Positions 1 to 64,000 of a stretch of 64,000 bases of DNA are shown here, piece by piece. Position numbers and translations under genes: made by a program. The stretch spans positions 34,468 through 98,467 of the forward strand of contig NIVC01003151.1 of the NCBI GenBank assembly GCA_002269645.1, given 5' to 3'. The first letter of the stretch is position 1, and each line of letters starts with the position of its first letter. A model generated the notes under the pieces. That model worked only from the letters and a program-made list of their open reading frames with translations, was not told where the DNA came from and made no database searches. Source of the stretch: Macrostomum lignano. Lineage: Eukaryota.

Positions 1-476
1 CTTGCTTCTCTTTCCCCTCTTCTCATGCCTATCTTCTCCCCCCTCTCTCTTATTGTCATCATACTCTTATCTCTCCTATTATGTTCTATCTTTTCTCTTA
101 TTCTCTCTCTTGCCTTTCCTCTCTTTTCAAATTATCTATTCCTTCTTTCTACTCTCATCTGCCCCTTAGCCATGAGCTGGATTCTTAATCTGGCCTTTGA
201 GGTAAAAGTCTGCCTATCCTTGCTTAGAAAGCCAGTTTGTTGGACATAGTACTCTCATGGTTGTTTTCATGCTTTGATCATGTATCTTATCTTTCCTGCG
301 AATTTGCAACCTTGAAAGAAATTTGTGTATCTTTAGCTCCATTGCAGTCTGTATCAGTCTAAAAACCAAGAGAATATGCATTTCTTAGGCCATTAAAATT
401 TTTAAGTACCTTTTAAGAAAAACTTAAAATTTTTTGTTATGTGACTAATTTAGTAGGGTTGTATTGCATTACATAG

Positions 477-1263
477 GGCTCATTCCATATAAGATGAACA
501 TTTTTGGAAAATAGAAAAAAGTCAATATTTTTGCTTGCCATTGCCTTATCAGCCAATTTTTTTTACCAAATGTTTTATATGTGTAATATCTACAATCTAA
601 GAATAAATAAATGATAAAATGTTGGATTAGTATGTTATCAAGTGGCAAAAAGTCATTTTTGTAAAAATTTGGACATTTTTCTAAGCAAAAGACATCATTA
701 AGTTTGTGTACCTTTTAAGAATAAATAAAAAGCTTTGGAAGGTTGAAACAAACTATAGATAAAAGTATAGTACTTGCATCATCAGATAAAAGTATTGGTG
801 ACCAAATAATCTATTATATTTTTAATATATTGGTACCTCAAAGTTACTGAATTGATAGAAAAAATATGTTACGACCATAATGTTACGACCATAAGGCTGC
901 CTTTTCTTTTGTATCTTTGTTGCCTTTTGAGTTTATATATTCTACAAAAAGAGTATGATTACTGAAGATGTTGTTAGTCAAATTTAAAAAAATGTATTGC
1001 AAAATATCAAAAATAAAAAAATGTTATAAGACTTTTACCTTTTAGTTTCTATATGTCAAAAATCCTGTTGTTACGACCATAAGTGCCATTCAAGGTTTAA
1101 TAGCATCTATACTAATGATGATATCTACATGAAACTCTATAAAAATATTCTTGACAAAATTATCTTTCATTTAAATATTGGTTTAGTATATTCTATTATT
1201 ATATTTCATTTTATAAGTAAAAATAGTCTGTCATGTTACGACCGTGCTTATATGGAATGAGCC
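477..1263. mobile_element. Non-autonomous DNA transposon (TIR element)
   Basis: Perfect 17-bp TIRs: GGCTCATTCCATATAAG (477-493) and CTTATATGGAATGAGCC (1247-1263). ATAG flanks both ends (4-bp TSD). The AT-rich interior has four GTTACGACC motifs and no ORF. Confidence 0.7.
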
Positions 1264-3243
1264 ATAGGCTTTTCCTAAATCTTTCACTTTTACAAACCAT
1301 TTGCTTTCATAAACCATAAGCCTGCCCTTGACTTGCCACTTGCCATCTACTATTAAACTGCTACAGAGTTTGTCTATATAGAGGGCAGTTGCTAGAATTT
1401 ATCACTTCACTGTAATGGCTAAATGTAGCCTTTCCATGGGGGTGCAGAGAAGGCTATAAATAAAGCTATTCTAAAACACTGTATATTTGCTATGTACATT
1501 CAGCCCTGATGCCTTATCCTTGGTCTGGCTCTAGGAGAATAAGTGAATGAATGGCACAAACAACAGAAAAAGCAGACAAACTTCACATGCTTACAGTTTC
1601 TATTCTGATTGAGTTACAGAGTTAAATCTTCACATTTAGACAGAGAATAAATCAATGAAGAATTGCGTCAAGTTTGAAGTCAATTGCTTTACTTGGAGCA
1701 AACTTATGGCAGCTGAAAGTTTGTCAATCTTATAACCCCTTTTATACATCTGGGCCCAAATTGGGAAATAGAGATAGGCAAAGGTTGGGTGGCTACCTCA
1801 CTAACAAAAACAGCCTAACTTTAAAAGTGCATTGTGCCATTCAAGATTAACTTTAAGACTCAAAGTTTTACACAATTCTGTAAAAATATTTGAAGATTGT
1901 TTGTGTCAAATTTGAGAAAGATCGGTAGAACTTCAGCTGCACTATAAAGTATTGAGTGAAAAATCCTGCTTTTTAGCAGTTTTTTGCTTTTTTGAGTAGG
2001 AAGACTTGGACTTAGGAATTTTAAGGTAGCCTAAGACACTCTCTATAGTGAGTTAGGGTGAGTACAAAATTTGGTGTAATTTGTGTGAGCCTTTTGGGAG
2101 TCTATAGTGATCAGAATTGTAATAGACACATAGAGAGACAGAGTTCATTTTTATAGGTAGAGATATATATATATTAAATAGGCCCTTAGTTAATTTTATA
2201 AATTAGGTCTATATACTTACTTAAAAAGAACAAGAAGATATAATTTAAAACTTATTTCAATGCAAATAATTTTGCACAAATATATGTGCAACCTTTAAAA
2301 TTATATCAACTAGGCCTATACAACTTAGTTTTACAAGTTAACTAAAGGCAAAGTAAGAAATCTTCAATTTGATATCAAAATTTGTTAAAAGTTATTAATT
2401 TTGTAATTGTAGCAATTGTATGTGAATACCAAAATTTTTATTAATTATCAAAAAATAGTTTTAATAATATTAAGTCCTATAGGTTGACTAAAAGCTTTAA
2501 AACTACTAATTTGATTAAGCCATTTATACAATTGTAGATTTAGTTATGTGCTTTAATAAGCTGGCTAAAAATGTTTGGGTTTGAAAAATTGAAAGGGATT
2601 GCTAGATAATAGCTTGAATTTTGCCTTTGAGGTTTATGTCTATCATTTATATATGAAGTTTTCATTTTTAGAGATAGTGTTTTAGTATATGGGATATAAA
2701 TTTTTATAGTTAGATGATATATACTTAGTTTATTGGAAGTCAAAGGGCAAAATTGCACCTATGGCTATATCTGATGATGGAGATCTAAATATAAATTAAA
2801 AGTCAAGGTCAAATTACCTTAAAAATTCAGTTTTTGGTAATTTCAAGATTCAAAATTGTTTCTTAACCCAAAAATATAGTCATATATTCATAGACTATAA
2901 GTAGTATGAGGTGCCTTGCTTTTGGCATACCATGTAACATTGTACTTTGCCATATAAATTGAAAAAATATTGAATACCATTTTCAACTTATTTTAATAAG
3001 GCTGCAAGGAGCAGCTGAAGTTGAATTGGTCTAATCTATAATTCCAGCACTTCAGCTGATGCACTTTAACTTCGAATGATCAGTGGCATGGCAACAAAGG
3101 ACATTTTTTACCACTCCAGTCAACTGACCCTCCTGACAATTGACCATCTGGATCTGCCATGATGCCGCTACTTAAAGTAGTTAAATCTCCACAAAACATT
3201 GCAGCTTAAAGGCGCAGGGCTCACAACGCAGGACAACACAGCT

Positions 3244-6200
3244 ATGTCGGGCAACTCAGCTGCAGGCAATCAGCCTGATCGATCCCACCTGATGCTTCTT
3301 GCTGAGCTGCTGGTGTTCTCAATAGGCCTGTCTGGCTGCCTCATCATGCAGGTGGACCGCGTGCAGCCCAGCGCCTATATGGACGAAATCTTTCACGTGC
3401 CAATGGCGCAGAAATATTGCCAAGGGATTTACACCGAATGGGATCCGAAGATCACTACACCGCCGGGTTTGTACGCGATGTCCGCTGCTGTGCTGCGATT
3501 GGCTGGCAAGCTTACCGGCTCCTCCTCCACAGATACCAACTCGTTATGCAGCGTGTTCTTCCTACGACTGACCAACTTAGTGTACTTTCTAATCAGCTTC
3601 CTGTCTGTCTACGGCATTCTGTCGTCTCCGCGGCACTATGACGTCACAGGCGACAGCGGCGCCTTGCCGGAGCCTAGAGTTCGCGTGTTGAAATCGTTCA
3701 GCGTGTCGCTTCTGCCGGTGTCGTTCTTCTTTGTCAGCCTGTTCTACACCGACCAGGCCTCTACAGCCTGCCTCTTGGCGGCCTATTTCATGCAGCTCAA
3801 CGAGCACCGCCTGCTAGCTGGGTTGCTGGGCTGTCTGGCAGTGGCCTGCCGGCAGACCAACGCCGTTTGGCTGCTGTTCTTTCTGGGCATGGAGCTGGAC
3901 AGGGCCTGGGAGAACCGGCTGCGCGGCCTGGCCAAGCGGCGGGAGGAAGACGAGGGGAGCGAAGGTGAGCGACTGGCGTGGAGGCTTTTGGTTAAGAACC
4001 TTGCTTAAGTAGTTGAGTGAGATTCTGTGTAGGAGTTGAGTGAGATTCTGTGTCGGAGTTGAGTGAGATTCTGTGTAGGAGTTGAGTGAGATTCTGTGTC
4101 GGAGTTGAGTGAGATTCTGTGTCGGAGTTGAGTGAGATTCTGTGTAGGAGTTGAGTGAGATTCTGTGTCGGAGTTGAGTGAGATTCTGTGTCGGAGTTGA
4201 GTGAGATTCTGTGTCGGAGTTGAGTGAGATTCTGTGTCGGAGTTGAGTGAGATTCTGTGTCGGAGTTGAGTGAGATTCTGTGTCGGAGTTGAGTGAGATT
4301 CTGTGTCGGAGTTGAGTGAGATTCTGTGTCGGAGTTGAGTGAGATTCTGGTGGAGTTGAGTGAGATTCTGTGTCGGAGTTGAGTGAGATTCTGTGTCGGA
4401 GTTGAGTGAGATTCTGTGTCGGAGTTGAGTGAGATTCTGTGTAGGAGTTGAGTGAGATTCTGTGTCGGAGTTGAGTGAGATTCTGTGTCGGAGTTGAGTG
4501 AGATTCTGTGTCGGAGTTGAGTGAGATTCTGTGTCGGAGTTGAGTGAGATTCTGGTGGAGTTGAGTGAGATTCTGGTGGAGTTGAGTGAGATTGTGGTGG
4601 AGTTAAGTGAGATTCTGAGGTGTTTGAGTAAGATACTGGGGTGTTTAGGTGAGATTCTGGGGTGTTGAAGTGAGATTCTGGGGTGTATATGTGAGATTCT
4701 GGGGTGTATATGTGAGATTCTGGGGTGTATATGTGAGATTCTGGGGTGTTGAAGTGAGATTCTGGGGTGTTTAGGTGAGATTCTGGGGAATTTTATAGTG
4801 TGAATAACAATCCCAAATGTTATTAAATGTTAAACAAAGATTTTTTAATTTCCTGTCTTAACTTGTGTTTTATGACAAGATTTTGATCCCAATTAACAGT
4901 CTTGATTGTCTTGAAATTCCCTAAAACAAGTCCCGTATTTATTGGATTTTCCCTCAGCTGCCGCTCCGCCGCCGTCGCTATGGTCGGAGGCGTCGGCCAT
5001 ACTCGGCCACCCATTCCAGTTCTTTGTCACCGGCTGCCGAGTGGCTTTCCAATCCTGGCCTCTAGTAGCAGTCCTAGTCGCATTCGCTGTCCTTGTTCGC
5101 CTGAACGGCGGCGTAGCTCTGGGCGACCGGTCGGCTCACGAGGCCCGCCTGCACAGTCCGCAGGCTTTGTACTTTCTAGGCTTTTGTGTTGCTATGCACC
5201 CCGCCGCGGCGGCTCGGCTCGTCTGGGCGGCGGCGCGAGCGCCTAGCGCGATAAAAGCGCGCTGGATACGCGGAATGGCGCTACCAATTGTGGCGCTTAG
5301 CACGCTTGCCTGTCTAGCTGTCAGGTGAGTGGATAGAGATGTTTTAATTTTTGTGGCCAATTTTCAAAATATTCCACGATTAATGATGGGTCTGATTTTT
5401 TTCATAGATTTCATATATTTAATAAGGTTGGGTTCTGACTTCTGAGGCACTGGGGTGCTGAGGCAGTGGGGTGCTGAGGCAGTGAGGTGCTGAGGCAGTG
5501 GGGTGCTGAGGCAGTGAGGTGCTGAGGCAGTGGGGTGCTGAGGCAGTGGGGTGCTGAGGCACTAGGGTGCTGAGGCACTGGGGTGCTGAGGCACTGGGGT
5601 GCTGAGGCACTGGGGTGCTGAGGCACTGGGGTGCTGAGGCACTGGGGTGCTGAGGCACTGGGGTGCTGAGGCACTGGGGTGCTGAGGCACTGGGGTGAAA
5701 ATGCTGAGTTTTGCTACTGAGGAAAATCGAAGTGGGACAAGAAGCTTCAGATGATCAGCTGATAAATGAAATTTATCCATATATTGAATAATCCTATTTT
5801 AGTCTATGGCCAATGCCATGAACTCTATTATTAATACTTGGCCAACCCTGCACTCCCAGGTACCAAACCTACGAGCATCCCTACCTGCTAGCCGACAATC
5901 GCCACCTGACATTCTATATTTGGCAGCGAGTATTCCAGCGCCATTGGCTAATCCGCTACCTGCTAATCCCGGCTTACACCGGCTCTCTGATAGTCTATTG
6001 GCAGTCCGTGCCCCGGTCCTGCCTGTTCCGCTTGGCGCTGCTCGGCTGCAGCGCCCTGGCCCTCGTGCCGGCCTCTCTAATAGAGCCTCGCTATTTCATC
6101 GCTCCCTGGTTGCTATGGAGACTAAGCGCTGTCAGGCACGACAGTCGGCGCTGGTTGCTGGCCGAGGCGGCTTATTTTGCCGCGGTCAATGCCGCGGTTT

Positions 6201-6268
6201 ACTGGCTGTTCCTGAGGCGGCCGTTTCTCTGGCCTGGGGTGCCCGAGGAGCAGCGGTTTGTCTGGTAG
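3244..6268 (+). CDS. ALG10: Dol-P-Glc:Glc2Man9GlcNAc2-PP-Dol alpha-1,2-glucosyltransferase (ALG10/DIE2)
   Basis: Exons 3244-3964, 4958-5324, 5860-6268 with GT-AG and consistent phases (1, 2). Motifs YMDEIFH, FYTD, CRQTN, GDRSAHEA, HPYLLADNRH, EPRYF and C-terminal QRFVW*. The start could alternatively be the Met of MLLAELL. Confidence 0.93.
4010..4790 (+). repeat. 23-bp minisatellite in ALG10 intron 1
   Basis: Tandem GGAGTTGAGTGAGATTCTGTGT(C/A), degenerating towards the 3' end. Confidence 0.95.
5441..5696 (+). repeat. 16-bp minisatellite in ALG10 intron 2
   Basis: Tandem CTGAGGCA(C/G)TGGGGTG. Confidence 0.95.
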
Positions 6269-6415
6269 CCGGAATTGGGGGCCTGATTGCGATTTTAAAT
6301 TTTCTATTAGCGAGATGAGAAGTTTTCCTGGCCATATAACAGATTTGAAATTTTTTTGAATTAAATATTCATGTTAGAATGAGCTCCCTTAATCCCTGTC
6401 ATCAATAAACTCAAC

Positions 6416-6480
6416 TGAGTCATGGCATCTCAGCACTTCCCCATTGAGTCATGGCATCTCAGCACCTCCCCATTGAGCCT
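6416..6480 (+). repeat. 29-bp repeat, short array (same family as 48860-49042)
   Basis: GAGTCATGGCATCTCAGCAC(T/C)TCCCCATT about 2 copies, just after an AATAAA at about 6404. Confidence 0.75.
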
Positions 6481-7129
6481 CTGCATCACAGAAACTCTCT
6501 ATTGGGCCTTATGAAGTTCAGGCTTCAGACTTAAGCTCAACAAATGCAACCTTCAATGTAGTGCAGTGCGCCAAGTTCCTCGCCGGATAATACATTTTAA
6601 AACAAGATTTTACCATGAATTAATTTTGACCATTTTTTAAGATGTTTTGCGTTCTTTTATAGAAAAAATGTTACTAAAAATTTGGTCAGTTGGGTTCTGT
6701 CTGTGTTGTAGGTGATGTTCCAGTGGTCTGCTACTAAATTATAGTGAAATATTTAGTTATATCTTTGAGAAAATTCATCCCATCAGCTCCTTAGCTGTTG
6801 TGCCCGTGAAAATCGCATTCAGTCACTTGTTAATATCATTATTTTTTGTTTGAATCTAGGCATCTGTCTGTTAGTTTATTTATTGAAATATGCTGCTGGG
6901 CATTTTGCATTCTTTACTTCTCTATAACTTGTGCTCACCGACATTATGAATGTGCCTTTATCGGTGATGCGATTATAATGGCTGTCCTGGTGTTAGTGCT
7001 CCAGCAATGCTTAATTATTAATAAATGTCTGCATTAAATAAATGGTGTACCTGTTTTAGCCATAGTTTTAATCTGGTGTTCACCGCGACTCACATGTACT
7101 AATTTCAAGATCACTGTTATTTAGTAGAC

Positions 7130-7795
7130 ACCATTCACTATCTAATAAATTGGCATTCACTATCCAAGGAATCGCCATTCACTAAGGAATCGCCATTCAC
7201 TATCTAAGGAATCGCCATTCACTACCTATAAGGAATCGCCATTCACTAAGGAATCGCCATTCACTATCTATAAGGAATCGCCATTCACTAAGGAATCGCA
7301 ATTCACTATCTATAAGGAATCGCCATTCACTAAGGAATCGCCATTCACTATCTATAAGGAATCGCCATTCACTAAGGAATCGCAATTCACTATCTATAAG
7401 GAATCGCCATTCACTATCTAAGGAATCGCCATTCACTATCTATAAGGAATTGCCATTCACTATCTAAGGAATCGCCATTCACTATCTATAAGGAATCGCC
7501 ATTCACTATCTATAAGAAATCGCCATTCACTAAGGAATCGCCATTCACTATCTATAAGGAATCGCCATTCACTATCTAAGGAATCGCCATTCACTATCTA
7601 TAAGGAATTTCCATTCACTATCTATAAGGAATCGCCATTCACTATCTATAAGAAATCGCCATTCACTAAGGAATCGCCATTCACTATCTATAAGGAATCG
7701 CCATTCACTATCTAAGGAATCGCCATTCACTATCTATAAGGAATTTCCATTCACTATCTAAGGAATTGCCATTCACTATCTAAGGAATTGGCATT
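7130..7795 (+). repeat. 18-24-bp minisatellite upstream of DDX55 ATG
   Basis: Tandem AGGAATCGCCATTCACTA(TCTA)(TA). Shares an AATCGCC(A/C)TTCAC core with 27830-28190. Confidence 0.95.
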
Positions 7796-7834
7796 CGCTA
7801 TTAAAAGAAATCGCTATACCTCATTATCTTTTGC

Positions 7835-10800
7835 ATGCAGGAGCAGCAATCGCAGCAGCCCCTCCCTCAGCCAAGCGGCTGGCAGCTGGACAGAGTCGAG
7901 CTGTCCCCAGCTGCTCAATCCGCTATCGCGGCTCTTGGCTTCGCTGCACCAACCCCAGTCCAGCGAGCCTGCATCCCGCTGCTGCTCAGCAACAAGGATG
8001 TAGCGGCGGAGGCTGTGACGGGGTCGGGCAAAACCCTGGCTTACCTGTTGCCGGCTCTGGAGCTGCTGTCCCGCCGGCCGGAGCCTTGGGGCCGCGGAGA
8101 AACCGGCGCCGTGATTGTGGCGCCGACAGCTGAGCTGGCCAGGCAGGTGAGCGGAGTGCTGGCTTTCCTGATGCCGCACTATGAGCGGCATCGCCAGCCC
8201 GGCAGCTGGGGCCAGCTGCTGCTCACTAGGGGCTGCTCGCAGGCTGAGATTGATGCGGCTCTGGCTAAGGTGAGTACTATGAGGCTGGGATAATGCTAAA
8301 ACTCCCAATATGCCAAGATCTCTAGGCCTTGTGTCATGACTCACAAGACTCTAGTTCTATAATCTTAGTCAAATAATTAAATTCCACTATTCCCAAGATC
8401 ACCATTCCCAAGATCATCGGTCCCCAGATCCTCAATCCCAAGATCCCCATTCCCAAGATCCCCATTCCCAAGATCCCCATTTCCCAGATTCCCACTCCCC
8501 AGATCCCCACTCTCAAGATCCCCATTCCCAAGATCCATATTACCAAGATCCCTATTCCCAAAATCCTCATTCCCAAGATCCCATTCTCAAGATCCCTATT
8601 CTTAAGGTCCCTATTCTCAAGATCCCTATTCCCAAGATTCCAGTCCCAAGATGCCCTTTCCCAAGATCCAGCTATTCCCAAGATCCATATTCCCAAGATC
8701 CCTATTCATAAGATCCCATTCCCATCCATATTCCCAAGATGCCCTTTCCCAAGATCCAGCCATTCCCAAGATCCAGCCATTCCCAAGATCCATATTCCCA
8801 AGATCCCTATTCCCAAGATCCCTATTCCCAAGATCCCTATTCCCAAGATCCCATTCCCAAAATCCATATTCCCAAGATCCCATTCCCAAAATCCATATTC
8901 CCAAGATGCCCATTCCCAAGATCCAGCCATTCCCAAGATCCAGCCATTCCCAAGATCCCTATTCCCAAGATCCCTATTCCCAAGATCCCTATTCCCAAGA
9001 TGCCTATTCCCAAGATCCCTATTCCCAAGATCCCATTCCCAAAATCCATATTCCCAAGATGCCCATTCCCAAGATCCTCAAAGCCTTGGCCTCCCCCAAA
9101 CACGCAGGGCGCCACCCTAGTCGTAGCCACCCCGCGCCGTCTCAGCGACCTGTTGGAGTCGAGCTGCTCAACCGGCGAGCGGCTTTGCTCGGCTCTGCGC
9201 TCGGTGGAGCTGCTGGTGCTGGACGAAGCGGACCGGCTGCTGCAGCAGGGCTTCCGCCCGGCCCTGGACGCCCTGCTGTCCCGCCTGCCGAAGCAGCGCC
9301 GCACGGGGCTGTTCAGCGCTACGCAGACTCGCGAGCTGGAGCAGCTGGTGCGGGCCGGCCTGCGCAACCCGGTGTCGGTGCGGGTGACAGAGAAGCTGGC
9401 CAGGGTGCCGGCCGGCCTCACCAACCTCTACTGCGAGATTGCGGCCGATAAGAAACTGGACTTCCTGTGCACCTTTTTGATGGAGCATGCCGCTGAGCAG
9501 AAGGTTAATTAGAGCTCCGTGTCACTGGCGATGATGTCTGGGATTTAAATTAGTCTTTCGAAGATATTGGGATATGGGGATTTTAGTTGGGATATGAGGA
9601 TTCCAGTTGGGATATGGGGATTTCAGTTAGATATTGGGGATTTCAGTTGGATATTGGGGATTTCAGTTGGGATATGGGGATTTCAGTTGGATATTGGGGA
9701 TTTCAGTTGGATATTGGGGATTTCAGTTGGGATATGGGGATTTCAGTTGGATATTGGGGATTTCAGTTGGATATTGGGGATTTCAGTTGGGATATGGGGA
9801 TTTCAGTTGGATATTGGGGATTTCAGTTGGGATATGGGGATTTTAGTTGGGATATGAGGATTTCAGTTGGGATATGAGGATTACAGTTGGGATATGAGGA
9901 TTTCAGTTGGGATTTGGGGTTTTCAGTTAAGTTGTGGGGATTTCAGTTAAGTTATGGTGATTTCAGTTGGAATATGGGGATTTCAGTTGGGATATGGGGA
10001 TTTCAGTTGGGATATGGGGATTTTAGTCGGGATATGAGGATTTCAGTTGGGATATGAGGATTTCAGTTGGGATATGAGGATTTCAGTTGGGATATGAGGA
10101 TTTCAGTTGGGATTTGGGGTTTTCAGTTAAGTTATGGTGATTTCAGTTGGAATATGGGGATTTAAGTTGGGATATGGGGATTTCAGTTGGGATATGGGGA
10201 TTTCAGTTGGGATATGGGGATTTTAGTCGGGATATGAGGATTTCAGTTGGGATATGAGGATTTCAGTTGGGATATGAGGATTTCAGTTGGGATATGAGGA
10301 TTTCAGTTGGGATATGAGGATTTCGGTTATGATATGAGGAATTCAGTTGGGATATGAGGATTTCAGTTGGGATATGAGGATTTCAGTTGGGATTTGGGGT
10401 TTTCAGTTAAGTTGTGGGGATTTCAGTTAAGTTATGGGGATTTTAGGTGAGTTTTGGGATTTGAGTAGATTGTTGGGATTTGGGAAAATTTTTGGGATTT
10501 GAGTAGATTTTTGGGATTAGAGTAACATCGCTGCCAATAATCTCCCGCAGGTGCTGGTATTCGTGGCCACCTGTGCCGTAGCGGACTACCTGGCCAAGGC
10601 GCTGCGCCAGCTCCGCCCCGACCTGCCGCCGCTGTCCGCCATCCACGGCCGGATGCGCAAGAAGCGCCGCTCCGTGTTCGCCGCCTTCGCCAGCTGCCGC
10701 TCCGGCGCCCTCGTCTGCACCGACGTCCTGGCTCGCGGCGTCGACTTGCCCGACGTTGCCTGGGTGCTGCAGCTGGACCCGCCCACCAGCGCCGAGCATT

Positions 10801-12274
10801 TCGTGCACCGCTGCGGCCGCACCGCCCGCATTGGCCGGCTGGGCCGGGCCATGCTGCTGCTGCAGCCGCACGAGCTGGAGTACGTGGAGTTCCTCAGGCT
10901 GAACCAGGGCGTTGCGGTGAGCAACTGGGGCTCGTCTCATGGCTGAGATCCGTCTCATGGCTGAGATCCATCTCATGAGTATAAGATTGGTCTCTATTGA
11001 GAGTGAGATTCGTCTCTATCTAGAGTGAGATTCGTCTCTATCTAGAGTGAGATTCGTCTCTATCTAGAGGGAGAATCATAGGGAGAATCATCTATCTAGA
11101 GTGAGATTTTTCTCTATCTAGTATTGAGATTCGTCTAGCTGTAGAAAGGCTTCATTAATGTGTCCGCTCGCATAGTTGCCTATTAGTTTGAGCTCAGCAG
11201 CAGTTAAATCTCTACCATTTCAACTCGTCCACCCGTCTCGTTTATCAGGTGGAGCGCCAGGAGCTACAGCAGGTGTACAACAGTCTGACAGACTTGGGCC
11301 CGCAGCTGCGCCAGCTGTGCAGTCGGGACCGCCTGCTGTGCGAGAAATCCGTCCGAGCTTTCGTGTCCTACGTGCAGTTCTACAGGAAGCACGAGTGCCG
11401 CCTGCTGTTCCGCCTGCGCGACCTCAACATCGGCCGGCTGGCCACGGCGTTCGGGCTGCTGCGCCTGCCCAGAATGCCCGAGCTGCGCAAGCTGGCCGTG
11501 ACCGACTTCGACCCGGTCAAGGACGTCGACGTCGGGGCGATTCCGTATCTGGATCGGAGCGTTCGGCGGCAGCGGGCGAAGCAGGAGCAGCTGCGGCAGG
11601 TGCGTGCAAATCCCTTTCCATTCATATTTTTGATTGCTAATCTTACATTTTATAATTCTTGATCCCAAATCCAATTATTTAACTTCTGTTACAAGATCTC
11701 ATTTTGTTATTTCAGATTCCAGATCCCGTTTTGTAATTTCTGATCCCAGGTCCCATTTCTTAAGTTCTGATTCCAGATCCCATTTCTTTTAATTTCTGAT
11801 CCCAGATCCTATTTAATTTGTGATCCGAGATCTCATTTCTTAATTTCTGATTCCAGATCCATTCACTAATTTCTGATCCCAGATCCCATTCACTAACTTT
11901 TGATCCCAGATCCCATTCACTAATTTCTGATCCCAGTCCCAGATCCCATTCTTGGTCACGTAGATTCCGAATTCCCAAATCCTCAGCCATAAATCACACC
12001 TGCTGTCCCCCAGGAGAAGCCCAAAAACGACCTGTCGGCGCTGCCCGCCTACCGCCGGCTGCGGATAGAACGGTGTCGAGAGCGCGAAGCGCGCGCCGCC
12101 AAACGAAAGCGCCGCGCGCCCGGCGGCAAAGAGGACGGCGCCGGCCTTGACGACGAAGACCTGGCCGAGTTGGAGCGCGATGTCGGACTGCTGAAGAAGC
12201 TGAGAAAAGGTCGCATCAGCACCGATCAGTTTGACGAGGCCTTCTGCCCGCGGGGGTCAGACGAGGACAACTGA
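7835..12274 (+). CDS. DDX55: DEAD-box RNA helicase DDX55/Spb4, about 602 aa
   Basis: Exons 7835-8269, 9108-9503, 10551-10916, 11249-11599, 12014-12274, all phase 0, GT-AG. Motifs NKDVAAEAVTGSGKT, LDEADRLL, LPKQRRTGLFSATQT, TDVLARGVD, HRCGRTARIG and C-terminal D-LLKKL. The ATG at 7835 overlaps an acceptor-like TTTTGCATGCAG. Confidence 0.93.
8385..9076 (+). repeat. 15-bp minisatellite in DDX55 intron 1
   Basis: Tandem CCC(A/T)TTCCCAAGAT(C/G). Confidence 0.95.
9565..10520 (+). repeat. 19-20-bp minisatellite in DDX55 intron 2
   Basis: Tandem GGGATTTCAGTTGG(G)ATAT(G/T)G. Confidence 0.95.
10935..11135 (+). repeat. Short about 23-bp repeats in DDX55 intron 3
   Basis: GAGTGAGATTCGTCTCTATCTA(GA) about 3-4 copies, plus CTCATGGCTGAGATCC x2. 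Confidence 0.8.
11660..11950 (+). repeat. Degenerate minisatellite in DDX55 intron 4
   Basis: Recurrent TTTCTGATCCCAGATCCCATT. Confidence 0.75.
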
Positions 12275-12940
12275 CTGAACTGGCCGGGTCGCTCATATTG
12301 CCAGCGCATTTTCTTACGCGTAAATAGAAAACTAATAACGCTACTATTAGTAGTAAAATAAAAAAAAGAAATTTTAACAATGGCTTGCGAGTTTGTTAGT
12401 TTATGAAGACAAAAAGGTTAAAAAATGTACGCGAGGTAAAAGACAGCAGTGCTTATTTTTATTCATTATTTTTATTACAGTACAAAGCAAAGCAGACCAC
12501 AGGTCGACACCAAGGCCATTCATTTATGCACACTACAGAATAACAGTTCGCGTTACATACAATACAGTACATTTATTTACTCTTGATGTGCGAGTAAACT
12601 TAACGAAGTGGAATTGCGTTGCTACTGTAATGAAAGCGGAGTCAGTAGTTAAATATGTACATAATGTGTAAAGTACGTACGTGCCAGACGATAAAATAGT
12701 AGGGTACACTATTGAAGGCCAGGACCCCAGTCTGAATAAATGTAACAGTCACAGCAAATGAGAAAAACGGGTCACTGCATAAGCCAGAGGCAGCGAAATA
12801 GTCAATCAAGCACTGTGCAGCGCATTTTCATGTGAAGCTGTTTATTATACACCAATATTTAGCGGAGTCTTGAAGATCTAAACTCTCGGCGATGTGCAGT
12901 GCATACTACTAATTGGTAGCAAAAGTAGAACAGCGTATAT

Positions 12941-15900
12941 CTACAACCAGCGGTCTTCGGCATTTTCATCCGGCAGGGTCTTTGCCTTTGACGAGTAAAA
13001 CAGCGGCTGAGGCTGCGGCTGCTCGGCGTCAAAGGTGCTCAATAGGGTCAGGGTATAGTTGATGAAGGCGGCGTGGCGCAGAATCTTCACGTGCTCGGCG
13101 CCGTCAATTACAAAGCTGCGAACCTGCGGGTGACACGTTGAAGAGGGAATGACGTGACCAAGCAAATGGGTAGGTGCAGGCTACTCAAGCATCTGGGTAG
13201 ATAGGGTGGAGGCTACTCAAGCATCTGGGTCGATAAGGTGGAGGCTACTCAAGCATCTGGGTCGATAAGGTGGAGGCTACTCAAGTATCAGAGTAGATAG
13301 GGTGGAGGCTACTCAAGCATCAGGGTAGATAGGGTGGAGGCTACTCAAGCATCTGGGTAGATAGGCTGGAGGATACTCAAGCATCTGGGTAGATAAGGTG
13401 GAGGCTACTGAAGCATCTGGGTAGATAGGGTGGAGGCTACTCAAGCATCTGGGTAGATAGGGTGGAGGCTAACTCAAGCATCTGGGTAGATAGGGTGGAG
13501 GCTACTCAAGCATCTGGGTAGATAGGCTGGAGGCTACTCAAGCATCTGGGTAGATAGGGTGGAGGCTACTCAAGCATCTGGGTAGATAAGGTGGAGGCTA
13601 ACTCAAGCATCTGGGTAGATAGGGTGGAGGCTAACTCAAGCATCTGGGTAGATAGGCTGCAGGCTACTCAAGCATCTGGGTAGATAGGCTGGAGGCTACT
13701 CAAGCATCTGGGTAGATAAGGTGGAGGCTAACTCAAGCATCTGGGTAGATAGGGTGGAGGCTAACTCAAGCATCTGGGTAGATAGGCTGCAGGCTACTCA
13801 AGCATCTGGGTAGATAGGCTGGAGGCTACTCAAGCATCTGGGTAGGCAGGTAGGTTGATCATCCCGATCCCTCAGCTCTCACCGGCTGCTTCTGAACACC
13901 CGACCAGAACTTGACGCAGGCCCGCAGGCTTCGCTCGTTGACCGTGCCGTCACCGTTGTCATTGACAATGCCCGGCTGGCTATCGGCCCACCCGGGCTCG
14001 TCGCTGGTCCACACGAATCGGCCCGGGGTCGGCAGCCCGTCGCCGTGGACGCAGTGAACCTCAACGCCGGGCGGTTTCGTCGCGTCAAAGTCGGTCAGAG
14101 ACGCCAGCCGCATGGCCAGGCCCTCGGAAAGCCGATGTCAGCAAAGAATTCCGCATAGTTCGAGGAGCTGTAGTTGCGGCCCGGCCGGCTGGCAAAGGGC
14201 TCGCCAGGCGGCCAAAGGGGCGCCTGCGGCATCAGGAATGCCGAAGAGGTGAAGGAGCGCTGCAGCGGCCGGATCTGCGCAGATTTACAGGCGGGGTGCG
14301 GTGGCACCGTGTGGGAATCGGGAATCTGTCATAGACTGGTGACTAACTATGACTCATGGAAATGGTTGGCATCTTATGCTCACAGACAAGTACATCATAG
14401 CTACAGACAGGTACATCATAGCCACAGACAGGTACCTCATAGACACAGACAGGTACTTCATAGCCACAGACAGGTACATCATAGCCACAGACAGGTACCT
14501 CATAGCCACAGACAGGTACCTCATAGCCACAGACAGGTACCTCATAGCCACAGACAGGTACATCATAGCTACAGACAGGTACATCATAGCTACAGACAGG
14601 TACCTCATAGACACAGACAGGTACTTCATAGCCACAGACAGGTACATCATAGCCACAGACAGGTACCTCATAGACACAGACAGGTACCTCATAGCTACAG
14701 ACAGGTACCTCATAGACACAGACAGGTACTTCATAGCCACAGACAGGTACATCATAGCCACAGACAGGTACCTCATAGACACAGACAGGTACCTCATAGA
14801 CACAGACAGGTAACTCATAGCCACAGACAGGTACCTCATAGACACAGACAGGTACCTCATAGCTACAGACAGGTACCTCATAGCTACAGACAGGTACCTC
14901 ATAGCCACAGACAGGTACCTCATAGACACAGACAGGTACCTAATCGCCATAGACAAGTACTTCAGACCAGATACAAACGCATAAATGTAAGCCATCAGCA
15001 CATCATTAGTTCAACAGCTGGTGCGCCTCATTAGTAAACCGTAATCAACCAAGACTCACCGTGAGCGGCTTTTCAAATGGAATGTTGAGCGAATCGCCGC
15101 TGGACACCACTCGCACAGTTTTCACGCGCCACCCAGCGGCGCCCCCACGGCCAGAAGCGCGCGAATATGGCGCCGTTTCCAATCGGCCGATTGGTGCTGC
15201 AGAAAGCGCAGAGCCATAATGTTGCCGTAGCTGTGGGCCACCAGCAGTGCGGGCCTGTTGCCGTTGTCCCGGCAGGTGGACTCGATCAGCTGCAGCAAGT
15301 TCGAGTCGAAATTTTCCACGTCCAAATCCGGCGGCGAACGGCGAAAGTCGAACGGGACGCCTCGGACTGACACGTTTCTAGTGTAGCCCAGCTGCGAATG
15401 GCGAGAGATTGTGCGCGACTCTGTTAGTGCTTGGGAGGCCGCGAGCAGAGGAACAGAGGATTGTAGTCTAGTGGTCAGAGCGTCGGACTCACGACTTGAA
15501 GGTCGGGGGTTCGATTCCCCATTCCACTCGGAACAATCTGTGTCCTTAAGCAAGACACTTAAATCTTAATTTCTTCAGTTCCCCCAGCTGTAAAATGGGT
15601 GCCAGCATTAGCTGGGGTAATTGAGGGTGTGTGGCGACCCCCCCCCCCCCCAGACCCAGTCATTGGACTGAACAGCCGTACGCAGCCTTCAGATGCGCCG
15701 CGCAATAGCTGCGGCTGAGCAGTCGGCTGCACATCTGGCAGGTGTAATCAATTGTTATTTATTATCTGTTGCAGGCAACACTAGCGCCTGTCATTATCAT
15801 GTTAGATATAGATACTCGCAGTAGGGCTGCAGGCACCCTGTTGCAACGCCTTTGGCGACATCGTCACACAGCCAGCGCTGAGGCAATTCCGCTCATTCCA

Positions 15901-16560
15901 CTCATTTTAGCGCCGCAGGCACTCATTTTAGCGCCGCAGGAACTCATTTTGGCGCCGCAGGAACTCATTTTAGCGCCACAGGCACTCATTTTGGCGCCGC
16001 AGGCACTCATTTTGGCGCCGCAGGCACTCATTTTGGCGCCGCAGGCACTCATTTTGGTATAGCGGATTGTGGCATAGCGGCATAATTAAGTGAAAAATTC
16101 CCACCTGCTTGGTCAGAGCGGCCACCAGGCCACTGAAATAAGCGCTAGCGGAGATCCTGGACACATCGAAGTACTCCACTGCGGCTGTGTCGCCATAGTT
16201 TGGCACCCGGATGCTCACGTTCGGCGCATTGTGGCTGATGTTGGTGACGTTGTCAAAATGCAATCGGAAGTTGTCAACAAAACAGTCGATAGTGAAATAA
16301 GTGAGCAGCTCGAGGTTCAGCCAGATGGGAAAATAATCCTTGGTAGTCTTGGAGCACCAGTAGTGTGGCACCCAGGGCTTGCCGTCGAGTCTGGCCTCAA
16401 CCTGGCTGCCGCCATCGCCTGGGATGAGAATCACTGGAGTCTTGGCAGCGGCAGCAACAATGGGCAGTGCTGGTTGCGCAATAGCCAGTGCCAATAGCAG
16501 CAATGCTGCAGGCAGGGAGCAGAGGCTTGAGCCAGATTTGTGCCAAGTGTGCACAAGCAT
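12941..16560 (-). CDS. PLA2G15: Lysosomal phospholipase A2 / LCAT-family lipase (two apparent 1-nt deletions)
   Basis: Exons 16560-16105, 15391-15060, 14274-13883, 13123-12941. Signal-peptide-like N-terminus, PVILIPGDGGSQVEA, nucleophile AHSYG, GDGTV (Asp), AEH (His). The frame breaks at about 15125 and about 14125; restoring 1 nt at each gives about 454 aa. Confidence 0.88.
13180..13845 (+). repeat. 32-bp minisatellite in PLA2G15 intron 3
   Basis: Tandem GGGTAGATAGGGTGGAGGCTACTCAAGCATCT. Confidence 0.95.
14380..14940 (+). repeat. 21-bp minisatellite in PLA2G15 intron 2
   Basis: Tandem ACAGACAGGTAC(C/A/T)TCATAG(C/A)(C/T). Confidence 0.95.
15456..15765 (+). mobile_element. tRNA-derived SINE with CORE-like central domain (PLA2G15 intron 1, antisense to host)
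   Basis: A-box TAGTCTAGTGG (15464-15474) and B-box GGTTCGATTCC (15508-15518). These are followed by TGTGTCCTTAAGCAAGACACTTAA...CAGCTGTAAAATGGG (MIR/CORE-like), a GC hairpin and a TTATT tail. No TSD found. Confidence 0.75.
15900..16037 (+). repeat. 21-bp minisatellite in PLA2G15 intron 1
   Basis: GGCACTCATTTT(G/A)GCGCCGCA about 7 copies. Confidence 0.95.
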
Positions 16561-19500
16561 GTCAGCTGTCTGAAGAACCAGTTTTGTAAACAATGGTGAT
16601 TGTGTGACAGTAAGATCTTGTTTGTATTAGAGACAGGGGGCTGAGAGCAACCTGGCACACTTTAAGCAACATTGCCTAACTACCAACTCCACTGAGCAAA
16701 CAATCTTTCAATTTAATTAAACTTATATTATTTTAATATATACTTATTATTATAAGTATATATCTGCTTTTCAAATTAAATTTCCTATATAAATTTTGCA
16801 CTGTCTTTCTGTAATTGATTTTTTGAGAACCATCTAGTCAATTTTTATTTCAAATTAGCTTTAAAAAATTTAATTCCTTGGCAGTCATGCATAACTTTTT
16901 TCATTGAAAAATTTGAATTCGAAATGGTTCAAATATAAAAAATGACATTTTAATGCTTTCAATTGGCAATCTATTTGAATTTTGCATTTGAATGCCCACA
17001 ATGGGGAGCTCAATGTGCTGGTAAAAACTAAATGCATTTCATAGAAAAATGAAAACATAACTAACTTTATACAATAGTCAAGGTGGTATATGCATGCTAG
17101 AATGCATTTTAGGCAAAAGACCCCATTTACATCAAATGTATGGCAATTTTTAAGCTGCCTTTGATTCACTATACCAGGAGCCAAAATATATAGTTCTAAG
17201 CCCTAATAGGTTTTTTTAGATTCCAACTTTTTACATTGGTATAAAATCATGTTTTTAATTAGATTGGACTTCATTTCATATACTTTCTCATACTTTTATA
17301 CTTTCTCATTTTCTCATAGTCATATGTACATCTATAGCAATATCTTATTTTCCTATAGCCTATCTATATTGAAATCTATAGCTAATAAACTTAAACTATC
17401 TATAACTATTTGTAAACTTTCTTGTATAGTTGCAATATGCCACCTCTCACTATTAGCTATTATAGGCTATAATAGTTATAAATAGTGTTTTGCCAAATGC
17501 ATTTGCGGCACTTTACATATCAATTTGATTGCCTTTTGACTGTTTTCTCTCTTCTCTCTTCTCTTCTTTGCCCTTTTTATCTTCACTTTCTACTCTCCCC
17601 TCTTTTCTTTACCATCTTTTTTTCTCTATCTCTTTTCTTTCCCCTTTTCTTCTCATATCTCTTCTTAGAATATTTAAGTAACAAAAGTAACAACTACTGT
17701 TACTTTATAATTAAAGTAATAAAATCTCTAATTCTTACCAAAATCTATGAGAGCAGTGGCTTGCTTATCAGTTGGTTTCTAAGAAGTCTCCTTTGCAATC
17801 TAGCCTTGTTTGATAGTGGCAAATGCTAGGTGGTTTCCCCATTGGCTTCAATTCTCTTAACTTAAGCCTTTAATATCCTGACCCCAGGGACTTAAGACCT
17901 TCCCCTATATTGAAAGTGAAAACATTCATCTTAACATTAATCCCTATCACCTAGCCATATCTTGCATTTGGCATTGAAACTATTTATTGCTTAAGTCCCC
18001 AAATCTATATAAGGATTTAAGTCTAAGAGCTAGATGTTAGATAGGATCCTAATCCAATCTAATAACCTTAATCCCATCTGACCTATATTAAGAGCTCCCC
18101 TTTGAAATTGAAAACACCTTGGGTATGGCATTGAAAATCTCTATTGCTTAAGTCCTAAATTCCAAGGACTTTGAAACTGGCAATATTTATTCACTTTTAT
18201 TATCCTACCCCTATCAGTCAAACCAATAGCTCAATGGCCTTTTAATTCTCAGTTGGGTAGCATAACTAGATATAAGAATTAGATATAAAAAGATAAACTG
18301 GATATAACTGAAAATTAAGTAATAGGCCTAAATGATAATTTAATCATTATCCAAAATTGATATATATATATACAAGTGCTAATTTATAAAAGAGGTACTG
18401 GAATCATTAGTTAAACTAATGCTTGAAATCTTATGTAAATAACTTTTGCCAATTGGTTTTTTTTACAAAAGTACTGTTAAGCCAAGCCAATAATATGAAT
18501 GTAACCCTAGTGTCTTGTGTATATAAAAATAAGTAGCATAACCGCATCGTAAGCCCTTGAGCTATTCAAGAACATAGGGGGGGGGGGGATTGAAAAGATA
18601 AAAAGGATTACGATTTTTAATGACAGTAAAGTTGAATTTTAAAGTACATTTTTGATCTTATATTGTGATTCAGGATTTCACGTTCACGCCTACTTGAAAT
18701 TAACAATAAATTACAAGGAACTTAAGTAATTCAAATTTTAATTGTATCCATCGTGACCAATCGTCGACATTTGATTTGACGCAAAATATAAATTCATGTC
18801 GCATTATCGCAATCATAATTGTGAATTTTATTTTACTTTTTAACACGTAATGTCGTTTCACTGATTGCATGAAACAAAATGCATACAGAAAGAACTGTGC
18901 TTAAATTTTTCTGTAACGATATTAAAAGTCCTGATCACTCAGTGGTTTGTCCGAGTCCTGCCCTGAAGCGGCGCGACATTAGAGATTAATGCGCGACCAT
19001 AGAATATAGATTATCTGATATCTTGTACAATTTTTAACTGAACAAAAGCTAACATATAACACTAACTACCAACGAAAGTTAGCTCAAAATGGAACAGTTT
19101 TCCTTTTCTTGAAATCTCATCTCATCAAATCTTAATCTTCTGAATTCTTAAACTAGGCTGCTATAGTGCTATTTTTTATTTTTACTATTTTTTGGCTTGT
19201 GTTATCGTTTTTTGTGACCGTATAACTAGCAAAATGTTTATTCAATAGTAGTCTAGGGCCTAGTCAATGTAACAGTGTCAGTATAAGTTATAAGTAGCCC
19301 TATAAAAGCGAAGTGAAACTTATGTCTATCCTGTAGTTTCGTAGGCCTACATTAAATTATTTTTGTTGAAAATAAAAACTTTAAGTAACTTTAAGCTTAG
19401 GCCCTAATAAGTGACAGAATAGATAGGGTCTAATAAGGAACAAATATAACATGTTCAATGAAAATAATTTTATTAATTTTATGTCCAAAACTATAACATT

Positions 19501-20690
19501 GCCTAGTCAAACTTATTTTTATAGGCCTAGTCACTATTAGGCCTGAGTAGCAAAAAAGCTACCATATTTTTATGGTAACTTTGTAAAGGCTAAGTTTAAG
19601 TTAAGGCCTAGAACAATCACAGCCATAGAAGAAAAGGGGAGAGAGGCCAGACAGACAATAAACCAAAAGCAAGCTTAGCAAAGAAGCTCAGACATTGGGA
19701 AGATGGAGGAACCAAAAAAAGGGGGCAAGGGAGAAAATGCAGACAGCCAAAAGGACAAATGGGCCAAGAAAAAGGAGAGGGAAAGAGGCAAGGGAGAGGA
19801 GAAGGAAAGAGTAAGGGAGAGGGAAAGAAAGAGGGAGAGCTGCGACCAGTGGCAATCAACAGCTCAAAGGGCACAGGGAACTGCTGACAAAAGTGGGCAC
19901 CTAATACTATTGACTAAACTAGTGCTCACTTCATTTATTTTCTAAATTTAATAGCCTCTTAGTCTTATTGTTTAGGCACTCATTATTTATATGAAAGTAT
20001 GACTAGATATTGCTAGCCATAATCTAGAAGGTGGCCTTTATGCCAGAATTTTCTAGAGTATTTTTGCTCTCACTGACAATCTTGGCATATAGAATAGCCT
20101 ATGCCTATTCAGGTTCAACATGAAGTGTACACAGTTGGCATACAAAAAATAGCCAAGTTCAAGAAAAAGTGGCATATAAACTATTTTAGTCTTAGTGTAA
20201 AAAATTTTTAATTATATGTCGGCATACAATTGAAAAAACATGAATTTTCATTCTGGTATATGCCTGCCATGATCCAGACTATAGATTGCTAAGTATTGCA
20301 TAGTATTGTATAAATATTTTTGGAAGTTATTTGCAGTGTTGAGCACTAGTCTATTAATAAGCATTAAGATTTTTCATTAACATTAATATGTAGCAATAGT
20401 TGATGAAGATAAAGAGCAAAGGTGGTGGCTCTGTGTTTGCTGAATAAACAGAATCACTTAAAGAGTTGAAGTACTTAGGTTACATTTATTTATAGTATTG
20501 AACTGAGTATAACCAGAAATTTCTAGAAGTTTCGTTAGTTACAACAAAATTAAATATTTTAAATGCTATTACGTAATACTACCGTACAAATGCATTAATA
20601 AATATGACCACAATAAATTTTATACTTAATATTAAGCAGTAAAACTAACATTTAAATAAACTAAAGGAAATTTCTGGAATCTGACAAGAA

Positions 20691-21536
20691 GTTATAATAG
20701 CATTCTTTTGGTTTATGTTCACCCCAAACAGTGACAATCACCTTAAACAGTGACAATCACTACAAAAAACAGTTTTAAGACATAAAATACATAGTTTCCA
20801 ATGAAACAAAATCAAATGTTTGAAAACCTTCTTTGTTTATTTCAAAAGATAGTAAGATTGTTGTAGCACCTTATATTTCACCCTTCAGTTTACAATCATC
20901 CAAACATATGTTGCCCATTGAAATGATCGTGAACTAAAGCTAGCAGTAAGAAAACCTGTCAAACTAATTTCAACTGTCAAGTTGCAAGTTTAAGCTACGG
21001 TAGCCTATATATTTCACCTTTGGTTTATGATCACCCAAATGTATGTTGCCTATTAAAATGATCATGAACCAAAGCTGGCTGTAAAAAAGTGTACTGATGG
21101 TTGACATGCTTTCCTATAGCCAGCTTTGGTTCACGATCATTTCAATGGAGTGCATGTATAGAAGTGATCGTAAACTGAAAGTGGGGAGGGTGCGGTGCTG
21201 AAGATTAATTATACTAAGCTAGGGTTGACATGCTTTCCTACAGCCAGCTTTGGATGATCGTAAACCAAAGGTGATATATATAAGCTACTAGTGAACCAAT
21301 GTACAATCTTTTCAATCTCAAATAAACAAAGTTAGTTGATCAGCTCCAACTTTTGCTCTCTTTTCATTTGAAACTACTATTGGTTTTTATGTCTTAGTTT
21401 TGAACACACCATTTTTGCACTGCAATAAGCAAAATATAAGGTGATCATAAATCAAAACTAGAAAAATAGAAGGTGATCCTAAACCAAAACTGGCAAAATA
21501 GATGGTGATTGTAAACCAAAGGATTGCTGTTATAAC
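20691..21536. mobile_element. Foldback/MITE-like palindromic element
   Basis: Imperfect terminal inverted repeats GTTATAATAGCATTCTTTTGGTTTA / TAAACCAAAGGATTGCTGTTATAAC. Internal arms are also inverted (TAAGACATAAAA...GTTTCCAATG vs CATTTGAAAC...TTTTATGTCTTA), with many (G)ATC(A/G)T(A/G)AACCAAA motifs. Confidence 0.6.
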
Positions 21537-24500
21537 ATTACAAATGTATTCAAATTTACTTAAATGCCTAATTAATCTTTTGGTTTATGACAATTATCAT
21601 GCAGATGTAACAACTTCTTACTAATAAACTTTAATAATGAATTAAAATTGTAAACTTTATTGCTTATGCATGAGCATCAATTGCTTTGATTAACTTCTTT
21701 GCCAATCTTTCGTAACTTTCTGCTGCGCTTACTAATGCTACTGAAACAACCTTCCTATTCATATCTTATTATTAACTAATTAGCTTTTAAGTTTCAAATA
21801 AATAAGTTACTTTTGTTTACTGTATGCTTACTTTTAGTAGTATTATGCTTATAAGTTTCAACTATTATTATTATTTGTTATTTTTAGCTTGTAAATTGCA
21901 TGGATAAACTCTATGTTCTACTAAAGATGGAAAAGTGGAAGCAGTATATTATGAAGTCTGTTTTGAAAAAAAGTGCAATATTTCTATATTTTTTGTGGTA
22001 ACTTTAATGGATTAATGCTTATTAATGATTATCAATTAATTTTCAGTAAACTTAATAAAATTAAGAGTTAAAAAGTTACACATTAAAGTTACAATTAAGA
22101 TTTTTTCATTCTAATGCTAACACTTTTGCCATTAACGGAAGTTAAGATTTTCATTAATGGTGCCCAACACTGGTTATTTGCATGATATGGCCTAATTTGT
22201 GGCATGCATGAGGGTTTTTGACCCTAGTGTTATACCATAGTTCAGAAGGTAACATGTACGTCAGGATATCCTGGCATACAACAAGGGTCTTATCATTTTT
22301 TAGTGTATATCAGGTTATATCCCAGCATACATGACATAGCAGATATATTGTGTCAAATAACAATTTTTTTGTATTGGCATACAAACCTAACATACAAACA
22401 AGGTCTCATCATTTTTCCAGCATTAAACCCAGTATATACTAATAGATGATCTGAACTATGGGCACCTACTGTGTATTACTGCATGCAATAAGACTTTGTA
22501 TATAGCTAATAAAATTTACAAAGTTTTTTACAAACTTATAAACTTAATAAACTTAATTAAACTTAATTTACAAAATCAATAAAAATTTTTGGCATGTAGC
22601 TGTGTGCAAAATGGATTCAGAAATAAAACATAGGTTTGGATTTGGCTGGACTGTAGAAATTTGGAATTGGTAATGTCTTAATTTAATTTTTTTAATAAGT
22701 AATTACACTTACAAAATTTTTTTAAATACAAAAATAATTTTTTATTTCTTTCACAGCAAAATTAAAGACTAAAAAGTAATCCAATCCATGGAAAATAATG
22801 AATTTAAATTGTTTAAATAGGCTTTGCTGCTTTTACTTAATAAGCAAAGTGCTAAAAATACAAGCAAATTTTCAATTTTAACTTCTGCTGGTCTCTGATA
22901 TGGCACGCAGTGCAGATAAGGCCCTTGGTGTATGGTGTGTAATGCGCATGAGATTTCCAAATAATCTTGGTGTATGGCATTCAAGGTTAAAAAGTTTCAT
23001 GGTATGCATGGAATATCTTTGAGACTTTAGGGTACAGTGTAAAGAACAAGTGCTGCTCTAATTGTATAGAGTTTTATTGGATCCATGTGAATTGCCCATA
23101 GACGAATTGCCCACCAAGATTTGCCCATAGGAGATTTGCCCACAGTGCATTTTCCCATGAGCAAATTGCCCATGGGGCTCTTGGGTCCACTGGCAGTTAC
23201 ACATGGGCTTTGTTGCACAATGCAACTAAGTAAAATAATAAAAACCTAGTCAGTGGTAGCCCACTACTACAACTAGACCCTCTATCAAAAGGGAAAAAAC
23301 AATGTTATAAACTTCAAATTTATGCTAGGTCAACTGGCCAAAGCCCATGTGTAAATAGATTATAAGTATTACAAAATGTTTCAAATACAATCAATATTAA
23401 TACTTATAATATAGTTTTTAACCAATTTCAATGTATAATATATCATTTTTTAGTTTTTTACACTATATCTATTGATGAGAATAAATCTATTACAAATAGA
23501 ATAGCTTTAATAAAACATTTGCTACAATACTTTTAAAAGTTAGTCTTAGACCTGTAGTCAGGATCATGTTATACATATGCTAGAATTTCCCCAAAAATAT
23601 TTTCAATTGTATGCCAAGTATATCAGCCAAAATGCACTAGAGTGCTGGGTTTTACCCATAGTAAGTCTGGAATCTCCTAACTTGAGCATGGGCCTAAATA
23701 TAAACATTTATATAAATTGAAAAAAAATACAAACATTTTTTATAAAGCTGTTTTTTTCTTATAGAATTACAACATACTTGCAAAATAATTGTTAAATTAT
23801 ATATTTACAGCTTTATACATATTTTTTTAATAAAATTTTTAATTTTTCAAAACTACTAAAACTTTCATGACAAATGGGATTTATTATGCTTGTGTAAACA
23901 ACTATATAGTGGCATGGGGCAGCCTTTTCTAGGTTCAGAACAAGAATGTATGCACCACATAATGCATACTGTATACCAAAAATTAATTATGCAAGTTTCC
24001 ATGATAATTGGTTGAGGTATTTTTTCCTAGATATATATGCTTTCACATTAGATAAAAAAATAGATCTAAACATCCTCTATTCCTAACAAAAGTTGTTATT
24101 CTAATCCTACCAGGTTCTAAATATTTTGATTTTGTCTGACTTTCTTTATTCATGATATTGATAAAATCATTTTAACATTAGAAAAAAATATAGGTGGCTA
24201 TATTATTAACAAACCAATACAGTAAAAAACAAGAAATCCCCAGTTCTAACATAGAACAATAGAGTAGGGACTAAGCATAGAACCAGAGAATTAAAATTTA
24301 AACTTTATTGAAGACCTACATATATATCCTCGACCTTATCTGTAAAAGTTACAGTTAAAAGGTAAAAATGCTTTTTTGATTTAGCCAATTTTTTTTATCT
24401 TTAATTTTTCACTATAGGCCATACTTGTTATTTATTGTCGTGTCATGATTTATGTGTCATGAGTATTGAGGATCGGAGATAGGGGGATTACCCTCCCCAA

Positions 24501-24746
24501 ATAGCAACGATTTTTTTGAAATTTGATTTTCTAGTATATTTCTTTTAGCTCTCCCTAGGGGCAGGCTACCCCCAAAAATATTTCTAGTGTTCAATCCCCC
24601 CCCTCGAAGAAAATTTCAAACCAGATTTGGCTCACACATAGCTAAACTGGTTAGTGATGGTACAATTGCATTAATTCTCATGCATGAACTCCTGTTTCAT
24701 GTAAGAAACCGAACTATACCTGCTGCAGGGAGAGCACAGGTGGAGC

Positions 24747-25244
24747 ATGGACTTGCAAGGGACTCAGCAGGATCCAGTGAAAGCTCTCATTGAACCTGTG
24801 AAACCCTGCTGCATCTGCATTATATCTCACTATTCTCCATTGACCGAAGAAGTTGGCGATACAATCCTGTGGCTCCTGCCCGAGTGCACCGTTTTCATTG
24901 GCCGCGACGATGTCACCAAAGTGAAGGATATGGCCTGCTCAACTGTGCAAGTTGGCCTGACGCATTTCACAGTTGGTTGCAAAGCTGCTCAAGGCCAAGT
25001 GTGCAGCTGCTTTGTACTTTTAGACAACGTCGGCGAAGGCGTCTGCATTGCCAGATCGCGCGCTTTGGTATGCGGCCAGTACGATTATTTAAAACACGGC
25101 GAGTATTTTGTTCTGGGCAAGTCCAGCGCCTTCATTGTCACAGTCATCTCTAACCGGGTGGTTCTGGCCGAACTGCGCAAAAGTCTCCGCTCTGATGTGC
25201 AGGTATTGCGCGCCAAATATGGCATGGACGTGCAACAGAAATAG
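24747..25244 (+). CDS. Stand-alone FHA-like protein (PNKP/APTX/APLF-type FHA), 165 aa
   Basis: Open single-exon ORF. VFIGRDDVTKVKDMACSTVQV aligns with PNKP exon 1 VVIGRQPQFDIRDAACSRQQA in this window, and LKHGEYFVLG with LANGDALILG. Confidence 0.6.
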   Translation: MDLQGTQQDPVKALIEPVKPCCICIISHYSPLTEEVGDTILWLLPECTVFIGRDDVTKVKDMACSTVQVGLTHFTVGCKAAQGQVCSCFVLLDNVGEGVCIARSRALVCGQYDYLKHGEYFVLGKSSAFIVTVISNRVVLAELRKSLRSDVQVLRAKYGMDVQQK

Positions 25245-25564
25245 CATGGCATCTTGTGCCTATGCGCTGAACTGGGCTACTTACTAAGTAGCATGATTTG
25301 AACATCTGATTTTCCGCAAATGTATTTTTTATATGGAAAAATTTATGCATTTATGTTCTCGATACTTTTGATTTTTGATAGGAAAGCCGTGATGTTTTTA
25401 TTTGTCTATTTGATTCATTGTGTCAACGTTTTATTCATTTCTCAGCAACCTCTTATACGTAATAGGTTTTGGACTTTTATTTGCACACTAAAGGCCCTGG
25501 CTATTTTGATCTCTGCTCTGCTCTCAAAGTCTTAGGGTGAATATTTTTTGTATCATAGATTCCA

Positions 25565-26490
25565 TTTGTGCCCTGAAGGTTGTAGGATCCGATCTGTGCC
25601 CTGAAGGTTGTAGGATCCAATCTGTGCCCTGAAGGCTATCATAGGATCCGATCTGCGCCTTGAAGGCTATTATATGATTTGATCTATGCCATGAAGGTTA
25701 TATGATTTCATCTGTGCCCTGAAGGTTATAGGAAGATTTCATCTGTGCCCTGAAGTTTATAGGAAGATTTGATCTGTGCCTGAAGTTTATAGGAAGATTT
25801 GATCTGTGCCCTGAAGGTTATAGGAAGATTTGATCTGTGCCCTGAAGGTTATACGAAGATTTGATCTGTGCCCTGAAGTTTATAGGAAGATTTGATCTGT
25901 GCCTGAAGTTTATAGGAAGATTTCATCTGTGCCCTGAAGGTTATAGGAAGATTTGATCTGTGCCCTGAAGGTTATAGGAAGATTTGATCTGTGCCCTGAA
26001 GGTTATAGGATTTCATCTGTGCCCTGAAGATTATAGGAAGATTTGATCTGTGCCCTGAAGGTTATAGGAAGATTTGATCTGTGCCTTGAAGGTTATAGGA
26101 AGATTTGATCTGTGCCCTGAAGGTTATAGGAAGATTTGATCTGTGCCCTGAAGGTTATAGGAAGATTTGATCTGTGCCCTGAAGGTTATAGGAAGATTTG
26201 ATCTGTGCCCTGAAGGTTATAGGAAGATTTGATCTGTGCCCTGAAGGTTATAGGAAGATTTGATCTGTGCCCTGAAGGTTATAGGAAGATTTGATCTGTG
26301 CCCTGAAGGTTATAGGAAGATTTGATCTGTGCCCTGAAGGTTATAGGAAGATTTGATCTGTGCCCTGAAGGTTATAGGAAGATTTGATCTGTGCCCTGAA
26401 GGTTATAGGAAGATTTGATCTGTGCCCTGAAGGTTATAGGAAGATTTGATCTGTGCCTTGAAGGTTATAGGAAGATTTGATCTGTGCCCT
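25565..26490 (+). repeat. 31-bp minisatellite upstream of PNKP ATG
   Basis: Tandem GATTTGATCTGTGCCCTGAAGGTTATAGGAA, highly homogeneous. Confidence 0.95.
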
Positions 26491-26605
26491 AAAAAAGTTT
26501 AGAAGATCTGTTAAGTCCAGGTCCTTGGAATGTGTCCTTTTTAAGTTATTTCATCAGTCCGCATAATTTCTTAAGTTTTCAACTTTCGTTTGTTTTCCTG
26601 CTGCC

Positions 26606-29600
26606 ATGCGCGCCAGTTTGGTTTGCCCTCGCACGGGCAGAACAGTTTGCACCATAGACAGCGGCGGCAGAGTTGTCATCGGCCGTCAGCCACAGTTCGA
26701 CATTCGAGACGCGGCCTGTTCTCGTCAGCAAGCCAGATTAGATTTGCAACAAACAGACAGCGGTAGCAGCGGTGACAGTGACTCATTGACAGTGACTTGT
26801 GTTGGAGCTGGTAGGTTGTATGTCAACTCTAACAGTGATGACAAAGGTGGTGATCAGCGTCAACTATTGACTATGGGCGAGTCGGCGAGATTAGCCAATG
26901 GCGACGCTTTGATACTTGGCAACGACTGTCTGCTGAAGGTGTTATTGGCACCTGAGGACTCGGAGCCGGTGGTAAAGAAGCGGAGACTCGAGCAATTGAA
27001 TGCGGGCGAGGGGGCCCAGCAAGATAGCGATGAAAATCCTAGTCAAGTTGATCTTCAATTGAACTTAATGCGCCAAGCAGCCGCTCGGTTCTCCAGCCAA
27101 TCAGATTGCGCAGCCAGCGCCAGCCAATTGGAAGCCTCCAACTCGGCCAGCCAATCAAATCCATCTGACTCTCCCAGCCAATTAAAGCCGACTCCAACTG
27201 GTTGGCGCGATTTCGGCGCAGTGCTTGTCTACACGACGCCCGGCTGTTTGCCCAGCCGCAAAATCGCCGGATTCGATATGGACGGCACGCTGATTACCAC
27301 GCAGTCTGGTCGAGTTTTTGCCAAAGATCTGGCGGATTGGAAAGTGATTTATCCCCAGGTGCCTGGCCGATTGAAATCTCTGGTCGCTGAGGGCTACAAA
27401 GTGGCACTGTTCTCTAATCAGAAAGGTGTCGAGGTTGGCAAAGTGAGAGTGGAGGATTTGAAAGTCAAAGTGAGTATATGTCCTACTATGCCAGTTTATT
27501 TCTTTGTTTTGAATAGCCAATGATGACTCAATTGCTACTCTTGATGTGTCTTATGATGAGAAGGTTTACCACCTTGTTTCTGTCTGAGGCTATGGAACTT
27601 TTCTTTTCTGTTTTCCTTATTAGATAGATAGGCCGGTATGATGACCCAATTGCTACTCTTGACCTGTTGGTATGATGAGCTGCATCTACCACCATTCACT
27701 GTGTCTGAGGCCCGGATTTATTGTACGTTCGTGCATCAGAATTTTACAAATTATTTAGTATTATAATACAAATTATTTTCTAACTTGCTTGCTAACACAC
27801 CAGCGTAATTCTTTTTTCGTCTCTTAAGTATCGCCCTTCACCGCCTTCCGAGAATCACCCTTCACCGCCTTCCGAGATCACCCTTCACCGCCTTTCAAGA
27901 ATCGCCTTCCGTGAATCGCCCTTCACCGCCTTTTGAAAATCGCCCTTCACCACCTTTTGACAAGCGCCCTTCACCGCCTTCTGAAAATCGCCCTTCACCG
28001 CCTTCCGAAAATCGCCCTTCACTGCCTTCCGTGAATCGCCCTTTACCGCCTTCCGAAAATCGCCCTTTACCGCCTTCCGAAAATCGCTCTTCACCGCCTT
28101 CCGAAAATCGCTCTTCACCGCCTTCCGAAAATCGCCCTTCACCGCCTTCTGAAAATCGCCCTTCACCACCTTTCGAGAATCGCCGTTCACTGTCTGCGTT
28201 TCTCATCTGTCTCAAAAAAATTATATTTATATGGCCCATATGATGACCTAATTGCTACTCTTGACCTGTCGGTATGATGAGCTGCATCTACCACCAGTCA
28301 CAATGTCTGAGGCCAGAATTTTGGGGCAAGATTTATTATAAATTCGATGAACTGTTTATTATGACTTTTAACTGTCCTTGCACTAATGCAAAGTTAATTG
28401 TTTTATATGTTTGTCTTATAAGGCCGATATGATGACCTAATTGCTACTCTTGACCTGTTGGTATGACGAGATGCATCTACCACCATTTTAATTGTCTAAG
28501 GCCTGGATTTATAGTGATGTTTGAACTGCAGCTATTATTGAAAAGTATTTTCATATCAGTTTTGAAATATAATCACGAGTCTTATTGAACTAAATCGCTT
28601 GATAACGAAACAGATTGAGAGAGTTTCCGCTCGCCTGGGCGCACCAATGCAAGTTTTTCTTAGCGTGCGCGGTCAACGATATCGCAAACCCTGCACTGGC
28701 ATGTGGCACCTACTGGAGCGAGATGAATTCAATGCGGGCCTCCGACCGGATCCGGCTGAGTCGTTTTACGTTGGAGACGCAGCTGGCAGACCAGCTGAGA
28801 CTGGTAAAGGTGAGATTTACTAGTACTGCATTTTTCTTTTTCTGTTACTTCTTTTTTCTCAGATTTCCCCGTATACCGTAGAACTTCCCCGTATGGGATT
28901 TCCCCGTATGTGAATTCCCCGTATGGGATTTCCCCGTATGTGAATTCCCCGTATGGGATTTTCCCGTATGGGATTTCCCCGTATGGGATTTCCCCGTATG
29001 TGAATTCCCCGTATGGGATTTCCCCGTATGGGATTTCCCCGTATGGGATTTCCCCGTATGTGAATTCCCCGTATGGGATTTCCCCGTATGGGATTTCCCC
29101 GTATGGGATTTCCCCGTATGGGATTTCCCCGTATGGGATTTCCCTGTATGGGATTTCCCTGTATGGGATTTCCCCGTATAGGATTTCCTCGTATGGGATT
29201 TCCCCGTGTAAAATTTCCCCTGGGATTTAAAAGTTGGTACACTTTAGTCATTAGACGTTTCTTAAAGTTTAATTAAAACGACGGCCAATATGATGACCTA
29301 ATTGCTACTCTTGACCGGCTGGTATGATGACACATCTACCACTATTTACTGTCTGAGGCCTGTTCTTACTATTTTTTAAATATATCTTTGTTCGGAGATG
29401 TGAGTAACACGTTAATTAAGGCCCATATGATGACCTAATTGCTACTCTTGACCATTTGGTATGATGATCTGCGTCTACCACCATTCACAGTGTCTGAGGC
29501 CTCAATTAAGTGTAGACCATTTCAGGATTCAGTCCGGATGTTTTAGGGGATTTTTCCTCTGGAATTGCTTCTAGTGAGAGTTTCCTAGTTTGTAAATACC

Positions 29601-31294
29601 TTAGAAATTTAGGTTTTTGGGGTTTCTTTGTCTTGTTTTTTCTCGCTTGGATTTCCCTGGCTTGGATTTCTTTTTTTAGATTTCCCTCCATACATGCGCA
29701 ACCTCCAAAATTTCGGTCGGCCGTGCGACTTAGTTTCAACAAAAATGCGACGTAGTTTTTGGCGAAAAATGCGACTTACATGTAAAAAACCCTAAAGCAA
29801 AATTAACGCAACTTTGGGTAAACGGCAGGAGTATTTATAACTGTCTTATTAAGCCAAAATGCCTCGTCAGCTACTTAGTTTACTACTTGGTTGTTTTTTC
29901 GGTGGGCATTTTTGCGACTTCCTTGGTTGGCCGCCAAATCGGTCGGCCGGATCGGCCGACTGTTGCGCATGTATGTTTCCCTCTTTGGATTCCAATGTCC
30001 TAGATTTCCCTCTCTAAATTTCCGTCTTGGATTTCCCTGTATTTGATTCCCCTGTCTTGGATTCCCCTGTCTTGGATTTCCCTGTACAGATGTGCATGAG
30101 AAAAATCCAATACAAACTGCCAGGTCGCACCGGCCGCAAAGCCGACTTCTCCTGCTCGGATCGGCTATTCGCTCTCAACTGCCGTATGAGCGCCTTCCAC
30201 ACGCCCGAAGAGTTTTTTCTGGACCATCGCCCCGTGCCGCTGGCCCAGTGCCGCATGCCGGAGTTCGATCCCACAGTTCTGCTTAATGCAAAAAATGCCC
30301 ACGCAGATTGCTCGCCTACAGACGAGTTGCGTCAGTTTTTGCTTGACGATTCTTCTAGTAGCAAGTCGGCTGCCCTGCTTGTGCTGCTCGTGGGCTACCC
30401 GGCCAGCGGCAAGTCCACTCTGTGCGCTCAAATCAGCCGCTTGCTGGCCGGCCAGGGCGCTGCGGGTCCAGCTGTCTGCGTTGTGAATCGGGACCGGCTG
30501 GGCACCTGGCAGAAGTGCGTGCAGTCTGCCGAAACTGCGCTCAAGTCTGCTTCTGGCAGAGCCATTGTGCTGGTGAGAGTTCATGGGGCTTGATAATTGG
30601 GGGTCAGTAGCCCAACAACAGGATCTGGGAGGCTGGCCCAGCAACTGGGGATCTGGGAGGCTGGCCCAGCAACTGAGGATCTGGGAGGCTGGCCCAGCAA
30701 CTGAGGATCTGGGAGGCTGGCGCAGCAACTGAGGATCTGGGAGGCTGGCCCAGCAACTGAGGATCTGGGAGGCTGGTTCAGCAACTGAGGATCTGGGAGG
30801 CTGGTCCAGCAACTGAGGATCTGGGAGGCTGGCCCAGCAACTGAGGATCTGGGAGGCTGGCCCAGCAACTGAGGATCTGGGAGGCTGGCCCAGCAACTGA
30901 GGATCTGGGAGTGCAGTCCCACGCCAACCCCAACCCGCAGGTGGACAACACCAGCGTGGACCAGGAGAGCCGGCAGCGCTATATCGAGTGCGCCCGCCGT
31001 TGCAAAGCCGGGGCCGCCTGCCTGGTGATGCAGTGCAGCCTGGCCCAGTGCCTGCACAACGAGCGGTACCGCCGCATTGTGGAAGAGGAGGCCGTGGACA
31101 ATCCAGCGGACGGGCCGCCCAGCAAGAAGCGACGCGAGCCGGTGAGCGAGATGGTGTTCAACCAGATGCGGGCCAAGTTCGTTGAGCCCAGCCTGTCCGA
31201 AGGATTTGATCGCATTTTGAAGGTGCCGTTTGTGCCGAGCTTTCAAGTGGATGAGCACAGGAGACTGTACTGTCAGTATCTGATGGAGAAATAG
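26606..31294 (+). CDS. PNKP: Bifunctional polynucleotide kinase 3'-phosphatase
   Basis: Exons 26606-27469, 28614-28809, 30124-30572, 30941-31294 (phases 0, 1, 0). FHA (IGR...CSR), HAD motif FDMDGTLI, SNQKG, RKPCTGMW, YVGDAAGRP, DFSCSDRLFA, Walker A GYPASGKST, VDNT. Confidence 0.94.
27513..27593 (+). ncRNA. SNORD76: Box C/D snoRNA, SNORD76(U76)-like, copy 1
   Basis: Terminal stem ATAGCC/GGCTAT, C box ATGATGA (27520), D' guide AATTGCTACTC-TTGA, C' ATGATGA, TACCACC element, D box CTGA (27584). Confidence 0.85.
27631..27712 (+). ncRNA. SNORD76: Box C/D snoRNA, SNORD76-like, copy 2
   Basis: GGCC/GGCC stem, C box at 27638, same guide, C', CTACCACCA, D box CTGA at 27705. Confidence 0.87.
27830..28190 (+). 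repeat. 24-bp minisatellite in PNKP intron 1, between snoRNA pairs
   Basis: Tandem AATCGCCCTTCACCGCCTTCCGAA. Confidence 0.93.
28232..28315 (+). ncRNA. SNORD76: Box C/D snoRNA, SNORD76-like, copy 3
   Basis: TGGCC/GGCCA stem, C box at 28240, guide TAATTGCTACTC-TTGA, C', CTACCACCA, D box CTGA at 28307. Confidence 0.87.
28421..28504 (+). ncRNA. SNORD76: Box C/D snoRNA, SNORD76-like, copy 4 (degenerate boxes)
   Basis: AGGCC/GGCCT stem, C box at 28429 and guide intact, but D box reads CTAA and C' reads ATGACGA. Confidence 0.7.
28860..29225 (+). repeat. 15-bp minisatellite in PNKP intron 2
   Basis: Tandem GGGATTTCCCCGTAT / GTGAATTCCCCGTAT. Confidence 0.95.
29283..29360 (+). ncRNA. SNORD76: Box C/D snoRNA, SNORD76-like, copy 5
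   Basis: GGCC/GGCC stem, C box at 29290, guide, C', CTACCAC, D box CTGA at 29353. Confidence 0.86.
29419..29502 (+). ncRNA. SNORD76: Box C/D snoRNA, SNORD76-like, copy 6
   Basis: AGGCC/GGCCT stem, C box at 29427, guide, C', CTACCACCA, D box CTGA at 29494. Confidence 0.87.
29689..29975. mobile_element. MITE with 14-bp TIRs and 8-bp TSD (hAT- or P-type)
   Basis: CATACATGCGCAAC ... GTTGCGCATGTATG, with TTTCCCTC on both sides (29681-29688, 29976-29983). Confidence 0.8.
30620..30910 (-). repeat. 28-bp dispersed minisatellite family, PNKP intron 3
   Basis: Reverse complement of CCCAGATCCTCAGTTGCTGGGCCAGCCT, about 10 copies. Confidence 0.95.
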
Positions 31295-31669
31295 CATACG
31301 CTTACCGTTGTTGCTATGGTTACCGATTGCAACGCCAATATTGCATCATTTTGCTTACAAAAGTACTGGTATTTGCAATCGAAATCGTAAAATGTATTTT
31401 TTTGATGAGTTTGCATCGATAGCTCTTTCAGTTTTGTAGGTTCACTATTATCATTTTTTATTCCTGTATGCATGCTAGCTATTGTCTCATAATTACCCAT
31501 TCGAAACATACATTTAATTTGCTTTATCATTTCATGACTCATGGCTTCATATTTTGGTGCCGGTTTATGACTTTATTGACGTTGGAGAGAGAAATTTGTG
31601 CATAAAAATTGACTTTTATATTCAAATAGTTCATTTTGACTGCTAGGCTGCTTTCATTTATTATCTACG

Positions 31670-32180
31670 CAATTCCCATGATCCCTGAGCCACCTGAGCA
31701 ATTCCCCATGATTCCTGAGCCACCTGAGCAATTCCCCATGATTCCTGAGCCACCTGAGCAATTCCCCATGATTCCTGAGCCACCTGAGCAACTCCCCATG
31801 ATCCCTGAGCCACCTGAGCAATTCCCCATGATCCCTGAGCCACCTGAGCAATTCCCCATGATTCCTGAGCCGCCTGAGCAATTCCCATGATCCCTGAGCC
31901 ACCTGAGCAATTCACCATGATCCCTGAGCCACCTGAGCAATTCCCCATGATCCCTGAGCCACCTGAGCAATTCACCATGATCCCTGAGCCACCTGAGCAA
32001 TTCACCATGATCCAGGAGCCACCTGAGCAATTCCCCATGATCCCTGAGCCACCTGAGCAATTCACCATGATCCCTGAGCCACCTGAGCAATTCACCATGA
32101 TCCCTGAGCCACCTGAGCAATTCCCCATGATGCCTGAGCCACCTGAGCAATTCCCCATGATCCCTGACCCACCTGAGAAA
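31670..32180 (+). repeat. 30-bp minisatellite upstream of ATP5S ATG
   Basis: Tandem ATGAT(C/T)CCTGAGCCACCTGAGCAATTC(C/A)CC. Confidence 0.95.
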
Positions 32181-32250
32181 TTCATCTTCACTTGTCGTTC
32201 ATTCCTCAAGTTTTATTACTTAGCAACGCATTAATAATTTCATTTCCTGC

Positions 32251-33085
32251 ATGCCTGCCATTTTTGCTTACAAACGCCAATTGCTGCTTCTAGCAGAAGC
32301 CGCAGCCGGTGCAGGTGACCGGCTTGGGCCGGGGCTGCTGCAGCAGAGCCGCGGCTACTTTGCTTGGCTGGTTGGCGTGTGGAATAAAGTGGACCGCGAT
32401 CGGATCAAACAGGTGTCTGTTAAAATGCCGCGTTTGGCGTCTCATCTCTTCTGTCTCCCTTTGTCAGACCACTCTAATTCCCCAGATCAGATCCCTCTAC
32501 TACCTCTCAGCCTAATTTCTAATCTTTAATCGATATATCCCATCAGTAATTGATCTCGAGTATTTAATCCTTAACCCTGATTTATAATAATTAATCTCCA
32601 AATCATTCATCTGTCCCCAGGTCGGCCCGGACCGCGCCTGCGCCGAATGGCTGCTCCGCAACGGCGCCTCAGTCGTGTGGGCCGACGATCGCGGCGCTAC
32701 GTCGGACTACAACCAGCTGGGCGGCGTGCCGCCCGACCAGCGCATCCAGGAGATCCTGGCCGACACGGCCTCGCTAAGCTCGGCCGGGTTTCCCCACCTG
32801 CTGGGCCTGAGCAGATTGAGTTCGATGCGGCTGAAGAACTGCCCCTACTTGGACGATTCCGCGTTCACCTACCTGGCTGATCACTGCCGGCTGGAGCGGC
32901 TGTTCGTTAGCCAGTGTCCTCAGGTGACCCCGAAGGGAGTGCTGGAGATGGCCCGCATCGAGGGCCTGAGGCACCTGCGGCTTGGCCAGATGGCCAGCCT
33001 GGGTGCCTCCGACTGGGCCCGGCTGAGCGAGCAGCTGGTCTCCAAGCTGCCGAAATGCCAGTTGGAGTTTGAGACTGGAGGCTAA
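32251..33085 (+). CDS. DMAC2L: ATP synthase subunit s / coupling factor B (ATP5S), about 208 aa
   Basis: Exons 32251-32412 and 32621-33085 (phase 0). SRGYFAWLVGVWNKVDRDRIKQV|GPDRACAEWLLRNGA and DYNQL match the ATP5S signature, with an LRR-like C-terminus. Confidence 0.88.
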
Positions 33086-33797
33086 GAGGCTGTTTTTAGG
33101 AAGAAACATTTGATTGAGGATTTGATATGAGCGTATCGTACCTATGTTTTCTGATTGAAGTGATCAATCAAATGTAATTATCTGCCGCCATTCATTATCC
33201 CAGTTCATAAAACACATGGGGTTCCATAAATCCTAAATCTTAAATCCCCAAATCATAAAACCACACAGGATTCCAAAAAATCCTCAAATCCTAAACCACA
33301 TGAAATCCAATAAAAATCCCCAAGTCAAAAGTCACATGAGATCCCATAAAAATCCCTAAATCATAGGTCACATGGCATCCCATAAAAATCCAAATCATAA
33401 ATCACATTTAATCTCAAAAAAATCCCTAAATCACAAATCACAGAGATCCCACAATAGTCACAAGTTGATCGCATTATTGCTTGCTTACTTCTTGGACAAT
33501 ATTTTTGCTTCCAATGTTCTTAAATTCGCCTCTAGCATTTATGCTTACGAGTATACATGTAAATTAATAGGATGCAGTTTTGAAGGCCATGGTGTAATGG
33601 TATTGATTATTCTATCTGGCAAATAAATCAATTTTGTAACAATTGTTGTGATGAATTTTGATCTCTTGAGTCATCGGCTATTGAGACGTATCGCACTATG
33701 CATTTTTCTATCTTTTTGGATTTATATAGGATGCTTAATATTTCTCACCTGTTCACTTTTCAATTTTACTATTAATAACTTTTTATGGCAAACTTCC

Positions 33798-34331
33798 ATG
33801 GCTCCCTCAGCTGCTTCGCCTGCCAGAGGCTGCCTTGGCCCCGTAATGAAAACACGCAGATCACGGGCTACTATGCATACTACCGGCTGTGGCAGTAGTA
33901 TGATCCGCGTCAGCGGTTTACCGCCAGGAGCAAGCGCGGCAGATCTGGAGCGGGCCTTCTCCAGATTCGGCCGCGTCCTGTCAGTCTGGTCGCCAACAGT
34001 CGCTGTCGTCATCGTTGAAATGTCCGATCATTGCGCCGCACTGGAAGCTGTCGATCGGCTGGACGATTCGCCTCTGTGCGGCGCTCGGGCTCGGCTCGAA
34101 CTCGCGGCTCATTGTCGCGGCCTGGTTGAGTCCTGCTACGATTGCGGCGCCGAAGGTCATTTTGCCTATGGCTGTCCCTGGGCGGGCGCGGCTGGCCCGG
34201 CTGTTGAGCAGTTGGCCACTGAGATGAGCAGGCAGCTGGTGCTGCACTCTGGTGCTGCCCCTGTGACTGCACGCTTAGCTAGTGGCTTCCAACAAGAACC
34301 ATATTGGAATGTGACAGGATGTAAAACATAA
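33798..34331 (+). CDS. Diverged RRM + CCHC zinc-knuckle protein lacking RS domain (SRSF7 paralog)
   Basis: Open single-exon ORF. LERAFSRFGRVLSVW and LDDSPLCGARARLE parallel SRSF7 exon 1 in this window ([29 protein letters not shown]). CYDCGAEGHFAYGC is intact. Confidence 0.7.
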   Translation: MAPSAASPARGCLGPVMKTRRSRATMHTTGCGSSMIRVSGLPPGASAADLERAFSRFGRVLSVWSPTVAVVIVEMSDHCAALEAVDRLDDSPLCGARARLELAAHCRGLVESCYDCGAEGHFAYGCPWAGAAGPAVEQLATEMSRQLVLHSGAAPVTARLASGFQQEPYWNVTGCKT

Positions 34332-34696
34332 AATAAATGTGTACTGGGCCAAATAAAAGTAAGCGATTTTATTTGATACTCTACAAACAGTAGAAATATA
34401 GGGAAAATACGTTAAATTATAAAAAATGATTTCAATAGCCACTTTGTCAACCACGATCTGTCAGTTCAGTTCATTATAATAATTAGGTTTTACGTCCTGT
34501 TGGCTGTTGCTACATTCCAGTGGTCCTTGGTAGGTTACTCACTCACTGAGTTAAATCAACTACTACTCAGTTCCAGCTCAGTAGTCAGAGGCACAGTTTT
34601 ACAGAGACCAAATAGTACATTTAGAGTCTACAACAAAATATTTTCTACTGTTCAATTTTTAAGCTAGATTTAGCGGTGTTCTTTTATTAATGGAAA

Positions 34697-34916
34697 GTCA
34701 CGTGACTGATTTGTTATCTGTGGCAAGAATAGCCAACACTGATGTAATATGTACATTGCAGCACTAGGCGGAGGTGCGAGAATGAGCAATGAAATTAAGG
34801 GGATGTGTGGGAGAAAACAGACAAAAAGCCAGCGAATAAGTAAGTCGAGTGTCTACTTTTTAAAAAAATTCATTTGATTCAGTTTTGTCACGTGATAGCG
34901 AAGCTTGATCACGTGC
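34697..34916. promoter_or_regulatory. Cluster of three CACGTG E-boxes, putative SRSF7 promoter
   Basis: GTCACGTGAC (34697), GTCACGTGAT (34887), ATCACGTGC (34908). Downstream there is a donor CAG|GTAATT at about 35110 and an acceptor CACGCAG at 36123, implying a 5' UTR intron. Confidence 0.4.
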
Positions 34917-35634
34917 TTCTCTTCGTTTATCTAGGACAAGAAAGTAGGAATTGTATTAGATTTCAAGTAAAATGCGGATTAGGTTTGATAAGGTTTTTTC
35001 GATACATATCGGCTATCCTAAACTGGTGTTTTTTAGCTTTAGTAATTTTGCTCACTGCTATTTGCTAGCCACAAAAAATTCCCCGGAACTTCGAACTGCG
35101 ACAAGCAGGTAATTATTACCCTATTAATCTGCGATGCATTTTACCCACGCTCTTATGGCATCATCCTCTCTTTAGTCGTGTTTTAAGGTAGAATTTTTAT
35201 TATCGTTAATGCGTAACTTTACTGGTTGGAGACTAGACCTGCTAATTGGATTTTGGCCTTTTGTGAAAACACTTGCTCGTATGTATGTCTGTGTGTACAA
35301 TTAGCCATAATCCTTATGAATTAAGAATTCAATATTTGTAGCGCTTTGCCAAATTCAAGTTTGATTTCAAGGATTAAAAGTTTCTGCTCGATCCTGCTTT
35401 CGAATGGCATTTCTAGGTAGCGTCCGCCCGTTTCTTATAAAGTTAATAAAAAAGTACGCCGTGACATCTGCTTTGATTTCGGTTGTTTGAGTTATTATTT
35501 ACACTTGCAATAGCCATACCCCAAGGGTGGCCTAAATAGTTATTAAATATTCTGAATAGTGTGACTGGTAATAAATGCTAGATAATAGCCTCCTTTTCTG
35601 GGGACATGATCTATGACCATTTCGGAGTCGGCCC

Positions 35635-36085
35635 ACAACCCATCCATGACCCTTCCCTCACCGGATCCATAACCCTTTCCCTCACCGGATCCATGACCCT
35701 TCCCTCACCGGATCCATGACCCTTCCCTCACCGGATCCATGACCATATCCTCGCCGGATCCATGACCCTTCCCTCACCGGATCCATGACCCTATCCTCAC
35801 CGTATCCATGACCCTTCCCTCACCGGATCCATGACCCTTCCCTTCCCGGATCTATGACCCTTCCCTCACCGGATCCATGACCCTGAACCTAGCCTCACCG
35901 GATCCATGACCCTTCCCTCACCGGATCCATGACCCTTCCCTCACCGGATCCATGACCCAACCCTCACCGGATCTATGACCCTATCCTCACCGGATCCATG
36001 ACCCTATCCTCACCGGATCCATGACCCTACCCTCACCGGATCTATGACCCTATCCTCACCGGATCCATGACCCTTTCCTCAGCGG
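35635..36085 (+). repeat. 23-bp minisatellite in putative SRSF7 5' UTR intron
   Basis: Tandem CCGGATCCATGACCCTTCCCTCA. Confidence 0.95.
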
Positions 36086-36138
36086 ATCCAATACCTTTTC
36101 CTCACGCATCGCCGCCCACGCAGAGCCGATCAGCCGCA

Positions 36139-39111
36139 ATGTCCGGCATGCGCCTTGACTGCAAAATCTACGTCGGCGAGTTGCCGCGCGACGCCAGCGA
36201 GAGCGAACTGGAGCGCGCCTTCAAGTCGTTCGGCCGGGTCCGCCAGGTGTGGATCGCCCGCAATCCGCCCGGCTTTGCCTTCATTGAAATGGACGATCCG
36301 CGCGACGCCGAGGACGCCGTCCGCGATCTGGACGGGTCCACCATCTGCGGCGTCCGGGCCCGCGTGGAAATGTCCAACGGCCGCTCCAGGCCCAAGGGAT
36401 TCGACCGTGGCGGTCGGGACCGCGGCGGCCCAAGGCGCGGCTTCGATCCCAACGACCGGTGCTACGACTGCGGCGAGAAGGGCCACTACGCCTACAACTG
36501 CCCGAGGAAGCGGGGCGGCGGCGGCGGCGGTCGCGGAGGTCGAAGCCGGAGCCGCAGTCGCAGCCGGAGTAACGATAGGGACAGGCGGGGCAGGTGAGGA
36601 TTTGTTGCACTGTTTGCGCTAATGACTGCTGAGCAATGATTGTTGCAGGTGTTTTGTTCTATTGAGTTCTTTTACTCTAAACCAAGCTGCACATCTGAAG
36701 CGCATTACCTGTTTTTATCTAATGTTTCCTGTTTTAAGTCATTGTTACATATACTACTAATTTTCCGTAAAAGTGAGCAGTAGTATGTCTAACAAGTTGA
36801 CACGCAATATCTAAATGTTATTTTTTATAAAAACAAAATTTATCGCAAACATGAGTCCTAACTGTCTAATTGATTGATTCAAAGTTGGGGTGCTTAAATT
36901 TGTTACTGACTGTTTAATTTGTTCCAACAAACAAATGTTCCAGGATCTTCTACTGCAACAAACTTCTTCACCAGGCTCAGCCCAGTTTTGCGCGCTGCAC
37001 AGACCAATTAGAGAAAGACTTGAGCTTCGACTACTTGAGAATAGGAGTTTCTGCTACTTAGAGTAGTTGGTACAAAATAACTAGCTGTCTTTCCCTGTAA
37101 AATTCAATGCATTTATTTTTTAAGAATTCCTAATCTTTTTTGAGAAACAGAATTGCATTTAGACACAAAAAGTAAAAAGTCAACTTTTTCCGATATGTAG
37201 CGTAACTAACTTTATCAAAGAAAATTTTACACTCATTTGCCACGGCTGCAGTCGTAGATATTTTAGTCTTACCTGTACATCTGTAGCATATAATAGCTCG
37301 TACTAGGCAGGCAGGTGGATTATCAGGATACAAATGTATTGCCGATATGTAGCGTTAGTAACTTTATCAAGGCAAAATTTACATTGTTGCTGACAAAATA
37401 CGAGTACTAGGCCAGGTGGATGTAAGTCGTTTGCCGATATATAGCGTAAAAACTTTGTTGAGTCAAAATTTACATTGCTGCTGACAAAATACGAGTACTA
37501 GGCCAGGTGGGTGTAAGTCGTTTGCCGATATGTAGCGTAAAAACTTTGTTGAGCCAAAATTTACATTGCTGCTGACAAAATACGAGTACTAGGCCAGGTG
37601 GATGTAAGTCGTTTGCCGATATGTAGCGTAAAAACTTTGTTGAGCCAGAATTTACATTGCTGCTGACAAAATACGAGTACTAGGCCAGGTGGATGTAAGT
37701 CGTTTGCCGATATGTAGCGTAAAAACTTTATTGAGCCAAAATTTACATTGCTGCTGACAAAATACGAGTACTAGGCCAGGTGAATGTAAGTCGTTTGCCG
37801 ATATGTAGCGTAAAAACTTTATTGAGCCAAAATTTACATTGCTGCTGACAAAATACGAGTACTAGGCCAGGTGAATGTAAGTCGTTTGCCGATATGTAGC
37901 GTAGAAAACTTTATCAAGCCAAAATTTACAAATAATTAAATTAATACTATGAATTACGCCAAAGCGTTTTTATTCTAGCTAAATGTCCAGGCATAAGAAT
38001 AGGCAGGCTTAAGTTAGATTCAGCGACCTAGCGTCAGCTCGTGACTGCAGCAGAATCACCAGCATCTTCAGCAGCAGCAGCAGCAGTGCATCTCTGCGCA
38101 ACAATGCTCTCCCCCGGGTCCCTCACAGCCAGTTTGATCTGCCTCTAATTGCTTTGCGAATACATAGTGGGGAGATTCTGCCCGCTCTCTGCTACTGCAC
38201 GTTGTCAGGCTTCTGCTCAGCTTGTTCAGCTGGCTGCTCGCGCCCGCTGTGATTGGCTGTGTTTAATCTCTGCCCGATCGCGCGCTGACAGCCCGTTCGG
38301 TCAGTTCAGTAATGCCAGTAATGTGTTTTAAATTATTAATTATTTATCATATTCAAGTAAACTCACGCATTCAGAATAGATATGTATATAGGTAAACTTG
38401 TACTGCAGTCAACTGTTGACATTCGATCTGGTTTTCTCCGAATACAGCTGGATCATATTTGGCTGAAAAAAATCATCCATCGCCGTCACTATCTATCGAA
38501 TAATGTCATTTTTAGGCGCAGCCCGTCCTACTCGGACCGCAGTCGCAGTCGTTCGCCGCCTCCGCGAAGGCGCAGGTAATTGTTTGACGATATGTATCGA
38601 AGTTAACTTTACAAACTGCTTAAATTAAGCTAGATCTTTTATGCAGCCGATATGTATCGAAAGTAAATGTATAGAAATTGTTAAGTAGGTTAAGGCTTAA
38701 AGCCGATATGTATCGAAAGTAAATGTATAAAAATTGTTAAGTAGGTTAAGGCTACTCATTTTCTATGCAGCCGATATGTATCGAAAGTAAATGTAAACAT
38801 TGTTAAGTAGGTGAAGGCTGCGAACTTTTCTATGCAGCCGATATGTTTCAAAAGTAAATTAAAAAACTGTTAAGTAGGTCGAAGCTACTAATTTTTATAT
38901 AAAGCCGATATGTATCGAAAGTATATGTGAAAGTGTTACAGAAAATTTAGATTTTTTCTGTGCATGTATCGAAAGCAATTACTCTCAATATCGTGAAGTT
39001 GTTGCTATATAATAAGGTCTTTTACAACGCCAACGCCAAGTTCTGAAATTTGCTGCTTCCCTTTAAACCGTCCATTTCAGGTCTCGCAGCGGCAGCAGCA
39101 ACTCCCGCTAA
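36139..39111 (+). CDS. SRSF7: SR splicing factor SRSF7/SRSF3 (9G8-like): RRM + zinc knuckle + RS domain
   Basis: Exons 36139-36593, 38516-38575, 39081-39111 (phase 2, 2). KIYVGEL (RNP2), [21 protein letters not shown] (RNP1), [16 protein letters not shown] repeats. Confidence 0.93.
37330..37925 (+). repeat. About 91-bp tandem repeat (about 6 copies) in SRSF7 intron 1
   Basis: GCCGATAT recurs at 37433, 37524, 37615, 37706, 37797 and 37888. Each unit contains CCAGGTG(G/A)(A/G)TGTAAGT. Confidence 0.9.
38585..38990 (+). repeat. Diverged about 60-67-bp repeat (about 6 copies) in SRSF7 intron 2
   Basis: AGCCGATATGTATCGAAAGTAAATGT...TGTTAAGTAGGT(T/G)AAGGCT. Confidence 0.85.
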
Positions 39112-39634
39112 ATGCGAAGTCAATGTTGGGATGAAATGTTGGGAATTATAAGAAGTGTCAGTGACTAAGCTGGCGGACTTGTGAATTTTAAGTGTTGTTT
39201 CCTAAACTGCTCTGCATTCTGCATCCCCGAGTCTGTCCTATTGTCCTGTTTCCTTGTCAAAGTTTGAACAAAACTCTTTTTAACAGCCATCTTTAATCTT
39301 TAACTGTCGTTGCGTCCTACTGTAACTTTGGCTCAGTTGAATCAATAAGCAGGCCCTGTCACTCTTGTTCACGATTTTTATTAGCAATATTCTTACTTAT
39401 GGGTTTCTTAACTATTAAACTGGGGAAGTGCATCTGTTTGACCTTGGCTGGCACTGATTGACATTCGCGTTGATAATATTAAATACACTCTGACTGCAGG
39501 CTTGCACTGCCAATTCATCCATTAGCACCTTAGCCTTGGCTGGTTAAATGCTGATTGCAATGAATTTTGAGCACTTCCATTTCTTAAATGTACTTACTGT
39601 ATGCAGTGTCGAAGCTTTGTTCAGACTGCTCACC

Positions 39635-40325
39635 TCAGTTGCTGGGCCAGCCTCCCAGATCCTCAGTTGCTGGTCCAGCCTCCCAGAGTGTCAGTTGCTG
39701 GGCCAGCCTCCCAGATCCTCAGCTGCTGGTCCAGTCTCCCAGAGTGTCAGTTGCTGGTCCAGCCTCTTAGATCCTCAGTTGCTGGGCCAGCCTCCCAGAT
39801 CCTCAGTTGCTGGGCCAGCCTCTCAAATCCTCAGTTGCTGGGCCAGCCTCTTAGAGTGTCAGTTGCTGGGCCAGTCTCCTAGAGTGTCAGTTGCTGGGCC
39901 AGCCTCCCAGAGTGTCAGTTGCTGGGCCAGACCCCCAGAGTGTCAGTTGCTGGGCCAGTCTCCTAGAGTGTCAGTTGCTGGGCCAGCCTCCCAGATCCTC
40001 AGTTGCTGGGCCAGCCTCTCAAATCCTCAGTTGCTGGGCCAGCCTCTTAGAGTGTCAGTTGCTGGGCCAGTCTCCCAGAGTGTCAGTTGCTGGGCCAGTC
40101 TCCCAGAGTGTCAGTTGCTGGGCCAGCCTCCCAGAGTGTCAGTTGCTGGGCCAGACCCCCAGAGTGTCAGTTGCTGGGCCAGACCCCCAGAGTGTCAGTT
40201 GCTGGGCCAGACCCCCAGAGTGTCAGTTGCTGGGCCAGACCCCCAGAGTGTCAGTTGCTGGGCCAGACCCCCAGAGTGTCAGTTGCTGGGCCAGACCCCC
40301 ACAGTGTCAGTTGCTGGGCCAGACC
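39635..40325 (+). repeat. 28-bp dispersed minisatellite family
   Basis: CCCAGATCCTCAGTTGCTGGGCCAGCCT and the variant CCCAGAGTGTCAGTTGCTGGGCCAGACC. Confidence 0.95.
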
Positions 40326-40335
40326 CCCGGTCCAG

Positions 40336-41168
40336 CTCAAGCCAGCATCACAGCACAGCCACCTCAGCAGCCACCTCAACAGCCATCACAGCACATTGGG
40401 GCCGCAATCCCCGCCATCATCGCTCTGCAGCCGCCGCACCTGGTCTCCAGACTGCTGCCCCATACTGGGCGCTCATCGGCCCTGCCCATCCGCTTCCGCC
40501 GCCGGCTGTCCGGTGGCAACTCCGAGACCTTCTGGCGCCGACTTCTCGTCCGCATGCTGTTCCCGCCTTCGTCCACCTCCGTGGACTCGACGTCGGCCTC
40601 GGCAGCCAATGATGGCCTGCTCACCATCTGGCACCGCGACAGCGGGCCGGACATCCGCTTCGCCTGGGAGGTGCTCCTGCCCGACATTGACGGCTCGCAG
40701 GACTGCCGGCTGGAGTTCTGCAACTCGCCGCTGCCCTACCCGATCCGAGACCGTCGCCAGCTGGAAGCTCTGGTCACCTCCGGCGTCGTGCCAGCGTCCG
40801 AGCTTCGGCTGACTAGCGCCTACTTGAGCAGGAACCGAGCTCACGTCAGCTGGTTCAGCAGCTTGTCCAGTTTAAACCGCCTGCAGTCTCTCAGCCTCAT
40901 CGGCTGCGCGTTCTCGTCCGGCGATCTCCTGGTTCGGTACCTGGCCGCCGCTCCTGGCAGCCTTGAAGAGTTGCACCTGTGCGGAGTCGAATGCCTGACA
41001 GCCAGCAGGATTCGCTCGCTGGCCTGCATGCAGCAGCTGCGGCTGCTCCGCCTGACCCGCCTGCTGGCTGTGGAACCCGAGGAGCTGGCGGCGCTAAGCG
41101 CGGAGATGGCTGAGCGAATGCCCAACACCAAGGTGGTGTGCGATTTGGGTCGGGGGCTGCGGTGCTGA
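40336..41168 (+). CDS. ATP5S/DMAC2-family paralog (5' start unresolved)
   Basis: Open frame after the minisatellite. GPDIRFAWEVL parallels GPDRACAEWLL. LQSLSLIGC, LEELHLCGVECLTASRIRSLACMQQLRLLRL and AERMPNTKVV parallel the LRR-like ATP5S C-terminus. There is no in-frame ATG before about 40554. Confidence 0.65.
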
Positions 41169-41510
41169 CCCACTTGCGGATTCACACATGAGTCATGCAT
41201 GACCCAGTGACCCACTTGCGGATTCACACATGAGTCATGCATGACCCAGTGACCCACTTGCGGATTCACACATGAGTCATGCATGACCCAGTGACCCACT
41301 TGCGGATTCACACATGAGTCATGCATGACCCAGTGACCCACTTGCGGATTCACACATGAGTCATGCATGACCCAGTGACCCACTTGCGGATTCACACATG
41401 AGTCATGCATGACCCAGTGACCCACTTGCGGATTCACACATGAGTCATGCATGACCCAGTGACCCACTTGCGGATTCACATTGATAAGTCATTCGTGACC
41501 CAGTGACCAA
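41166..41510 (+). repeat. 42-bp minisatellite starting at the stop codon of the ATP5S-like ORF
   Basis: TGACCCACTTGCGGATTCACACATGAGTCATGCATGACCCAG about 7 near-identical copies. Confidence 0.95.
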
Positions 41511-41979
41511 CTTTCAATCGAGTAACATTATGACCCACTTCTAAAGCTTTTTTAAGCATTACTTATCAAGTTCAATATGCAGTTATATGTTAAAGTATAA
41601 ACCTGTGAACTTGTTGCGAACACTGTCTGTACCATAATAAATTAGCCTATGTCAACTTTGCCACAAGTCTTTGTTTATACCGCTGACCGGCGGTAGTGAG
41701 TGCGGAGAAGCTTCACTGATGGCATCCAACTGATTGTCTTTCTATTTTTATATTTAATGGATCGGCGGGAGCATCCGCTTCTCCAGGCTTTTGCGGCGCA
41801 ACATCGCTTTCACTTTCTTCCTCATCACTCATTTTTGGGCTCCTGGGATTGCTAATTCTGTCTAAGCATTTCTAAGGTTCCCACTGGTCTCAGAGCTGCT
41901 AGCGAGCTCAAAACTCTTACTAAGCATACATTATAACTTGAGCTCAGTCATGCGCGTCTGCTCGCCTCTGTACATGTGC

Positions 41980-42165
41980 CTGTCTGCATGTCTGTCTGTC
42001 TGTCTGTGTATCCGTCTGTCTGTCTGTCTGCTTGTCTGTCTTAGTGTCTGCATGCCTGTCTGTCTGCCTGTCCGTCTTAGTGTCTGCATGCCTTCCTGTC
42101 TGCATGCCTGCCTGTCTGTCTGTCCGTCTGTATTAGTGTCTGTCTGTCTGTCTGTCTGTCTCTTT
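41980..42165 (+). repeat. (CTGT)n microsatellite, imperfect
   Basis: Direct reading of the sequence. Confidence 0.9.
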
Positions 42166-42794
42166 TTCACGGACTCTAAACCAGGACAGTGAGTCTTGGT
42201 AGTGCTTAGTGCTTATTGCGTCTGCATCCAGTAGACTTCAGAAGCTAAAGGGATTAGAGCAGAGAAGTTTGTTTTTCTGCACTCAAGTTTATCGCTCATT
42301 TCCCGGACCGCAAGTCTGACTGCATTTCGCATCTTACCGTTTTCTTAGCATTGCTTCATTTTCCCTCGTAGTTGGCCGATACTTGGCTGGGGCCGGGCCG
42401 TCTCTCTGTTCGTTTAGCTGCTCACGTGCTCAGTCCAGTCGACTCAGCGCTTCCAGAATTAATTGAGTTTGTCTGAGGCTGTCTGCGAGCCATTTCATTT
42501 TATTAGAAAGCGATTGGTTCTCCCAGTTAGACTATCAACTTATCCAGCTCTCTATAGTTTTATTATGTTGGGTTTCCGGTTGACTTGGCTGGGGGGGGGG
42601 GCTGCAGATTCGATTATTATTCTGAGCTGCGTGCGGCCGCCTGAGTCTGAGATAATTGATTATTTTATAGGGCAGCTCTTTCGCCCAGCTTGGATCGTCT
42701 GGGTTTATTTTTATCGGCTATCGAGTCTCCGAGTTTTGCTGAATTTTTTTGGAATAAATTGCCTGACTGAGACGTCTGAGAGATGCTGTGGCTC

Positions 42795-44420
42795 ATAGCG
42801 TGCATGGCTGGCTGGCTGGCTCATAGCTCATAGCGGCATGGATCATAGCTCATAGCGCCATGGCTCATAGCTCCTTGTGCCATGGCTCATAGCTCATAGC
42901 GCCATGGCTCATAGCTCATAGCGCCATGGCTCATAGCTCCTTGTGCCATGGCTCATAGCTCATAGCGACATGGCTCATAGCTCATAGTGGCATGGCTCAT
43001 AGCGACATGGCTCATAGCTCATAGCGGCATGGCTCATAGCTCCTTGCGCCATGGCTCATAGCGACATGGCTCATAGCTCATAGCGACATGGCTCATAGCT
43101 CATAGCGGCATGGCTCATAGCTCATAGCGACATGGCTCATAGCTCATAGCGGCATGGCTCATAGCTCCTTGCGCCATGGCTCATAGCGACATGGCTCATG
43201 GCTCAAAGCGACATAGCTCATAGTGACATGGCTCATAGCTCATAGCGACATGGCTCATAGCTCATAGTGGCATGGCTCATAGCGACATGGCTCATAGCTC
43301 ATAGCGGCATGGCTCATAGCTCCTTGCGCCATGGCTCATAGCGACATGGCTCATAGCTCATAGCGACATGGCTCATAGCGACATAGCTCATAGTGGCATG
43401 GCTCATAGCTCCTTGCGCCATGGCTCATAGCGACACAGCTCATAGCGACATAGCTCATAGCGGCATGGCTCATAGCTCCTTGCGCCATGGCTCATAGCGA
43501 CATGGCTCATGGCTCAAAGCGACATAGCTCATAGTGACATGGCTCATAGCTCATAGCGACATGGCTCATAGCTCAGGGCGGCATGGCTCATAGCGGCATG
43601 GTTCATAGCTCATAGCGCCATGGCTCATAGCTCATAGCGACATGGCTCATAGCTCATAGCGCCATGGCTCATAGCTCATAGCGACATGGCTCATAGCTCA
43701 TAGCGACATGGCTCATTGCTCATAGCGCCATGGTTCATAGCTCATAGCGCCATTGCTCATAGCTCATAGCGACATGGCTCATAGCTCATAGCGCCATGGT
43801 TCATAGCTCATAGCGCCATTGCTCATAGCTCATAGCGACATGGCTCATAGCTCATAGCGCCATGGCTCATAGCTCATAGCGCCATGGCTCATAGCTCATA
43901 GCGCCATGGCTCATAGCTCATAGCGCCATGGTTCATATCTCATAGCGACATGGCTCATAGCTCACGGCAACATGGCTCATAGCTTGTAGTATGGCTCATT
44001 GGTCATAAGAGCATGGCTCATAGCTCATAGCTGATCATAGCTTCACTGCATTTAGTTCATAGCTCATAGCTGATCATAGCTTCACTGCATTTAGTTCATA
44101 GCTCATAGCTGATCATAGCTTCACTGCATTTAGTTCATAGCTCATAGCTGATCATAGCTCACGGCAACATGGCTCATAGCTTGTAGTATGGCTCATTGGT
44201 CATAAGAGCATGGCTCATAGCTCATAGCTGATCATAGCTTCACTGCATTTAGTTCATAGCTCATAGCTGATCATAGCTTCACTGCATTTAGTTCATAGCT
44301 CATAGCTGATCATAGCTTCACTGCATTTAGTTCATAGCTCATAGCTGATCATAGCTTCACTGCATTTAGTTCATAGCTCATAGCTGATCATAGCTTCACT
44401 GCATTTAGTTCATAGCTCAT
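42795..44420 (+). repeat. Large compound minisatellite array
   Basis: GGCTCATAGCTCATAGCG(A/C/G)CAT units, switching to a longer CTGATCATAGCTTCACTGCATTTAGTTCATAGCTCATAG unit at the 3' end. Confidence 0.95.
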
Positions 44421-44809
44421 ACGGACAAGCAAGCACATTCGAGAGATTAAGAATTATATTGAAGTGTGAGCTTGAAGAGAGACGACAGGTAGAGCTAACC
44501 CTGGGGTCCAAGTTTTCAGCCAATACGCGTTTAGTCTAAGAAAGTCGCTGTCTTTGTGGTATGCCGCATTCTCATTGGCTAGTCGAGAGTTTGTCTTATA
44601 AAACAAACTTTGCCGAGATGGCGTTTTATCAGGCCAGGGTTATTGGAAAGTTATAGGGATATATAAAACTGAGGGAAGACTTTGACTCCCAGTAGTTTTA
44701 TCCCAAGAGCTTAAAAAGGAAGTCAGAGGTCCAACCGACAAGTTCGTCATTTTTAAATTGTTTCGTGAATAATATTATACAGGGTAAGTTATTTGATTGC
44801 TACATATAT

Positions 44810-44895
44810 GAACTATGAACCATGCCCGCTATGAGCTATGAGTCATGCCCGCTATGAGCTATGAGCCATGCCCGCTATGAGCTTTGAGCCATGCG
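44810..44895 (-). repeat. Short inverted copy of the 42795-44420 array
   Basis: CATGCCCGCTATGAGCTATGAG(T/C) about 3 copies, the reverse complement of CTCATAGCTCATAGCGGGCATG. Confidence 0.85.
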
Positions 44896-45529
44896 TCAAT
44901 AGGCAGCGCTGGCCAGTAAAGCAAGTCATCGAATTGCTAAGTTACAGCAAGGGCTTGTTCAAGTGCAAACCAAATTCGTCTGACAGCTGGAGGTGTCCCA
45001 TGGACGAGAGTTAGGATGAATAAAATTGGTTGTAAAATCTCGATTGTCCTTATAGCAGCCCGCCTGCTTGCCTGACATTTTGCTTGTACGCAGCTATGCG
45101 GTGCCGCAGTTGATCGAACAGTGCGGGTAAGGATGGGATCTGGGACCTGGATGATGCCACTCGGATGCTGGGATGCTGCTGGCTTCATTGCACTTTCCAT
45201 CTGCTGCGAAAGTAGTTGCAAGCAAATGTACTTTTACAAGTTCTTAGATCTGCTTCCACAGCAAAAAACTTTCCTATGCGGGTCGGTCGTAGCTGTGCTG
45301 TAAACAGGGATTTCCTATTGGGATATCAGAGTTTTCTATCCCAGTTATACAGACCTTTTCTCAGCCACGTCATAAATCATCTTCCACAGCCGCCGCATCC
45401 GTGATCTGCATTAATGACACAGAATTTCATTTTCTCTCGTTGGTCTCGGGTAAAGTGCCTTATAAACAAACTTTGACGCTCCAATGAACAGCCTTGGTTC
45501 TGCTGAAGACGCAGAACTCAGTAACCTAA

Positions 45530-45775
45530 AGACCCAAAACCCTCTACACACAGACCCAACCCCCTCCACTCAGACCCAACCCCCTCTCCCCACAGACCCA
45601 ACCCCCTCCACACAGACCCAACCCCCTCCACAGACCCAACCCCCTCCCCACAGACCCAACCCCCTCCACACAGACCCAACCCTCTCCCCACAGACCCAAC
45701 CCTCTCCCCACAGACCCAACCCCCTCCACACAGACCCAACCCTCTCCCCACAGACCCAACCCCCTCCCCCACCAC
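45530..45775 (+). repeat. C-rich about 21-bp minisatellite
   Basis: Tandem CACAGACCCAACCC(C/T)CTC(C). Confidence 0.9.
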
Positions 45776-46589
45776 TAACCGCACAGCCCGGACTGTGTTA
45801 TCGCAAACATTTCGCATCCAATAGTTTTGTATTTACGCAACTGGGCCGGCGCAGCGGCGCAAAAGGCATTAAAGTACATCAGCACTTTGTTATCAACATC
45901 GCGCAGAGTTAAAAGCCGCCAGCATTTCTGCATTGAGAAAACAAGTTCAGCAGAAAAAATAAAAGGAACGGCTGAAACCCGATGCCAGTTAAGGTTTTAG
46001 TTTTCGGTAATATTTTAGCATTCGAATTTCCCAGCCGCGCTGCGGGAGGTCTGATTCAGACAGATTTTCCCGGCTGGGTGATGAAGGAGGCTGAGCTCGG
46101 GTCTCCATTAGTGACGGGAAATTGGCAAACTGCAATCCCCCCTGTTCCCAATTTCAGACAGCAAATAGGAGGCAAAACTTTTCTATATTTTCCTGCAATA
46201 GTCAATGCCGACCCCCCGCTGCGCAGATTGGCCTTATAAAATATCTGATATCTTCGCGAGCAAGTTTTGACCGAAATTCTGGGACGCACTAAATTTCATA
46301 CAGCAATTCAATGCTGGTGTTATTGGGTACTTTTGCAGTGCGGTCAGTTCAACAACTGAATCTTTCATAACTGCGACACCTCTACTCGTATGCTAATAAG
46401 AACTGCATAAATATTTGGTTAATTTAGCAACTAACGTGTAATCAAACTGTTTGCTAGCAGAGACAACAGGAAGTTTAGAAAAAATGGTCGTCAAGTGTTG
46501 CCCATGAGAAATGCGTGCGGTGCCTGAATGTCTGACTGTAGCAATATGCACTCTGGTTATAGGCGGTAAATGATAAAAATGTTTGTGTT

Positions 46590-46990
46590 GGGTGTTACAG
46601 TTTGTGTGGGGTGTTACAGTTTGTGTGGGGTGTTACAGTTTGTGTGGGGTGTTACAGTTTGTGTGTGGGTGTTACAGTTTGTGTGAGGGTGTTACAGTTT
46701 GTGTGAGGGTGTTACAGTTTGTGTGAGGGTGTTACAGTTTTGTGTGGGTGTTACAGTTTTGTGTGGGTGTTACAGTTTGTGTGGGTCGACGAAGTTTGTG
46801 TTTATAGTTAATCAAGTTTGTGTTTATTTACAAGCCAAGTTTGTGTTTATTTGGGAGCCAGTTTGTGTTTTTTAGAAGCCAAGTTTGTGTTTATTTGGGA
46901 GCCAAGTTTGTGTTTACTAAGGAACCAAGTTTGTGTTTATTTAGGAGCCAAGTTTGTGTTTATTAGGCAGACAAAGTTTGTTACAGTTGC
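46590..46990 (+). repeat. Two adjacent minisatellites in putative FHL2 5' UTR intron
   Basis: GTGTTACAGTTTGTGTG(G/A)GG, then TTTATTTGGGAGCCAAGTTTGTG, ending at an acceptor TTGCAG (46992). Confidence 0.85.
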
Positions 46991-47047
46991 AGATGAAATC
47001 TTCTCCTCCTCATTTCCTCATCCGATCTCCGGGCAAATCGGCAGGCA

Positions 47048-48678
47048 ATGTCAACCGAAAACCAGCCGCAGCAGCAGCAGCCGCCTCCCATCGCCCTGGC
47101 CTGCTCCCAGTGCAGCTGCCCTCTGGCCGGCTGTCGACAAGCAGCCCGCCTGCCTCAGCTGCTTTGACAGCCGCCTGGCCAACACCTGCGCCGCCTGCGG
47201 AGCGAAGATCGGCTGCGACTCCAAGGACGTGAGCTACGGCCAGCGCCACTGGCACGAGGCCTGCTTCCGGTGCGCCGGCTGCTCCGCCCAGATGGCCGGG
47301 AGCTCCTTCTCGGTGAAGTCCGACGCCATCTACTGCCTGATGTGCTACGAGACTCGCTTCGCCGAGCGCTGCAGCCGCTGCCGGGAGGCGTTCAAAGCTG
47401 GCCAGAGGAAGTTCGAGTTCCGGTCGCGCCAGTACCACGACAGCTGCTTCCTCTGCTGCGAGTGCGGCGCCCAGATCGGCGGCGCCAGTTTCATTCCGCG
47501 CGGCGGAAGCGGCGCCAACGACGAGTCGGCCGAGTGCTGCTGCATGGCCTGCTACGAGGCCAAGTATGCCCAGCGTTGCGCCGACTGCAGACAGGTGGGC
47601 TGTTGCTGTGCTGTTGCTATGGAGTTTCTATGGGGTTGCTATGGGGTTGCTATGGAGTTGCTATTGGGTTGCTATGGTGTTTCTATGGGGTTGCTATTGG
47701 GTTGCTATGGGGTTTCTATGGGGTTGCTATTGGGTTTCTATGGGGTTGCTATTGGGTTTCTATGGGGTTGCTATGGCGTTTTTATTGGGTTGTTATGAGG
47801 TTTCTATGGCGTTTCTATTGGGTTGTTTTGAGGTTTCTATGGGGTTGCTATGAGGTTTCTATTGGGTTTCTATGGAGTTGATATAGGGTTGTTTATATGG
47901 GGTTGCTAGGGCTCCATTATACTGAGGTAATATATGGAGTTGCCATGGTGTTGATATAATGTTGCTAATTGAGTTGCTATTTGCTATGGAGTTACGAAGT
48001 TGTTACATATTTTTATACCGGTATAGCTGCTAAATATTGCTATAGTGTTGCTATGGAAACTAAAAACAGTTGCTATCGCGCTTCTATATAGTTGTTATGG
48101 AGTTGCTAGAGTTGCTATGACGTTACTATATGTTGTTGCTATGACGTTGCTATGGCGTTGCTATGGTGTTGCTATGATGTTGTTATGACGTTGCTATAGA
48201 GTTGCTATGGAGTTGCTATGGAGTTGCTATGATAGCCAGGCTAGATGTACACTCCCATCGAGCACAAGCCGCCGGCCAAAATCCCACTCAGGTCATTCGC
48301 AAAGGCGGCGTGAGCTACAAAGGCCGGCCGTACCACTCGGACTGTCTGGTGTGCGGCCACTGCGCCAAGCCCCTCTGCGGCCTCAAGTTCACCTCGCACG
48401 AGGACCGGCCGTTCTGCGGCGACTGCTACGGTGAGCTGTTCGCCAGGCGCTGCTCCGCCTGCTTGAAGCCGATCACCGGCTTCGCTGGCAGCAAGTTCAT
48501 CTCGTTCGAGCAGCGCGACTGGCACTCGCAGTGCTTCAACTGCGCCCGCTGCGGCGCCAGCCTGGTTGGCAAAGGCTTCTTGGCCGATGGGGAGAAGGTC
48601 GTGTGCACCGAGTGCGGCGGCGTCGGGGGCGGCGGTGGCGCGTCGGGGTCAGGCAGCAGTCAGGCTGCTGACAAGTGA
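47048..48678 (+). CDS. FHL2: Four-and-a-half LIM domain protein (FHL2/Limpet-like), frameshift in the half-LIM
   Basis: Exons 47048-47594 and 48292-48678 (phase 0). ANTCAACGAKIGCDSKDVSYGQRHWHEACF, GGVSYKGRPYHSDC and KFISFEQRDWHSQCFNC match FHL2. The start MSTENQ...CSQCSCPLAG is out of frame with the rest at 47132. Confidence 0.87.
47600..48235 (+). repeat. Degenerate about 11-bp minisatellite in FHL2 intron
   Basis: GGGGTT(G/T)CTAT / TGGGTT(G/T)CTAT units. Confidence 0.85.
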
Positions 48679-48859
48679 AATTCCTAGGCCGATTAGGAGG
48701 AAGACGCGTTACAACTGAGGACAAATTATTTTTTTAAGGCCTGAGTTTTCTTTGACATGCATTGGTGGAAGATTTTGGGAATTTTTTAAATTTTTAGAAA
48801 CTGGCACTAATGGGAGCAAAAGATGAGAATGCTGAGATATTGAGCCAATTTGACTTCTG

Positions 48860-49042
48860 CCTCGGCATCTCAGCACCTCCCCATTGAGTCATGGCATCTC
48901 AGCACCTCCCCATTGAGTCATGGCATCTCAGCACCTCCCCATTGAGTCATGGCATCTCAGCACTCCCCATTGAGTCATGGCATCTCAGCACCTCCCCATT
49001 GAGTCATGGCATCTCAGCACCTCCCCATTGAGTCATGGCATC
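48860..49042 (+). repeat. 29-bp minisatellite downstream of FHL2
   Basis: GAGTCATGGCATCTCAGCACCTCCCCATT about 6 copies. Confidence 0.92.
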
Positions 49043-49627
49043 ATGACATGTCATGGTAAGATTGAGTTTCATACAGGTACTTATCAAGTCACCTGATTAT
49101 TTTAAAGTTATAGAATTCAAAATCCAGCTGAGCCTTTTGTCGGATTTTATTTGGGGCTTTTTGCTTTCCACCTGTGCACGATGAGCACTCAACTTGCTTA
49201 GAAATATTATTTTAATACGCAATTTTTGTTTACACTTATATTAGCCATGCCTCATATGCATATTCTATCTATTTATTTACGATTTAAAGCAAAAATACTA
49301 ATAAAAGTCACATGCTTATGCCCTAAAATAGTGTAGTGCAGATATTGTTTTATTATTTTTCGGAAATTGAAGATTTTCAATCTGAAAATCTGAAAAAATC
49401 TGAAAAATTTCAATCTGGCAGGCTGAAGATATCCTTTGCACGTTTTTCTCCACAAATAAAATTTTCGAGTATGAACTTTTAATTAAGGCAAATTTAGTGA
49501 GTGTTTCAGCTCACCCGATTGTTCTCGGGTGAATTTTATCTTTTTGTGACATTTCCTTGTCTTCGGACCGCCCTGCAGCTAAGTCTAAGTCAAAGACATT
49601 TCCTTGTCCAACTTCAACATACTGCAG

Positions 49628-50265
49628 CACCAGCCACCCAGATCCTCAGTTGCTGGGCCAGCCTCCCAGATCCTCAGTTGCTGGGCCAGCCTCCCAGATG
49701 CTCAGTCGCTGGGCCAGCCTCCCAGGTCCTCAGTTGCTGGGCCAGCCTCCCAGATCCTCAGTTGCAGGGCCAGCCTCCCAGATCTCCAGTTGCTGGGCCA
49801 GCCTCCCAGATCCTCAGTTGCTGGGCCAGCCTCCCAGATCCTCAGTTGCTGGGCCAGCCTCCCAGATGCCCAGTCGCTGGGCCAGCCTCCCAGGTCCTCA
49901 GTTGCTGGGCCAGCCTCCCAGATCCTCAGTTGCAGGGCCAGCCTCCCAGATCTCCAGTTACTGGGCCATCTGCCTCCCAGATCCTCAGTTGCTGGGCCAG
50001 CCTCCCAGATCCTCAGTTGCTGGGCCAGCCTCCCAGATCCTCAGTTGCTGGGCCAGCCTCCCAGGTCCTCGGTCGCTGGGCCAGCCTCCCAGATCCTCAG
50101 TTGCTGGGCCAGCCTCCCAGATCCTCAGTTGCTGGGCCAGCCTCCCAGATGCTCAGTCGCTGGGCCAGCCTCCCAGGTCCTCAGTTGCTGGGCCAGCCTC
50201 CCAGATCCTCAGTTGCTGGGCCAGCCTCCCAGGTCCTCGGTCGCTGGGCCAGCCTCCCAGATCCC
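49628..50265 (+). repeat. 28-bp dispersed minisatellite family, long arm
   Basis: CCCAGATCCTCAGTTGCTGGGCCAGCCT tandem. Confidence 0.95.
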
Positions 50266-50829
50266 CAGTTAATCAACCCAAGCCCAATACCCAGCAGTCT
50301 GTCTCCCATATCCAACCACCAGTCATTCTTATCACCGCGTTATAAAACTGTGTGCAAAATAGCTTTACCATAGCAACTATTTTAGATGACAAATCTTATT
50401 CAAATTTATTATTACAATTTATTAGATTTTCCTCCAATCAACTTTTTGAAATAGAAATGTTCAAAAACAATATTCAGTTATTCTTATACTACTCAATGCA
50501 ATTAAGCTCGTTATTGTTTTCATTGTGTCTAACAAAGAGCACAAAAAGCCAGAAAAACAGCATACAGTCATTTTATGAAATGCTTATTGATACTCATTAA
50601 AACTGAACTTTTTTCACTTCCATGAATTTATTGAATTCATTACAAATCTTGCTGACATGCAGGCAAGCCATGTTAATTAATTGCCGATTTGACGATGTAG
50701 TCACAAATTTAGTAGGGTTCTGTGTCTTGAACTGTGCTGAATTGCAAAAAGAACCAGCGTGTCCGCTTCTGTGCTTTCATAATCGTTTCGTTATTGATTC
50801 CGGCATGATCAAAATCTATGAGAGTAGCA

Positions 50830-50962
50830 GTGGCCCAGCAACTGACACTCTGGGAGGCTGGCCCAGCAACTGACACTCTGGGAGGCTGGCCCAGCAACTG
50901 AGGATCTGGGATACTGGCCCAGCAACTGAGGATCTGGGAGGCTGGCCCAGCAACTGAGGATT
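50830..50962 (-). repeat. 28-bp dispersed minisatellite family, short inverted arm
   Basis: GGCCCAGCAACTGA(CACT/GGAT)CTGGGAGGCT about 5 copies. Confidence 0.92.
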
Positions 50963-51460
50963 TCTCTACAGGAATCAAAGCTTGCTGAGACTAACATCTA
51001 CCTGTTAATGTGCTGCATGTAAAGGTATACAGCACTTCTCCGAGAATCTAGAAGCAATTAAAACTCACAGATCAGTGCGCAAAAGTTAGCAGGTAAAAAT
51101 CAATATTTCAGACATAGCATCATTGCAGAATACTGTACGTGAGCATGCTAGGAACTAAGGGCTGGATCTAGTAGTCCTACTAAAAGCAGGAAGATGTGCT
51201 AATTTGAAGTTATCTTAAATATTTCAATTAAAAATGTTAAACAATATGGAATACTATGAAACGAGCAGTGAAAAGTCCTGTATCCAAGGTAAGCAAACGG
51301 TTGCTAAGCGACGAGTTTCTTTTTCACTTTTTTTCAAAATCAATTTAGCGAAATCTTCAAATGAAGCATCTTTATAGTAAGCATTGAGAAAACCAAGAGG
51401 GTAAACGGCGAGTAAACTATGACAGCTTTAAACTCGTCAGCTAATTCGTTGAAAAAATTT

Positions 51461-57426
<5,966 letters not shown>

Positions 57427-58426
57427 TATAAGTTACTCGCAATCTAGTCCTGCTGGGGAAAGATTTGTTTAAATCGGATCAACTAATAGATTAACAAATT
57501 CGTCCTTGTTAATTTTTTCTAATTAAAATTAGACATTTAAATGTTTAATGACAATCAGTGCTAGGTTTTACCGTTATCGCCTTTTATACAGCCCTGTAAA
57601 GTCAGGGAGGAGGGTGGAGAGGAGAGGTAAGGAAGGCAAAGAATGGCTGAAAGGACACACAGCGTTGACACGTTCGTACAGATAGCGGAGCGGGGTCGAT
57701 AATCTCAAGTTAGAACCGCTCCGCCGCTAGGCCGCGAGTGTACATTTGGGGGGAATTCCGGTTTGGACTGGGGAGGGGGTGAAGCTGGGTTGACGCGGTG
57801 GGTGGGTGGGTAGCTAGGGCATACAGAGCAGGCCAATCTAGCGGAGAGGGGGGTTGAGGTGTGATAAGGTCCCCCAGACGAATGTACACTTTCCCTCGCA
57901 GAGTACATTCAAAACATCCTCTATTTTCTCTCCCCCTCATGTCTCAGAGCTGAGAGCTGGGCTACACCGCCTCAAACCAGCTCGGAACTCCCGTACGCCC
58001 GCTCCGGCTCCGACCCGGTTTAAAAATACCTACCGTTGAAAAAACTTACTTTTACTAGAAATTATCGCGACTTGATGGAAAAGCATAAGTTGCTACTTCT
58101 AGTAGAGCAGAGTAGCCAGAACAATGTTTCGGTTTAAGAAATATGCGCGCAATGTTTCCATTAAAAACTCACTTGATCATCATCTATGCAGATTAAACAG
58201 TCCAGCAGCATAACTGCTGCATATGTGCGAACTGATCTGGTTTTATAATTGGTCCTTTTATATAATTTATGTATAGAGCATATATTAAGCCACGTGCACT
58301 GAAAGTGAGCATTCATCTAGATCTTGTCTCTAGTCTGAAACTATTATATAAGGAGTTAATGGGCTTTGGCCATAAACACAAAGAGAAATAAGATTTATCA
58401 AAACAACGTTTTATTGAAACAGTATT

Positions 58427-58541
58427 CAGAGGCGGATCTAGGATTTTTCCGTGGGAAGGGCCGAGTGGGTCGGTTGACCCCTTGAACCCTGGATCTGGGG
58501 GATGGGGGTCAGCTGACCTCTGAAGCCTGGATCCGCTTTTG
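58427..58541. mobile_element. Small MITE (GGCGGATCTAGG type)
   Basis: Imperfect TIRs CAGAGGCGGATCTAGG / CCTGGATCCGCTTTTG, with ATT on both flanks. Confidence 0.6.
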
Positions 58542-58869
58542 ATTCAGTGCCAAAAGCCTGCTTAAATGACTTACGATCTCATTGGTGCAAGACCTTTAAT
58601 CAAAGGTGCTAGAATAATTATATTTCTCACTCGCAGTTAAAACTGGGAATAGTAGATCCGTCTACACTCAGCAACAGTCAAAAGTTCCACCCACCAAGCG
58701 GGATGAAAATTTTCTCACTTATTGCGACACATTCTCACTCACAATTCAACCCTCAAGTTACGCAACTAAGCCGCGGCGAGGAAGGGGAAGTTGACTGTAT
58801 CAATGACTTGTAATAAATGTCAGTCGCACAAAATCATAAAAAAATTTAATGCAATATTCAGTTAGAATC

Positions 58870-59195
58870 GCGATGCTTAATAACGCGTGTGGGATCCCCT
58901 CGCACGCAGAAATGCGCGATTCTGCGGGGCATCCCCAGGATGAGGCGGCGCAGAAAGTCCTGGAGAAGCTGCTGCCAAGCGTTTTCAATGGCATGACGCA
59001 GCTCCGCAACATTCTGTGGTGGATTCTCTTTTCGAATGCTGCGTTTTAGAAGTTTCAGACATGCTCGATGGGATTCATGTTTGGGGACCGGGAAGGCCAT
59101 GCAGCGCAGAGTGCGCAGCTGTAGCTGTTCTTTCAATTGACTAACATACAGCATCGGCTCGGTGTGGCGGCGCGTTGTCCTCCTGGACCATTAAG
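58870..59195 (-). mobile_element. Degenerate Tc1/mariner transposase C-terminal fragment
   Basis: QEDNAPPH, WPSRSPNMNPIEHV* and P-QNVAELRHAIENAW...LILGMPRRIA...GDPTR, with stops and frameshifts. Confidence 0.8.
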
Positions 59196-59375
59196 CAGAC
59201 AAAAGCCGCCCCCAAGTGGCAATAAGATTTATTCGTGTCGTAAGTTGCGTCACTCGAAATAAGTGAAAAAATCATCTCACTTAGTGGGGTGGAACTTTTG
59301 ACTGTTGTTGAGTATACTCTTTTGCCATAGTTTGTCTGCGCAGTGTCACTTGAACTTAGTGCGGCAGCCAAAATT

Positions 59376-62300
59376 CAGGGAATCCTATTTGTTTCACCAG
59401 GAACCGACACTGGTCCCGCACCACCCCACCTCCCCTACAAGTTGAGGCCCAAGCCTTCGAGCCTTCGAGACTCGGGAGTTTTTGTGAGTAAACCCTTCCT
59501 TGTAGGGAGGTTTTGTGGGGACGAAAAATAACAGAAGAGTAATTTTAGTTGAGAGTTGGGGAGAATAAATAACAGAATGGGCAGGAGATCCTCGCTGCGC
59601 TGCTGTGTATGTACGAGTTCGTGGAACAAAGAGCCTTTCCTGGGGGACGGAAGTGCATAGGAAAATTAATGTGCGTTCTTTCCTCACACTGTACTCTACT
59701 GCACATTTACTGTTCTTTGCCCCTATATACGTTGCGAGTTTGTCTCGAAGAGCACTGACTCGCAATCTTCTCAATTCCACTCTATCGGATTTTGAAACTA
59801 CCTGATCGTTCCCACTATGGGCTACAAGTGCTGCGTTCCTCTGTGCGTCACCAACTATGCTCGCTATGAGAAGAATCCATGCAACCGTGACTATCCACAA
59901 GTTTCCATCATCTACGCAGTTGGAGCTCCTGAATAAGTGGATCACGGCCATTCCACGCGTGTGGACCGATTCCGAGTTGGAGCAGCTGAGAACAAACCCT
60001 AACCACAGCTACAGGGTCTGCTCGCTTCACTTCCCTGAGAAGTACTTCGTGATCAACTCTCGGGACTCCAATCCCCACCGCAAACGGACCGAAGCAGATG
60101 GTCAGCCTGCAGGCAAGCTAAAGCTTCGGCGTCTAGCCGCTGATGCCCTACCTTGCATCTTCCCAAATGCACCCTCCTATCTGAACAAGACCATCACTGA
60201 GGAGCGCCCCACTCAGCTGGCATCGGCCGAGACCCGCCGGAGAACGACACGAGGCGGTGCGAAGAAGAAGCGACAGACTTCTTGCAGAACGATGACATTG
60301 TGGACTTCCAGGCCATCGTGTCGTTCGAACTGCCTGACCATTTGTAATGCTTTCACAAGCAGACCTCTGTCTCAACTTTATGCTTTTTTGTCACTCGGAT
60401 GTGTCTTGCTGAGACCCCTAAAATTGCAGTGTCATTGACGGTGAGTAACTCTGCATTTTACTGTCACCATTGATGGAGCCGAGCATGGCCTATTTGCCCA
60501 AGACCTGGTCCCGGAAGGTAGGTTGCGCACCTTCTCTCAGCTGGAAAATATCCTTGCTAGACTGAAGAATCATCAACCGGAAGAGCGTGAGGGTGGCTTC
60601 GAACAGCATCTTCAGAGGGCTGAGGAAGAAGTCAAGAAGGCAATCCTTGAACTCTCTTCAAATATCGAAGTGATGAGCGACCAAGGAGAGGACACCTCTG
60701 CCGAGGAAGTTACCTATGCCAAGCTGAACTTCTTGCTCGAGCAGCTGAGCCTCGTCAGCAGCAGCGGGAAGAAGGTTGCCTACTCCCAGGAGTTGCTGGC
60801 CTTTGCCTACTTGCTGCAGCACCACAGTCCAGCTGCTTACAACTTTCTTCAGTCCTCCAACGCGGTGACCCTTCCCAGTGTCCGGCACCTACAGCGCCTA
60901 TCTTCTGGGTTCAGCAATGATCCGGACATCAAGTTCATGGAAGATTACCTGAGGCTGAAGGTCCAAAGCCTGCCGGATACTGAGAGGGTAGTGCTGCTAG
61001 CGATTGATGAAATTTACTCGTCAAGAAGGATGGAGTTCAGTGGAGGGCAGTTGACGCGGCAACAAATGAGATGGCAAAGACGGTGTGCGCCTTCCTCACG
61101 AAGTCCCTGCATGGAGACTTCCAAGAGGTCATTTCCCTGGTCCCCAAAAGCCGCCTGAACGCCCAGGATCTGCACAAGCACCTGATTGACTGCCTTACCC
61201 TGCTGCACAAGGTTGGCTTGAAGCTGGTTGTCTGTGTGGTGGACAACAATTCAGTGAACAGGAGCCTGTTTCAGGTTCATCTGTGCAAAGGTCAGATGCA
61301 GTCCTCCGTTCCCAATCCGGTGTCCGGTGAGCGTCTATTTCTCCTCTTTGATCCCGTGCACAACTTCAAGAACATCCTGAACAACTGGATTTCTCGTGAA
61401 GTGTTTCAGTTCCCTGACTTTTCGGATCCACAGAAGATCCAGACAGCGAATTTCCTAGAGTTGCACCGGCTGCATGACCTGGAGCTCGGCCAGCCTGCTC
61501 GGATTGCTCACAAGCTGAACAGGAGGTCCTTGAATCCGACAAACCTGGAGAAGTCAAACGTCCAGCACGCTGCCAATGTTTTCAGCGAGTCCACAGTGGA
61601 GGCTGCCAAGTTCCACAGGTTTCCCATCGGTCTGATCACCTTCTTACAGCTCATTCTGAGTCTGTGGACGATGTGGAATGTTAGGACCACGAAGAAGGCA
61701 AAGGAGAAGCGGCTTCCGGACGCTGCTCCGTTGGTTCCGAATGATCCAAGGCTCTCAAAGCTGCGCCAGTTTGCCACTTTTTTTCATCGATGGGAGGAGT
61801 CAAAGCTGCCTGGCTTGACTGCTCCTACATTCTTAGCCGTGAGATCCTGCTACCTCACTCTTGCTGACCTCACAGAGCACCTGTTGGCCGAGCATTCGTT
61901 TCCTTCCGTTTTGACAGGCCGCATTGTCAGCGATTGGATTGAGCGCCGCTTCGGTCGCTACCGCCAATTTCACGGTGGCAACTTCTTCATTTCCGTGCGT
62001 CAGATCTTTCAGGCGGAGAAGATCCGCATCTCGATCTTGCTCAAGTTTCATGGACTTAAGCTGAGGGACTTTCAAATTCTTTATCAAGGAAATCCGTCTG
62101 ACTTCTCAAGCCAACTGTTGTCTTTGTCGCTGCCTGGCCTGGAGCATCTGAGTGCTGCTCTTTCATCAATGATCTGAACCTGTGCTCCTATCTTGGTGGG
62201 TATGTCGCGAAGTCTCTGTGTGGTCAGCTGAAGTGCCAGGATTGCAGGAACTTCCTGGTCACTGCCGACTATTTGGAGTTCCTATCCGATGATGAGGCCC

Positions 62301-63035
62301 GCGCTGAGGATTTCGCCTTGATCCAGATGCGTGATCGTGGTGGTCTGAAGTGCCCCAGTGACTTCGTGTTTCTTCTAATGATGGTATCCTACTTCGTGTT
62401 CGGCCACCTGAAGGATAAGAGTTTGCTGACTGCTGATCTGCTGTACTCAGGAGGAGCTGTTCAGAGTATCGTGGAGCTCTGCCAGGATTGCATCAGCAGA
62501 TCCGGTGAGTTCCGCGACATGCTGAAACAGAAGTGTCCTTGCGGAAGACCTGGGGTTATTTTCTCCTCCAGGATCCTCACCCCAGCAGTCAGAATCTTTT
62601 TGAAGAATTTCGTGAATGAGACCAACGACAACTTGAAGAACGAGAAAGCTTTAAAGAGAAAGAAGGTAAAGTTATCGGGTGAGTGAGTCTGTCTGTAGTC
62701 CTACTGGAGTCATAATGAGTCTTCAAGAATTGCTTTTCAGTGGGAGTTCTTGCCTGTCATTTGCCAGTGCAATGGAGGATTTTTATATTGATTTATTCTC
62801 CAAAACTGAGCAATATAGAAAAAAATATATTAAATTAAAAAGCAATGCAGCAAATATTTTCTTCGACACTGTCTTAATTATTTTTGTTTACTTCTTTTCG
62901 ATGATTCCTTATGCGAAAGGCATGCTAACCAGGCAAGAAATTGGGGGAATGGGGAGGGGACTTGGGCCTCAACTTGTAGGCCCCATTTTTCAGTGTCGCT
63001 TCCTGGGGAGCGCAGCGAGCCAATAGGATTCCCTG
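59376..63035 (+). mobile_element. Full-length P-superfamily (THAP) DNA transposon with disrupted transposase
   Basis: 14-bp perfect TIRs CAGGGAATCCTATT / AATAGGATTCCCTG, 7-bp TSD CAAAATT, and two inverted subterminal blocks. THAP (MGYKCCVPLC...HKFP...W...VCSLHF), catalytic AIDEI, VVDNN, SDWIERRFG, C-terminal YLGGYVAK..CxxC..DRGGLKCPS. Coding span is about 59817-62686 with at least 5 frameshifts and one in-frame TAA. Confidence 0.9.
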
Positions 63036-63721
63036 CAAAATTTCTCTTTTTAAATTCCGGAGTATATTATTGAGTTAAAAATGAACTCAAGCATTTGTTG
63101 TGCCCGGGTGCACTTGCACCGATGAGCAATCTCTGGCTCTCGGTCAAAGTGTGGCCGGCTCTGCACTCCCACCCCCCCGGCCGCGTGCCTGCGCCAAACC
63201 CCCCCCCATTCTGTCTGCGTCAACCCCCTCCAGTTGCACCCACTGTTGTGTATTGCAAAGGCATGCAATGCGTAGGGATAGTTCGGGGACAGGGTTTCTA
63301 GAAACTTCCACAGCAGGACTTGTTTACGCATTGTTCCAGAAGTTTCCTCTCCCGGTCTTTCTAGAACTTTCCTTCCCCGCGTGCATAAATATACTAGCCG
63401 CCCTCCTATTGGCCAAGCCCTCTTTTGGTGCCACTGAGCGCGCCGGATAATTATCTATCTTGTTTCTGCGTTCGTTAATTCAACGCAGAACACCCACCCC
63501 ACTGCCTGTTAGGACAGCTGGCTTTGGCTGGCTGCGGCCCAGTGCGCCCCCTCGCTCACCCTGCGAGTGGCTGGTGGTCCAGACGGATAACTAAGCCAAC
63601 AGCCCCACAGAATATTCTGTGACTGTGACTCAGCTAGGGTGCCCAATCCAGCTCAGCCAATGAGAGAGCAGTAAGGAACGAGGTCAAAGTCAGACACAAT
63701 CGGGTAAGAGAAAAAGCCTAA

Positions 63722-63880
63722 AGGCTCGTTCACACTGCCATCAAATACGAGTGTAAGGACAGATTTCGTCTGATCACACAACTTATGCATCAAATTTCTT
63801 TGTACATCGGTGAGTCGTGTCTGGTCGTAGCGTTGGTCGTGTGATTTGGTGGCTCATCCGATGGCAGTGTAAATGAGGCT
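63722..63880. mobile_element. PIF/Harbinger-type MITE
   Basis: TIRs AGGCTCGTTCACACTGCCATC / GATGGCAGTGTAAATGAGGCT, with TAA TSD on both sides. Confidence 0.75.
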
Positions 63881-64000
63881 TAACTATTTATCTGCATGGT
63901 TGTGGGCTGTGTCGCAACTCCTTTTCTCTCTTGTTCGCTGTGCACACGCACTGGATTAGGTTTTTTTCATGTTATTTTGCAATCCAGTCTAGTATGCATT

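Follow-up and report, generated by a model that had tools for sequence, protein, structure and literature searches.

Six predicted U24/U76-family box C/D snoRNA genes in two introns of a Macrostomum lignano PNKP gene

Two successive introns of a DNA-repair gene in the flatworm Macrostomum lignano contain six similar units of ~80 nt, and the locus raises two questions: what kind of RNA the units encode, and how RNAs lying several to an intron might be separated from one another. Guide snoRNAs are barely annotated in flatworms. A homology survey of Schistosoma found U3 to be the only unambiguous homologue of known snoRNAs (PMC2770079), and our search of the literature found no paper on Macrostomum snoRNAs. 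The units described here are clearly homologous, and can be aligned, to a guide family of human and yeast, and from them a conserved site of 28S methylation can be predicted in a model animal that regenerates and is open to genetic manipulation. The RNA itself is ordinary, being a member of a known family; the uncommon part is the layout of the genes.

The units and their host gene

The window, that is, the whole 64-kb stretch of DNA analysed, contains the 15-mer AATTGCTACTCTTGA six times without a mismatch, with 0.17 copies expected at up to two mismatches, and a count of six was reached in none of 100 shuffled sequences. The units, their host gene and the intervening repeats are arranged as follows:

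26606–27469, plus strand: PNKP coding exon 1, with the FHA domain and the first part of the phosphatase domain (DMDGT motif included)
27470–28613, plus strand: intron with units 1–4
27515–27591, plus strand: unit 1, with a 6-bp stem (ATAGCC/GGCTAT) and full boxes (C' ATGATGA, TACCAC, D CTGA)
27631–27712, plus strand: unit 2, with a full box set and stem GGCC/GGCC, 39 nt 3' of unit 1
27830–28190: 24-nt minisatellite of 15 copies, between the two unit pairs of the first intron
28233–28314, plus strand: unit 3, with a full box set and stem TGGCC/GGCCA
28422–28503, plus strand: unit 4, with C' box ATGACGA and D box CTAA
28614–28809, plus strand: PNKP coding exon 2
28810–30123, plus strand: intron with units 5 and 6 and further short repeats
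28885–29207: 15-nt minisatellite, in the intron of units 5 and 6
29283–29360, plus strand: unit 5, with TACCACT for TACCACC, shorter spacers and the other boxes intact
29420–29501, plus strand: unit 6, with a full box set and stem AGGCC/GGCCT, 59 nt past unit 5
29689–29975: MITE-like insertion, in the intron of units 5 and 6
30124–30572, plus strand: PNKP exon 3
30573–30940: PNKP intron after exon 3, filled by a 28-nt minisatellite
30941–31294, plus strand: PNKP exon 4, with the stop codon

All six units lie on the plus strand, each where an earlier sequence-only reading of this DNA had placed it. The order of elements is the same in every unit: a stem, the C box ATGATGA, 3 nt, AATTGCTACTC, TTGA, a loop of 8–9 nt and the C' box, followed by 6–8 nt, TACCAC, 10–12 nt, the D box and the closing half of the stem. 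The C box is ATGATGA in all six units and the D box CTGA in five; the internal D' box is TTGA, a variant common to human SNORD76, and the C' box is ATGATGA in all units except unit 4. The invariant 11-nt guide AATTGCTACTC abuts the D' box. Terminal stems are of 4–6 bp, and in five units 3 nt lie, asymmetrically, between the GGCC stem and the C box. The box set had been described as uniform, which is true of most units; unit 4 (C' ATGACGA, D CTAA) and unit 5 (TACCACT) depart from it.

When the 64-kb window was searched with a covariance model made from the units, exactly these six were recovered and no seventh, and a generic scan for C and D boxes plus a stem matched these units alone, with no matches in 10 shuffles. 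No further snoRNAs were found in the window by the generic scan or by an E-value scan of all 64 kb with Rfam. Among the other Rfam hits, one to isrG (51453–51686) is an alanine-rich coding exon, and those to DsrA and miRNAs lie within the 15-nt minisatellite.

The spacing of the units agrees with their earlier description as three pairs. Within-pair spacers measure 39, 107 and 59 nt and between-pair spacers 520 and 779 nt, with exon 2 inside the longer one. Counted by coding exons, the placing of four units in intron 1 and two in intron 2 is also correct. The identification of the host as PNKP is borne out by its domains (FHA_2, PNK3P and AAA_33) and by a spliced model, on the same strand as the units, that is 97% identical to M. 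lignano PAA61689.1 with all junctions identical. PAA61689.1 is marked partial, so that untranslated exons may exist upstream. Searching with the PNKP protein gave no match between 45% and 97% identity. The further suggestion that a DNA-repair gene is an atypical host is a weak one, since in animals many of the genes that host snoRNAs have no role in translation.

Family membership and predicted rRNA target

Human SNORD76 lies in intron 3 of GAS5 and its sequence can be read from printed primers (PMC5390076); the GAS5 host attributed to it in the sequence-only reading is in line with that source. The segment TTGCTACTCTTGA, made up of the D' guide and D' box, is identical at 13 of 13 positions between the units and the SNORD76 forward primer. 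The units also share with human SNORD76 the order of boxes and the sequence ACCACCATT, which stands downstream of C' with no Cm2351 guide after it. The U76-type D' guide UUGCUACUC, followed by UUGA, by which A2363 would stand fifth from D', is present in the units.

Outside M. lignano, the unit model scores highest (50.9 bits, E = 4.5e-10) on an RNA of a vertebrate GAS5-like contig, in which it occupies the SNORD76 slot, flanked by SNORD74, 75, 79, 47 and 81; CTACCACCAT is common to this RNA and the units. A search of Rfam, proposed earlier as a check on the assignment, gave no hit for any unit at gathering thresholds and sub-threshold matches to SNORD24 (RF00069), the top-scoring family for each of the six units, with matches that span the full model at 23.7–34.4 bits. 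The gathering score of that family is 41 bits, against which unit 1 scores 34.4 and the others 23.7–29.8 (29.8 for unit 5). As a control, the SNORD76-slot RNA of the GAS5-like locus was compared with Rfam; it scores 40.1 bits against SNORD24 and matched no other family. Because the control itself falls short of the threshold, the missing gathering hit is not a refutation, nor does such an absence count as evidence against SNORD76-type RNAs.

SNORD24 (U24, snR24) targets the same 28S segment, and two-guide U24-type RNAs of many environmental eukaryotes carry the same D' guide, ATATTTGCTACTCTTGA. The D guide of U24, CACCAAGATC, which directs Cm2351, is absent from the units, where ACCACC alone is kept and is followed by variable sequence. 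Likewise, the SNORD24 D-box guide ACCACCAAGAUC, complementary to GAUCUUGGUGGU at the Cm2351 site, was not found in any unit; the 10–12 nt ahead of the D box vary from unit to unit, and none contains CAAGAUC. The ACCACC element is in this way kept without a functional D guide, as it is in SNORD76.

The SNORD76-like identity proposed in the sequence-only reading is right. It is supported by the 13/13 match over D' guide and D' box and by the shared downstream element, but strict orthology does not follow, since the U76-type D' guide occurs in U24-type RNAs, and 'U24/U76 family' is the safer designation. Synteny with SNORD76 was not found: the host here is PNKP, a protein-coding DNA-repair gene, rather than GAS5, which is non-coding, and there is no GAS5-like multi-snoRNA host. 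SNORD76 is also present as one copy in an intron of its own, compared with six copies, several per intron, at this locus. The units may instead derive independently from a U24-like ancestor or have lost the D guide in parallel. To judge by their boxes, guide and stems, the units are box C/D snoRNA genes of the U24/U76 family.

SNORD76 directs 28S Am2363, and SNORD24 the flanking Cm2351 and Cm2365 (PMC11550049); in yeast U24, one D' guide serves two adjacent sites (PMC5389607). Counted in the sequence that the units share with SNORD76, the target A is the fifth from UUGA. The sequence-only reading had named Am2350 as the site guided by SNORD76, which we take to be the same adenosine, A2363, in older numbering; its yeast equivalent is presumably 25S A1449.

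In the mechanism that we propose, the terminal stem would join the C box (AUGAUGA) to the D box (CUGA), and the folded RNA would bind Snu13, Nop56, Nop58 and fibrillarin. The guide UUGCUACU, just upstream of D' UUGA, would then pair with the conserved 28S segment AGUAGCAA, its presumed complement, in which human Am2363 lies. The fifth-nucleotide rule would place the A2363-equivalent adenosine of this species in the methyltransferase site. The complementary 28S segment is conserved between yeast and human, and the M. lignano 28S segment GGUGGUAGUAGCAA is presumed to be present.

All six units read AAUUGC where their relatives, SNORD76 among them, read AUUUGC. Against a canonical 28S this puts an A:A mismatch after 8 bp, where 11 bp would otherwise pair perfectly, so that the guide duplex proper would be short. 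Since (CU)ACCACC stands apart from the D box, with variable sequence after it, we regard it as an accessory element for extra pairing. It would pair with the adjoining GGUGGU(AG), extending the 8-bp guide duplex to ~14 contiguous paired rRNA bases. Extra base-pairing is an established stimulatory feature, above all with short guides (PMC3116282). On these grounds the units very probably specify U24/U76-family box C/D snoRNAs, produced from PNKP pre-mRNA, that methylate the A2363-equivalent with extra pairing through ACCACC.

Conservation among copies and loci

Three further M. lignano loci, including a homeolog that is ~92% identical, were each found to contain exactly six units with the covariance model, and the D' guide is invariant in 24 of 24 copies over the four loci. 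Two of these loci (L002 and L003) provide no independent information because they are ~99% identical to the window, with identical model scores.

Among the six paralogous units of the window, 4 of 47 columns in boxes, guide and stem are variable, compared with 28 of 35 in the spacers (Fisher p = 3e-11), a pattern of selection and in agreement with the earlier observation that spacers diverge where boxes and guide are conserved. Unit cores are 72–91% identical to one another. The 60-nt flanks are unrelated, their 42–59% identity being taken as no real similarity. Unit 1, which scores 78.7 bits against the unit covariance model, is the most divergent copy (72–75% identity to the others). Base pairing is maintained through some of these changes: the terminal stem covaries, with AGCC/GGCT in unit 1 and GGCC/GGCC elsewhere, an extra terminal pair, T-A in unit 3, has become A-T or the reverse between that unit and units 4 and 6 (A-T), and an ACC...GGT stem in the D'–C' loop is kept in units 2–6 around four variable loop bases. 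Duplication as pairs of an odd- and an even-numbered unit was considered and rejected, as the identities do not set units 1/3/5 apart from 2/4/6.

Between the window and the ~92% homeolog there are 7 substitutions in 497 positions of the units, 25 in 740 of well-aligned unique intron and 39 in 1860 of exon. Intron divergence is 9.5% when an unalignable stretch of intron 2 (with the MITE insertion and differences in repeat length) is included and 3.4% on well-aligned sequence. We downgraded the comparison because the latter figure stands against 1.4% in the units, and as evidence for constraint on the units it is weak.

These data bear on the reading that one or two units are functional and the rest are recent tandem copies becoming pseudogenes. 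The weak extra constraint in the homeolog comparison would suit it, as would the condition of units 4 and 5. The D and C' boxes of unit 4 are mutated in the window, in L002 and in L003, with CTAA in the window where the homeolog (L001) has a CTGA D box, and the unit is, from its boxes, probably weakened or inactive at this locus; in unit 5 the accessory element is changed. In an environmental relative (L015), the C box of a second copy in tandem is damaged. Recent copies are, however, difficult to reconcile with flanks that have no detectable similarity around boxes and a guide that are invariant, a combination indicating that the duplications are old and that the elements have been maintained. 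Furthermore, all six units are kept in both homeologs, and five of the six homeolog changes located in pairwise alignments fall in spacers, the sixth being that in the unit 4 D box. We therefore consider general decay of the duplicates unlikely.

Clustering and release

Several copies per intron are uncommon for box C/D snoRNAs in animals. At the PNKP locus such an arrangement recurs in the following intron and has been retained at every paralogous locus, departing from the one-per-intron rule reported for animal C/D snoRNAs (PMC3089462). The same paper, citing Liang 2002 and Huang 2005, describes intronic snoRNA clusters in rice and intronic H/ACA clusters in Drosophila, which resemble the present one in having several snoRNAs, often isoforms, per host intron with short spacers. 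The Drosophila clusters differ in being H/ACA, the C/D snoRNAs there lying one per intron, and rice is a plant, whereas here a homogeneous C/D set is found in an animal and is split over two introns of a coding gene. Introns with two box C/D snoRNAs are also seen in mammals, in the SNORD116 region, where they give sno-lncRNAs (PMC5054931); the within-pair spacers of the M. lignano cluster, at 39–107 nt, are far shorter.

If the RNAs are made from PNKP pre-mRNA, the several units of one intron would have to be parted, either by endonuclease cleavage within the short spacers or by alternative splicing. Cuts in the spacers might be made as in plant and yeast clusters; without separation, RNAs with a snoRNA cap at either end would build up. 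That clustered units need a special release route, as suggested earlier, is a reasonable inference from known processing rules (PMC5054931). By departing from the one-per-intron rule, the locus is a simple natural system in which to test whether and how clustered intronic snoRNAs are parted in animals. The copies, multiplied over three or four paralogous loci, may serve to raise the output of a modestly expressed host.

The main products could also be sno-lncRNAs, with a snoRNA at each end, formed where trimming exonucleases stop at the outermost snoRNPs. Four units in one PNKP intron and two in the next would provide for this, given that a mammalian intron with two snoRNAs is the prerequisite for such RNAs and yields them (PMC5054931). 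The guide and the accessory element are nevertheless kept as strictly in the inner units as in the outer ones, which argues that each unit acts as a guide. Plant and yeast polycistronic snoRNA clusters, moreover, are resolved into single snoRNAs. We judge it improbable that sno-lncRNAs predominate, and their formation would be compatible with guide function of the units rather than exclusive of it. A related and similarly doubtful proposal is that the excised introns are incompletely resolved and leave stable RNAs with a snoRNP at both ends, among them one of ~1 kb, running from units 1/2 to units 3/4, in which the 15-copy 24-nt minisatellite acts as a repeated binding platform; if true, this flatworm would have an equivalent of the Prader-Willi sno-lncRNAs, and one that might feed back on PNKP splicing.

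Guide snoRNAs of the same kind might alternatively come from independent genes with promoters of their own that merely happen to be intronic, as is the case for many C. elegans snoRNA genes. In favour of this, the units have A/T-rich sequence on their 5' side and, in some cases, T runs on their 3' side. Vertebrate intronic C/D snoRNAs lie roughly 70–80 nt from the 3' splice site, a spacing from which the units deviate: unit 1 starts 45 nt past the 5' splice site, unit 4 ends 110 nt ahead of the 3' splice site and unit 6 is 622 nt from its own. Such independence is nonetheless very unlikely. The flanks of the units contain no conserved promoter-like or terminator-like motif, and no 8-mer (with up to one mismatch) is shared by at least five of the six flanks within 100 nt upstream or 60 nt downstream. 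Every unit is on the PNKP sense strand, and within-pair spacers of 39–107 nt leave little room for a promoter.

Lastly, the units could be no more than a repeat arisen by chance, or belong to a transposable element or minisatellite, without any function as RNA. This idea can safely be set aside even in a locus full of minisatellites and carrying a MITE, as the units are not arranged head-to-tail in tandem, have unrelated flanks, lack poly(A) tails, TIRs and target duplications, vary in a way that follows the functional elements of snoRNAs and match a conserved eukaryotic snoRNA family.

The PNKP host gene and its intronic units

The reading frames around the units join into a 620 amino acid protein with FHA_2, PNK3P and AAA_33 domains, identifying the host gene as PNKP. 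Its best database match is Macrostomum lignano PAA61689.1 (97% identity), with an alignment that is gap-free across every modelled exon junction. The units all lie in PNKP sense orientation, four in the first coding intron and two in the second, so that the domains, the database match and the coordinates bear out the host and distribution proposed in the sequence-only reading.

Spliced PNKP model and units (stem-to-stem, from a regular-expression parse)
26606-27469, + strand, PNKP exon 1
27470-28613, + strand, first coding intron, holding units 1-4
27515-27591, + strand, unit 1
27631-27712, + strand, unit 2
28233-28314, + strand, unit 3
28422-28503, + strand, unit 4
28614-28809, + strand, PNKP exon 2
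28810-30123, + strand, second coding intron, holding units 5-6
29283-29360, + strand, unit 5
29420-29501, + strand, unit 6
30124-30572, + strand, PNKP exon 3
30941-31294, + strand, PNKP exon 4

Direct reading of 27000-30200 reveals six + strand units of ~80 nt each. All share one plan: the 5' half of a terminal stem (4-6 bp) leads into C box ATGATGA, which three variable bases separate from AATTGCTACTC and TTGA; a loop of 8-9 nt comes next, then C' box ATGATGA and, after a variable stretch of 6-8 bases, TACCAC; a further 10-12 variable bases precede D box CTGA, and the stem's 3' half closes the unit. Six mismatch-free copies of the 15-mer AATTGCTACTCTTGA are present in the window; 0.17 matches are expected by chance at up to two mismatches, and six were reached in none of 100 shuffles. 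A covariance model made from the six units (the unit model) matched these and no others in the window, and a generic scan that required both C and D boxes and a stem of 5 bp or more found the units alone, with nothing in ten shuffles. Parse, 15-mer count and model search together establish the six-unit cluster as a real feature that had been correctly read.

Two deviations from this plan had been missed: in unit 4 the C' box reads ATGACGA and the D box CTAA, and unit 5 has TACCACT. PNKP is encoded on three contigs of assembly GCA_002269645.1. Of the further M. lignano PNKP loci, L002 matches the window at about 99% identity, L003 gives the same unit model scores for all six units, and L001 is a diverged paralogous locus (a homeolog) with non-coding DNA roughly 92-95% identical. 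Each has exactly six units arranged as in the window, and the cluster is therefore older than the divergence of these loci. In L001 (12008-12095) unit 4 has the canonical D box CTGA; the window, like L002 and L003, has CTAA. Unit 4 is probably disabled in the window locus, and its loss seems to be under way in one lineage.

Family membership and predicted target

The Rfam search proposed in the sequence-only reading returned no match anywhere in the window at gathering thresholds. In E-value mode, RF00069 (SNORD24) was the top match of each unit over the full model length, with scores of 34.4, 29.8, 24.4, 23.9, 23.8 and 23.7 bits (cut-off 41). Human SNORD76, located in GAS5 intron 3, is represented by primers TGACAGTTTATTTGCTACTCTTGAG and, reverse-complemented, GAGGATCTTAACCACCATTATCTTA (PMC5390076); the units have TTGCTACTCTTGA in common with these at 13/13 positions, and also ACCACCATT. 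The metagenome contig L013 (Ga0181612_172491), evidently a vertebrate GAS5-like snoRNA host locus, carries at 4261-10020 SNORD74, SNORD75, a SNORD76-position RNA, two snR60/Z15-type RNAs, SNORD79, SNORD47 and SNORD81 in a row. Its SNORD76-position RNA reaches 40.1 bits against SNORD24 (cut-off 41), matches no other Rfam family and is the unit model's best outside match (50.9 bits, E = 4.5e-10). Thus Rfam lacks a model able to detect SNORD76-type RNAs at the curated threshold, and the absent gathering match is no evidence against snoRNA identity. Judged by sequence, the units are a cluster of six box C/D snoRNA copies spread over two introns of PNKP, the earlier identity being upheld in the broader form of the U24/U76 family.

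Scanning metagenome contigs for ATGATGA-N(2-12)-TTGCTACTCTTGA returned 117 stretches, more than half of them snoRNA-like as judged by eye. These are mostly two-guide U24-type RNAs (ATATTTGCTACTCTTGA plus CACCAAGATC-CTGA), and some are U76-type (CTACCACC, then unrelated sequence). The two-guide snoRNAs of many environmental eukaryotes (L004-L120) carry the SNORD76-type D' guide and D' box ATATTTGCTACTCTTGA. This suggests that a two-guide RNA with the SNORD76-type D' guide is the ancestral state, from which U76-type RNAs were derived by losing the D guide.

Counted back from UUGA, the sequence common to the units and SNORD76 reads C, U, C, A, U, and the fifth base, U, would pair with A2363, the A of AGUA-G-C. 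For this placement UUGCUACU was aligned with the 28S sequence AGUAGCAA; A2363 is presumably the A2350 of the older numbering quoted in the sequence-only reading. The placement agrees with the spacing of 14 nt from Cm2351 to Cm2365, the human SNORD24 sites, and Am2363 is the SNORD76 site (PMC11550049). The five-nucleotide rule is established (PMC5389607) and, as A2363 lies fifth from UUGA, the units most likely guide 2'-O-methylation of the equivalent adenosine. Since yeast U24 modifies two adjacent nucleotides via one D' guide (PMC5389607), the G next to this adenosine may be a second site; the guide for human Gm2364 is unknown (PMC11550049).

The conserved (CU)ACCACC would pair with GGUGGU(AG), which directly adjoins the guide duplex on its 5' side in the rRNA. 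With 10-12 variable nt between it and the D box, the element is not placed to guide methylation, and it fits the 'extra base-pairing' described by van Nues et al. Such pairing, typical of snoRNAs whose guides are short, raises methylation by as much as five-fold (PMC3116282). All six units have AAUUGC (e.g. 27530-27535), whereas human SNORD76 and most environmental relatives have AUUUGC. Against canonical 28S this creates an A:A mismatch and so leaves a perfect guide duplex of 8 bp only, unless M. lignano 28S carries a matching change; if true, so short a duplex would raise the importance of the accessory pairing.

Selection on the units

The clearest evidence for selection comes from comparing the paralogous units. 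Unit cores are 72-91% identical pairwise and the 60-nt flanks on either side 42-59%, which we take as no real similarity; conserved cores with unrelated flanks imply that the unit duplications are old. Across the six units, 4 of 47 columns vary in the stem, boxes, guide and accessory element (two of the four being the two sides of one base pair), compared with 28 of 35 spacer columns (Fisher p = 3e-11; p = 2.5e-7 with unit 1 left out). The terminal stem covaries: unit 1 has AGCC/GGCT (extended to ATAGCC/GGCTAT), unit 3 has TGGCC/GGCCA, and units 4 and 6 have AGGCC/GGCCT. In the D'-C' loop, units 2-6 retain ACC...GGT around four variable central bases.

As evidence for selection, the homeolog comparison is much weaker than at first sight. 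Substitution counts are 7/497 for the units, 25/740 for intron sequence that is unique and well aligned, and 39/1860 for exons; a 9.5% intron divergence figure was dropped, having been produced by the unalignable part of intron 2. Of six unit changes located in the pairwise alignments, five fall in spacers and one is the unit 4 D-box G/A.

Release, precedents and surrounding repeats

The units form three close pairs, whose members stand 39, 107 and 59 nt apart; between pairs 1 and 2 lies a 24-nt minisatellite, and between pairs 2 and 3 lie exon 2 and a 15-nt minisatellite. An 8-mer common to at least five of the six units was sought in the upstream and downstream flanks and not found. This, the shared sense strand and the 39-107 nt pair spacing make release from the PNKP introns more likely than independent transcription. 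In release from the introns, exonucleolytic trimming of the debranched intron would halt at the outermost snoRNPs, and a mammalian intron that holds two snoRNAs gives rise to a long RNA with a snoRNA at either end (PMC5054931). To yield separate snoRNAs, the PNKP introns would thus have to be cut endonucleolytically within the spacers, or be alternatively spliced. We infer such a separation step, and the earlier phrase 'needs a special release route' seems fair. In plants and yeast, polycistronic snoRNA clusters are separated by endonucleolytic cuts in spacers.

The RNA family is deeply conserved and the PNKP layout uncommon, not unprecedented. A one-per-intron pattern has been reported for animal box C/D snoRNAs (PMC3089462). 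Precedents exist in the intronic clusters of rice and of Drosophila, although the latter are H/ACA rather than box C/D, and in primate two-snoRNA introns for several units per intron. Among the first 100 metagenome loci (short contigs), the unit model found a second copy in L015 only. Its U24/U76-like copies, at 2095-2170 and 2762-2848, are in tandem at a distance of ~670 nt and resemble each other in their flanks; the C box of the first is damaged (GATGATGC). Our literature search found no paper on Macrostomum snoRNAs, and a Schistosoma survey reported, U3 aside, no unambiguous homologues of known snoRNAs (PMC2770079).

Minisatellites crowd the PNKP locus (26009-26490, 27830-28190, 28885-29207, 30620-30911 and 31669-32200; periods 31, 24, 15, 28 and 30 nt), sitting upstream, in all three introns and directly after the stop codon. 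The 15-nt unit includes GGGATTTCCC, and array lengths vary among the paralogous loci. Intron 2 also holds a 287-bp MITE-like insertion (29689-29975) with perfect 14-bp terminal inverted repeats (CATACATGCGCAAC) and a hAT-like 8-bp target duplication (TTTCCCTC); it is missing from the matching site of L001, which has a 92.8% identical copy at 5559-5833. Upstream of PNKP, 16000-24000 is an A/T-rich block (30-38% G+C, flanks 45-55%). Finally, an Rfam isrG match at 51453-51686 (- strand; 30 bits, cut-off 100) is spurious, being an alanine-rich C-terminal coding exon; the encoded protein ends ...LKFKPPMCF... and is presumably class-III aminotransferase-like.
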